64,000 nt of DNA from Psilocybe cubensis (lineage: Eukaryota): assembly GCA_017499595.2 (NCBI GenBank), contig CM039002.1, forward strand, positions 3,162,001 to 3,226,000, read 5' to 3'. A program made the position numbers and the translations under genes. Of this stretch, positions 1-64,000 are shown piece after piece; position 1 is the first letter of the stretch, and every line of letters begins with the position of its first letter. A model generated the notes under the pieces. That model searched no databases and was not told the DNA's origin. It saw only the letters and a list, made by a program, of their open reading frames with translations.

Positions 1-1641
1 GTGGAAACACCGCGCCTGCTTGTTTGACGGGTGTCAAGATCGCAGACCGCGAAGAAGACAACAGCTGGCCGGACGACGAAGAGGATGATCAAGGCGAAGC
101 GAAGGACACCATTGACATTGTGAAAGGGAGCTGCCCCTGCAATGGCGAGCTGGACGTTCCAAACAGCAGCAAATCCGACAGATTGTCGCAGGCCACACCG
201 GGCGATTCCAATTCTGTCAGCATCAAATCTCGCTCGTCGTCAAAGAGCCGACGGCGTTCATCTGTTGTCCCGTCTGGCGCGGCCATTTCAAATATGGGGA
301 CGGCGATGGCATCCGTGCTATCGGTCAATCCTGACACACCGCGCCACGCTTGCGCGAACACCATGCGGCACTTGCTCAACCAGCTAACTGAGATACATGA
401 TCAGAAACAAGCCGCGCAGCGCAAGGAGTGGGACGCGTTCGTGAAGCAGAGGAGCAAAGTCAAGCACCTCAAAGCCAATAACAACGCTGCGTTATCCTCA
501 TCTGTGGCTGCTGGTGCTGGAGCGGCTGCGGCGATTCTGGGGCTGGGTACAGCGATTGAAGAGGATGAACTGGTGCATAGTGAAGGGCTCATTGGATTCG
601 CGCAGTTGGGTTTGTCTTCGAACAAGGATGAAAGAAAAGAATTTGATCGGCTTGTACGGACCGGTATTCCGTTGGTGTATCGCTCCAAGGTCTGGATGGA
701 ATGTAGTGGTGCTTTGGAGATGAGAGAACCTGGCTTATTCCAGGACCTTCTTGCGGAAGCCGATGGCCCCGACAGCGTGGTGGGCGAGATTGAGAAGGAT
801 GTGGGGCGTACCATGCCGCTCAATATATTCTTTGGAGGGGATGGTGCAGGAGTTGATAAACTACGTCGAGTGCTGATTGCTTATAGTCGGTCTGTAATTT
901 TTTTTCTTTTTTCCGAGTGACATGAACTGACTGGTATTTATTTAGGCGGAATCCCTCCGTTGGATACTGTCAGGGCATGAATCTTATCACGTCAACCCTT
1001 CTGCTTGTTCATGCAGATGAAGAGGAGGCGTTTTGGATGCTGACCGCCATTGTTGAACGAATCCTGCCGGAAGACTTCTTTTCACCATCTCTCCTTCCGT
1101 CTCGGGCATGTCCTCTTGTACTACTTGACTATGTCCAAGAATACACCCCGAAACTACATGCTCATCTGAATGACCTTGGGGTCGATCTCGCAGCAATCTG
1201 TTTCTCATGGTTCCTTTCCCTCTTTACCGACTGCTTGCCTGTCGAGGTACGCTCTTCACTTCTAGTGCTACTTTATCTTACACATTTAACCTCCCTTTTA
1301 TTTAGACTTTGTTCAGAGTTTGGGATGTGTTCCTTGTAGACGGTCCGGATGTTCTCTTCCGCGTCGCACTTGGCATTCTGCGAAATAATGAGGGCGAGCT
1401 TCTTCGTTGCGAATCCATTCCTGCGGTATATGTTGCATTAGAAAATTTACCTACCAGGATGTGGGAAGCAGATAAACTTCTTCAGGTATCGAATGTCTTT
1501 TCTGCATTTTATATCTCCTTTTTTGTACTCAATCAATCGTGTTTTCAGTTGGAATATGACCTCCGACCGTCATTACTTCATGCACAGATCCTCAGTAAAC
1601 GAGAGGCACATGTGGCAGCACTGAAGAAGCTCATATCATAA
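1..1641 (+). CDS. Rab-GAP TBC-domain protein, 3' part (start outside window), spliced
   Basis: TBC motifs GIPLVYRSKVW, EIEKDVGRT, LRRVLIAYS|RRNPSVGYCQGMN, SWFLSLF, RVWDVFL. GT-AG intron 890-945 restores YSRRNPSVGYCQG; further introns near 1247 and 1487; TAA ends 1641. Confidence 0.9.
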
Positions 1642-2643
1642 AATGTCAGTGATCATGCTAAATTATCATTTTGTACGGTTAATCGCTATTGTTACGGTAT
1701 AATTGTAGTGATTGTGTAATTAAAATATAATAAGAGGTGGGACTTATATTCTCACCAGATGTATGTGATATCTGACCCGAGATAGCAGGAACTATCATCA
1801 GTTAGTGTTTAGGTCAAAATCTACTCAAGGTACCGAGGTAAACTAGCTGTCGCGCCTTGCGACAACTTCGTCCAAACTGGAACTCTAGCTCCGCGCATGA
1901 TTATCAAATTACATCACAGGTGACCGAAGTATCTCTGCCGCTATAGTCTTCTGAGCAAGTATCACACTTCGGTTGAGCTGGTCACAGAACCCTTGACCGT
2001 TTAGTTAAATCTTTTAATAAGGTGCGTTAGATTAGATTTGTGATTATTATAAGGATTACAAATGAGTATATTAGTGCCTATTTCGTGGAGGCGTACTGGC
2101 ACTCTTCGCTCACAATATGTATGTATTTTCGTTGGAGGCAAAAATATGCTGACCATATGACCAATCAATAGCGGTTCCCTTGCCTTGATACTCACATTAC
2201 CGAATCAAATGGCTAGGTTCTGGTAGCCAAATTACTATGGCACACATCATTGTCATGCCCTGAGAACAGACGACGTTTTGAATGATGTCCTTATCGATCA
2301 CAGCTTCGTTGTCAAACATGAACATCCTATACTTAGGTGCAGAACTCTGGTCCCCACGCAGCTGTTATCCCAAAAGCATTGTTAGTTTAATAGGGATGCA
2401 TACCTGGGTTGATGCTGTAGTTTATTTCTTGGGACTCAACTTCGGCGTGGCATCTCTAAACTTTCATCGGCACTTCAACCGACCTCTGACAACATCGTGT
2501 GTAAAATTATAGAGCACGGGCTTCCCGCCCTACGAAGATAGATTTCACCGGAGCCCCCCCATCAAAGGCACTGCTTTCCCATTGACAAAAAGCTTCTGTT
2601 GAAGAACGACCCAGTTGTCATTTACTTTCACTGACAACCAGAT

Positions 2644-4048
2644 ATGTCCTCCACGGTAGCTCGCAGTATGGCAATAGAAGACCACCTGTAATTGCCTTCC
2701 ACTTACATTGTTGATTCATACTGTTAACCTGACTAAACATGTAGACCGGCTACATTGGTAGAAACCAAGGCTCAGATTGACAACATCACCATGAACTGAC
2801 GGAGCTTTGCAGTTTGTATCACTGTTATTAAACTCAGGGGGGTTTGGTGTCTTGAGTAACCAGCTCTGTATGTATGGCTTGTTTGCTTTGGATGTATCGA
2901 GGATCTGATAACATTAGCAATATCATCAAGATTTCTACACCTCCACCTTTCAGCGTGAAAGTCCATACCTCAAAGCGATAGTCTATTCCGTGTATCTATT
3001 AGAGTTGACTCAAACAGCTCTCATCTCAAGGACTTCATTCCATACCTTTACCTATGGTTTCCTAGATACGGACGCAATAGACAACATCTATGACCATTGG
3101 TTTTCTATACCAGTGATTGGAGCATTAGGTATGGGGTCCTTATCCTCGTTATTTTATTTCCATCCCCAAGCATACATTCTAGTTGCTTGCATGGTCCAGA
3201 TGTTCTACGCCTATCGCATTTTCCGTCTCACTCGATGTTTCCGCCATAATCACAGGATCCTTATTTGCATTGTATCGTCCATAATTATCGTGAGTTTTAT
3301 TCAATTTATATATTACTTATCATGAGCAAACCATTGCTGTAGTTATCGCTGGCACAGTTGGTTGGTGGGATCGCTCTCGGTATTGAGATGGCCAAGTCGA
3401 AATTCTTTAGCAAGATTGTAACGAACGCCAGCAGGACATCTTCCATGGTAAGAATTCTATTTTTGGGCATTATTTCCATTGAACGCGAGTTAAACAGCTT
3501 TGGCTTGGGGGAGAGGTCGTATGTGACATATGCATTGCAGTCTGCATGTTCCATCTAGTGAGTCATCGCCTCAAAGCTAGAAATAGTAAATATTTAAATC
3601 GTACGACTTCAGCTACGTCGCGCTAAGGTTGAAAAGACGGGCAGCACACGGAATCATGCTCAACGTATCATTAAATTGACCGTTGAAACCGGCGGAATGA
3701 CGGGTCAGTCCAAAACTCCAAGTTCTCGATTCAAGACCATGTTAATGTACCTTGCTCATGCATACAGCTACCGTTGCTCTTCTCGATGTACTGTTGATCC
3801 TCATTCATCGGGGTGCCAAGTATGATTACCAGCCAACTACAGCTGCTGTCTCCAAACTATATTCGAATACCCTTTTGCTTTCGCTGAACAGCCGAGTCAA
3901 CCCATCGCCTCAACCTCTGTTGCTAGGTCCACGTAGCTACTCAACTCCAGTCAGCTTCTGTGAAACAAGCTGCCACCACACAACGACGGACAACCTCTTT
4001 GGAAGTCGTTCCGCTAACACCAACTCAACGCTTCAAAGCCGGAGGTAG
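2644..4048 (+). CDS. Multi-pass membrane protein, DUF6534-type (basidiomycete-expanded), multi-exon
   Basis: Spliced reading MSSTVARSMAIEDHLPATLFVSLLLNSGGFGVLSNQL..., hydrophobic helices, LTVETGGMT and SKLYSNTLLLSLNSR C-terminal signature. Family name from recall. Confidence 0.75.
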
Positions 4049-4071
4049 AGACTTTCAATTAATGTGGATGA

Positions 4072-4675
4072 CTAATGTGTATCCAAAGCACTAATTTCGC
4101 TCGGGATCTCCTCGCCCATTGTATTACATGTGTAGAGTGGTTTACCATAGTTTGGAATTCCACTAGTCCTGCTCTCTACAAATATCCTCCCGGTATCCCA
4201 TAAATCATGTGGAGAAACGGGAAGCTCTGGAATAACACCTTCTACTACCAGAAGCTAAGATTGCTGATCAGCATGATATCACCCGTACAATAAGAGTCAT
4301 CATCACCGTTAGGGCATCACAAACCCAATGGCGGCAACGCCATTTTTCTTCCTCTGCTTCTTCCTGACTTGGGACGCGCACTCTTCGCAGAATTTCCTCG
4401 ATGTCTTTTGGCCCGAATTTTGGTGGCACTTTTCCGAGAAGCATGCAACCAGCTCGTCTAGGGGTCCGACATGAGGCAGGTATGCACTCAAACTTCCAGA
4501 TGCCTCCGTCGGTAATCCGATTCACTGCGTGGTATATTGTGGCAGTTCTTTTATCATTCTTGGGATTCTTGGGAGTTAGAAATAGGCCGACATGATATTT
4601 TCCTGGATTTTCCAGCGTTGCTTGTCGCCACCAATAACCAAGGTAGAGGCGCATCTTGTTCCGTGAGGCCACCAT
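4072..4675 (-). CDS. Small conserved fungal protein (DUF6914-like; His/Cys motifs), one intron
   Basis: MRLYLGYW..YHVGL..TIYHA..WKFE..GCMLLGK..WRCRHWVCDAL; second exon LLVVEGVIPELP..WDTGR..CNTMGEEIPSEI ending TAG at 4074-4072. Aligns throughout with 8880-9523. Confidence 0.7.
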
Positions 4676-5706
4676 AATCCCCGTAGCCAGCTGGCACTTG
4701 CAGGAGTTTGTGTTGTCAAAGTATCGTACCTTTCTCTGTAAGACAGCGTAGATACTAGGAATATGCAGATAAAATTGCTTTTCAGGGTTGCTACAATCTA
4801 TCTGCGAATCCTTGTAACGAGATTGGTCGTGGTTATGGTGTCACCACTTTTCAGAAACCGGGCACGAAGTGGGTTTTTTTTTAAATCGCCGACTCAAATT
4901 GGACCAGCGCTACCCTCAGGCCTTCAGCGCTCAGCTTCAGGAACCACATTCTAATAAAATAACTTAATGTTCACTTTGGACAAAATTGAGTCCATATAAA
5001 CATCTCTGCCCAATGGCTCCACCAAATTAAGGAATTTATCGGGTCAAGGAAGAATCACTGTTCAAGGAACCGAACTCTACAGCCACCCTCAGAATTGTTC
5101 CGGCGGTGTGGCATCCTCTGACAATCACGATTGTATTCATTCGTATCAATTCTTACAGCCCATGGGAGGATCACGCAGCTTTTAACCAGACGACAATACG
5201 GTTGGCAGATGCTTGTCTCTTACATCTTCTGGTCAAAGGATTATGGATCTGTTATGATAGCGGTGGCAAGGCTGAACCCTCTGGAAATTTGGAAATTTGC
5301 GGTGCTGCAGTGATCGCCTATTGGATATCATGGTATGCATCATAAGTTAGAAAGATAGATTGGACACTGGCTGTTTGGCGATAAAAACTGATCGTACCAG
5401 GCCACACAAGTTTTATGAAATCTCTCTGCCACAGTGCAGTTGATAATGCTGCAACTTTTTTGCTACGAAAACCTGGACTTTAAGATAGCTATGTTACATG
5501 GAAGTGGTGAGATCTCTTTCAGAAACTGTCGAAATACAAAATTCCCAAAAGCCAGAAATTGATTGGTGCGGCAATGTCGGCACGCCGAGTGGAACGAACA
5601 TCACGTGAAAATCCGGCCACCAGAAACCGGGGGGACCGAGCGGAGTTTGAGAGGGAAATACGCACCCCGACGTTTACCGCGACCACCATCTATTTCATCG
5701 TCAAAC

Positions 5707-6462
5707 ATGATGTCGACAAGAGTTCTAGGACTTGGACCAGCGCTTAGGAAGGCTGCATTTCTTCCCAATGCTGGTGTGTTTTTTCGTTACGTTCATACTG
5801 CTTTGCGCAACTGATCCCAGTTCTGAAACAACAGCGCGTAGCCAAGTGATGCTTCGGAATGTCGTCGCGAAACGGTTAGTAGAGTAGAAGGTCTTTCAAA
5901 AGGGACCCGAGCTGATAACATTCATAGTTCTATTCAAATCCAATCCCTCACCCCCTCGGCTGGCCAGGAAATTCTCAATAAGCAGCGTGTTGTTCGCCCC
6001 AGCTCTCCCCATTTCACCATTTACCAGCCTCAGTTAACATGGGTTGCATCTATCTTCAATCGCGTCACTGGTGTTGCTCTTAGCGTTTGTGCGTAGCGAT
6101 GTTATTTTAATCGAAATCGCCATCCTGATTCCATGCAGTGTTGTACGGCTTCTCCATCGCATACCTTGTTGCGCCTGGTACATTCTCCAGCGAGAATGTC
6201 ATCCAAGTGGTCGCTGGCCTTCCAGAAGGCGTAAAATATGCTGGAAAGGCTGTTCTTGCTGCTCCATTTGCATTCCACTCTCTCAATGGAATTCGCCACT
6301 TAAGCTGGGATTCGATCAAATGTGCGTCTCTGTTTGTGATTCGCTAATGGATGAATGTCTGACAGCCTTCCAGTCCTCAGCCTCAAGGGCGCATATGTGT
6401 CGGGTTACATCGTGCTGGGGGCAAGTGCTATATCAACTGTTGCCCTGACGTTGATGAAATAG
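5707..6462 (+). CDS. SDH3: Succinate dehydrogenase cytochrome b560 subunit, spliced
   Basis: Mitochondrial-type presequence MMSTRVLGLGPALRK; LNKQRVVRPSSPHFTIYQPQLTWVASIFNRVTG and FHSLNGIRHLSWD signatures; TAG 6460-6462. Confidence 0.92.
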
Positions 6463-6533
6463 ATCTCAGTTGTATTCCACCTTCTAATACCAAGATTTCT
6501 TTGTGGTCCTATTGTAAGCCTATAAAGCTCTGA

Positions 6534-7940
6534 TCACTGACGTATGACCGCGCTAGAATATTCTATACACGTTCCTCCCCAAGAATCCTTAAGCACAATC
6601 AGTTCCATGGACCATCCCAGCTTCTCCAAAACCTTTTGCACATCGATTGCTCGCCGTGTGTAACAACTAATCTTCGGTACTCCAGGTGCAGACAACACTT
6701 TCTCCACAAGCCATTGAGCCATGTTATGATCTACGATGGATAATTTTTGGATGTTCCACTGCTCTTCAGCACTTTGAGCTGACCTCCTCAAGAAGTCCTT
6801 CAACAACTCCCAGCTTTGTTTTCTCGTATCAAAGCATTGTATCTCGAGGTGGGTCAACGCAGGGAGAATGAAAAATTGGAGAATGGGTATGCAATCGCCT
6901 ACGACCCCGCCCATGCCGACACTCAATCTCCGCAGGTTTGGAAGCATACGACGCTGCGGTGGTGGAAGGGTGCCCAAGCCACCTGACATGAGCTCTCGAT
7001 ATACAGCTTCCAGTTGGAGTTCATGTTCTTTATATGCCACACAGTCCGTTGTGATACACGCTAGAGCGATGTTTTCTGCCCTGAGGCAACTTCTCAAAAA
7101 CTCGATACCCTGATCCATAGTCAGACCCATATTAAGATGTATCTCTCTCAGACTTCCCCACAGGCTATGGGTGGTCATACTCTCCACTGGAATACATTCC
7201 CATGTCAACCTTTGCAGCGTGAAGGTAGGCGACTCCATCACCGTTTGGAGATAGTCCAGGATTTTTGTGGGAAGCTCCTGTGCGTCACGGACGACGACCG
7301 TGATTGACAGATTCTCCAGCATTGACGCATTTGTCAGCGGAAGCTCAAGGAAATCGAATACTGTCTGCCTGTCCAACTCAATGTCTATGCGCTTCCAGTA
7401 GCAAATATTCGACGCGAGGATGGTCCAAGGTCGTAGATCAGTGGAACTGCGACGGCGAGAATTGGGCGTCAATGAATGAACGGCCTGAATGCGGAGGTTT
7501 AGGCCTGACGATGGTCTTGCCCTGTCGAGCCACAGGAGAAGAATTTCCTGACGTGTATTATTCTTCACGTAAATATTCGACCATATCTTGGGCAGGGAAA
7601 GGGCAAGTTCTCTCCAGCGTTTGTTTACTTAGCTCAGGACAAGAGGTGTGGCACTTGGGTAAATGGATACAAACGGCGATAAGGGATGGTAGCTTGAAGC
7701 CACACACTGGATGAATATCGATGCAAGAATTATTTCTGGAAGTGTCCCGGTATAATCAACGCCGCGCTCTATTAATCGATGGGAGATGAATAATGTTTTC
7801 AGGACATCGACGTGCTGAAGGTCTGCAGGGAACGTACCAACACCATCTCCTACCATACTGTCGTCGTTATGTGCGGTATTGAAAGGAAAGCATAAAAGAT
7901 TCCAGAACATCCTAAAAAATTGGGCAATGAGAATGGCCAT
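6534..7940 (-). pseudogene. F-box / LRR-like protein gene with a single in-frame TAA
   Basis: ORFs 7629-7940 and 6534-7568 are in one frame: LPEIILASIF...PLVLS*VNKRWRELALSLPKIW; C-terminal LPNLRRL/LPALTHLEI repeats. Confidence 0.75.
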
Positions 7941-8879
7941 CTGCAGTTGTCTCGACTGGTTGAAGCAAGGGAAACAATGACAACGACCAAAAGGAAAGAA
8001 AAGTCAGTAATCAGTCTTCTGATATACAGGCTTATCTTTATTTAATACTGTCTTTTGGTTGCATCATGATCACTGTTGTTTCCAAGAAACAAGCTTAGAA
8101 TGTCAGCCTTATATGCTACTCTTATGCATAAACGCCCGGCAGGTTGTCCAACGGCGGGCGTGATGTGGCATACTTGTGGGAAACTGCCAGCGAACTGCCG
8201 TAGATTATCAGACTCGAACCCGTTCTCCGCAGGTAAAATAGCTGGCGCCCTCTTGATGAGATCATTAACCTGGAAATATTAGGAGGGAGGACGCCAGCTA
8301 TTTCACTTAGGGAGGGTTTAACCGTGAGCGAGTACCAAGATACCAAGCCCGACACAACACACTGTCTCAACAATCCTGCATCTCAGTGAGCAGGGCCCGT
8401 GGCAGGATCGGCTTTGTGTTTTCACGGCACGCCACTATGTTCTTAATTTTTATTGATGTTTCTTGGTCATTAGGTGCAAAATGTAAGTGCCATTAAGTTA
8501 TATCGAGGTTCCGTGCTTACAACGGCCAATCAGTTCTTGGAAGCCCGATTAGGACACAAGCTGCCCTTATTTGGATTCTGTTCCGAAAGTGGACCCGACC
8601 CGGTCAAGTCACAATGAAAATCCCAGTGCGGCATACCTTCAAGGGAACTCGAAGAATGAAAGGCCACAAAAAATACGTGCCACTACCTGTATTGCGGAAG
8701 AGCATGTTGAATCCCTGTGAAGACAATGAATGACGTTCAAAAAAGGAAGTATTGAGCATCTCAGTCATATAAGAAAACGCCGTCTTAAGCAACAATCCGT
8801 CCCCCGTAGGGTTTCTACACACTAACTTTGGACATCACAGACCTTTCAAGTCGCTATAGAATTCACCTTTTGGAATCCA

Positions 8880-9523
8880 TGATGTCTTCAGTTGCGGGGA
8901 TGCGGCTTTATCTTGCTTACTGGAGAAGACTTCCAAATTCCAATACGAGTTTAAAGGCCACACCCACCCCAAGTTATCATGTCGGACTATTGCTTTGTCC
9001 GAAAAATCCATCCAATAATGACGACAGGGCAGCCACGGTATTTCATGCAACTAACAAGGTCACCGCCGAATCGGGAGGTGTAGAATCCTGGACCTTTGAG
9101 GCAGGGAGATCTTTTCCCCGCACTCAAAATCTTGCAGGATGTATGCTACTTGGGACCCTTTCATCCGATGTCAGTGAGACGGCAATAAGGAGAATTCTTA
9201 GCGGCGTTAATATTCCGGGACTGAAGGAAGCAGAGAGGCGTGGGTGGCGGTGTAACCACTGGATATTAGATGCTCTGAAGGTGCGTCTATCGAACCTCGG
9301 ACTGAGGGTTTTCTTTATATCTAATCTCTGTCTACGTTCGATAAAGACTTTAGAACGAAATCGAATTATTCCACACCTTCCGGGAAGTCCCGAGAATATT
9401 TGGAAGACGGGAAGAGACTTTGTTCATCAAATGACTGATGGAGGACAATTGTATCACCGTCACCCTATTTGCGTCTGTAATGCGTATGGCCAAAGTATTG
9501 AGAGTGAAATAGGTCCTATATGA
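8880..9523 (+). CDS. Paralog of 4072-4675 (DUF6914-like His/Cys protein), one intron
   Basis: MRLYLAYW..YHVGL..TVFHA..WTFE..GCMLLG..WRCNHWILDAL|TLERNRIIPHLP..WKTGR..CNAYGQSIESEI; intron after DALK at the same position as in the paralog. Confidence 0.7.
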
Positions 9524-9882
9524 TACACTCCCGGCTTTTACAGCTTCATCTTTTGACTTAAATTTTAGATTAGATACCTGAGAACCATAACTGGTTTTCG
9601 TCAATATGCAGAACCTTCAAACAGTCCATGGTCCTTACGGGTTGCGGCTTGACCGCCAGACTATTAATACATGTGGATACTTTATGTCATGAGGATCTCG
9701 TTGATGGATTTGGACAGTGAGGGTCCTTGAACTAAAATAGACCAGCGGCAGAGAGCCATAAAGTCACGCAGGCCACCTAAGTTGACATTCGGAGTCAACC
9801 TTGACGTCTTTTGACGTTGACTAGGGTTTGCTTTCCCGCCATAGTCCCTCAATCCTCTTTGAATCACCATCTGGCACGTTCT

Positions 9883-11337
9883 ATGCAAATTCTCCTGGAT
9901 GTTTCTCAGTCTATTTCTGTGGAAGAAAAGTGAGTACAATCAACTGGAACCCTCAGTAAAATTCCAGGCTGGCGTGGCCGCTCACAGTTGTATTCAGTGC
10001 ACGGACATTGGTAATGCATTGTGCGTTGTCACTGCAAGTCCGCAAGACTGATGGGCTGGAAAGCTGTTAGGGATGCTTTTCAATGCAGCGGGACTTGGCG
10101 TACTCTCTGTTCAGCTTTGTAAGAGCCTGTTTCCCAACCGCTTGTGATTTGAAACGATATATTTTCACATTTACAGGCATTTACTATCTTTCATTCCCAC
10201 AAGATTCCGTTCGATTTAAAACGCTTGTTTACACCGTTTATATGGCGGAACTGGCTCAGACAGTGCTCTTATGCAATTCTTTGTTCCGTTCATTCGTATA
10301 TGGGTTCTTTGAGCACAGTATTCTAGATCGAATCGGAGACCTTTGGTTTTCCATCCCAGTATTGGGAGGCATAGGTCAGTCTACATCTATCAGAGATCCA
10401 TGGAATGCATAACCAGTTACAAACTCTTCTCTATTTAGTTTCCTTTCTGGTCCAAGTATTTTATGCTTATAGAATCGTTGCGTTGGGAAGTATACGGCGG
10501 AATGCAGGGGTCAAAATTGTGGCAACAATTGTAACCATGGTCAGTGTTTAACTCAAATGATAAATCAACCTATACTCAGTCATGATTATTGCACTTCAGT
10601 TTGCAATCATTCAACTGGGAGGAGGTTTGGCCCTTGGCATACTTCTGAAGGAAGCTGTCACCTTTAGCCGCATTAAGAACACCAAAGTCCGAGTTTCCGC
10701 AGCGGTGATTTCTGTTTTTTTGGGCAAGGGGATTCATACTAATTCATACATACCTTTTAAATAGGCATGGTACGCAGGGGAAGCAATTGGCGATATCCTG
10801 ATTGCAATTTTTATGACTCTTATTGTAGGTATAGTTATCCCAGCGCTAACGACTTAATGCTACTCATTCCTGTCTCTGGAACACAAGCTTCTTCGAACAG
10901 GTAGTGAAGGCACCAAGAGTACCAGAAAGCTTACTCGAAAACTCATACGATTGACGATTGAGACTGGGACGTTGACCGGTATGCTTCCCTTGACAGTGAG
11001 ATATATATGTGGCATTCTCACCATCAGGCCGACAGCAACAATGGCAATAGTCACCATCATTCTCGTCATGTTTGGCGGCTCGTACTACCAAGTGACCGCT
11101 GGCGTCGTTTCTAAATTATACTCCAACACCTTGCTCGCTTCATTGAACGGAAGAACAGAGGCGGCAATAGGATTGCAGGATGATTGCTATGATGCAGGTC
11201 CTAATAGCATGTCCATATCTTTCGAACTTCCGACGATTTATCAATCGGCCGTCGGAAATGGAATTGACATGGACTGCGATGACAATAGAGCTCCAACGCG
11301 GAGTGCAGCACCGAAACTTAAAAGAAAAGTAAAATAG
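9883..11337 (+). CDS. Second DUF6534-type multi-pass membrane protein (start approximate)
   Basis: FKTLVYTVYMAELAQT, WFSIPVLGG, VQVFYAYRI, LTIETGTLT, SKLYSNTLLASLNGR; homologous to 2644-4048. Confidence 0.75.
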
Positions 11338-11648
11338 AGTTAAAATAACACATGTCAGCAAAACTAAAAAGACTAGAAAATTTTTTATGAGGAGAGCACC
11401 TGAGTGGGTTTCATTGACGCCGTTGTCACGTTTAGAATTCAAGCGTCATTGTCCGGTGTTGCTGCTGCAGGAACAAATTGCGAACACCTTCGTGAATCTG
11501 GGTTTGAAAGTCGAAATTGATTCCGGCCTGTTGCGGCAACAAGTTGCCCAACAAACCACCTTATCATTTGTTCAACTTCCTCAGACCTGAAGTTTAACTG
11601 GCAGTCCGAATGTCGGTCAAGCACAGAGAGAGAGTCATAACAAGTCGT

Positions 11649-13653
11649 CTATTCTGGTCGGCGATGATAATAGTACAGCCACCATACTCCACCTACTAGG
11701 AATATACACCATCCTCCAGCACCATGCAGCCAGTACGGCAGCTTTTCGTAGGGCTCGACGCCCGGCGGCGGCTTCGTCAGAGGTACTACGAACAAGAAGA
11801 CATTGGCGATGCCGAAGAGAAGGGTGGGTAAAATCAGGCTGGGTGTAGGCTTAAATACAATGGTCGATTTGGTCGTATGATCGTCAGTGTCGTGATGTTG
11901 TTTGTCTATGGTTACAGTGCGTCGTAGTGAAAGGTATAAAAGTCCGAAGGATATAATCGTGTTGATAACGGAAAGGGGGTATGAACACTGGAAAAGCAAC
12001 GTTGAGGCGGTCAAAACATGAAAAATCAAGTCAAACTTACAAGATTGAGAACAAAATTGTACGCGTCTCCAGGAGGCATATTGAAAATAACAAGGTTACA
12101 GACAGCCCAGTCTATCCAGGAAAACAAATAAATATCTCGAGGTGGGAATAATATTTCTGCACTCACGTAGACTCAGGCCGGCCAAGGGAGCTTTCGCTGG
12201 CCAGCTTGACGCCCAGAACTTGCTAAATGGAAGGATCCCTTCAGCACCAAGGGTCTGATTTACGCGGCCCTGCGAGAAAGACTGCAAATAACAACGTCAG
12301 CATATGTATCCATACAACCAACCAGATGATACAAACCACTGAAAGAACATTTCCCAATGCAGACATCGCAATGAAGATGTTCAAGATTCTCTCAGTGCTA
12401 GGTCCCCAGACGTTGCGAAAGAGAAGGGCAGCCACAAGTCTGCCAGAGCCTGTGATCTCCTCCTTGCTGGCCGCCGCAAAATAAGCAATGTTGCAAAAGA
12501 GGTAAAATACAGTCACAGTGACGATGGCGAGAGGGCCAGCAATACGAAGAGTTCGTGCGGGATCACGCATCTCTGCCAAAGCATAATTGGCGTTGCTGAA
12601 TCCAATATAAGACCATATTACCTGTTCGCCGTCAAATGAACATACACATCAAGTCATGAAAATGACGAAGACGTACGTTATACAAGCATGCACAGAGGAC
12701 GTTTCGGCCGCCCCTCGAGCCTTCCCATATCTTTGCCCAACTATCAAAGTTCCCAGGCCGTACTACTCCTTCCTGCAGGTTGCCTCCCAGAGCAAAACAG
12801 CCCGCCATGACGACGACGAGTAGAATGCCAATTTTAAAGAATCCCAGGAGATTTTGTAGTCGAAGGCCGGAGGGAATATGAAGACCGTGCAGGAGCAAGA
12901 CGCCTGTAAGGCATAGGAATGCGACCACTCTGACTGGCGAGAACACGGATGTGGATGCGGGGGCCGCTGGGGAGATCGATGCGACTGCATACTCCGCGAA
13001 GACTAGACAATTTCCTGCTGCGTAGGCTTTACCATGCGTAAATATAATATCGTTTGGCATATGGCGGCGGCGCTCACCAAGCAGAACCGCGTTGGCAGCA
13101 TAAATCGACGTGATCAATCGCCTGGGCTTCGGAAACAAGTGTTCCAGATAGTTCTTTTCCCCGCCATTTTGGGGTAGAGCCTGTATTCGTGCGTTAGCTT
13201 TGATCCCCAAAGCAGATATACCGAGTCGTACAGTTCCCCAGATGATGTACACTTGCATACCCGCCGCTGCAATGACCGCTCCTATAATCCACATAACCCT
13301 GTGGTGACTGTGAGCTTCATCGATAACCGTAGACATTCAAACCTACAATGAGAGACCAACACTTCCACTGAAGCCCAATATTGTACTGGGAGTTGCAAAT
13401 ATTCTGTTCATCTTTCAGAAATAACGCTCCGTGTATCGTACGAACGGACTCACCCAGTGCCAATGATCCTGTTGAAGATAATGAATACAGCAGAAACAAC
13501 TCCAATCTGTCTTTTCGGATGGTTCTCCGCCCTCGACTGAACCGACTCATCTGCTAGTGAGCCATATCCCTCCGTCTCCGAGTCTCTCAAAAGTGGCCAT
13601 GAAGTATCCGAGCTGCTGCGAGGGTAGGAATTCGGGGATTGGCTCCGTGGCAT
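11649..13653 (-). CDS. APC-family amino-acid permease (MUP1-like methionine permease type), spliced
   Basis: KRQIGVVSAVFIIFNRIIGTG, LPQNGGEKNYLE, WSYIGFSNANYALAEMRDP, SALGNVLSV, QGRVNQ motifs; many TM segments. Confidence 0.85.
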
Positions 13654-14001
13654 TCAGGATGTGTTGGCAATCCACCGAATGAACTCGCAGGGAACGCAGT
13701 AGCTCTTGACAAGAAGCAATCGATGAATCATCCCAGGAATTCGGTTCAGCAAACATCGTGGACGACATGGTTGCGACGATTTACACGTAAATGGCGTCTT
13801 GATCACGCCGCCGCCGGAGCTGGGAATATGAACTTTCTGTTTTGATCCGAGATATTTGACTTCATTGATGGCTAAGCAACTGCTCGCACTGCTTGCCCGT
13901 GGGCTTAATGATACCTGAGAGGAGTAATTGAGTAGGAGGGATAGATATTAACGAAAAACAGTGTCGATTACTGGTGATATAGATGCCTACCTCAATGTAC
14001 C

Positions 14002-14652
14002 TCAATAAACCCCTTTATTCCTCATCAACATCTGATACCTCTCTAGTTCATAAACGTAAGGCATGATGTAGTCCCCATCGCGGTCAATAAATGACCTGAA
14101 TTCTTTCTGGTACATATCCTTGTGTAGATCCCGCAGAATTTTGTAGATATATAATTCTTTTTGTCGTCTGAAGTAAAGATCTGGGTGCTTGAGTTTAATG
14201 TCCTTGCTTTTATTGCGAACTTCGCGATCGTATTCCTTCAGTGTATGCTCCACGGATGCCCGACCCTTGAGCACAATTGAGATAAAATCTTTTGCTTGGG
14301 CTTGTAACTTTTTCTGCTGTAGAAACCAGAGAAAAATAAACGGATTGAGACGGAATTTGACTTGAGAGCTTTGGTATTCTCACCTCCGCATTTTCCGGTG
14401 GATCTTGAAAGTACATATCCATCCAGTCCCGAAGAAACGACCTAAACTCAGTTATCGGGTCGTGTTTGGATTTCCAACGCTGAGAATCTGGATAAATGGG
14501 AAGCTCCATTTGCAAATTTGCTTCGCGGTGATTTGGATATCCAGCAAAGAAGATAGAAGGTAGCTCAATACAGTCGCCCCAGGCGAGCTTGTAAGGGAAT
14601 GTATGTTTCTGAGTGCGTTTTCATTATGTGCGCTTATAAGTGGCCGCAACAT
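14002..14652 (-). CDS. Hypothetical protein, probably spliced
   Basis: Three overlapping minus-strand ORFs with protein-like composition; no recognisable domain; exon structure unresolved. Confidence 0.35.
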
Positions 14653-15291
14653 TGTGTCCTACGCTTCTTGTTCTCCTTTAATTGGAAGCTAATTTTTGTC
14701 GCCAGTAGTTTAAAGGGGCCCTTGTGAGGGTCAATCCAGACGTGTTACGATGCCAAGTTGGTCACGATCATGGAGTATTTTTTTGTTCAATTGATTCAGA
14801 ATCCTTTGTTTTCATAAAAAAGGTATCACAGTAAGGTCGAAGCTTGTTTCTACCGGAACTTTGCGGTCAATTTAATCTTTTTGATTGAGGGGCTCCTAAG
14901 GGGGAAATGATCGAGACCGAGAGGCTTCATTAAGTTCTTGACTTGTTCAGTGTTCTTAACTTCCTGAGCGCTTATACCGGTGATCGCACTCTCACAGACT
15001 CAAAGTACTATTCCACTGCTTACATGCCCTCTATGCAAATTTCCGGGCTAATACCATTGTCCCGAGGCCTGTGAATATCCATTATCACGGCCGTCGGGGT
15101 CGACCAGAGAGGGTCTGCAAGATGTGAAGCTTATCTTATCGCCTCCTATCATAAGTGACGTCTTATCTCGTGGGCTAGACCAACCGCGGCTTCTCATTGC
15201 CCATCTTTGATGATCAGGATCTCCTACGCTGTCGCGCTTAAAACCAAGCTTTGTAGGGGTACCATCTCCCATTCACCTCCATCCTCCCACC

Positions 15292-16722
15292 ATGTCAGTA
15301 TCATCATCGACATCTAACTTGGGTGAGCTTTCTGCAGCTCGTTACGGCAAGACCAAAGTCAGGGTTTTCCGCATTGTGCGAGAAGGCAAATGGCATCACA
15401 TTGTCGAGTACAATGTGCAGGCTCTTCTGGAGGGAGAGATCGCTGTAAGGTGAGCGGTGGGAAGAGATAGACAGCATCATTGCAGCACTGACTATAAGCC
15501 AGCTACTCGGAAGCTGATAACTCAGTGGTCGTTGCCACCGATTCCAGTGAGCATTGTTTATCCATATCACCTAAAGAATGCCTGCTGACGTCCAATAGTC
15601 AAGAACATCACATATTGTGCGTGAAGGTCGACCTCATTCTATCCATAAGCTCATCATAACTGGGTACCCATTGTAGACCTGGCTAAGATCTCCCCACACA
15701 TCCTGAACGCCGAAAAATTCGCTCTCCATCTTGCAACTTTCTTCGTCTCCAAGTATGCTCATATCTCGAAGGCGTTTGTTGAGATCGAGCAGCTCCGATG
15801 GACGAGAATCCATGTTGCCGGCGAAGAATCTCCTGAAGGACACCCTCATTCCTTCTTCAGAGATGGAGACGACAAGCGCATCGTTAAAGTCGAGGTGAGT
15901 GAGGTTTTGTGTTTCTGGTTATAGGAACACATAGCACATACTAATTGTCTATTCAGGTTGATGGTAGTGCAGGAAAGGACAAACTTGTGGGCAAAGTGAC
16001 CGCGGGTATCAATGATCTCCTGGGTAAGCGTCAAACCTGCAACCTAATTCATCACCCTGGAGCTCATTAAAATCACGTCAGTCCTGAAATCTACTGGATC
16101 CGCGTTCGAGAACTTCTACCGCGACGAATATACGACCCTTGTGGAGGTAAACGACCGCATCTTCTCCACCTCCGTCGACCTGTCGTACACCTTCACAAAC
16201 ATCCCTATTGCCGCCCCTACCGATGAGAAGAAACTGGACTTTGTGATTCCTGTCCAAAAGGGAGAGACTGGGTATGCAGGAAGTGTGTGGGACGAAGACG
16301 TGCCTGCTCGTGCTCGTGCAGCTACTCTCGAGACCTTTGCTGTTGATGAAAGTGCCAGTGTACAGGTAAGCTTTGGATGAACTATGTGCGGATCAGGCTT
16401 TAATGCTTTTTCGCAGGCTACATTGTATAAGATGGCCCAGCGCATCGTGGCTGAAAATGACTCTGTCCACTCAGTGACATATACCCTGCCCAACAAGCAT
16501 TATATCCCCGTCGATATGAGGTACCTTGATGTCGATAACCTGACACCGTGAGTTATTTGCTTTGTTGGATTAAGTTGTGTGCTAATTTGTGTACAGATCG
16601 AAAGCGGAGGTGTTCGTCCCAATTGCTGCTCCAAGGTATGAACCTCTCTTGAATTATTGTAAACCAATTCCAACTGACTTGTCATCAGTGGCCTAATTTC
16701 TGCTACAATTACTCGAAAGTAA
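15292..16722 (+). CDS. UOX: Urate oxidase (uricase), many small exons
   Basis: ARYGKTKVRV, ADNSVVVATDS, HPHSFFRDG, VLKSTGSAFENF, DRIFST, ESASVQATLY, LPNKHY, SGLISATITRK*. Confidence 0.95.
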
Positions 16723-16921
16723 ACAAATCACGATATACCGAAATTTGTATTTTTCTAATAGCTATATCTATAACACCGACCCTAAAGAGATTCTCTGCTC
16801 GAGTGATTGCAATTTTTGGCAACAACACGTGTTCAAACATCTGGTAGGTGACATCGTAGATCATCGCTTCATAACAACATAATCAACGCCAACTCCATGT
16901 ATGTCATTGTATGATGTAACA

Positions 16922-19510
16922 TCATGCCAAAGCAACTGCCCCTATTACGAGTCTTTCTACAATGGTAGGGTCTCTTTCATGCACTATACATTCATGGCTT
17001 TTGATACGGTCAAACGATTTGAGCAAGGCGTCTTGAGGACCTTCGGCGTCGAGCCTCATTACCATGTCGTCGTCGCTAGGATTATCCACACCATGACTAA
17101 ATGACAAAATCGACGCCGAAAATATTAAAGTCAGTAGAGCAAAAAAAACATTGAAGATAACTTCAACTCACACTTCTTTGACGTGAAGTCTCAACGAGCC
17201 CTTTGTACCTAGTTTTCTGCAGTATGTACACATCATAGGACCGTCTTTCGCTGGATTTAATAAAGGTGCGTCGGAACAGCGCGGCGCTGACATGATTGCT
17301 TGTCTCGCAGCTTGCTCTCGTTCTTTGGGGACTGGGGTTACCGCGAGCACGGTGGCTACACTACGTATATGCTTATGAGCTTTATGTTGCGGCTGTGCAG
17401 AGAAGACAGTAAGTATATCAATAGGTACAAGACAGACTCAAAAAAATCATACAATCCAAGACCATCGCATGACATGCTGCCATCCATAGAAATGCGAACA
17501 CGTTATACATGAGACTATGGGAAGTTGAGCGTCCATTTCCTCCCTGGTGATGATTTTCGGATCGAATCCAAACTTCGTGAGGGCGCTGGCTAGCAAGGAC
17601 ATGGAGCGTGTGTCGAAGTGAATTTGATTGTGGGCATTCCAACGAGTCTGACCGCATGCTAGTTGTAAGGCTATTGCATCTGGATGAGCGCCGTCTTGCC
17701 TGTGTTTCTTGTAATTAGAGAAAGAGTCTGCGGAGGGCGTGTGTGGAGGTGTATGACTGTTTGTGTATGCGTGGTGATGAACCAGTACCCTAGGGTATTG
17801 GATCAATCCTTTAGATGGTTCGCAATCATGACAATGGAAGGTTGTTGTCGCCAGTCGCAAAACAGTGGCTGGATCAACTGGATAATTATCTTTGGCACAA
17901 GCGTCTGTGATCATTGAGATAAGTTGTTCCTCTCGCTTGCGCAACGTCCGAGCAGTGATCTTGGGAAGCGCAACTCGTACGCGCTCAAAATGTACAGGCG
18001 TGAGTATTTCGTTAAGTCCGTACGCATGAATGGTGGACTGGACGACAGGATAATGTATGAAGTCCACGAGACGTGGCACATACGCATTTGGAGGGAGCTC
18101 GAGGGTATACTGTTCAAGAATGTTGGTGAGAAACGGAATTGCGCGGATGACCCGGTAGTATCGTTCTCGCTCTTGCCGTATCCTCCTAATACGCCCCATA
18201 CTGTTGTTAAAGAAATTACCCAGCCCCCGAAGTGCTACCATATAAATCTTCATTAAATGCTGCGTAAAACCTCAAAATTGAATACGTACCAGTTGGAGTG
18301 ATATCATATTTATAATAACTGGTAAGTATGTCCCAGTTTTGGATTCTGTGGGCTGGATTGGTGATGAGAGAGATCTCGTCTTTCCACCCTAAGGACTCTA
18401 TATATTTCACAACACTGAAAAGACGTCAGAACCATATAAGAATATAAAAATAAGGGGGAGAAGAAGCATAACGCACAGTTTCTTCTTCTCACTAAGCCTC
18501 CATTTGTCAAAGAATATTTGGTATGGGGCAGCAGTCTGTTGAGGGAGCATCGGTACATCAACTGTGGGTTTAGACTGGCACTGAGCTATCTGTGGCAGTT
18601 AACTTACCCTGTTCGCATTGTTTCCGACTTCGATCTTATTGGTGACCCAAGTTTTTCTATCTGCAGTTTGAGAGAAATCACTCATCCAACGTATCAAAGA
18701 GGGAATATGCCAATGGGTGATGGTGCGACCGTCTAGCCGTCGGATCGTATAATCAGTACATACCTACATGAAATCAGAAGTAGAAAACTTACTCCGCAAT
18801 GCTGAGACATGAGGCAAGTGGCGCAATAATATTTCAGCCTGAGGGCGCCAGGTAATCCAGAATCCATAGTTACGGAATGTTATATCGGTACTGAAGATTT
18901 TCCTGGGGAAGTAGATATGCAAGAGGAATATAACAACGAAGAGCATCACGTACTTGTCCGACAAACAATCAACACAGCTTCTCATTCGCCCAGGAAACCA
19001 AGTGAGGAGCTTCTTGGGTTTTTCCTCAGTTGACTCCACGAGGCAAATCTAGGAAAAATGAGGTGAATCTATATGCTGCACAAAAGTCATAACAATCAAT
19101 GACAACATACATCACAATGTTTCTTGAACATCATGACTGCGTAGCGCAGTTCGCTGATGTCTTTAGGACATTCAGGCAGTCCAGGGACATCCGTGATCAT
19201 TGACCTAGACTCTCTCCAAATGGCACGCGACTGTTTGCATCGAAGGATAGACCGAAAATCTTTGGACGTCCACGCCAGGTGGACGAGGTCAATCGGCTCC
19301 ACCTGACTAAATATCTGAAATACCAGCGTCGGTGTGAAGGGGGTTTGGTAGTGGTTAAAGACTCACTTGGGACAAAATCTCAGTTGGCATGTCCTCTAGG
19401 GAAGTGGCTGTTTGTTTGGACGCGTCAGTCGCTGGTGTCTATAGCGAACTTATGATTGCGTACCGCCTTCAGCGCGTATACCTTCGACGCGTTTTTCAGA
19501 CTCATCCCAT
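16922..19510 (-). CDS. F-box protein, agaric-expanded type with Cys/His clusters (ends approximate)
   Basis: MPTEILSQ|IFSQVEPIDLVHLAWTSKDFRSIL..SRAIW..LPECPKDISELRYAVMMF..HCDVC; RMRSCVDC; later LATTTFHCHDC and MCTYC. Confidence 0.75.
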
Positions 19511-19769
19511 GATATGCCACTCTCTTCGTTATCCTGTTTTTCATACTTTCTTTCAGGATTGGGGCACAAGCCCGATTCACAAGTTTTACGCTTCTTGCTG
19601 TTGTGCATGGTCATTGTGAAAGAACGAAACCGGTGCCCCCTTACTTATTAAGTAGGCGACAGAGAGTGGCACCAAATGATGGGCATCGGGAGCTATATGC
19701 ACATCCCATTATAAGGACCCATCGTCTGTTTAACGGTCAAAAACATTAATATTATATTGAATTAAACAG

Positions 19770-20854
19770 TTATTGTACAATTACACCTGTTACATCTGAA
19801 AACCACGCTCGCTGATCTTTCGGTGTCGCCCATTCCTTTGTGTGCCCTGCAAACACGTAAGACTCAATTTCTATCTTGTATGACGACCGTACCTCCAAAG
19901 AACGTCTGAAAGTGCATGCCTTTGATTTTACCCTCTTCTCTTTCTCTAAATGAGAGCCCATCCGCCAACATGACACTTTGGCCATCGATCCATAATTCAA
20001 ACTCGCCTTGAAAAAAGTGAGAAAGGAAAACTCATCAATCGACAAAATCTACCATTGTTTTCACCGACGTCATTCAGTTTGACTCGGAAAGCTATCGACA
20101 TCCATCGCGAGACCGCACGATCAAAAGTATACGCGCCACGACCTACCGAAAAGCCGTAATCAGCGTTTGGTATTGATAGAGGCGGGACCCTAGAAAGCTG
20201 TGAATCGTTGGATTGAGTTAGAGGAAGATATGCGTAAAGTTCTCCGATGGATTTTGCTCTGTGAGGTGTTATGGTCGTGGCTTGTTCTGAATTTTTGGGA
20301 ACCATACCTCCACATCGGACGAAGATTGAAACAGTGACAGCGCTTTTCCTGCCTCCCGCCTGTGCATCCGTAAGCCAGGTCACCTACCCCGCCATCTATG
20401 GTCACAAAGATCAGCATAAGTCGCATAGACACAAAAACATCAACTTGCATACTCCAGGGAATTTCCCGCCCTTGACCCATTCCCATTCACCTTGAAGCAT
20501 CATCCTATAGCTGAAAATGGCCTCTTTTGCAAATTGTAGGCGTTCTGCAAAGGCAGACGGTCCTGAAAGGTAGAACCCGAATCCTCCCGGAATAGGACCA
20601 GAAGGGTTGATCGAATTCTTGGGATACAACGCCTCCCAAGCAAATGTAGGTGGTTTATTCTCATTGTCAGTCTTTGGCGGGCGTACGATTTCGTGGGTCG
20701 TTGAAGATGATATCTTGTGTACACCAAGTTCGGTGTCATCCAGGGATATCAATTGCACATTCGAGGGAAGAGGTTCGGAACTGCAGGTAGTGAAACCACA
20801 CAGAATTTCCTTTGTCGGTACGAGATGCGAGAATTTAAAAACGCTGTTTTCCAT
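19770..20854 (-). CDS. Polysaccharide lyase family 14 (alginate/glucuronan lyase-like), no obvious signal peptide
   Basis: YPKNSINP, GGFGFY, FSYRMML..WEWVKGGKFPG, GELYAYLP, YGFSVGRGAY, VKLNDVG, ELWIDG, FQTFFGGH..WATPKDQRAWF. Confidence 0.85.
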
Positions 20855-21247
20855 TTCGTCAGAAGTACTGGGATAGGATAGTTGTATGAAACTTGAAGCT
20901 GTTGATGCTATCCCTTGTCGATAGGGGTGAGTAATTTTTGTTTTTTTTGAAGTTCCGACTGTAATTGATTTCCTACCGTTCCATCTTTACTCCGAAAACC
21001 AACCTAGAACTTGCTTTGTCGAAGACTATCGATCTCCTATTCTTGTTAAGGACACTAGTTCTCTGTGGCTCAGATTTCCCTTCATTTTTGACACTCTGGA
21101 TCTTGCATGTCGCGAGAATAGACCTTGGTTAGACAGGTGTTAATACACTCACTAGTAATAGGGACCTATCAATATTCGGTCTACTAGGGTTTCCTCAGGT
21201 CATCTCTACCGTTTCGTAAACTCTCAATTCCGTGTCGAGACTGGGTT

Positions 21248-23895
21248 ATGACCAACAATTTTATGGACGACGATACAAGTCATTCCGACACTGTTGACGA
21301 GGTAAAACGTGTATACGAATCTCTCTGGAACAAGTATTCTTCCTGGAGCAAGCTTTACAATCAGAGTAAGCTTTCCGGACTATCCAGAGCACAAGCACGG
21401 CGGAAACTTTCGCTGCAGAAAAAACCAAACCTTCCACAAGCTCAATCGCCAGACATATCCTCTTCCTCAAGTAGTCGCTCGTCCACAACGACCCATACGT
21501 GTACTATAATTGATTTTGACGATGATGGAGAACCACAAGAACACACAATCACCCAGATCCAACCCACTCCAGTGGATACAGACATGTTTTCTCCTTATCC
21601 GCCTTACCATTCGTGCACCCCTGCATCACATAATATTATGGTAGGCGACGATTCCCATTATATGGAATTTATCCCGTTTTCGGATGACCCAACATATGAC
21701 TATTCTGTCGATCTGGAGCTATATCACTATACTTCGTGGCAAAAGTCATACATAGATCCCGAAGGTAGGGCCGCACATCTACGTATTTTAAATTGCTACT
21801 AATCTCCCGGCAGAGCAACACATTCTACTGGAAACAATCAAACGACTAGTCAGCGAGAACGGCATGTCTTACCAGACCATCGACGCAACAAACGTTCTCC
21901 CAATACCATGCCACGACATTGTAAACCTAATACGCAAACGGTATGCTATCTTTGCTTACCATGGTCATTTAGTAGACCGACAGAGACATCAAAAAGCGAT
22001 TTTCCAAAATGGCTTCCCCAACCTGTAGACTCGAACTTTCCACCGCTTACAAAAACGGACACACCGTCAGCCGCTGTGGACTACTTTCTGGAATACTTCT
22101 GCGCCAACTTAAACTGCCTTACTGGCTTCTGCACCCTTCACGATGGCGAATGTATGTTGCCTTTTTGACTTCGGTTGGTATTTCCGACTGACATTTAACA
22201 TTTTTAGCAGTCAGGGAGCAGGCACCCAAATTTGTGGCTTCGAAATTCCCTTTCACAAAAGCTTCTGATACAGTGAAGAAACCTTGCGGGCCTCATTGTT
22301 TCCTTCACCCCCCAACCACACCCATCCTCGCACGTGTTCCATTATTTTATAACATCTGACGCAATTTAACGTATTTATGGCAGGAAGCTCCGTGGACAAA
22401 GGAAGACACAGAAATCGTACAATTGAGCCTACGCTTCGCTCCCGACGCAACACCGTGCGATCTCTCTGTAATATGTCGGAAACCATGCCGTGAAGTAGGC
22501 CTTTTTATCTTCATGTCATTAGTTATTAAAGACGATCTCCAGATTCACCGATATCAATCTACTTACTCTCGAGTTGCTACAGAAGATTCTACTAGTAAAA
22601 CCCGTCACACGTCTCAAACGAAGACGAAAAAATATGGTACTTCACGACGTTTCATGGGAGGTTATTTCAAAATACTTACAAACACATTCAACTCAGACGA
22701 CGACTCTAAACCAAACCAATTCACCCCGTATGATGCTTTTGTAACACACTTCGCGCATGGATGAGCTGAATACGAACCTGAAATAAATCAAGGAACATGC
22801 CTTGCAGACATACTGGACCATGCTCCGCTTCCACTGGTTGTGAATGCTACAAGAACAAGGCGCACTGTCATACCCGGTGCGGGTGTAACAAAAAGTGTTC
22901 GTGATCATCTATTTTATGTGTCTGCTTACCCACAATGTGGACAACAGGTGTACGAAGATGGAAAGGCTGCAGCTGCGCACGCTCAGAAAAAGCATGCGGG
23001 ACGAAGAAGTGCTCCTGCTTCCGAGCTCACTTCGAGTGTGACCCGGAAGTATGCCATCCATGTGGATCAAGGTGCGTGCACTCTTCCTTCAATATTTGAA
23101 ATGGCCTTAAGTATTTTTCTTTCTTGTGGGACGATAAGTAGAGGTGAGCGTCCATGCTCACTTAACTCTGGTATACCTTTCTTATTTTGTTTGCTTTTCG
23201 AGAGGAACATGGCAACGGTCTGTGCAGAAACGTTGGGATACAAAAGGGGGTATTTAAGGTAATCAAGTTCTTATGGCCTATGTTCACCCCTGATGCCGTT
23301 GTCCAAACAGGCTACTGAGGTCAGGGAAAGCGAATGGGGACTAGGTCTTTTCCTATCAGAGCCTGCAGAAGAGAAAGAACTCATCTCAGGTAACCGCTCT
23401 TATACTCAGCTTTATATAAGAAAACTGACCAAATTGCCTGGTGATCGTAGAATACGTTGGAGAGATGATTCGACCTTTAACGGTCGAGTCTAGAAAGTCT
23501 GTTCATTCCTTGTTTCAATTATTCCACTTACCCATTTCTCTGCAGCTTCCACGCGGAGCACAGAAATAGGTCGTATGTATTTGATCTCAACCCAACATAT
23601 TCCCTGGACGGTGCATACGCTGGAAACCAGACGCGGTACATGAACCACAGTGTAAAAGCGGCAAATTGCCATACGAGAGGTACAACTCATGAACCCTTGT
23701 CAGGAATGTCCACTGACCCGTCTTTAGTCATGATGGTCAATGGGGAACATCGAATTGGTGTATACGCAGGTCTGTCCTCCTCCCCTAATCCAGGTATGAC
23801 GACTCTAAATGGCGTATCTAGCACGACGCATCGAAGAGGGTGAAGAGCTGCTCATTGACTATGGAATTCACTTCTGGCCTTCGGAGTCGATTTAG
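21248..23895 (+). CDS. E(z)/EZH2-like CXC-SET histone-lysine methyltransferase (putative H3K27)
   Basis: FCANLNCLTGFCTLHD; Cys-rich CXC (PCRHTGPC..CEC..HCHTRCGC..GCSC..CSCFRAHFECDPEVCHPCG); SET motifs WGLGLF, EYVGEMI, RYMNHS, VMMVNGEHRIGVYA, EELLIDYG; TAG 23893-23895. Confidence 0.85.
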
Positions 23896-25173
23896 GGAAT
23901 ATTCCTAAGACGCGTCTGATTTAACCGTGGCGCCCAAATAGACGCCCGGAGCTCAAGATGGAATACTTGTATTTTATTATATGACATCCATCTCCATAAG
24001 ATATTTCTCGGATTTCTCGACTCCTCCATTGGATTAATCACATTGATTAGTAAAACATGACATCCGATTGGCTTTTATAATTACCAACGTCCGGAGGTTG
24101 GTTGTGAGATGATTACCAAGACTGCATGTTAATGGGCTTGATTGGTAAATCTGTCCACTGCATTTCCCTCAGGTAGTTTTTTTGTGAGTCAACCCTCACG
24201 CTGGATATTCTACTGTACATTCTGTAATATATTGGTAGCTCCTCGCACTTGGTGTGTATCGTGTCTGTGTGCTAATAATAGTGAGTGGTTTACAATGTGT
24301 GATGATGTGAAATAATGATGGTGTGTCCTGCCTTGATATCGCCTTCACTGCAATCTGGTTGTTGCTTTCCTAGTGTCAAGGGCCGTCCGGTGTATTGAGT
24401 CGATCAATTCTCTATCCACGGCCAACCTCCCACCAGTGCCCGTCGACTTCTTCATCACCCAAATTTACTAATTACAAACCGGTCGATCAATCCATCCTCG
24501 TGTAAACCTCATGGTCGAAGGTAAATTACGTCCGTTAGATAGTATGCTGGCAGTTCATTATGTTCGACATAATGAAGACTGATTGAATACATACATTGTA
24601 TTTGGGATTGCATTGCTCGGGCAGCGGCGTTCTCGGTGCATGTCCCCGTTGAAGTCGGGAGGGTGTACTGATTGATCTTTGAAATTCACTGGATGTTTAA
24701 ATGTGTATACGCAAGCTGTTTTACTTTGAAGTACAAGTGGCGAGGACTAGAAGATAAACGAGATTCTAGGTTGCGGTCAAATCATGGCCCGTTTGTGGTT
24801 AAAAGGGGTCCTTTTTGTGTTAGAGAAGCAAGTCAATTTCCAAAGGCTATCACAGTAAAGAATTCCTTTCAATGTGACAAATAATAAGTCAATTAAGAGG
24901 CTATGAGTCTTGGTGGTTGAATTTTGAACAAAGCGGCGAGTCAGAAACAGTTGCAAGCCACCCAGAGCCAAACAAGACCAAATTGTTGCCTTCCTCCTCC
25001 CTCCAACGTCAACGCCGCCTACTCATTTTCTCCAAAACGGAATCTTTTCTTGTCTTTTGTACCCTTATTTCGTCCGATAGGAGAAGAAATACATCTAGGT
25101 CCAGCTACCGGCAGTCTCTGCTGTCTGAAAAGACCCCAGTCCGAAAGACCACAGTCCATTTGATCAATAAGCC

Positions 25174-28100
25174 ATGCGCGAGTCCAATTTTGCCTTTCCA
25201 GCACAAAACAAGGCATGTGTATGTATAACATCTCAACTCTACGATAGGCGGGGTGCGTGCTTTAGAAGCTGTAATTTATTTCGCATTTTTAGCTAATTTA
25301 TTGCGATTTATAGCGTTGGATACAACGTCGCCATTGCCACTCTTCAACTCACTCACACATCTTACGTATCTCACCTCGACGTCGCCCAGGATCCGCGAGA
25401 TCATGACCATGGACGGCGGGCTCGAGCGGCTTGTGCGGATCCTGCACGAGTTTTGCATATGCCCACCGCCCCCCGAGAACCCAGCCATCCTGTACGGGCT
25501 AACGCCGCCCAATGCGAGACTGGCGAAGCTGAGCCCGGCATTGAACCCGCATTCGTTCGACAAGCATGCAGCGTACCGCTTCTCGCTGGCGTTCCAGTGC
25601 ATCGTCAACATCGGCGTCAGAGGGAGCGAGCCGATCAGGAGCCGCGTGGTGCAGGCGGGCACGCTCGAGGTCGTGGGCTGCATCTTGGAGGCGTGGCTGG
25701 CTAATAAGGGGTTTGCGGTTGGTCCGAGCTCGAGTGCGACGGGGATCCCACGGGAAACGAGAGAGCAGAGGCAGCAGCGGCGCATTGCACAGATGGAGCA
25801 CCGCCAGCGGGAGGATGCAGCGCATTTGCAGAGGGCATTGCAGAGGCAGCTCATGGTCGAGCAGATGCAACATCGGACCGCGAATGAGACTCAGCGCCAG
25901 CGTGTGCGCCAGGGGCGACCATCTGACGAGCAGGTTCGTCTTATCTCTCAGATTATTACAATGTTCCTATTCACATTTCTTTCAGGATGATTTAATGGAC
26001 TACTCCCCCGCTGAAGGCTCAATGAGCCATATCCTCCTCCTATCCGAGTCACACTCGCAGCCATCCAACTCAAACAGCGACACCGACGTATCTACAGACA
26101 ACTCAATGGCAGCAACACCACAAGGTTCAGGCACACCCACTGGATCCGTCGTTATTCCCAGCAGAGATCGCAGTGGCACTATCATCGCCCGGCCCATCTG
26201 GGACAATCAGACCGCAGGGCCAGCAACAGCCCCAACAGCAACAGCAACCACAGCACCCCCGGCAACAGCCATGGCGCTCGCAGCAAGCACTACCGTGCGT
26301 GGGCGACGCACGCGGCACCGCGAGCTTCCCCCCGAATCCCCATCTGCCTCAACAGACATCTCGCGCGCCGAGACTGAGACAGAAGACGATATCGACGTTG
26401 ATAATGATGTGGACATGGACATTGACCGCCACCGTATTGACTCCGATGTTGCATCTGCATCTGCATCACCCTCGCCAGAGAGGCGACCACGGGGCGTTGT
26501 TGTTCCTGTGCCTCGGCATAACATGGGTCGGCGTGCTGTAGGTATTGTGTCCGATGAACCAAACGCAGGCCCACAGACTCTCCAGGTCGGTGGGCTCGGG
26601 CTTGATACCGATGCACATATCATTATCAATGAAGCCGGAGGCGTTGTTGGAGACGGAGGCGTGGGTGTCGGTGTTGAGGTCGGAGTCGAAGATGGGATTG
26701 TATCTTTAGAACCAAACGACGATTTCGCGATGGGTGCACCCCCCGGCGCCCCAGGAGCAATTATCGGTGCAGAGGGTGCAACGCCACGGGTGCTTAATCT
26801 TAATGCAATGGATGGTGGCGCAGGTGGAAATGCAGGCGAAAGGAGACGGAGAGGAAATACAGTAGATGCGCCTGATGTTACACCCCGCGCGGCCCTTGTC
26901 GGTCTACCTATGATGGCTGGGGCGGCAACGATACCTGCTGGGACAACTCGTGCGACCCAGGGTGGTGCCCATGCACACGCACACCATCGTACTGCTACGA
27001 TCCGCGGTCGCCCTGCACCTACTGCCGCCGAGGCCACAGCAGGAACTGGAACAACTACAGCAGCTACCGGCGCTGGTACAGGAGCAGGAACTACAGCGAC
27101 TGTTCCAACAGCGGCACAAACAGCCGCTGCAAACCTCGCGGCCGCACTAGGCGGTGTCGGTCTTGGGGGTGGTGTGGGTGGTGGGCAGCGGGCGGGCAGC
27201 AGTAGCCACCATCATCGCGATGCAGATTCGGGGCCGTACCGTGACGAGGATGTGCTCCTGAGCCTGCAGCTCCTTGCATACCTTTCGAAATACCCACACG
27301 TGCGCCAGGCATTCTACAAGCCCCGTGTGACATTTCATCCCGCGAGCGTCAATCTTCCTGGGGCTAGGTTTGGTGTGGGTGTACCTGCGGGGTCAGGGGC
27401 GAGTACGAGGGAGAGGAGGGAGAGGGAGAGGGTTGTTGCGGGTGCGCCTTCGTCTTCATCAGCCTCGGTAACAACAGCTGGTGCGAGCTCAAGTACAAGT
27501 ACGAGTCCGACAGCGTCTACGTCACAAAACGGCTTTTTCAGAGCCTTCACCAATGCCGCCTCAAGCAATAGCCGAGGCAAAACATCATCTTCCACCCCTT
27601 CCACTTCTACGCCCTCCTCTTCCACATCTGCCGCTGCAATGGCCTCCTCCTCCAGCGCTTCCAACGTTAATTCGCAACAAACACCCGTAGTATCTAGTAC
27701 TGCAGCGAGCACAGGCGCGCCTTCATCTGCGAAGCAGACGAATGTATTTTCACTCGTGGAGAGGTTTACGTTCAAACCGAGTTCGACTGAGACTGACCTG
27801 CCAAACCCCCCGCCCAGGCTTCCACCAGAGATCCAGTACTGGGCGGGTGTGATTATGCGGAACGCGTGTAGAAAGGATGATAGCAGGGGTGGAATTCGGC
27901 AGTGTGCAAATAGTGAGTGTCGATTTCTTGCCTTTTTACCGTCTTTGCGGCTCTGTTGTGTCCTTGATCTATTTTGCATATTCTTTCTTTTTTGCACATT
28001 TTCCATGCTTCTTTTTTCTAAATAAAAATACACATGGTTACTGATTCTTTTAATTTTTTCTAGTGATGTGCGGGAAATGGGAAACCTACCCTCGAGAATT

Positions 28101-29166
28101 CGCCAAATGCAGACGATGCAGAAAAGCCAAATATTGTGGGAAGGAGTGCCAGAGCACAGCCTGGAGCGAAGGGCACAGGTTCTGGTGCAGTGCGAAGGAT
28201 GTAGACGAGGACAATCTGGGAGAACATGCACACGCGCATGGGTCATCTGCTACGAGTACGACGGTTGCTCCGACTGCATCACAGAGTGTTGGTGTGGGCG
28301 TGGGTAATGATGCTGCAGGCGGAACAGTTAGGATTGCAATTGAACATGGGACTGAGGGGAACGGAAACGTACCTATCATCAATGGGAACACGCCACGGGT
28401 AGAACGGCGGCAACGAGAGAGGGAAAGGGAGCGCGAAAGAATTCATGGTACTGGTGGAGATGGCGATGGAACAACGACAACGGCTGCAGTGACACGAGGG
28501 TATAGACCTGGGGGTGTATCTGCATCGACGTCGCCGTCTGCACCATACGTCACTCCCACGACATCGACGACGACGGCAGCGATGGGCGTTGCTGGTCCTT
28601 CGCGGGTGGCTGCAACCACGAGTCAGCAGACGGTCGGTATGAGTGTTTCGCCGCGCGCAGAGGCGAGCGGTATGGCGCGCGATCGAACAGTGCAGCCGAA
28701 TGCGCCGCATGTGCGGCCGCGGCCCGTTCCTACAATGCGCCCGCCTCTCACACAGGCGCAATTACAGCAGCAGGCACAGGACCCGACGAACACGAGTTAT
28801 CTGACGTTCCACATCCAAGGAGCTGGGCCTTCAAACCACCAACATCATGTGCAGGCGCAACCTCAAGATCAGAACGTTCGCAGGCGCGCAGAAACAATCA
28901 CTGGTGCGACGGCGTCGAGCCACCACCAGCAACATCGTACTGCTGTGGAAGTTGCGCCGAATGTTGTTATTCCGCCACCGCGGTCGTATGTTCACGCTTC
29001 AGTATCTCCTACGACGACAGATTGGCCGATGGGAGGATCATCTCCTGCTCCACCAGATGTGTCGATGAGGGCGGATGCGGGGCCGTCAAGGCGGCATCGA
29101 CTGGTGAACATTGCTAGCCCGCGATCGCCTACAGACGATGGACAGGATGATATGGTCATTGGATAG
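25174..29166 (+). CDS. MUB1: MYND-type zinc-finger protein MUB1/samB
   Basis: MRESNFAFPAQNKACVCITSQLYDRR|ALDTTSPLPLFNSLTHL, QCIVNIGVRGSE, LQLLAYLSKYP, IQYWAGVIMRNACRKD..RQCAN|MMCGKWE..FAKCRRCRKAKYCGKECQSTAW..HRFWC. Confidence 0.92.
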
Positions 29167-30619
29167 TACGGCTTAAACACCTCCTTGACAATATTTTCCC
29201 GCTTTTTGTTTGTAGCGCCGACGACACAAAGATCCATTTTCCTGTTCGGTAATGCTTCTGTTGCTGCTTGCATTCATCCTTACGCACTATTTTCTATCTC
29301 TTTACGACCCTACGACCCACAGACCATTTATAGACATGCTTTCATCAACACCGCATGACATTTGAACGACTTTATCCAATTCCCATCACCACCACAACCT
29401 CGCACCACCTTTCCTACCTTTTGGTTTTTTTATATACGCGGGTCTCTATGAACGCATAACTCGTCATGACCCATCGTTACGATACCACTAGCACATCAAC
29501 ACCATATCTACACCAACCTACCGTTATATATCTGTCACATGCGATCCCTCCCTGGCAAAGGTGGCGGCTATACGCTTGCTAGCTATTCTTCCACCTCGAC
29601 CACCATTCGCCTCCACCATTTACCACGCACCGGCTTCAGAATTTTTTTTCTGAAGATGTCCCAAATTTGTCTGGTTTTATCTATCTGCAATTTCATTCAA
29701 ACCCCTTTCTATCGCAATTTTTTTCCCTTTTCCATCCCTTTTCTTTGTCTATTTCTGTTGGCGGCTGCCCATGAAAAAGGAAGACCGGAATTGAAATCGA
29801 AATCAAAATCGACGCCGAATAGGACAATATTACATCCCCCTTCCTACTCCCATTTTCTTCTCTTGATCGATTTTACTTGGTCGTGGTTAATTTGTTAATT
29901 ACCCTCATCTCCGCTCCTCTTCCTACCTCCCACTACCTCTCTTTTCTATCATTTCCCGCCTATCTGCCTGCATCCACTTTGTCCCCTCCCTCGATATTGT
30001 CAACACATTCCTTTTTCTCCCATACGTCGCTTCATCCATCTGTTTGTCTGTTCAGCGTCCTTCCTATTTGTTACTTTTTTCTACTACTATTTTTTCTGTC
30101 GCCTTTTTTCACTGCGTCTCTCTCTCATTTACTCACAGCAACATCGTAGTCCTATAATCTAAACCCTTCATGCCCCATTTGTTAGGTTTGGTTTTTCGCG
30201 TGCCATCATGCACTGTGATTTATCGAAAAGAAACGGTTGTAAAACAACGACTAGACGTCTAATGTGGTTTGAAGCATCCAAGATTTTAATCACTGTTCAA
30301 GCCTTGTATAACGATGGCTTGTCAGATTTTTTTAAGGTGGATAATACCTGAGTCTTCAAGCTTCAGTGTTCATCTCGCCCGTCGCCGCCAGAGAACGATT
30401 TCAACCGATCGAACATGAGCACACGTGTGACGTTCCGGTCTGTTTCCCACACCCCGATTATCTTCTTTTTATCTTATCTTTAAATTTCTTTTCTGTGGAC
30501 TTCACCTTCGTTCCGTCCACCCGATACACACACTCCTTTAGCTCATTTTCTTCATTCTATGTTCCTACTCCTCCATTTTATTCCCCTTGAAACTGACTTT
30601 TACTCCACCTTTATGTGTC

Positions 30620-30996
30620 TATTGAACAAATATAATGGCTCAGTCAATGTAGAATAGACTGATATTCGTGTATAGTACCTATTGAACAAATATAATGGCT
30701 ACACGAAGTCAATATACGAAGGGAAACAGTAAATACGATGGTCAACTCACCTCAGTCAATGTAGAATAGACTGAGGGGAGTTGAGACGAAATTGTTCTGG
30801 TATATGTGATACGAAAATGGCTGGGCAAATGCCCAAGCCATGCGGACCTACTCGGTGTACGTATTGTCCATGCGTGCACCCGTCTACGTACGGTCTAGAC
30901 TAAAACTGAGGTCATCACGGAGAAATAAGACAACAAGAAAATATAATCAGTCAAGAAAAGGGCGTGCATTACGAAGGCACGGTTAGAAATTCAACA
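30620..30996 (-). repeat. Copia 3' LTR
   Basis: Direct repeat of 42204-42580; one difference seen (C30881 vs T42465); element-strand ends TGTTGAA...TTCAATA. Confidence 0.95.
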
Positions 30997-31003
30997 CTCC
31001 CCC

Positions 31004-34000
31004 TCAAACCGTGCTGAGTCCAAGGGCGGTAGCGAAATGTTTGGCCTTCACGCTAGGAAGCGCCTTGGTGAGAATGTCAGCCGTCATGTCATTTGTGGGG
31101 CAGTAGATCAACTTGATCGTGCCCTTCTCTATGACGTAGCGGATAAAATGGTAGCGAATATCGATATGTTTTGTGCGTGCATGATAGTGTCCGTCTTGTG
31201 CGAGTGCAATGGCCGATTTGCTGTCAGAAAATAAAATGGTTGGACCGTCGAGAGGTCCGAAAAGTTGAGTAATGAGTTCACGAAGCCAAATGGCTTCCTT
31301 CGCAGCGTGAGTTTGTGCGACATATTCCGCCTCGGTGGTTGACAGTGTAACGAGCTCTTGTTTCTTCGATGACCAGCTAACGGCTCCCCCGTCAACCATG
31401 AAAACATACCCGGAAATTGCACGCCTGTGCTCCTGGGATGCTCCGTCAGCATCAACGAACCCTTCCACTCCTCGCTTCTCGCCGCCGTACGTCAACTGCA
31501 ATGAGCGAGTGCCCAATAAATAGCGAAAGATTCGCTTCACGGCCTCCCAATGAGCCCAACCTGGGTTCTCGGAGAATTGTGCCACTGTGGACACTGCAAA
31601 TGCGATATCAGGGCGAGTGCCCATCGCTGCATACATCAGGGATCCAACCACCTCACGGTACGGAATTTGCTGCATCTTGATGATGTCTGCGATCTTCGTG
31701 GGGGATTGCGATTTTGAGAGCGTAACTGTGTGATCCATAGGGAAAGACGACGGTTTCAAGTCGTTAAAATTGAATCGCGCAATGATAGAGTCGATGTATG
31801 CGTCCTGGGATAGGGAAATGGTGTGGTTGACGAAATCTCGAGTGATCTTGATCCCCAAGAGCCAGTTCACAGCGCCTAAGTCGGTGAGCTTGTAGATACG
31901 ATTCATTCGCTTCTTGAATTCGTTAATCTGCTTCCTAGAGCTCCCAACAAGCAGGCAATCGTCGACGTGTACCGCAAGGATAATGATATCGGAGCCAATC
32001 TTCTTTACGAAGACTCCATGGTCTGCATCCGTTCTTACGAACCCCAAATCAGCGAGAGCTTTACAAAGTGCGTCGTACCAGTTTTTAGCGCCCTGTTTCA
32101 AGCCGTATAACGTCTTGTTTAAGCGCCAAACCCAGTCACGACTGTTGCGGACGGCGAACTCGGGTGGTTGTTCAAGAAATACCTTCTCGTTTGGACCCAA
32201 TTTGCTGTTAAGGTACGCTGAATCAAAGTCAATGATATCTGCAATCCAGTCGTTCCGCGCAGCAAGAGCAAGAAGGAGTCGAAAAGATGCGAAACGAGCA
32301 ACAGGTGCATACGTCTCATAATAATCTACGCCATGAATTTGAGTAAAACCTTTAGCGACTAGACGTGCCTTGTATTTTTCGATTTCGCCGGCTGCATTCT
32401 TCTTGATACGCAAAACCCATCGACATTTGGTGACGTTGGCATCCTTGGGTCGCTGTACAAGCTCGTAAGTGCCGTTTCGCTTCAACGAATCGAGCTCCTC
32501 CTTGATTGCGATCTCCCATTTAGGCCAGTCTGCACGCTTTCTTGCCTCCTCAAATGTAGGTGTTAAACCTTCTGCTCCCTCCATAACCGCTGCCATTGCA
32601 TACTCCGCCGCCTCGACCAATTCCCAAGCATCCTCCTCGCCATCCGCAACTCCACCCGTCTCCGAAGGCTCTGGCGCTTCTTGTATGCCTACAGGCAGTA
32701 CACCATCGCTGCGTCTTGCGCTGAGCACTCCCACACCACTTCTCAATCGTTCCACATACGAGGAAGCTTTGCGAATGCGTAAGCTTCGTCGTGGACCTTC
32801 TGGCTCGGGTTCTTCATTCTGGAATCGATTTTCAGTATGATCCGAAGGACCTCTGGGCTCTGGCTTGTCCTCGTCATCCTCGTCGACTTCCTCGACCTTG
32901 GGGCGTTGAGAATCGTTGGAAGCAAGTGGTTTGTCGGGCGGAGTCCACGCGACAAATGGTTTACGCTCCCCCTCGAGTGGTGCAGCCTCGACGAATATTT
33001 CTTCATCAAAATTGAACTTAACGTTTCGTTTGACAGTAATTGAATGCTTCTCGGTCCAATATATGCGATGGGCAAAGCTCTCATCGTCAAAACCAACCCA
33101 GCGGCCGATTTTCGATCGCGCTGCAAGTTTATTGTTGTCGTCGTCGTAAACTCGCACTCTGCATCCCCAGGGGTGTAAATTTGCAAGGTTTGGCTTCTTG
33201 CCATGAAATATTTCGAAGGGGGTCGTGTTTCCAAGACTGCGCGTCCAGGAACAGTTCTTGAGATGCACAGAGTGGCGGGCTGCTTCAGCCCACAAAAAAT
33301 CGGGCAGTCCGCTCTCATGAAGCATGGCACGGATTTTAGCAATAATGGTGCGGTTTAGGCGCTCCGAAACGCCATTATACTCGGGTGTATCGTGGGTTGT
33401 GAGGTGCCGTTCGGTTCCAGCGAGTGCAAGATGGGCAGTAAACGCATCGTTGAGGTATTCGCCTCCACGATCCGTACGAAGCGATTTGATTTGGATATCC
33501 TTTTGCGTTTTCAGCCATGCCTCGTATGACCGATACGCATCGAACGCCTCGCTCTTTTTGCGCAAAAAATAGAGCTGAGAATAGCGGCTGTAATCGTCCG
33601 TGAAGCTAATGTAGTACTTCTTGCGATTAATCGTTTTGACTGGCGCTGGACCCCACAGATCCGAATGAATCTCGTCGCCAACAGCCTTGGTGCGTTCTCG
33701 TTCGCGTTCGCGTCGGATAGCTCTACGCTCGCCTTTCGCCCACTCGCAGGACTCGCAAATTGTTGAGACACTTTCTGGGTCTAATAGAACACCAGTGACG
33801 AGTCCCTTATCCACCAAACGCTTCGCTCGCTCGTGCGAAACATGTCCCAGTCGACGATGAAGTTCATCAAGTGAGATTACCTCCTCCACCTTCGCGGCGG
33901 TCGCGGTCTCAACCTCTGGCTCAACTGAGCATGGCGTAAAGACCCGATACAGTCCTCCCTTTACAGACACCCTTCCAATCGGTCGACGATGGCGATCGTA

Positions 34001-35776
34001 AATCTTGCAAAATTCACCGTGAAAAATCAAGGTTGATCCGGCAAGAGCAATACGACTGATGGATACGAGAGTGACGCGCATCGACGGCGCATAGAGGACG
34101 TCCTTCAAGAGGACCCGAGACTCTTGCTCACCATTGGGAATAGTGATCCAAATGTCTCCCTTGCCAGTCGCCGTGAAAGTTCGGTTATCAGCGGCGGAAA
34201 TGGGCTTCTCTGGAGTATCGACGAAGTTGATAAAACGGTGTCGAAGACCAGACATGTGTCGGGTAGCTCCCGAATCATAAAGCTCCACATCTATTGGAGT
34301 GGTCAGCTCCTCATGTGTCTTGCTTGTAAACGCTGCGTCTTCCTGAAGAGCGTTCGCTTGGACAAAGATAGGATTCAACGATGGCGGGGGAATAATAAAC
34401 TCGTCGTCATCAGACTCAGAGCTCAAGTCATCATCCGAAAAATTGTCGTCGGAGTCAGATACTGAGTCAAGCGTGGGGATATCACCGTCAGAGTCGTCAG
34501 ACGATTCAGAAACGCTTTGGAGACCTGGCATTTCGTCGCTGCTATCGTCCAATACGGTAGACGCTTTGGTGTCGCTTACGGGAACAGCTTCATTGAATAA
34601 TTCCTGAATAAAATCGGAATCGAAGTCGTTGAAGGAGGAGGGTGTGTCTGAGGTCTCGGAATACGAATCGTCATCAAAAGCATTCGCCATCCAAGCCTCA
34701 TCCGAGTCAGAATCAGCATTGGCAGCTCCAGCCGTGTGTTTAGCGCTCGAAGAAGCGCCCGTCAATGAATTGTCCTTGCCCTTGCTCTCCCCATTCTCCT
34801 TCGCTTTCCCCTTCCCCTTGCCTTTCCCCTTGCCCTTTCCAGGGCGTTGACCTTCTCTGCCGCCTCCCTTCGCCCAGCACTCCGATTTATAGTGACCGCG
34901 CTTCTTGCAATTGAAGCATTCGACGTTGTCCCGACGCGAGCCTCCTTTTTGACCTCTCTCTGAGTCGTTGGAGTAAAAGGCAACGTTCTCGCTGTCCTTC
35001 TTGCCGCTACTGCCCTTCGCACGAAGGAGCCGGCGCTCGTACTCGTCGGTGACGCTTAAAATAAAGTTTTCGGGTGATGGCGGTGGTGGGGGGTCTTCCG
35101 TATTCGCATACTGCGCAGCAATAACTGTTGTGTATGATGCATCGATGACAGAGACAAAAGAGTCGTAGGAAGCGGGTAGGGAGCCCATGAGGATAGTGTA
35201 GAATTCGAGGTCATCGAGGGGATAGCCCATGGACGAGAGATCTTCGCGCATGAGGCGCATCTTCGCAAAATGCGCTCGCACGTCGCCCTTATCTCCACAC
35301 CGCTCCTCTTGCAATCGTCGACGAAGGTCAATTGAAACCATGCGAGATTTGTTCTGGAAATTCGCTCCCAACGCCGCCCACATCATCTCTGCAGTAGGTA
35401 GCATGCGAATCTTCAAGAAGAGGCTGTCCGGGATCGTGCCAGCGATCTGCTGCTTCACCACGGCCTCCTCCTGCTTCCACACCTTCAACTTCTTGTAGTA
35501 CTCCTCAAGCGCAGCTGTTTGTTCCACTGTCGGGGCCGGCGGTGGCTGGGTCGTTGCAGGAGTGGTAGACGAGCCTGTGGCAGCGGGAGCCGGTGCAGAG
35601 GACGAGGAGAACGATGGAGCAACTGGCATAGGTGCTGTGCCGTCGATGTGATCTCCCAGTCCGCGTGCATCGATGGAAATCAAGAAACGGTCTCGATAGA
35701 CCACCCAATTAGCGCCCGTGGCCTCGAGCTTGGGAATGCGCAAGAAATCATCGCCTAGCTTCGTTGTAGAGAGCAT
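31004..35776 (-). CDS. gag-pol: Copia Gag-Pol polyprotein, 1590 aa, uninterrupted
   Basis: Zn knuckle CFNCKKRGHYKSEC, protease LYDSGAT, HRRLGH..CESC, integrase (HSDLWG, RTDRGGEY, NGVSER), RT (KARLVAKGF, VHVDD), RNase H (ADILTK); IN precedes RT = copia order. Confidence 0.97.
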   Translation of the reverse strand: MLSTTKLGDDFLRIPKLEATGANWVVYRDRFLISIDARGLGDHIDGTAPMPVAPSFSSSSAPAPAATGSSTTPATTQPPPAPTVEQTAALEEYYKKLKVWKQEEAVVKQQIAGTIPDSLFLKIRMLPTAEMMWAALGANFQNKSRMVSIDLRRRLQEERCGDKGDVRAHFAKMRLMREDLSSMGYPLDDLEFYTILMGSLPASYDSFVSVIDASYTTVIAAQYANTEDPPPPPSPENFILSVTDEYERRLLRAKGSSGKKDSENVAFYSNDSERGQKGGSRRDNVECFNCKKRGHYKSECWAKGGGREGQRPGKGKGKGKGKGKAKENGESKGKDNSLTGASSSAKHTAGAANADSDSDEAWMANAFDDDSYSETSDTPSSFNDFDSDFIQELFNEAVPVSDTKASTVLDDSSDEMPGLQSVSESSDDSDGDIPTLDSVSDSDDNFSDDDLSSESDDDEFIIPPPSLNPIFVQANALQEDAAFTSKTHEELTTPIDVELYDSGATRHMSGLRHRFINFVDTPEKPISAADNRTFTATGKGDIWITIPNGEQESRVLLKDVLYAPSMRVTLVSISRIALAGSTLIFHGEFCKIYDRHRRPIGRVSVKGGLYRVFTPCSVEPEVETATAAKVEEVISLDELHRRLGHVSHERAKRLVDKGLVTGVLLDPESVSTICESCEWAKGERRAIRRERERERTKAVGDEIHSDLWGPAPVKTINRKKYYISFTDDYSRYSQLYFLRKKSEAFDAYRSYEAWLKTQKDIQIKSLRTDRGGEYLNDAFTAHLALAGTERHLTTHDTPEYNGVSERLNRTIIAKIRAMLHESGLPDFLWAEAARHSVHLKNCSWTRSLGNTTPFEIFHGKKPNLANLHPWGCRVRVYDDDNNKLAARSKIGRWVGFDDESFAHRIYWTEKHSITVKRNVKFNFDEEIFVEAAPLEGERKPFVAWTPPDKPLASNDSQRPKVEEVDEDDEDKPEPRGPSDHTENRFQNEEPEPEGPRRSLRIRKASSYVERLRSGVGVLSARRSDGVLPVGIQEAPEPSETGGVADGEEDAWELVEAAEYAMAAVMEGAEGLTPTFEEARKRADWPKWEIAIKEELDSLKRNGTYELVQRPKDANVTKCRWVLRIKKNAAGEIEKYKARLVAKGFTQIHGVDYYETYAPVARFASFRLLLALAARNDWIADIIDFDSAYLNSKLGPNEKVFLEQPPEFAVRNSRDWVWRLNKTLYGLKQGAKNWYDALCKALADLGFVRTDADHGVFVKKIGSDIIILAVHVDDCLLVGSSRKQINEFKKRMNRIYKLTDLGAVNWLLGIKITRDFVNHTISLSQDAYIDSIIARFNFNDLKPSSFPMDHTVTLSKSQSPTKIADIIKMQQIPYREVVGSLMYAAMGTRPDIAFAVSTVAQFSENPGWAHWEAVKRIFRYLLGTRSLQLTYGGEKRGVEGFVDADGASQEHRRAISGYVFMVDGGAVSWSSKKQELVTLSTTEAEYVAQTHAAKEAIWLRELITQLFGPLDGPTILFSDSKSAIALAQDGHYHARTKHIDIRYHFIRYVIEKGTIKLIYCPTNDMTADILTKALPSVKAKHFATALGLSTV

Positions 35777-35818
35777 TGTGAAGTTGGTGTGAAGGGAAAT
35801 GAGTCTACTCGTTGATTA

Positions 35819-36267
35819 TGTCAGGGCAACACTATAATTAGTGTGACAAGGCCACCAACAAAGATCAAGCAAGGAAGAGAGAGAGAGAGCAGAGGGAGAG
35901 TAAGAGAGCAAAGAGAGAATAAGAGAATAAGAGAGACTCAATGATTCTAAGAGATCACACCAATGATAGTGGATATCCTAAGAGATTGAAGCTGAAGCTA
36001 CAGCTACCTACAAGTCCAGTATTTATACTCTACAGCTATTCTAGAATATTCCCTACATTACATCATAAAGGAAGGTTAAAGAATAAAAGTGACATCATAT
36101 AGAAAAAGGATGAGTAAGACTAGGAATCATATAGAATTTACTAGAAAGAAGTGGAGCAAAAAGGCTGTGATGAAAGAAATAAACTATCTAATCAGATAAT
36201 TGATAAGATAATGAAAGGATAAGATAATTCTGTGAAGATAAAGAGGGAAACTGGAGAAACCCTGACA
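35819..36267 (-). repeat. Gypsy 3' LTR
   Basis: Same length as 41725-42173 and no difference found by eye. Confidence 0.95.
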
Positions 36268-39200
36268 TCACCCCCTCTCTAAGGCACATTTTCCACAATG
36301 TGCACATGGATGGGTTAGTTTAGAGGGTTTAAGAAGAGGAGGAGGTTCAGTAAAGTTAATAATAGGAGTGAAAGAAAGTCTATCAAAGGTCACAGCAGAA
36401 ATCCTTCTAGGTGCTGAAGGATGTTTGGCATGGAAGTCCTTGATAGCCTTAGAAGCATTTTTCAAATGCTCTGCAGGCTCCCAAGTGCATTCTTCATTAG
36501 GATAGTTCTTCCACTTGACCAAATATTGAAGTTTGTTTCTAAAAAGTCTGCTGTCCTTGATAAATTCAACTTCCCACTCAGGATTTTCTCCTTGAATGAC
36601 AGGTGGTGGTCTAGAAGGAGGCTTTCTTCCTACAATATCTGGGTGATAAGGTAGAAGTTTAACCACATTGAACACTGGATGGATTTTCATGGTAGATGGC
36701 AGCTTAAGCTCATAGGCATTAGGGCTAATAACTTTGGTAATTTTGTAAGGCCCATATCTTTTATCATCCAATTTCTTGGAGGGCCTATCAGTTTTGAGGT
36801 CTTTGCCATCCAACCATACCAAATCCCCAACTTTGTACTGAGTTGGAGTACCTCTGTGTCTATTATAGAATTTAGCCATATCATCAGCAGCTTTTCTAAG
36901 TGCAGACTCTGCTTCTTTCCTGGCTTCTTCCATATTTTTCACAAAGGTATCCACAGTGTCCATTTTACTATCTCTAAGGGGTTCAGTGCCCATTCTGGGA
37001 TGTCTGCCATTATTGAGCATGAATGGTGTCTGCCTGGTTGAAGCCTGAACTCTATTGTTATAAGAGAATTCAGCTAGAGCTAACCATTCAACCCAATCAT
37101 CTTGTCTATGGTTTATAAAGAGTCTAAGATACTGCTCAATTTCTTGGTTAACTCTTTCAGTCTGACCATCAGTTTGGGGATGGTAGGCTGTAGATGAGGC
37201 TGTCTGGATACCAAGTATTGAGTTGAGTTCTTTCATAAACCTTGAGACAAACTGTGGACCTCTATCACATAGAATTTTAATGGGTAAGCCATGGTGTTTC
37301 CAGACATAATCTCTGTATAGTCTGGCTGTCCCTTCAGAAGTAACTTCATCTGTAGTAGGGATAATGTGGATCATTTTACTAAGTCTATCCACAACCACCA
37401 TAATGGCATTATACCCTTGACATTCTGGTAACCCCATAATAAAGTCCACAGAGATGCATTGCCAGACATCAGAGGGAATCTCAGTAGGAATTAAAAGGCC
37501 AAGAGGTTTGGCTGGAAAGGTTTTGGTTCTGTTGCATCTATCACAACCTCTGGTATAGGCTGCAATAAAATGTGACATTCCTGGCCACCAATAATTCCTA
37601 GAGACTAGCTCAATTGTCTTCCATTTTCCTGGATGTCCAGCAATGAAGGCATCATGGTGCAGTTCCACAATCTTTCTTCTAAGATCTTTGTCCTTGGGAA
37701 CATACACCTTCCCCCTGTAGAGAATAAGGCCTTGTTCTTCTGACCATTCCTGTCCTTCAATCTTCTTGGTAGAAGATTTCTTGAGCTCCTGAACTGCCTT
37801 GACCACCTTTTCATCCATCTCCTTAGCTTCTCTAATCTTCTTAAGAAGATCATTTTCTGCACTAGTAATGGTAGCATGACCCTGCTTGAGAGCCTGGATT
37901 TTAAAGTAGGAAGGTTTGAGGAGAACTACATTTTGGTTATCATTCTCTCCCTTTTTATGATCTGGTCTCCTAGACAAAGCATCTGGCTTAAGAGATCTTT
38001 TACCAGGCCTATGATGAAGAGTAAAATCAAATCTGGACAGGAAGAGTGACCATCTGGCTTGCCTTCTGCTGAGCTTTTGGGCAACCATAAAGTACTCTAA
38101 GTTTTTGTGGTCTGTCCAAATCTCAAAGGAATGTTGGGTTCCTTCAAGATAATGTCTCCATTCATCTAGTGCTCTGATAATAGCCAGCATCTCTTTGTCA
38201 TGGATCTCATAATTCCTTTCTACTTCAGATAGACTCTTAGACATAAAGGCTACAGGATGCCATTTCCCATCTGATCCTTCCTGAGATAAAACAGCCCCAG
38301 TAGCATAATCTGAACTGTCTGCTTCAACTTTATATGGCTTGTTATCATCAGGGAAAATCAAGACAGGTGAAGAAGTGACTTTCTTCTTTAACTGGTCAAA
38401 GGCTTCCTGCTGTCTAAGACTCCATCTCCAGACTGTTCCTTTCTTTGTCAATTCATGAAGGGGCTTAGCAATGTCTGCAAAATCCTTTATGAACCTTCTA
38501 TAAAAATTAACAAATCCCAAGAATGATTGGACATCCTTGACATTTTCAGGTTCAGGCCATTTAGAAACTCCCTCTACCTTGACAGGATCCATCTCAATCC
38601 TGCCTTGTGAAATGATTAGTCCAAGATATTCAATCTTTTCCTTTTCAAATTCACATTTCTCTGCTTTAAGGTAGAGTTTGTTCTGTTCTAGGATTTGCAG
38701 AACTTGCTTGACTACCTCTCTATGATGATCAAGAGTCTCAGTGAAAATTAAAATGTCATCCATGTAGACAATGACAACATTTCCATCAATGAGCTCAATA
38801 AAGATATCATTCATCATAGTTTGAAAGGTAGCAGGACTATTGGTTAAACCAAAGAACATGACCAATGGTTCAAACAGCCCTCTATTGGTTCTAAAGGCTG
38901 CTTTCCATTCATCTCCCTTTTTGATTCTGACATTGTTAAATCCCCACCTAACATCAAGTTTGGTGAAGTATTTGGCTTTGCTGAGTTTGGTGATAATGTC
39001 AGAAATCAATGGAAGGGGGTAGGAGTTCTTGATGGTCATTTCATTCAGTTTCCTATAGTCCTGGACAAGCCTAAGAGATCCATCCTTCTTCTTGACAAAG
39101 AATACAGGGGAGGCCATAGGTGACTTGGAGGGTCTAATCCTGCCAGACTTCAGATTTTCCTCTAAAAAGGCATCAAGTTCCTTTTGTTCATTGGGAGAGA

Positions 39201-40137
39201 GAGAATAAATCTTGGATCTATAAGGTTCAGAACCAGGTTTCAGCTCAATAGCATGATCCCAAGGCTTCCTGTCTGGTAGCCTATCAAAAGATTCCTTTGA
39301 AAAAACACCTTTAAACTGGTGATAGTGCTTAGGGACAGTTTCTTCAAAGGTTTTCTTAGGAGAATCAGCTTGCTGATGAGACTCTTCTGCTAATCTTTGA
39401 GACATAGTAGAAGTAGCATTAATAGACTGCTTCTGAGGATGAAGGTATGAGATGAAAATTCTGTCCTCAGGCTCAATCTCAGAATCAGAAGAATCTTCAA
39501 TAGAATCATCTTCTTCTTCATCAAATTGAGGGAGTTTCCTCCTTTTGACTGCAGCTATTCTCTGCCTCTTTCTTCTGGCTCTTTTGGCTTCCATTTGGCA
39601 GTCAGAGGGACATCTAATAAACTGAACATCCCCTGTCTTCCAATCAACATCTGGATTATGGTGCCAAAGCCAAGTATGTCCAATGATAGCAGATTTGTCT
39701 CCCAAGTCACAAACAGCAAAGGTGGCCCTTTCTGTATGGTTCTTGTGTACCATAATTAAGTCTACTTCCTCATGGATAGAGCCACTCTTGTTGAGAGTAC
39801 CATCAACATTATAGACTGGAATGGCTCTAGGAAGTTTCCTTGTGTTGAGATTATGATACTTCACAAAACCAGAATGCAGAAAGAGGCCAGTAGCTCCAGA
39901 ATCAAGCAAAGCATCAACAGATAACCTTTTCTCTGTGTCCATTGTCTTTAAGATGACAGACAAATGGGTAGAGGTTTTAGGATTATGGTTGAGGATGTAG
40001 ATCTTTTCAGGGAAGGTAGAAAGAGAGGAAGAAGAAGACATGATTTCTGCACCAGAATCTGAAGACTGAGGATCAAGTCTGTCAATTTCATTTTCTAGTA
40101 CATTAAATCTATTCCATTGGGACATGTCTTTCACCAA
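36268..40137 (-). CDS. pol: Gypsy Pol: protease-RT-RNase H-integrase-chromodomain
   Basis: LLDSGAT, LRLVQDYRKLN, YMDDILI, EADSSDYA, WTDHKNL, H..GHPG..C..C, SVDFI, DRGPQF, DGQTER, GPY, chromodomain EWEVEFIKDSR..QYLVKWKNYPNEECTWEP. Confidence 0.97.
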   Translation of the reverse strand: MVKDMSQWNRFNVLENEIDRLDPQSSDSGAEIMSSSSSLSTFPEKIYILNHNPKTSTHLSVILKTMDTEKRLSVDALLDSGATGLFLHSGFVKYHNLNTRKLPRAIPVYNVDGTLNKSGSIHEEVDLIMVHKNHTERATFAVCDLGDKSAIIGHTWLWHHNPDVDWKTGDVQFIRCPSDCQMEAKRARRKRQRIAAVKRRKLPQFDEEEDDSIEDSSDSEIEPEDRIFISYLHPQKQSINATSTMSQRLAEESHQQADSPKKTFEETVPKHYHQFKGVFSKESFDRLPDRKPWDHAIELKPGSEPYRSKIYSLSPNEQKELDAFLEENLKSGRIRPSKSPMASPVFFVKKKDGSLRLVQDYRKLNEMTIKNSYPLPLISDIITKLSKAKYFTKLDVRWGFNNVRIKKGDEWKAAFRTNRGLFEPLVMFFGLTNSPATFQTMMNDIFIELIDGNVVIVYMDDILIFTETLDHHREVVKQVLQILEQNKLYLKAEKCEFEKEKIEYLGLIISQGRIEMDPVKVEGVSKWPEPENVKDVQSFLGFVNFYRRFIKDFADIAKPLHELTKKGTVWRWSLRQQEAFDQLKKKVTSSPVLIFPDDNKPYKVEADSSDYATGAVLSQEGSDGKWHPVAFMSKSLSEVERNYEIHDKEMLAIIRALDEWRHYLEGTQHSFEIWTDHKNLEYFMVAQKLSRRQARWSLFLSRFDFTLHHRPGKRSLKPDALSRRPDHKKGENDNQNVVLLKPSYFKIQALKQGHATITSAENDLLKKIREAKEMDEKVVKAVQELKKSSTKKIEGQEWSEEQGLILYRGKVYVPKDKDLRRKIVELHHDAFIAGHPGKWKTIELVSRNYWWPGMSHFIAAYTRGCDRCNRTKTFPAKPLGLLIPTEIPSDVWQCISVDFIMGLPECQGYNAIMVVVDRLSKMIHIIPTTDEVTSEGTARLYRDYVWKHHGLPIKILCDRGPQFVSRFMKELNSILGIQTASSTAYHPQTDGQTERVNQEIEQYLRLFINHRQDDWVEWLALAEFSYNNRVQASTRQTPFMLNNGRHPRMGTEPLRDSKMDTVDTFVKNMEEARKEAESALRKAADDMAKFYNRHRGTPTQYKVGDLVWLDGKDLKTDRPSKKLDDKRYGPYKITKVISPNAYELKLPSTMKIHPVFNVVKLLPYHPDIVGRKPPSRPPPVIQGENPEWEVEFIKDSRLFRNKLQYLVKWKNYPNEECTWEPAEHLKNASKAIKDFHAKHPSAPRRISAVTFDRLSFTPIINFTEPPPLLKPSKLTHPCAHCGKCALERG

Positions 40138-40145
40138 TGGTGCTT

Positions 40146-41258
40146 CTAAAAATTTTTCTTTTCCTCATCTTTCTGCTCCTTGCCTTCCAAGATTAATTTC
40201 CCAAAGTAGTCAGCCAGTTCTTCATGGGTCATAGCATTGATGTTAACTGATGATCTGCAGTTTACAGCCTTATGACCAGGCTTTCTGCACTTGAAGCAAA
40301 CAATTGGCCTAACTGACTTCCATCCAGAGTCAACCTCCATGGGAACTACATCTGGTTGCTTTGCCTGAGCACCAAAGGTCCTTAAGCTGCTGTTGGAAAA
40401 GACTGGAGGATTTGGAGTAGGCTTAGGAACAGCCTTGGGAGTTGGGGCTTTAAGAAAGGGAGAAGATGAGGAGGAGGAAAGAGACTTGGTAAAGGCCTCA
40501 CTCTGTCTCCACTGCCTATCTAGCCTAGTACTCCATTTAATCCATCCATCCAAGGTTTTGGGCATATCAGGAACATAGTAGACTGCATTCCTGAGATTTT
40601 CATTGAGCCCAGCCTTGAATTGGTCTACCAAAGCAGCATCATTATACCCAGTATCTGAGATCAGAGCCCTGAAGCTAGCAACATACTCATCAGCAGTCTG
40701 TCTGCCTTGCTTGAGCATGTGCATTTTATGCTTAGCTGTATTGGAGGGGTCTGGATCTGCAAACACTTCCCTAAATTCATAAACAAAGTCAGCCCAAAGA
40801 CCTTCTTGGGACTGAGCATTGTCTATTACTTTAGTCTTCTCATATGCCCACTTCCCAGCAGTACCTCCTTTCATATGAGATAGAGCACAAATAACTTTCT
40901 GAAAGTCATCTGTAATCCCTTTTCCATAGAAATATAATTTGAGCTGACTGAGGAAGTTTTCTGCCTTCTCCATAGAACCATCAAATGGATCTGGAGGTGA
41001 GACTTTAATGACAGAGTGTAAACAGGAAGGGGCAACATGAGGGGTAGGGAAAGAGTGAATATTTAGAGCAGCAGGTGGTGGTGGTGGTGGTGATGATGAT
41101 GGTGACTGACTGACTGGTTGCTGAGGGTGTGGTGGAGTGGATGATGACTGCTGCTGCTGTCTAAGAAAATTCAACTCTTGGGTAAGGAGCTGGACCTGAT
41201 GCATGAGCTCTTCCACAGAAGGAGTGGTGGGAGGCAATTGGGAGGGGTCCATGTCCAT
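40146..41258 (-). CDS. gag: Gypsy Gag
   Basis: PDPFDG, ALSHMKG..AGKW, LKQGRQTADEYVASF, QFKAGL, PMEVD, Zn knuckle CFKCRKPGHKAVNC. Confidence 0.95.
   Translation of the reverse strand: MDMDPSQLPPTTPSVEELMHQVQLLTQELNFLRQQQQSSSTPPHPQQPVSQSPSSSPPPPPPAALNIHSFPTPHVAPSCLHSVIKVSPPDPFDGSMEKAENFLSQLKLYFYGKGITDDFQKVICALSHMKGGTAGKWAYEKTKVIDNAQSQEGLWADFVYEFREVFADPDPSNTAKHKMHMLKQGRQTADEYVASFRALISDTGYNDAALVDQFKAGLNENLRNAVYYVPDMPKTLDGWIKWSTRLDRQWRQSEAFTKSLSSSSSSPFLKAPTPKAVPKPTPNPPVFSNSSLRTFGAQAKQPDVVPMEVDSGWKSVRPIVCFKCRKPGHKAVNCRSSVNINAMTHEELADYFGKLILEGKEQKDEEKKNF
40149..40155 (-). promoter_or_regulatory. -1 ribosomal frameshift heptamer A AAU UUU joining gag to pol
   Basis: gag ends AAA AAT TTT TAG; the -1 frame reads TTA GAA GCA CCA TTG GTG into the pol ORF. 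Confidence 0.8.
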
Positions 41259-41711
41259 GGGTAGGGGTAGGTAGGCTCTCTGATGTGTGTGTGGGAGAAG
41301 CTATCTACTAAAAGTGCCCTTGAAACTATACTAAGTATTCTAAAAAAAATATCTATCTACTGGATACCCAGTTGTCACACCACTCAGGGCTCTAAACCTA
41401 GGATCACAGGGTTACTGGATATTTCCTAGACCACCAAAAACAGAACACTAGTAGGACTGTGTCTGCCCCAACAGTTGGTATCCCTATCTACTAAGTTCAC
41501 ACACAGCACACAACAGAGAGTAGGAAAGATGATGAGCCAAAGGTTGAAGATTGGTGGAGATGTAGAGGTTGGTAAGAAGATTGGTGAAGAGGTTGATGAA
41601 GAGGTTGGTGGGTTGAAAGTGGGGGAAGAAGGTTGAGGTGATGATGTTGAAGAGGTTGAAGAGGTTGAAGAGTTTGGTGTTGAAAGAGAGATGGTGGAGT
41701 TGTCTTGAGAG

Positions 41712-41722
41712 AGCTTCAATCT
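41712..41722 (-). promoter_or_regulatory. Self-priming primer-binding site (Tf1-type)
   Basis: Element-strand AGATTGAAGCT, 2 nt after the 5' LTR, is the exact complement of AGCTTCAATCT (41899-41889), which lies ~27 nt downstream of TATAAATA (41933-41926). Confidence 0.8.
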
Positions 41723-41724
41723 TC

Positions 41725-42173
41725 TGTCAGGGCAACACTATAATTAGTGTGACAAGGCCACCAACAAAGATCAAGCAAGGAAGAGAGAGAGAGAGCAGAG
41801 GGAGAGTAAGAGAGCAAAGAGAGAATAAGAGAATAAGAGAGACTCAATGATTCTAAGAGATCACACCAATGATAGTGGATATCCTAAGAGATTGAAGCTG
41901 AAGCTACAGCTACCTACAAGTCCAGTATTTATACTCTACAGCTATTCTAGAATATTCCCTACATTACATCATAAAGGAAGGTTAAAGAATAAAAGTGACA
42001 TCATATAGAAAAAGGATGAGTAAGACTAGGAATCATATAGAATTTACTAGAAAGAAGTGGAGCAAAAAGGCTGTGATGAAAGAAATAAACTATCTAATCA
42101 GATAATTGATAAGATAATGAAAGGATAAGATAATTCTGTGAAGATAAAGAGGGAAACTGGAGAAACCCTGACA
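41725..42173 (-). repeat. Gypsy 5' LTR
   Basis: Direct repeat of 35819-36267; contains a TATA box and a CT-rich tract on the element strand. Confidence 0.95.
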
Positions 42174-42191
42174 GATTATAGGCTGAGGTTG

Positions 42192-42203
42192 GGGCCCATA
42201 ACC
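42192..42203 (-). promoter_or_regulatory. Copia PBS, half-tRNA-iMet (hemivirus) type
   Basis: GGTTATGGGCCC directly abuts the 5' LTR, the motif known from Drosophila copia-type priming by a cleaved initiator tRNA. Confidence 0.8.
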
Positions 42204-42580
42204 TATTGAACAAATATAATGGCTCAGTCAATGTAGAATAGACTGATATTCGTGTATAGTACCTATTGAACAAATATAATGGCTACACGAAGTCAATATA
42301 CGAAGGGAAACAGTAAATACGATGGTCAACTCACCTCAGTCAATGTAGAATAGACTGAGGGGAGTTGAGACGAAATTGTTCTGGTATATGTGATACGAAA
42401 ATGGCTGGGCAAATGCCCAAGCCATGCGGACCTACTCGGTGTACGTATTGTCCATGCGTGCACCTGTCTACGTACGGTCTAGACTAAAACTGAGGTCATC
42501 ACGGAGAAATAAGACAACAAGAAAATATAATCAGTCAAGAAAAGGGCGTGCATTACGAAGGCACGGTTAGAAATTCAACA
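42204..42580 (-). repeat. Copia 5' LTR
   Basis: Direct repeat of 30620-30996. Confidence 0.95.
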
Positions 42581-42720
42581 GTGTCTTCCAATTAACCCTC
42601 TTTTATCTTTTGCTTTGTCTACTTCTTTTGGATACCTTATTCTTTACAGTATAAATACAGCTATGTAGTAGCTAGAAAACAAGCATCGAATACAGAGTCT
42701 TTTAACCTGTCTATTCGACC

Positions 42721-43028
42721 CAAGGGGCCCTCCCCGGAGCTTACCGAGAAATCAACCCTACCCTTGAGGTCAAGGGAGTGGCTGTGTTCAAGCTGGTATG
42801 GCAGAGCCTGGCAAGTCACAAGCAAAATTGCCATTGTACATAATTGTATTGTGGTTCTTGTAGACCTATGTGAAGATGTTGTGAGGCGACAAAGCACGCA
42901 CTTTCTGTCGTCAATATTTGAAGTATAATTATTATCCAATTGCTCATTGGATTGTTGCTCAACACAGCCACTCCCTTGACCTCAAGGGTAGGGTTGATTT
43001 CTCGGTAAGCTCCGGGGAGGGCCCCTTG
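42721..43028. mobile_element. 308-bp MITE, hAT-like
   Basis: Perfect 68-bp TIRs (42721-42788 / 42961-43028, CAAGGGGCCC...); 8-bp TSD ATTCGACC (42713-42720, 43029-43036). Confidence 0.9.
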
Positions 43029-43040
43029 ATTCGACCTCTA

Positions 43041-45179
43041 CACAGCCGGACACTGGGCGAGGTCACGATCAAGTTACCGTGACTTCGGTCTACCGCAAGT
43101 TAGATTGCGTCAGTCACAAAAAAGAGCCGCACATGTCATTTGCAAAAATATTAATCTAAGTTTAACACATGATGATATGAGCTCAACTGATATGCACATG
43201 AGTTAAACCTATGTTGCTATACGTCAGACTCATAATTTTTTGTTCTATAGTTCCTTATCTGGAAGCAGAAATTTGGGGACTGCTCCCTCGTACCCAGCCC
43301 TGCTGCAGGGTTCAGTGACTCATATCCTCTCATAACCCTCCAATTTTTGTAGCATAGAAAGTTGTGTAGGATTAAAACATATGTTGTACATAATACATGG
43401 AGATATGGATAGTATAATACATGCACGCAGGACATACCAATGATGAGCAAACCCAACCAACCAGCATCCACCACTCCCTCGATGGCCCACCCAAACCAAC
43501 CAGCACGGACAGAGATAAATTCTCTGTATTGAAGCAGGGTCAGTGGTGTATAACGGACTATAAACGAGACGCACCTATTATCCAAATACTAAAACTCTGA
43601 TCCAAACATCTTCAAATTGAAAGCATGACCTGCCGCAGACAAATTGTAGACATTAGAAAGTATCAAAAAAATACAAACAGTCACATACCTTCTAATAAAC
43701 ATGACAGCTTTCAGCGAGCATTGAGAGATGAGGAACAAGACAGTGGTAGAAGCAAAAAGACCACATGTTGGTCATATAAATTGTAACTAATTACCCGTGC
43801 TGCTCAACGCACTTCCACACAACGGGAGGTCAGATCAATCTGACACAAGGGCACATACACCACCATGGTGCACAATAAAAAGTCATCCCATCAGAGGGAC
43901 ATAGGCTGCTGGAGAGACCTGAAAAGCGGTGGTGACTTGGAATGAGGAGACGGCGGTAGTGGTGGTTGACAACAGAGCTGTTGCAATAATTTCCGATCCT
44001 TGGCAAGAGGACGGATGGCATCATCCTTACTTTTCCGGTCTGGTATTTCGCGGTCAGATGGCATGTCTATAAACGCGGTCGTGCAGTGTCGAGAAACTTG
44101 GGTTTGACGCAGTCGGGTGAGAACCTAGAGTTCGACGAGGTTTGGAAGCTGTGTCTGACTCATTTTACATTGACTTGGATATTTCCACAGAATTTGATTA
44201 GATTCTAGCTATGATTTTCAAATGCGAGATATTTTGCATCCAACCACTGCAGGCTCCAATACATGTTTGATGTCAAACATCAACAATCAAACAGATATTA
44301 TGTAGGATATAGATGTTTGATGTCACGCACATCGGCAAAAGTGACCAGACCCCCAAATGCCTTTGATGCCTTTTACGGTAGGTCAATGTTTCATGTGACA
44401 TGATAATTTCCCACGAAACATTTGAACAAAATTTGGAGGCGCAGCAAACATTTGGAGGGCATTTTGACACTCTACAAACATTTGTGAACCTCAAAATTTA
44501 TTAACAATGATTTTGTATACTTAAAGTAAATTTTTAATCATTTATCTGCCATAAAACATTACGAAAAACATTGAACAACAATAGAAACAAAGCACAAAAG
44601 CTTGAATTCAAATTTACATGCATCCAAATGTTTACATGGATTGAAATACATGCCAAATGATTACAGGGATTGCAATTCACACAAAACAATTTTGCAAGGA
44701 GAAATTTTACTGGCCATAGCATTATTACATAACGTCAAGTCGAGTCAATTTCAGCAAAACCATGCCAGTCCATGTACAAATTAAATCGGAGATTGAACCT
44801 CAGTTTTCTGTATAATAACTTGAGATATATTCATGACACGGCCCCCAGTCCCTTTCTTTCCACTTTTATTTCCACCGCTCTGATGACTGCACTTGCTAGT
44901 GCAAAACATGCTTGCACACAGAGCAGAGCTTGAAGGTAAAGCACTGCTTTCTTGTCTCATTGGGCAACTCCAACTAACCAAGTTCTATTTCCTTTACCAA
45001 TACCTTGAATGACAATACAGCCATTTTTGTTAACTTAAATGTGAGTATATGCGCATATATGTGCATTTGACACACATATATTTCATATTTTGCTTACTAT
45101 GACTCAATCATTCTAGCTCTTCTTTAATCAAATTATGTGAGTTACGGTAACCTTGTCACATGCTTGCCCGTTGGCTGTG
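43041..45179. mobile_element. Non-autonomous TIR element with CACAGCC...GGCTGTG ends flanked by TA
   Basis: Imperfect TIRs sharing CACAGCC, GGGC.AG and GTTACCGT.ACT blocks; TA on both sides; no long ORF. Confidence 0.55.
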
Positions 45180-45562
45180 TAGTCACAAATCATATCGTTT
45201 CTGTATAGCCTCTGTTGTATTATAATTCTATTCAATGAAATTTCTCATTTGATTACTATTTATATTGTGTGATTGCCTGAAGTGGCTGCTAGGAATAAAA
45301 TATGAGCATCATTGCACGAACCAATTAAAATTTTGGGTCTCTCAAATGTTGTCCAAATGTTTTCGGGACTCTCAAAGGTTACCCAAATGATTGGGTTATA
45401 TTTAGAGCTACCTAAAACATTTGGTTTAAATCAAGGATTCGAAGTCTTTTAGACTTCCGAGTCTCTAATTAGTCAATATAAAAGGCCATTTGGGCCTTGG
45501 GGCCTTTGGACGCCTCCAAATGCCTTGGCAAGGCATTTGGGGATCTTGTCCTTTTTGCCAAT

Positions 45563-46124
45563 GCACATATTGTGTTTGACAACAAACATGCTTCAAACAT
45601 AAATTGTGTTTGAACTCTGTGTGACATCAAACACCAAATATGTTTGAGCACTGTTTGTTAAAAAATATTAGCCTGACATAATTCCTGTTTGAATAGCTGT
45701 ATAATAAGGTTCTGTAAGAGATCAACCATAAAATCCATATCTTATCTAACATGAATATCAAAAATATTTTATGTAAGCATTCAACCAGAATATTTGTCCG
45801 AAATCAAACAGATTGCCAAACAGATATGTATGAACCAATCAGATTCAAGAAAAAATGGATGTTTGATATTGATAATTGTTTGATTTTGGACAAATATTCT
45901 GGTTGAATGCTTACATAAAATATTTTTGATATTCATGTTAGATAAGATATGGATTTTATGGTTGATCTCTTACAGAACCTTATCATACAGCTATTCAAAC
46001 AGGAATTATGTCAGGCTAATATTTTTTAACAAACAGTGCTCAAACATATTTGGTGTTTGATGTCACACAGAATTCAAACACAATTTATGTTTGAAGCATG
46101 TTTGTTGTCAAACACAATATGTGC
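45563..46124. repeat. Long near-perfect inverted repeat (248-bp arms, 66-bp spacer)
   Basis: 45563-45810 is the reverse complement of 45877-46124 with about 3 mismatches. Confidence 0.92.
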
Positions 46125-46373
46125 GTGACATCAAACATATATTAGAGCCCGCAGTGAACCGGAGTCAGACGCAAATTGAAACCCAGTTCTGACTGCAGTT
46201 TTACAAACTCCGTCCTGCCGCAAGCTTAGGTCCGGACGTGTAAGCTTCCTTTCAAAACCTTGTCCGTGTGCCGCTACGGAACTGCTGTTACTCTCCGAGT
46301 CACAGTAGTCACTGGCGTCACAACACGTGACATGGGTTATATAATCATTATATCCTCTGCTCACCGCCGTGTA

Positions 46374-48773
46374 CACGGGGGGCAAAGTCCAGCACGGTAG
46401 AATTTCAACCGTGCCCGTTGCGGTTGAGATTCGAGTGAACAAAGGCGGGCCAGATTTCAGTTGGAGATTTAAATATTTAATCAGCGTAAGACTTGTTATT
46501 CTCAACATGACTTCACCTCATATTTTGCTGTTCAAAAGAGTCATGGTGAATATTATGCAAAACTCCAAAGATTAACAGATAAATAGGGAGCTAATACATA
46601 TACTTAACACTGCTGGCACTGATACATATTTGATAGAACATCAGCAAAAGTGCTCGGATCCCCAAATGCCTTGACAAGGCATTTGGAGGCGTCCAAAGGC
46701 CCCAATGCCCGAAAGGCATTGTGCGGTTCGTAACGAGAGACTCCGAAGACTGAAAGGCTTCGAATTATTTATTCCAAGCAAATGATTTAGGTAGTCCTAA
46801 ATATAGCCAAATCATTTGGTTAAAATTTGAGAGTGTCCGTAACATTTAGGAAACATTTGGGAGTCCCAAAAACATTTGGCAAACATTTGCCAGTGTTTAA
46901 ATGTTTTACACAGTTCACATGGTTCATTATTTAGTGGATCCCTCAGATTATCATAGCAAGTAAAAAGAACTTGTTGCATTAAGAAAACTTATACTACAAC
47001 ATGACTCCAAAAGGTACAGAGAAGCGAGAAAGTGGTTAAATAACAAAATGATGCTGAGACAATGTCATCAATAGATGGTACCCATGAATTATAGGAGCTA
47101 CTTTGGTTGCATGATGTAAGCAAGGTGTGTGTGCAGAAGTGCGCATATACTCACCTAAAAGTTTGGGAACTAGTGAATGATTATATACCAAGCCGGATAT
47201 CCAGTAGATCTAAGGCAGAAGGAGAACGGTCTACGGAAAGGCAGATACATGGTCAGTTGAGGATGATCTAATCAGAAAGGAAGTGGCAGAATTACCTGTG
47301 AGTTAGATTCAGCTATGATATACGAAGACTTAGAGTTGAAAAGTCCAAGCCCAAGTCCCACCAAGCGTCGCCGGAGTAGTGAACATGAGAGTATGTGGAA
47401 AGAAAGAAACGGGGGTTGAAAGAGATTATTATGCACAAACAAACAAATATTTGATCTCCGATTCACTCCGATTCACGCTGATCGCATTGTGACTTCGTTG
47501 ACAGTCGAGAAATTGTACAGACCGGGTGACCAACTGTACAGAATTCTAATTAGAACTAATGTGGCTGTATAGCCAGTAAATTTTGGTGTGGATGAATTAT
47601 TTCATCAGCATTTGAAAGTCCTGTAAACATTTCTCATAACCGAAGTGTAAAACCAAATGTTTTGTGACCTCTTTTAATTTTGTTAAATGATTCCTTCAAG
47701 GTTGCACAGTGTACAAATTTTTTTTGTAAATTGTAGTTACTAGAAATTATTTGGTGCTTGTTTTGTGCTTCAAAAATGTTGGTGGGGCCTCCAAATGACC
47801 ACCAAATGATTTGAGTGTTCCCAAATGTTGCCCAAATGTTTTGCGTGACATTACTGTATCACGTAAAACATTGGCATGCCTTATAAGGCTCCCAAGGCAT
47901 TTGGGGGTCTGGTCACTTTTGCTGATGAAAAATATGTATCGGTAATTATGTTTCCTGTTGGTTTTTGATGTATTTTTCTCGTATATAGAGTCCGGGGTTA
48001 CCCAATTAGGGAAGCCCAAAGCCTATATTCCAATAAAATACATCAAAAAAATGTAGGAAACATAATTACTGGGTCTTATTTTCTTTGAAAATATGTATGA
48101 GCGCCAGTGGTGTAAGTTTGTCTTATGCTTCCTATTAGTATGTAGATACCTTAATTTGGAGGCCTATTCAGCAATAACTACCTTAACTACACATACTGCT
48201 CTGCAACAACTATCTGTGAGCCGAAAGCTTGATCATATCCTGTGAAACTATATGGTATTAGTTAGGCAGCTTGTGTCATAGTTTAAATGTATTTTGAACT
48301 TTATTATGCTTTGAATTGGCACCGACAATTATGCTGAAGAATATGATAAAATAAAATCAATTGAGGATCAATTGCTCTAGCAGTATTTTTGGCAGTAAAA
48401 TAATTATATAGAGTGTCTTTAGAATATTCTCAAGGTGTACTACAGTTGGAATTGAGGTTACTGAGATACATCCACTCCTAATTACTTTTAAATGCAGAAG
48501 CAATAATATGCCACTGCTAATTGGAACACTATCACCAATCCATTGGCACTGTGGGCTTTAAAACTCAAATCAAACTCTTAGAGCATATTTATACTAAAAT
48601 TTACATCAATAACATTAAGGTGTACATTGTTGCTACATCTAGAAAATATAATACACACAATTTCGTTGGCAAAGTGTGCTTGTGGAATGACATCAGCTTG
48701 ATTACGTGGTCCCAAAATCTCAACCGTGACGGGCACGGTTGAATTTTGACCGTGCTGGACTTTGCCTCCCGTG
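46374..48773. mobile_element. 2.4-kb non-autonomous TIR element (CACGG...CCGTG)
   Basis: ~58-bp imperfect TIRs (CACGGG.GGCAAAGTCCAGCACGGT...CAACCGTGCCCGT..CGGTTGAGATT); the empty site CCGCCGTGTATGCTGC is present in the paralogous segment at ~57346-57361. Confidence 0.88.
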
Positions 48774-49329
48774 ACGTATGCTGCAAGCTTTTGAATCTTA
48801 CTCAACTTTTGAAATGATGTGAATCTCTGTGGTTGCAAAGATGTTTTTCTGGACCTTTCTAGTCTGTCACACTGCTTAGCTATTACAAGGTGTTGTGGTC
48901 TGCTGTTGGGCTTGTATCTGGCGTAAATGGTCGATAAATGGTGCGCCTTGTTCTTGAATAGGACCCGACCCTTTGTACTTATTTCTTCTTTTCGGTGAAG
49001 GACCTTCAGTGACTGTTGCTATAACAGCCATAATGTTCAATGCCTATTCCTTTAAAATGTGATAAATCGCAAAAAATTGCACCATCGGTGCCCCCGTGCA
49101 AGGCTAGAGGATGCAGGTTGTTCGTGGCAATGACGGCGACGCGGTCATGTCCACTATTATGAGTAAGTCCGTAGATGTGTTAATATTTCAATGTTAACTT
49201 GGCTTGCAGATATATCTTCCATCGCTACTGCGACAGTGCTGCAGTCAATGCACACAGTTGGTAAGCTTTCTTGACCACAACTTTTGTAAAGATTCTGAAT
49301 TTAGGCGGTCAGGGCGCACAATTTCTCTC

Positions 49330-50631
49330 ATGTTAATTGGAAAGAAAACGGGTATCGACGACCTCCCTGATGAACTGATCCGGGAGATCATGTTTACCAT
49401 AATGGAGCCCTCGACGCGATCAGAGAAAGTGGATGACAAACTGTCAATAATCAGTCCCATCGTCTCTGAAAACAACCCCATTACACCCTTCCCGCTGACA
49501 AGAGTGTGCCGTCGGTGGAGGCGTATCGCATGTACCACAAAATCTCTATGGAAGTCCATTGCCATTATTGAACCATCCTTCAAACATGTCCATCGTGTCA
49601 AATTGTGGCTTACCTATGGAGACGGATACAAGCTCGACATCATGCTTCGCCAATCATACTCTGTGGGAGACGAAGAACGTCGCGCGACTGCCGAAATTCT
49701 CGCTATGCTCGTCCAACGCGTCCAGAAGTGGTCCAATGTTGAATTTCACTTTACCGAGAACGAACTCCCTTCGTTGATCGCTCATCACATACACATGATC
49801 CGCCACCCTAATCCTTCTATGTTGCAGACAGCTATTTTCTCCCACCAATCTCGACATATGGACATAAGAGAACGGGCCAGGGACGTGTGGGGGTCGCTCC
49901 AGGAGACCACATTGAAGCATCTTAAATGGATATCCCCTGCACCCGCCATGGCATTCTCAAGCGCCAACATTCAGACACTCAACACATCTTGTTTCACCTT
50001 TCAAGTTTTACTCGATACCTTAAGATTGTGTCCCAACCTTTCCTCAATTGATGTTGAATTGCTGAACGTACCCCCGATGGATGCCGACCATCTAGAATAT
50101 CGTGTGGAGTATCCCAACCTTCGCAGCGTTGCCATGAAAGGCCACAAGACGGACATTGCCACCTTCCTGCGCCTACATTGCCTCCCGTCGCTTACTAGCC
50201 TCGAACTTGACCCGATTGATGTCACCTCCTTTATACATCTGCGGGGGCTTATCTTGCGATCCGAGTGTACTCTACGGCAGCTGGCGCTTGAGGTGCGAAA
50301 TGTTCAGGCCTTAGATGTCGCTGGATGGCTCGAACAAGACTTCTTTCAAGAACTAGAGACGCTCTCTATATCTGGCGCCGAGATCAACGACCACGTCCTA
50401 TTTATGCTCACCTGTCCACCACTGCGGGGGAACCGGCCGACGTATTTTGAAAAGCTCAAGTTTCTGTTTTTGGGCCAGTTGATGTCTAATGTCGATGACG
50501 GCACTTTTCTTCGAATGTTGGGCTCGCGATCAAGGTGCACCGCCCAAGACCGAGTTGGAGAAGGCTGCCACGAATATGAAGTTATGATCAACTCATGTGC
50601 TGAAAGTGGGCTTTGTATTGATTTTGCTTGA
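49330..50631 (+). CDS. F-box/LRR-like protein, copy A (C-terminus altered by deletions)
   Basis: IDDLPDELIREIM..PFPLTRVCRRWRRIACTTKSLW; LCPNLSSI, YPNLRSV, LPSLTSL repeats; ATG of MLIGKK at 49330; near-identical to 57894-59273. Confidence 0.8.
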   Translation: MLIGKKTGIDDLPDELIREIMFTIMEPSTRSEKVDDKLSIISPIVSENNPITPFPLTRVCRRWRRIACTTKSLWKSIAIIEPSFKHVHRVKLWLTYGDGYKLDIMLRQSYSVGDEERRATAEILAMLVQRVQKWSNVEFHFTENELPSLIAHHIHMIRHPNPSMLQTAIFSHQSRHMDIRERARDVWGSLQETTLKHLKWISPAPAMAFSSANIQTLNTSCFTFQVLLDTLRLCPNLSSIDVELLNVPPMDADHLEYRVEYPNLRSVAMKGHKTDIATFLRLHCLPSLTSLELDPIDVTSFIHLRGLILRSECTLRQLALEVRNVQALDVAGWLEQDFFQELETLSISGAEINDHVLFMLTCPPLRGNRPTYFEKLKFLFLGQLMSNVDDGTFLRMLGSRSRCTAQDRVGEGCHEYEVMINSCAESGLCIDFA

Positions 50632-50889
50632 TTTCCTTTCTTTGTATTTTTATCTGTTTTCCTTGCTTTCTTGTCTGTTTTCTTGTGATTGAGCTAGTAC
50701 AAAAAAGGCAAAATTTATTTATAACGCAAAAAAACAGCCTTGTCCAAAACTTTCAACCCTCTTCTAGCTACAAAATTCAAGGGTTTCCCCTCCCCCGAAG
50801 GGCAGGTAAACAGAGCGACGGGGTTTGGGTTCCCCGCCGCAAGGTGGTAAGTGCATAGACAGGAAGATCACTAAGCAGTGTCAAACCTG

Positions 50890-51835
50890 TGACTCCGCTC
50901 GGCGGAAATCCGTACATAGCGTAAGTCAGTCACAACATCTTACACCTTGAAAGGCACAACTGGGTCAAGACCAGAATCAAGGTATTGTGCCGGTGAGATC
51001 TACACGCAAATATGAGTTGAAATCACCGTTGGGACATAGCATGAAGTAAAAACCCACTCGCCGGAAGTCAATATATGGTGTCAATGGCAAATCTGCCTAA
51101 AATTCATTACCACTCGCTGGGTGTCAAGTCCAAACCTGCTCGGCGGACGTTGATACATAGCGTCAACGTCAAATCTGCCCAAAGGTCAGTGATAATACAA
51201 TGGCGCATACCATAAAAGACAAACCCTAGTCTCGAGTCCAAATCCGCTCACCCGAAGGGTGTCAAGTCAAATCTAACCAAAGGTTAGTGAGATTCATCAC
51301 AGTAGCCATCAATGGTACGTACTATAAAACAACAAACCCCGTCTTTTATGGTGTTGAATCCAAACCCCGCTCGGCGGACGTCGATACATAGTCTCAAGTC
51401 AAAATCTACCCAAACGTCAGTGAGATAAATCACAGTAAATATCAATGGCACGTACCGTAAAGCACAAACCCTGCTCGCCGGAACTAGTGTCGAGTCCAAA
51501 CTCGTTCGCCGGAAGTCGATACATAGTGACAACGTCAAATCTCTCCAAAGGTCAGTCAGATTAGTCCAAACCCCGCTCGGCGGACGTTGATACATAGTGT
51601 CATGTCAAATCTACCCAAAGGTCAGTCAGATTAATCAAGGTAGTCATCCATTGTACGTACCATAAACACCAAACCCCACTCGCCGTAGTGTCACCCCGCT
51701 CCGCGGACGTCGATACATAGTGTCGACGTCAAATCTACTCAAAGGTCAGTGAAATAAATCATGGTACACGGTGGCACATACCATAAAGCACGAAACCCCC
51801 GCTCGCCGGAACTCGATACATAGCGTCAAAGCAAA
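50890..51835. repeat. Degenerate tandem array, about 10 units
   Basis: Recurring core AAACCCCGCTCGGCGGACGTCGATACATAGTGTCAAGTCAAATCTACCCAAAGGTCAGT with irregular spacing. Confidence 0.85.
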
Positions 51836-54769
51836 ACCTAGAACCAAAATGTCAGCACTGGCTCATACTCCACACGACAGAAACTTACTCGACTTGACGT
51901 ATCAGCAGTCGACCTTGATGGTGGTGGTCAAGATAGAAGCAAGAGAAGTGGGACGAGCATTGGGTTTGTTTGGCACACCATCAGCTGACAGCCGGACGTC
52001 CATACTGACAGCATGGGCACAACAACAATCTCCCCCCAAACCCTCCCCTCTTTATACCTTTTCCATCCCCAATTTTTTTCAATCATGTAATCTCCTCATA
52101 TTGTTCTAGCCTCATCATTTTCATTAGCACCCATGAACCACAGCAACCTCGCTTCCGCATATTTCAGCATGCCATAAATTCACCTAATAGGAGTATCTTC
52201 AATTTTTCAGTCCACCGCATATTTCCTGTAGATTTCCATGCAAACTTCAAGGCTAGAAACTTTTTTCACCTTGCACAAGTTCCAGGCCTATACAGCAAGT
52301 CACAACTCGCCTGTACTACACATTTTCTTCCAGAGGCAAGCACACTCTCCATTGCGGCATTCATTTATTAGTAACCCTTTACACATCATCTAGCTCTGAT
52401 CACCGGTGTTCTTTCAACCAACTGAGCATGCAACGTATTGCAAAATATCACTCTCTTACGATACATAGTAAGAAACACCTCAACATCTAGCTCGGATTTT
52501 TCAATCAATTGAGCTAATGTCCCCAAACTTTCGTTTATCTCACAATTTACGCCTGCATGGCCATTGACGTAGATCGCAATCCAGCTTTTGTGCACCGTCT
52601 TGACCTGTACGCGCCGCCATTTTCTGTCAGAAAACCAACACCACGTAGCGCCTAACCGCCCGAACTCTTCATTTTAGGCTTCTCGCCGTACGCACTCCTT
52701 CACGTCACCTGGTCAGTGCGCGCCCGAGTTACACGCCCAACCGCAACCAGGCACATTCCCGACGACTTCTCGTCTCGATCGACACTCTACAATCGCGATT
52801 CAGATCCGTACGTACAGACGCGACGCGCCCGACTCCTATTTTGGTTTAGCCCGTGTTCCTGACATCAAAAACTCAAAATTCACGTCTATTCCTACAGATT
52901 TCGAACCGCTGAAATTCGCTCAGAGCAGTCAATATGACGCAGCTCGCAGACGTGCGTACCTGAGCAATTTTAGCAGGTCATATTTTGACTTTGTTTTAGT
53001 CCGTGAACTCAACATTTGCGTCTATTTCTAAAGGTTTGGAACACCGGCATTACGTTCAAGGGAGGCTGTCGACACAAACAGGCGTAAAGTGTGTATCTTA
53101 GGGTTTACCTGTAGATAACGATTGGCTGCGCGAGTGTTGTAACACTTAATTTCACTTTTTGTAACCCGTAACGTTCCTATGATACTCTTTCGAGTTCCAA
53201 TACCCGCGGCATCGTAATCCCTCCTGTCCCGAATCGCTACTGCACGTTTCCCATCGACTGACTTCCGGATATAGATTAGATTACAATATCTCGGCATTGA
53301 AATCTATGTTCAAACACGGATACGTGACAGATGTTCCCGACCCGTTTGACGGATTTTACACATTTCTGAGCCTCCAAGCGATTCTATTCTCTAGTATATT
53401 GTGTGTAGATTACGTAGATATGTACTATGAGATGTCTACATGTGCAGAAAGTGCCATACGAGAGACCGATTTGCAAAAATAGACAATTTTGAACATTACC
53501 CTTGAAATGTCGATTTTACGCAGTTTCAGGCATTCTAATGAATATCATCGTACTTGAGGGTATTCTACAGAGGGTATTAACAGTGTCTATTAATAAATTT
53601 GGTCAACTCGATTGAAATTTGAGAAATGAAACGTTAAGCGCCCAACGGCCTCCATTTGCATTCAAATGCAAATACACGCAAAAACACTCACATTTACACA
53701 ATGGGTACCCTCTACACTGGCATAGGGGGTATTCTAACTCCTATGACACCCACCAAACACCAGAAAGTGCCCGCCAACGAACCACAACTCGTCAACTTCA
53801 CCATCACGTATGTGCACATCCTCCTCCTCCCCAAATTCCGTATTCCAGCCCATTTCAACCGTCTCCATTCATTTAGACCTTGCTTCTAGACTCACGTAAG
53901 CCTACTCGGCTCGGCCCCGCCCTATTCCGAGACCTAGAAGCAACGTTGAAATGAGTGCAACGCGATCCTCCTCGACGGCGAATACATACGTGGCGTGCAT
54001 TTCCGGCCAATTCCACCGTTTTCCGTGGCTCTATGTGGTTTATGGCACTTTATAGGGGTTACTGAAGACCGTGGTAAGCAAATGTAATTGAAATTTGAAG
54101 TGCAGGGTTGCGAATATTTCAAAATTTTGTCATTGAACCATACTCACCGAAATATGTTGTTTTTGAGGAGATACTGCAAGCTCCTTTTTAGATAGGGGTA
54201 TAGTAGAATGTGAATGGATCGCTCAAGTTTAGGCTCTGAGATGTAGGATTGTCCGAGACAGCAAACCGCGTCGCACAAACAATAAGCGCCGGAATCAGAA
54301 TCACATTAAAAGCTCGGTACACCTCTCCAACTGCACTTTTTCAGCTATATCATACACACCCCCACGCATTCTATCTATCCCACTCATCGTTAACCATCTC
54401 TCAGCAAACTTACTAGCAGAAACCCAAATATCCGGACATAGTCCTCCCCCTCCCCCAAATCACACATAACAGCATTTCGCATCGTTTCCTTTCAATTCCG
54501 GATCCACCGGACCTACTAGCGCTCTGCTAGTGCTCGGCTAACATACCGTAACGCAATCTAGAGCGGCGTTTCCGTCTCCATCGAAGAGGAAGAATCAGAT
54601 ATTCAGAATTAGCAATGTGGTGCGTTTCTCGTTGATTTCAAAGGAGTACGTACAGTGGTTTGAGGTAGCGTAGAGGCCGAGTACGTACGAGTTCCCGAGT
54701 CATTGAAATGTTCGGTGCTCGGATTTGTATGGAATGTGATTACGGGCTTTTCATGAGAATACGGAAACT

Positions 54770-54915
54770 ATCAACCGACTCTGTGTTGAAGCTGGAAAGT
54801 AATCATGTTCTTTCATTGTGCTGAAGCTGAAAATCAACCGCGTCCATTTCATCGACTGACTGTTTTGAAGCTGAAAAGTAACCACATTCATTTCATTGAC
54901 TGACTGTTTTAAAGT
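54770..54915. repeat. Short imperfect tandem repeat
   Basis: Repeated TGAAGCTG.AAAGTAA.CA..TTC.TTTCATTG / GACTGACTGTTTT blocks. Confidence 0.6.
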
Positions 54916-55489
54916 TGCTGAGAATCTGAACGTGCAGACAAGTTAGTGACATTGAAACCCGGCATGTTCAACTCGCATTTGCATTGAATCTCAGTTGAAA
55001 TCTCGTGTTGCAATGATTTCCCCCAACAAACTATCTATTCCAATGAATAAATGTTTGCCATAACGATACGAAACGAGAAGAGCGGCGTCTCGCTTAGAGA
55101 GATACGGAGAGCGAGGAAGAAAAAATGTATATTCGGGAGCAACGTAACAAGATACGTACAGAGGGGTATATAAAGGGTACGTACCAAAGCTGGATTCTTC
55201 ATTCCCTCTCCTCTCATCCCTTCAGCTCTCCTCTCCTCTCTGCTCACACCTACTCTCACGCCATGCTATACCCGATCCCGCCGAGCGCCCTGCTAGATGC
55301 ACAAGGTAAGCCTTTGCATTGCTCGACGTGGCCTCTGACTGACGCATGGTTCTCCAGTGCTGATGCGCTGTATTGCTCCGGTGAGTCTGCAAGCTCAGAA
55401 GGCCCCGAGTGTCGATGGTACTTGGCACGTTCGACGTGTTCTGCCTGACTGGCGGGACTTTGATGAGTCCTGCACATGCTCAAACACCC

Positions 55490-57045
55490 CGAGAAGACCA
55501 CTCCGTGGCATTGCATTTTTCTCAGCGGTGAGTCTACCCTCTGTTCTCAAAGTTGCCCCGAGCATTGACACGAATTGTCCATGCGTTGCCGCTGCCTTGT
55601 TCGACACGAAGATGTAGCCTTGAAGCGGATAGACGACTGCGAGGATATTCACAGTGAGTGTTAGCCTTTTTACACACAAAGACAGTGTTGACGCACCGCT
55701 GCACAGTGTACCAACCACGCTGTCGCTCGTCATTGCACCTCCTACCGTCCCTGACAACGGCGTCGGTGATGAGACTCGGAGGTTGCTCCATCGAGGGACT
55801 TGGATAAACACAGCGAATCGGCGTAAGTAAACGTCAAGTTCTTTGATGCACACAAAGGCAGTCTGACACACCGATGCATAGCGTACAAACCAAACCTCGC
55901 ATCGCACTTTCACGGCCTGATCCCTGACGAGGACGTTGATGTCAACACTGAGGGGATGGTGGCAGATCGTTTGGGCGGTGTTCCGGTCAGAGGTTGGAGA
56001 ACTGGCTGTATAACTTGGAGAGTGAGTGGCAGTTTTGTTAGAACACAAGACAACACTGACGCACCACGGACAGCACCTGTACTCTCACTGCATGATAACA
56101 CCAATCGTTGTTGATGAATCGCGGGGTGTGATATGGATGGTGACCTGTTGATGTGGACTAACAATGCAAATCCGGTCCCTGCTCTGAAGTCCCGGGGACA
56201 TTGCAGATGGCCTGAATTCACAAGAAAACATGTGGAGGATGGGCTGCGCGGTCTACTCCGTGTGCATAGAACGAGGCATTGCATTTTGGTCATCGGTGAG
56301 TCTGCCCCTTGTTCTGATTGCCCCGAGCATTGACACGCATTCGTCATGCCTTGCCGCTGCCTTGTTTGACACGAAGACGCACCCTTGAAGCGGATAGACG
56401 ACTGCGAGGATATTCACAGTGAGTGTTAACCTTTTTACACACAAAGATAGTGTTGACGCACCGCTGTACAGTGTACCAACCACCACGTATCGTTGTCGCT
56501 TGCCATTGCACCTCCTATCATCCCTGACGACGACGGCGTCGCTGATGAGAATCGGAGGCTGCTGGCAGGCGCAGCATCGAAGGATGCGCATAAATACAAC
56601 GAGTCGGCGTAAGTAAATGTTAGCTTGTTTGACGCACACAAAGCCAGCACTGACGGACCAATGCATAGCGTACAACTAACCCTCGCATCGCACTTTCACA
56701 GCCTAATGCCTTATGAGGACGTTGTTGTCAAGACTGAGGGGTTGGAGGCAGACGATTTGCTCGGCGGGTTTGGGCGGGAACGGCGAGTGGTTTGTGCATT
56801 CGCTGTGTAACGTGGAGAGTGAGTGTTAGCATTGTCGCCGTAGAAGAAAGTGAGGATAACACACCTTGCACAGTGCCCTTTACTCTCACCCAGCTCATTC
56901 ATGCCGTAGTTCACGAGGGAAGAGGAGGGGGTTTGGATAGTCTGAACGGGAGCTCAGTCCTTGAGGCGGAATTGCAAGAGAGTGGTGGATATTGCAGGTG
57001 ATCTGTGTTGACGAGAGAATGTGTTGAGGATGGGCTGCGCGGTCC
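55490..57045. repeat. Diverged tandem duplication, two units of ~770-790 bp
   Basis: GGCATTGCATTTT at 55507/56275, CCTTGAAGCGGATAGACGACTGCGAGGATATTCACAGTGAGTG in both units, GAGGATGGGCTGCGCGGTC at ~56235/57026. Confidence 0.85.
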
Positions 57046-57160
57046 ATGGCAGCGGCGACGGATGGGAGAGGTCTGGTGGACATTGGTTTTCGGTCCATGG
57101 AGCGGTGCTACGCGCTGGATTAGGTGCACTCACGAGGACGGACAAGCGAGAGCCAACTTG

Positions 57161-59340
57161 GTTTGGTTTTTCTCGTGCCATCATGCTTATCGAAAAGAAA
57201 CGGTTGTAAAACAACGACTAGACGCATTCAAGATTTTAATCACTGTTCAAGCCTTGTTTGTCAGATTTTTTAAGGTGGATAATACCTGAGTCTTCAAGCT
57301 CGCCCGTCGTGACATGGGTTATATAATCATTATATCCTCTGCTCACCGCCGTGTATGCTGCAAGCTTTTGAATAAGTTACTCAACGTTTGAAATCTCTGT
57401 GGTTGCGAAGACGTTTTTCTGGACCTTTCTAGTCTGTCACACTGCTTAGCTACTACAAGGTGCTGTGGTTTGCTGTTGGACTTGTATCTGGCGTAAATGA
57501 TCGATAAATGGTGCGCCTTGTTCTTGAATGGGACCCGACCCTTTGTACTTGTTTCTTCTTTTCGGTGAAGGACCTTCAGTGACTGTTGCTATAACAGCCA
57601 TAATGTTCAATGCCTTTAAAATGTGATAAATCGCAAAAATTTGCACCATCGGTGCCCCCGTGCAAGGCTAGAGGATGCAGGTTGTTCGTGGCAATGACGG
57701 CGACGCGGTCATGTCCACTATTATAAGTAAGTCCGTAGATGTGTTAATATTTCAATGTTAACTTGGCTTACAGATATTTCTTCCATCGCTACTGCGACAG
57801 TGCTGCAGTCAATGCACACAGTTGGTAAGCTTTCTTGACCACAACTTTTGTAAAGATTCTGAATTCAGGCGGTCAGGGCGCACAATTTCTCTCATGTTAA
57901 TTGGAAAGAAAACGGGTATCGACGACCTCCCTGATGAACTGATCCGGGAGATCATGTTTACCATAATGGAGCCCTCGACGCGATCAGAGAAAGTGGATGA
58001 CAAACTGTCAATAATCAGTCCCATCGTCTCTGAAAACAACCCCATTACCCCCTTCCCGCTGACAAGAGTGTGCCGTCGGTGGAGGCGTATAGCATGTACC
58101 ACAAAATCTCTGTGGAAGTCCATTGCCATTATTGAACCATCCTTCAAACATGTCCATCGTGTCAAATTGTGGCTTACCTATGGAGACGGATACAAGCTCG
58201 ACATCATGCTTCGCCAATCATACTCTGTGGGAGACGAAGAACGTCGCGCGACTGCCGAAATTCTCACTATGCTCGTCCAACGCATCCAGAAGTGGTCCAA
58301 TGTTGAATTTCACTTTACCGAGAACGAACTCCCTTCGTTGATCGCTCATCACATGCGCCACCCTAATCCTTCTGTGTTGCAGACAGCTATCATCTCCCAC
58401 CAATCTCGACATATGGACATAAAAGAACGGGCCAGGGACGTGTGGGGGTCGCTCCAGGAGACCCCATTGAAGCATCTTAAATGGATATCCCCTGCACCCG
58501 CCATGGCATTCTCAAGCGCCAACATTCAGACACTCAACACATCTTGTTTCACCTTTCAAGTTTTACTCGATACCTTAAGATTGTGTCCCAACCTTTCCTC
58601 AATTGATGTTGAATTGCTGAACGTACCCCCGATGGATGCCGACCATCTAGAATATCGTGTGGAGTATCCCAACCTTCGCAGCGTTGCCATGAAAGGCCAC
58701 AAGACGGACATCGCCACCTTCCTGCGCCTACATTGCCTCCCGTCGCTTACTAGCCTCGAACTTGACCCAATTGATGTCACCTCTTTTATACATCTGCGGG
58801 GGCTTATCTTGCGATCCGAGTGTACTCTACGGCAGCTGGCGCTTGAGGTGCGAAATGTTCAAGCCTTGGATGTTGCTGGATGGCTCGAACAAGACTTCTT
58901 TCAAGAACTAGAGACGCTCTCTATATCTGGCGCCGAGATCAACGACCACGTCCTACTTATGCTCACCTGTCCGCCACTGCGGGGAAACCGGCCGACGTAT
59001 TTTGAAAAGCTCAAGTTTCTGTTTTTGGGCCAGTTGATGTCTAATGTCGATGACGGCACTTTTCTTCGAATGTTGGGGTCGCGATTCTGGACCCCTCAAG
59101 GTGCACCGCCCAAGACCGAGTTGGAGAAGGCTGGTTTTCTGGTTGCCACGAAAACGAACCCCATGGCCATGTATGAAGTTATGATCAACTCATGTGCTGA
59201 AAGAATGGCGGAGAGCAAGGACAAGAATTGGCGCCATTGGCAAAACCGTGGGCTTTGTATTGATTTTGCTTGATTTCCTTTCTTTGTATTTACTAATATG
59301 CTGTGTTTCACCTGTTTTCCTCGCTTTATTCTGCTTTCCT
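57161..59340 (+). repeat. Segmental duplicate of 30186-30384 + 46326-46373 + 48776-~50680
   Basis: 57161-57309 matches 30186-30384 with four short deletions; 57308 onward matches 46326 onward without the TIR element, and continues through the F-box gene. Confidence 0.9.
57894..59273 (+). CDS. F-box/LRR-like protein, copy B (full C-terminus)
   Basis: Same protein as copy A but with MLGSRFWTPQG...GLCIDFA tail, resembling the usual agaric F-box 'ML.SR' C-terminus. Confidence 0.85.
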   Translation: MLIGKKTGIDDLPDELIREIMFTIMEPSTRSEKVDDKLSIISPIVSENNPITPFPLTRVCRRWRRIACTTKSLWKSIAIIEPSFKHVHRVKLWLTYGDGYKLDIMLRQSYSVGDEERRATAEILTMLVQRIQKWSNVEFHFTENELPSLIAHHMRHPNPSVLQTAIISHQSRHMDIKERARDVWGSLQETPLKHLKWISPAPAMAFSSANIQTLNTSCFTFQVLLDTLRLCPNLSSIDVELLNVPPMDADHLEYRVEYPNLRSVAMKGHKTDIATFLRLHCLPSLTSLELDPIDVTSFIHLRGLILRSECTLRQLALEVRNVQALDVAGWLEQDFFQELETLSISGAEINDHVLLMLTCPPLRGNRPTYFEKLKFLFLGQLMSNVDDGTFLRMLGSRFWTPQGAPPKTELEKAGFLVATKTNPMAMYEVMINSCAERMAESKDKNWRHWQNRGLCIDFA

Positions 59341-59765
59341 GTTTGCTATCCTCAATATGTTTTCTTGATCTCGCTGTTTTCCCTGCTTTCTCGTCTAGTT
59401 TTGATGTATCTGTTTTCTTTCATTCTAGCATTCTACTAAATATAAACCTTATCTTTATGCTATCTCAATGTTGGACTTTGACTGTCTATATACAAAAATG
59501 ATTGGTATCTACGATGCCTTCCTGCGCGACCATATTTGAGACACCCTCTTCGGCTCGGTCTGCCGCTTACCCGGTTACGTTATATTCCCTTCATCTGCTT
59601 CTTTGACATGGTAGTGACCTCGATTTACCACAGTGCCCACCATCTTCATATTCTAATCGCTGGAAATGAAACGTTTCACACGTCAACTTGACGCGGCCAA
59701 TTTTGGTCCGTTTAAAAGCCTAGCACTCTCGTTGAAATGCCCAAGATAGCCTTCACCTGTTCAAC

Positions 59766-62285
59766 ATGCAGAGTGTCCCTGTATTGCTTCTTGGGTTCGT
59801 TGCCATCTACATCATCCAAAAGCTAGTCCGTTATTGGAGTGCACTGCGTTCTATCCAGTCCGTTATGCTCTTTTCTCATTCAGTTCCGTTCTGTTGGGTG
59901 GTCTGACCGAGTTGTTGCATAGGAATCTCCCAGGATACCGTATTCTCTTTCGCGACGTCAGTGCAGCGTCCTTCCTGGGATCGATTCCTGGAGTAGCACC
60001 AGGATTCAATGCAAACTTTCAGGATAAACATAGTAGTATGTCATCTTCCTGTCATCGCTTCACAACGTGGTAATTTTACTTATTGCCTCGGGGGAAAAAA
60101 GTTTTCAAGGAATGGGACATGATTTCATTTGTACATTTCGATTTATCCCATGGATGCTCTGGCTTTCTGGATGCTAATGCAATGCTCTCAGGTTTCTGCC
60201 TTCCCTCATACATCAGTAGCACTCTCAACTGCTGATGCCGATGTAGCCAAGGTAATAAAAGTGGTCATTGCCACAAAGAAATTTGCCTGAAGTACTTATT
60301 ATTACTTGCGTCAAGGAAATCACGTCGTCTCGATATCGTTTCCCCAAGCCCATCGATCAGTATGAGGCCCTGTCTGTGTACGGACTCAATATTGTCGCAT
60401 CGGAAGGTGATGATTGGAAGAGATATAGAAAGATTGCTGCTCCAGCATTTTCAGACGTATGCAATGCTCCTACTATTGTGTGGAATCGCTTATCTGTTCA
60501 AAATTAGCGTAACAATAAACTGGTCTGGGAGGAAACTGTGAAAATTATGGATGGATTATTTGATGAGGTCTGGAAGAATCAAGACGTGGTTACAGTCGAT
60601 CATTGCTTAGACATCACTCTGCCAGTACGTCCGCTGACAATGTGTGGTTTCGCCATTGGCTAACTTCTTGCAGATTGCTCTATTTGTGATTGGAGTTGCA
60701 GGTAGCTGTCAAATTTTTGTCGTTTATCAGGCAGCTCTGATAATATGCTGCAAGGTTTCGGCAAATCTATGACATGGCATGATGAAGATCAAGGCATACC
60801 CGCTGGTCATAGCCTATCGTTCAAGGATTCGCTCCATACAGCGTCAGTTGATATTACAATCAAATTGCTTTTTCCAGATATCCTGTTGAAATATGGCACC
60901 CCACGTCTACGGAGGGTTAGGAAAGCGTACCAGGAGCTTGGGGTACGTACCTGATTGAGTGTAGATCAGAGTATCGAGTTCTAATCTGTAAATTTTGTAA
61001 TCCAGGTATACATGGCCGAGATGGTTCAAGAGCGGACTGCTTCTGAAAAAGCAGAGCGCCACGATCTTTTTACTAATCTGCTGGAAGCAAACAACGATGA
61101 TTCAGATGGGGTTCGTCTAACCTCTGATGAACTTATTGGTTAATTTGAATTTCTTTTTTACTGTATCTCTTATCATTAATTGCATTTTTAAACAGGTAAC
61201 ATTTTCATTTTTCTTTTGGCTGGCCACGAGGTGTGTACGTTGTAAGCTACAGCTTCTGCAGAACCTCTGATATTTCTGTAACAAGACTACTGCCCACACT
61301 CTGTGCTTTACATTTGCTCTTCTGGCCATGCACGAGGATGAGCAAGAAAAATTGTTCCAACATATAAAGACCACTTTGCCTGATGGTAGAATGCCAGTGC
61401 GTACAATTTGTCTTCATTTTTTCTCTGCAATCATAAATTCTGGTATAGACATACGACGATATGCCTCGTTTAACCTATTCCATGGCGTAAGTCCCCATTA
61501 AAGATTATGAATCAGATTGCTTACTCTATGCCAAACTCCTTAGAGTCTTCTATGAGACTCTACGTCTTTTCCCACCAGTAAGCTATCTTCCTATAAAGGA
61601 TTTTTAGTATAAGTTCAAGGAGATGTACAGGCACCTCTGGTTCCAAAAATCAGTTCTGAGGATACAGTTCTCACAGTAGGAAATATTCACGGTCAGAAAC
61701 GCGTCGTTCCCGTCGCAAAAGGTACCAGGGTAATCGTCCATATCCCTGGGCTCCACTACAATCGTACGTTTGTCTTTTTTGAAAAAACAGAATGCTACCA
61801 TTTACCAGAAATTTGTCTATGAATTATAAGCTCGCTACTGGGATGATCCCGAGTCTTTCAGGCCATCTCGTTTTTTGTCTCCGGATTGGAATCGCGACGC
61901 CTTCCTTCCATTCAGCGCCGGTGAGTCGTATTGTGTTTGTAATAAACTTGTATTTAGTGATGATATCTCATAGGCGCGCGTGCATGCCTGGGAAGAAAGT
62001 GAGAAAGACATTTCCTAGTCAGATTTTGTTGTCTAATAAAAGGATTACAGGTTCTTCGAGACAGAAGGGATTGCAGCTTTAACTATGTTGGTATCGCGCT
62101 ACAAAATCAAGGTTAAATACGAACCAGAATTTGCGGCAGAATCGTTCGAACAACGTTACAACCGCATTCTAAAGGCATACACCAGACTTACATTGACGTA
62201 CGTTTTTTCTTATTCTGATACCCTGGTTCTGACAGCTTTTTGTAGGCCTGAGCGGGTGCCATTAACGTTTCTTCGCAGGTCGTAA
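59766..62285 (+). CDS. Cytochrome P450, many introns
   Basis: N-terminal TM anchor; SEGDDWKRYRK, I-helix FLLAGHE|TTAH, YETLRLFPP, FRPSRF, heme motif FSAG|ARACLGRK|FFETE; TAA 62283-62285. Confidence 0.93.
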
Positions 62286-63699
62286 TCAAGAAAAACAGCG
62301 CCGTGTCGTTCGGTACTTTGGAAGGCATTAGTGAAACAAGTACTCCCATCTATCTATCTATCCTTTTTCAAATTCCAGTTCGCGGAGTAGTCAGTATAAA
62401 AATGAGTAAAGGGACTATACAGTTTGATCAGACCATTCAATCGAGAGTTGAAATAGGGCCGATCTCCAAAAGAAATCGACAACTATACCTTACAGCCTAA
62501 TTCTAACCAAACCTAGCGCCCATTTTCCGTTTTCATCGGGTTCTATGACAATTGAGTTCCTGAGTAATATCAATTTAACGTTTTGTGCAGGCGTAAACTA
62601 GGTAGACTATACCAATCGTGGGATTCCGCCGGCCTAGCCACTTTTAAATTTGTGATATAATTTCCCCTTACTTTCACGATTTTGTGGGGTTCCCTAGTGG
62701 CAGGCACATAAGAACGAGCGCATTAGTCTAAATTAAACTAGGGCCTACGAGTTGCTTCACCTAATAGTATCTCTGCGTTGGGCCCGCAGGGGTACATATT
62801 TAAACCCCAATCTTCCATCAAAGCTTATATCTAGGTAGTGAACACTTTCTCTTACTTGTTGTTTCTAAGGGGTTGGTGATAGAAAACAATGGATACCTTT
62901 TACGGTGGTCCCTAGCTTCATCACACCTGATTTAAGCCAGTTACATTGGCGCTCGTCGTTTGAAAAGCGTGAATCAAAAATCTTCTGAGATATTCTCTTC
63001 TAAACATTGCACAAATCGATTGATTAGTGCCGGCATTGTTTCCAGATGAAATGCCTTTTCTACACACAGCAAAATTGGAGCTCGGTGCGAGATGTCGGAT
63101 ATTCTTGGCAATGATTGTTTTGGAAGCAATTCGACTGCCTAATTTCCTCTCCATATGGAAAGTAGGGTGTACGTAATGCAGCGAACATCAGGATGATCTT
63201 GCGTTGGTAGACTGTAGTAGATACCTTGTCGAAGTCACCATTAAAGCAATTATTACTGGACTATATTACATGAGACCTAGTACAAAATAACACCAGGGAA
63301 AGTTAAAGTAAACCCTTGGAACAGGCGTTTTCAATACCCATTGAAATATTGAAGAGCCCCATGGACGTCTTACATCAGCTTTAGAGGCTCAGTGATAATG
63401 CGCGAAAACCTTTGTCTTGTCATCGAGCATCTGACCTAAATATTCGGCGATGGGTGGAAATCGCGACATCACCGTAGTGACCTGAGCGGTTCAAAACGAT
63501 TGCGATAATTTGCAGATGATATTGATATTTGGTAAGCTGGTAAGGCCCTGATGTGGATAATACAAACTGGTATACTACGGTTAAAAGCTAAGTTGGTTCG
63601 CCAAGACTTTCTCACAATACGTATGCGATCAGATTGAACTAAATTAAGTCGCCTACCGTCTGAGGTCGTCCAGGACCCCTGAAAATACCCCAAAATGCC

Positions 63700-63830
63700 T
63701 GATCCAAAATGGCCAAAATTTGCGGAATTTTATCCGGACGAATTTTCCAAAATCTTATCCGGACGGCGGATCTACCATGAGGATTTTCGAATTTTTATCC
63801 GGACAGGTATCTGGCCTCCAAAAATTTCCT
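63700..63830. repeat. Three copies of TTATCCGGAC in a probable DNA-transposon subterminal region
   Basis: Motif at ~63730, ~63755 and ~63795; no partner end within the window. Confidence 0.4.
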
Positions 63831-64000
63831 AAAATAGAAATTTTCTCCTAAACCGCCCGAAAAAGGTGATTTTGCGCTCGCAACCACTCTTGTATGCCAC
63901 AAAGAAGTATACTTGATTGAAAAAGATGTAACGTAGACCGTTTGAAAGTACTATAGATAGTTTGAGCAAGAAGAACATATCTACACTAATTAGTTTTGTA

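Follow-up and report, generated by a model that had tools for sequence, protein, structure and literature searches.

A complete Ty3/gypsy chromovirus without CpG, inserted in a CpG-rich copia element of Psilocybe

The retrotransposon Tf1 primes its own reverse transcription: its primer-binding site (PBS) pairs not with a tRNA but with the first ~11 nt of the element's transcript. Vertebrate RNA viruses and retroviruses suppress CpG and so avoid ZAP, a suppression that is strong, not absolute. In Basidiomycota, methylation is described as CpG-specific and focused on transposable elements (TEs) in passages of a review (PMC13297926) and of a Pleurotus study (PMC6191308), and basidiomycete transposons are described as CpG-depleted by methylation-linked CpG-to-TpG decay (Clutterbuck 2017, cited in PMC11451569; Horns et al. 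2012, PMC3318451; Amselem et al. 2015, PMC4352252). Where these sources take up CpG depletion of fungal TEs, they treat it as hypermutation or inactivation of copies (PMC3318451, PMC4352252, PMC11451569). Microbotryum TE lineages, as summarised in PMC3318451 from Hood et al. 2005, carry few TpCpG targets where C-to-T is non-synonymous, and for agaricomycetes the portion of that paper concerned reports no clear RIP-like process (Horns et al. 2012, PMC3318451). Here, we report a young, intact chromovirus that holds no CpG at all, in a 64-kb window of Psilocybe cubensis DNA (the whole stretch analysed, 64,000 nt). Complete depletion in an intact, young, multi-copy TE differs from the published depletion of inactivated copies, and we found no earlier description of such an element in the literature.

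Architecture of the element and its insertion site

Positions 35819-42173 are, on the minus strand, a complete Ty3/gypsy chromovirus of 6,355 bp, recently inserted into a CpG-rich Ty1/copia element. The features are as follows.

30619-42580, minus strand: CpG-rich Ty1/copia element hosting the insertion; its LTRs (30619-30996 and 42203-42580) are 377/378 identical
35814-35818, unstranded: left copy of the 5-bp target-site duplication (TSD), GATTA; flank ...TCGTTGATTA, then, across the junction, TGTCAGGG; GATTA recurs at 42174-42178
35819-36267, minus strand: 3′ LTR, 449 bp, TG..CA termini, no CpG, 449/449 identical to 41725-42173
36268-40164, minus strand: pol, an open frame of 1,298 codons stop to stop, −1 relative to gag; the stop codon (36270-36268) abuts the LTR
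36268-40164, minus strand: pol content by Pfam and motifs, namely protease, RT, RNase H, integrase (zinc finger, core, SH3) and chromodomain
36271-36280, minus strand: polypurine-tract-like run AGAGAGGGGG, which overlaps the end of pol and lies immediately upstream of the 3′ LTR; putative function, from position
40146-40164, minus strand: gag–pol overlap, in which the run AAAAATTTTT immediately precedes the gag stop; a candidate −1 frameshift site
40146-41258, minus strand: gag coding region, which starts at codon 15 of the open frame 41300-40146, the first ATG, and runs to the stop; Ty3 capsid-like with a zinc knuckle
41301-41724, minus strand: 5′ leader with short tandem repeats of 9-, 12- and 24-nt period, 0 CpG against 17.7 expected
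41712-41722, minus strand: PBS-like 11 nt, beginning 2 nt past the 5′ LTR (element positions 452-462), 11/11 complementary to LTR positions 275-285
41725-42173, minus strand: 5′ LTR, 449 bp, no CpG, 449/449 identical to 35819-36267
41889-41899, minus strand: 11-nt stretch of the 5′ LTR (LTR 275-285) that pairs with the PBS-like site; a TATAAA box (41928-41933) lies 34 nt upstream
42174-42178, unstranded: right TSD copy, GATTA, the same 5 bp as the left copy

The gag frame spans 384 codons stop to stop; its product matches PF19259 and PF03732 above cut-off, and zf-CCHC marginally (20.7 bits against a curated cut-off of 20.8). Pol matches RVT_1 (residues 357-518), RT_RNaseH (606-712), Integrase_H2C2 (825-882) and rve (902-996), as well as SH3_Tf2-1 and Chromo. 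Its protease–RT–RNase H–integrase order, with integrase after RT, is that of Ty3/gypsy elements, and the C-terminal chromodomain of the integrase (PF00385, residues 1197-1246, E 2.5e-15) marks it as a chromovirus. The protease motif D88-S-G (D88-G90) and the integrase residues D907, D967 and E1003 are all invariant. In the order LTR–gag–PR–RT–RNaseH–IN–chromodomain, the 5-bp TSD, the −1 relation of gag and pol and the Tf2-type SH3, the element resembles the Tf1/sushi chromoviruses (Metaviridae).

CpG content and codon use

The 6,355 bp contain no CG, whereas base composition (GC 0.408) predicts 263.6; the Poisson estimate for such an absence is ~1e-114. The original prediction, which put the expectation at 200+ and had CG returning in the flanking copia, identical LTRs and an intact TSD, is thus borne out on each of these points. 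The CpG-free run extends over 35811-42250, between CGs at 35810 and 42251 (a gap of 6,441), and the second-longest CG gap within the window is 341. CG alone is missing among the 16 dinucleotides: on the plus strand of the element GC occurs 215 times (observed/expected, o/e, 0.82), with TG at o/e 1.15 and CA at 1.21, and no 3-mer or 4-mer free of CG is strongly under-represented. By region, observed over expected counts are 0/13.3 in each LTR, 0/17.7 in the leader, 0/59.3 in gag and 0/158.1 in pol. CpG is absent from every class of position (CGN arginine codons, NCG codons, codon boundaries and non-coding DNA), and with none on either strand the substrate of a CG methyltransferase is absent.

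Both coding frames are open. All 92 arginine codons are AGA or AGG (0/92 CGN), no NCG codon is used, and codon boundaries hold 0 CpG against ~90 expected. Pol keeps 325/325 residues that are invariant in 17 intact relatives, and AGR stands at all 26 arginine positions invariant in 18 intact proteins. Because C-to-T cannot turn CGN into AGR, these codons were not made by deamination.

The CpG-free element is not an assembly artefact. We compared the window with Illumina raw reads of another strain (X18): among the 40 differences listed, beyond which 1,476 more exist, none is a fixed difference inside the element, and contigs from two further runs cover pieces of it with a ~99% match.

CpG-directed mutation in the host copia

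The copia element, whose open frame runs from 31004 to 35815 (1,603 codons), is the opposite case. Its portion 31004-35776, the comparison proposed with the original prediction, holds 370 CpG (o/e 1.16); 94 of 107 arginine codons are CGN and boundary CpG stands at 171/171. The copia is itself nested in an older repeat of ~7 copies. The joint 30614 to 42581 was seen in 264 reads, and depth in the copia interior is ~36 against 30 in the unique flank. A host gene in the flank shares 97% identity with a Psilocybe cubensis protein, and the genes neighbouring the element are CpG-normal.

The sole mismatch between the two copia LTRs is CpG to TpG. Among the fixed differences listed between X18 and the window, all 21 in the copia are transitions and 16 of these are CpG transitions, whereas the unique flank has 2 CpG transitions among 13 differences (Fisher p=0.001). 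These observations support the conclusion that TEs of this host undergo CpG-directed transitions.

Relatives are either CpG-normal or broken

Relatives were compared at the DNA level over 94 loci of fungal chromoviruses; the element's own clade (66-88% amino acid identity) is known from proteins alone. Across the 94 loci, pol CpG o/e ranges from 0.01 to 1.29. All 12 relatives without a stop in the aligned pol lie at 0.65-1.29, and intact relatives mostly favour CGN for arginine. Every locus below 0.65 carries 2-21 stops. At the 26 conserved arginine positions the loci provide 2,342 cells, comprising 888 CGN, 600 AGR, 723 Q/W/H/C/stop (the products of deamination), 38 K and 93 others. Among DNA-readable relatives, all of which keep some CpG, intact copies are CpG-normal and CpG-poor copies are broken; the element, by contrast, has none. 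The CpG-depleted basidiomycete TEs reflect the same pressure, with CpG transitions concentrated in repeats, as seen here in the relatives (including the shattered L061 and L083) and in the host copia; the element differs from them in being wholly depleted yet intact, young and multi-copy.

CpG o/e at codon positions 1-2/2-3/3-1 forms a graded series, from 1.36/0.88/0.80 in intact CGN-type relatives through 0.27/0.45/0.33 in a separate AGR-dominant clade to 0/0/0 in the element. Protein partners hint that the nearest relatives may use AGR too: K+G against C+H+Q+W partners stand at 19:4, dropping to 58:90 in distant tiers, a trend confounded by divergence level. The closest protein relatives come from Psilocybe cf. 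subviscida, which has several full-length copies at 88% amino acid identity.

Copy number and distribution

In raw reads of a second strain, family depth is ~1,499 against 30.4, or ~49 copies. Of the 77,946 reads on the family, 37,643 are at least 99% alike, leaving each 151-nt read room for no more than 1 difference, so that the copies behind about half of the reads hold at most 1 CpG per 151 nt; none of the common variants listed among family reads creates a CpG. At the element edge (42173/42174) reads have loose ends and consensus agreement falls to 0.37-0.39, which indicates many different flanks. Near-identical DNA, sharing at least half of the sampled words, is present in 11 runs that bear five organism labels between them. 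With open frames, conserved residues, near-identical copies and varied flanks, the family appears to be autonomous and currently active.

Origin of the CpG-free state

Identical LTRs, 92/92 AGR codons, 325/325 invariant residues and a family of ~49 copies together show that the CpG-free state is not decay in place; as had been proposed, it predates the insertion. The explanation we consider probable is that the locus records one recent insertion of an active chromovirus family whose replicating lineage was purged of CpG under methylation-linked mutation and selection for function. Basidiomycetes would methylate transposon CpG through DNMT1-RFD and DNMT5, and deamination of 5-methylcytosine (5mC) to T would cost every genomic copy its CpGs, in this family typically converting CGN arginine codons to Q, W, H, C or stop. 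Only copies with working proteins would found new ones. Over many rounds, variants with harmless replacements (NNC-G to NNT-G across a codon boundary, NCG to NCH, and CGR to AGR by rare C-to-A transversion) would outlast the others until no CpG was left.

Such an element would offer CG-specific methyltransferases nothing and would be immune to inactivation by CpG transitions. Protection from CpG-transition decay is at least as well supported as escape from methylation, and the purge need not reflect selection for stealth. The chromodomain probably steers the element into TE-rich heterochromatin; the insertion lies in a copia within an older repeat. The paucity of mutational targets recalls that of Microbotryum TEs, where it is a counter-adaptation to a mutating defence; in those Pucciniomycotina, however, it is partial and position-specific, whereas here, in an agaricomycete, removal is total in coding and non-coding DNA. 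We offer more tentatively, and with doubt, the further idea that a lineage fully invisible to CG-only methylation and immune to its mutagenic arm may thereby have become the dominant young Psilocybe family, while its CpG-rich neighbours stay single-copy and erode.

Rather unlikely, though the strongest competitor, is the view that the purge is a passive by-product of methylation-driven mutation and purifying selection, with H3K9 methylation or small RNAs silencing the element as they do other TEs and with a copy number unrelated to CpG. Dead relatives do become nearly CpG-empty: L083 retains 2 CpG of ~365 expected, and L061, with o/e ~0.1, has no open reading frame above 182 aa, so mutation pressure alone can strip nearly all CpG and selection for stealth is not required. 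The near-identical LTRs of the copia show that CpG-rich TEs were also recently active in this host, and the Pleurotus study maps abundant small RNAs to Gypsy elements in its relevant part (PMC6191308). Against this, 92/92 AGR codons need transversions and require hardened copies to survive better than others, itself a lineage-level advantage, and the same reads give ~49 copies of the element's family against ~1 of the CpG-rich copia interior, a single comparison.

By analogy with the viruses that avoid ZAP, a host factor might instead sense CpG in the transcript or reverse-transcription intermediate; we regard this as very improbable. The element, like those viruses, is a genetic parasite that recodes synonymously and drops a host-recognised dinucleotide, and all its transcribed parts lack CpG, synonymous and boundary positions included. 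Yet U3, the stretch of LTR preceding the putative start site, lacks CpG as well, and decay in the relatives and the copia bears the DNA-level signature of CpG to TpG/CpA. The host kingdom differs too, the sensor here being presumably DNA methylation or deamination, not an RNA-binding protein, and we know of no fungal factor that senses CpG in RNA or cDNA.

Equally poor odds attach to a recent horizontal acquisition from some donor whose own CpG is extremely suppressed; composition would then be uninformative about this host. Near-identical DNA under five organism labels and the normal CpG of the adjoining copia and genes would fit such a transfer, but the labels may be those of close relatives, the 88%-identity relatives in P. 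cf. subviscida and the P. cubensis-like flanking gene make the clade look resident in the genus, and CpG-directed TE mutation is visible in the host itself. Decay in place, or sequencing or polishing error at methylated sites, has nothing in its favour beyond the bare absence of CpG and is refuted as far as sequence can tell: independent deamination would not leave two LTRs 449/449 identical, it would create stops and could not yield AGR from CGN, all 325 invariant residues are kept, reads of another strain show no fixed difference inside the element among those listed, and contigs of two more runs match parts of it at ~99%.

Significance

A CpG-free element inside an eroding, CpG-rich copia is a natural matched pair at one locus, through which one may ask what CG methylation contributes to TE control in mushrooms, whether a TE can evolve beyond its reach, and whether its mutagenic side, 5mC deamination, is the stronger selective agent. 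If the more tentative idea of a lineage invisible to CG-only methylation is true, the element would be a clean natural example of synonymous recoding by which a transposon has left the recognition space of its host's defence, and mushroom CG methylation would be a defence that can be evaded. For annotators, low CpG o/e alone is an unsafe proxy for TE age or death.

Priming site and leader repeats

The 11-nt PBS-like site would pair with the 5′ end of the presumed transcript, an arrangement reminiscent of Tf1. From its place behind the TATAAA box, 41889-41899 is the probable transcript start, and the PBS/LTR complementarity may reflect Tf1-like self-priming. The leader repeats differ in length between genomic copies; several variants show no CG in the letters listed, and a 27-nt insertion behind 41542 is carried by 444 of 1,327 reads.

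Absence of CpG from an intact element

The Ty3/gypsy chromovirus at window 35819–42173 (hereafter the gypsy element) contains no CG in 6,355 bp, against 263.6 expected from its base composition (GC 0.408). CG alone is missing among its dinucleotides (observed/expected (o/e) ratios are 0.82 for GC, 1.15 for TG and 1.21 for CA), and no other avoided motif was found, none of the CG-free 3- or 4-mers being strongly under-represented. The CpG-free run spans 35811–42250; elsewhere in the window, successive CpGs are never more than 341 bp apart. The whole window has a CpG o/e of 0.85, and the adjoining DNA of the Ty1/copia element that hosts the insertion holds 370 CpGs at an o/e of 1.16. The absence extends to non-coding parts, with 0 CpG against 13.3 expected in each long terminal repeat (LTR) and 0 against 17.7 in the leader. 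The features of the two elements are as follows.

35819–36267 and 41725–42173, minus strand: LTRs of the gypsy element, identical at 449/449 positions, starting with TG and ending with CA
Both sides of the gypsy element, in the flank sequence: 5-bp target-site duplication GATTA
41300–40146, minus strand: gag open frame, first ATG at 41258
40164–36268, minus strand: pol open frame, in the −1 frame relative to gag
5′ of the 3′ LTR, minus strand: purine run AGAGAGGGGG
30619–30996 and 42203–42580: LTRs of the copia element, 377/378 identical, with an open 1,603-codon frame

The two coding frames are recoded throughout. Each of the 92 Arg residues in the two proteins is encoded by AGA or AGG (AGR), the codons TCG, ACG, CCG and GCG are never used, and C|G occurs at 0 of 1,682 codon junctions, where 90 would be expected from marginal frequencies. 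For comparison, copia uses the CpG-containing CGN codons for 94 of its 107 Arg residues and has 171 boundary CpGs against 171 expected. These counts agree at every point with the original prediction, which had described an element without CG where more than 200 were expected, CG resuming in the flanking copia, Arg encoded solely by AGA/AGG with no NCG codons, identical LTRs, an intact target-site duplication and two open frames.

Structurally, nothing sets the gypsy element apart from other fungal chromoviruses. Pfam assigns Ty3 capsid and gag domains to gag, with a marginal CCHC knuckle, and reverse transcriptase (RT), RNase H, integrase zinc, integrase core, Tf2-type SH3 and C-terminal chromodomain to pol. 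The two frames overlap by 19 nt, and AAAAATTTTT lies within this overlap immediately 5′ of the gag stop. Seventeen other full-length Pol proteins share 325 invariant columns, and the gypsy element matches them at all 325. The protease D-S-G and integrase D907/D967/E1003 occupy invariant alignment columns. Starting 2 nt past the 5′ LTR, 11 nt are perfectly complementary to LTR positions 275–285, a segment 34 nt downstream of a TATAAA box; we take this to be the arrangement expected for a predicted Tf1-like self-priming. The insertion lies in the 5′ leader of copia, which is itself enclosed by an older repeat of about seven copies.

Copies and host

The flanking MYND-finger gene shares 97% identity with a Psilocybe cubensis protein, which places the host in Psilocybe or very near it. 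The stretch is present, whole or in part, in 15 entries from 7 studies. Near-identical DNA (at least half of the sampled 31-mers) occurs in 11 runs carrying five coded organism labels. Related chromovirus Pol proteins number in the thousands, and the nearest protein cluster (88% amino acid identity) has, in the annotation of Psilocybe cf. subviscida, at least six full-length members. Illumina raw reads of another strain (X18) were mapped to window 25001–45000. They cover the gypsy element about 1,499-fold, against about 30-fold for unique DNA and about 36-fold for the copia interior, which corresponds to about 49 copies at a likeness of at least 80%. Of the 77,946 mapped reads, 37,643 were at least 99% alike and 31,504 were 95–99% alike; because the former class allows at most one difference in 151 positions, its source copies can have no more than a minor part of the usual number of CpGs. 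None of the common indel variants, among the 40 listed of 1,516 X18 differences, creates a CpG; a minority of copies may carry some. Reads leaving the element at 42173/42174 agree poorly on a consensus (0.37–0.39), a pattern that insertion at many different sites would produce.

The copies also vary among themselves. Short tandem repeats in the leader (41542–41676) differ in copy number: 444 of 1,327 reads have 27 nt inserted, and several longer forms occur. Within the LTR, one additional G is present in 1,585 of 2,158 reads behind 36244 and 1,086 of 1,508 behind 42150, so the window copy is a minority LTR variant. Contigs from a run of another coded organism (X12), 80–90% alike on window 36340–40341 at a k-mer depth of about 3,300, show that a related family is very abundant in that organism.

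CpG mutation in the host

Differences between X18 and the window show that CpG-directed mutation acts in this host. Among the 40 listed of 1,516, all 21 fixed differences in the copia interior are transitions, and 16 of the 21 exchange CpG and TpG/CpA, against 2 of 13 in unique flank (Fisher p=0.001). In this small sample of listed differences, 13 of the 16 copia CpG transitions (31004–35815) fall at TpCpG, against a background of 34% (binomial p=1.5e-4). TpCpG is the hypermutation target described for Pucciniomycotina; for Agaricomycotina, Horns et al. (2012, PMC3318451) report no clear sign of it. The sole mismatch between the copia LTRs (30881/42465), a CpG in the 3′ LTR and a TpG in the 5′ LTR, is a CpG transition that followed insertion, in DNA adjoining the CpG-free gypsy element. 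Published accounts describe CpG-specific methylation of Basidiomycota transposable elements (TEs) via DNMT1-RFD and DNMT5 (PMC13297926), 26–59% methylation with repression of Pleurotus Gypsy families (PMC6191308) and, in Agaricomycotina repeats, an excess of CpG transitions ascribed to 5mC deamination (PMC3318451).

Window 43677–49000, beside the two young elements, has the ordinary pattern of decayed TEs, with a CpG o/e of 0.37–0.79 and raised TG/CA. It is repeated, with an X18 depth of 195–325 as measured up to 45000.

Decay among relatives

The comparison with relatives used 94 listed DNA loci of 29–60% amino acid identity, of which 80 came from metagenomes, 3 from the genome collection and 11 from the viral collection; among the matches listed, metagenome relatives have 42–60% identity and genome- and viral-collection loci at most 59%. 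CpG o/e over aligned pol codons spans 0.01–1.29. The 12 stop-free loci among the 94 all lie at 0.65–1.29, and every listed locus below 0.65 carries 2 to 21 stops. Eighteen intact proteins share 26 invariant Arg positions; across the 94 loci, the 2,342 cells aligned with them comprise 888 CGN, 600 AGR, 723 Q/W/H/C/stop, 38 K and 93 other codons. The Q/W/H/C/stop codons are transition products of CGN (CAT, TGC, CAC, CAG, TGG, TGT, CAA, TGA and a few TAG/TAA), identifying CpG deamination as the main route by which family members die. No TpCpG preference was found in the decay of the metagenomic relatives, decay fractions being 0.25–0.34 in every context. At these positions most intact relatives among the listed loci favour CGN; the gypsy element has AGR at 26 of 26.

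In a tree of the RT–integrase core, the gypsy element falls within a clade of Pol proteins (P0001–P0043) represented by proteins alone. A separate chromovirus clade from metagenomes (L061 and L085–L094) is AGR-dominant and CpG-reduced, with AGR at 17–20 of the 26 conserved Arg positions, a CpG o/e of 0.12–0.49 and stops in all sampled copies. CpG o/e at codon positions 1-2, 2-3 and 3-1 is 1.36, 0.88 and 0.80 in intact CGN-type relatives, 0.27, 0.45 and 0.33 in the AGR-dominant clade and 0, 0 and 0 in the gypsy element (expected counts 35, 53 and 68). The gypsy element is thus the endpoint of a graded series, and the intermediate clade implies that partial hardening arose at least once elsewhere. 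Where relatives replace Arg at the Arg columns of the gypsy element, K+G stand to C+H+Q+W as 19:4 in the nearest protein tier and as 48:30, 43:39 and 58:90 in farther tiers, a trend confounded by divergence; with that confounding, these protein sequences give a hint of AGR-only coding in the nearest relatives.

The 13.7-kb contig of L061 (1–13689) is CpG-poor and AT-rich throughout.

Origin of the CpG-free state

The best-supported account, which we regard as probable, is that CpG was purged at the level of the replicating lineage and that its loss brings some present benefit. TE copies would be methylated at CpG and then lose CpGs through deamination, and only copies that still worked would found new ones. 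A site whose CpG had been removed harmlessly would never again be at risk, so such variants would build up until no CpG was left. The resulting element would be beyond marking by CG methyltransferases and beyond killing by CpG transitions; of these advantages, protection from mutational death is the one most directly backed by the data. Since mutation alone brings dead relatives close to this CpG level, selection for stealth is not required for the purge.

The same lineage-level origin may have brought no benefit, a version we think rather unlikely. It seems improbable that CpG is sensed at the RNA level, and equally so that the element arrived horizontally from a CpG-poor donor. Decay in place or an artefact has a negligible chance of explaining the absence, as CGN cannot reach AGR by C-to-T or G-to-A changes and requires a C-to-A transversion, two independently deaminating LTRs would not stay identical, and true in-place decay looks different, with 2 CpGs against about 365 expected and 21 stops in L083 and a CpG o/e of about 0.1 with no open frame longer than 182 codons in L061. 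The original interpretation is supported in part. AGR at all 26 positions, identical LTRs and CpG-poor relatives riddled with stops favour its proposal that the CpG-free state was probably fixed in the replicating lineage; escape from silencing stays a candidate property of the element.

CpG depletion of basidiomycete TEs is a known process (Horns 2012, PMC3318451; Amselem 2015, PMC4352252; Clutterbuck 2017 as cited), and Microbotryum TE lineages have been proposed to thin hypermutation targets at damaging positions (Hood 2005 via Horns 2012, PMC3318451). In the article texts searched, we found neither an intact, multi-copy TE without any CpG nor a TE or methylation analysis of Psilocybe; an earlier mention elsewhere is possible.

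Further observations

The L083 record bears the title of a Lapillicoccus sp. MAG chromosome, but its composition (1–8962, GC ~0.40) is very unlike an actinobacterial chromosome. It holds a shattered RT/integrase at 29% identity with 21 stops. Despite the bacterial label, the stretch resembles DNA of a eukaryote after heavy CpG decay.

Elsewhere in the window, a duplication (48822–50631 and 57392–59273, about 8.56 kb apart) has 96–98% identity over repeat blocks of 224–300 nt each and encodes two F-box-like open reading frames of 477 and 503 codons.
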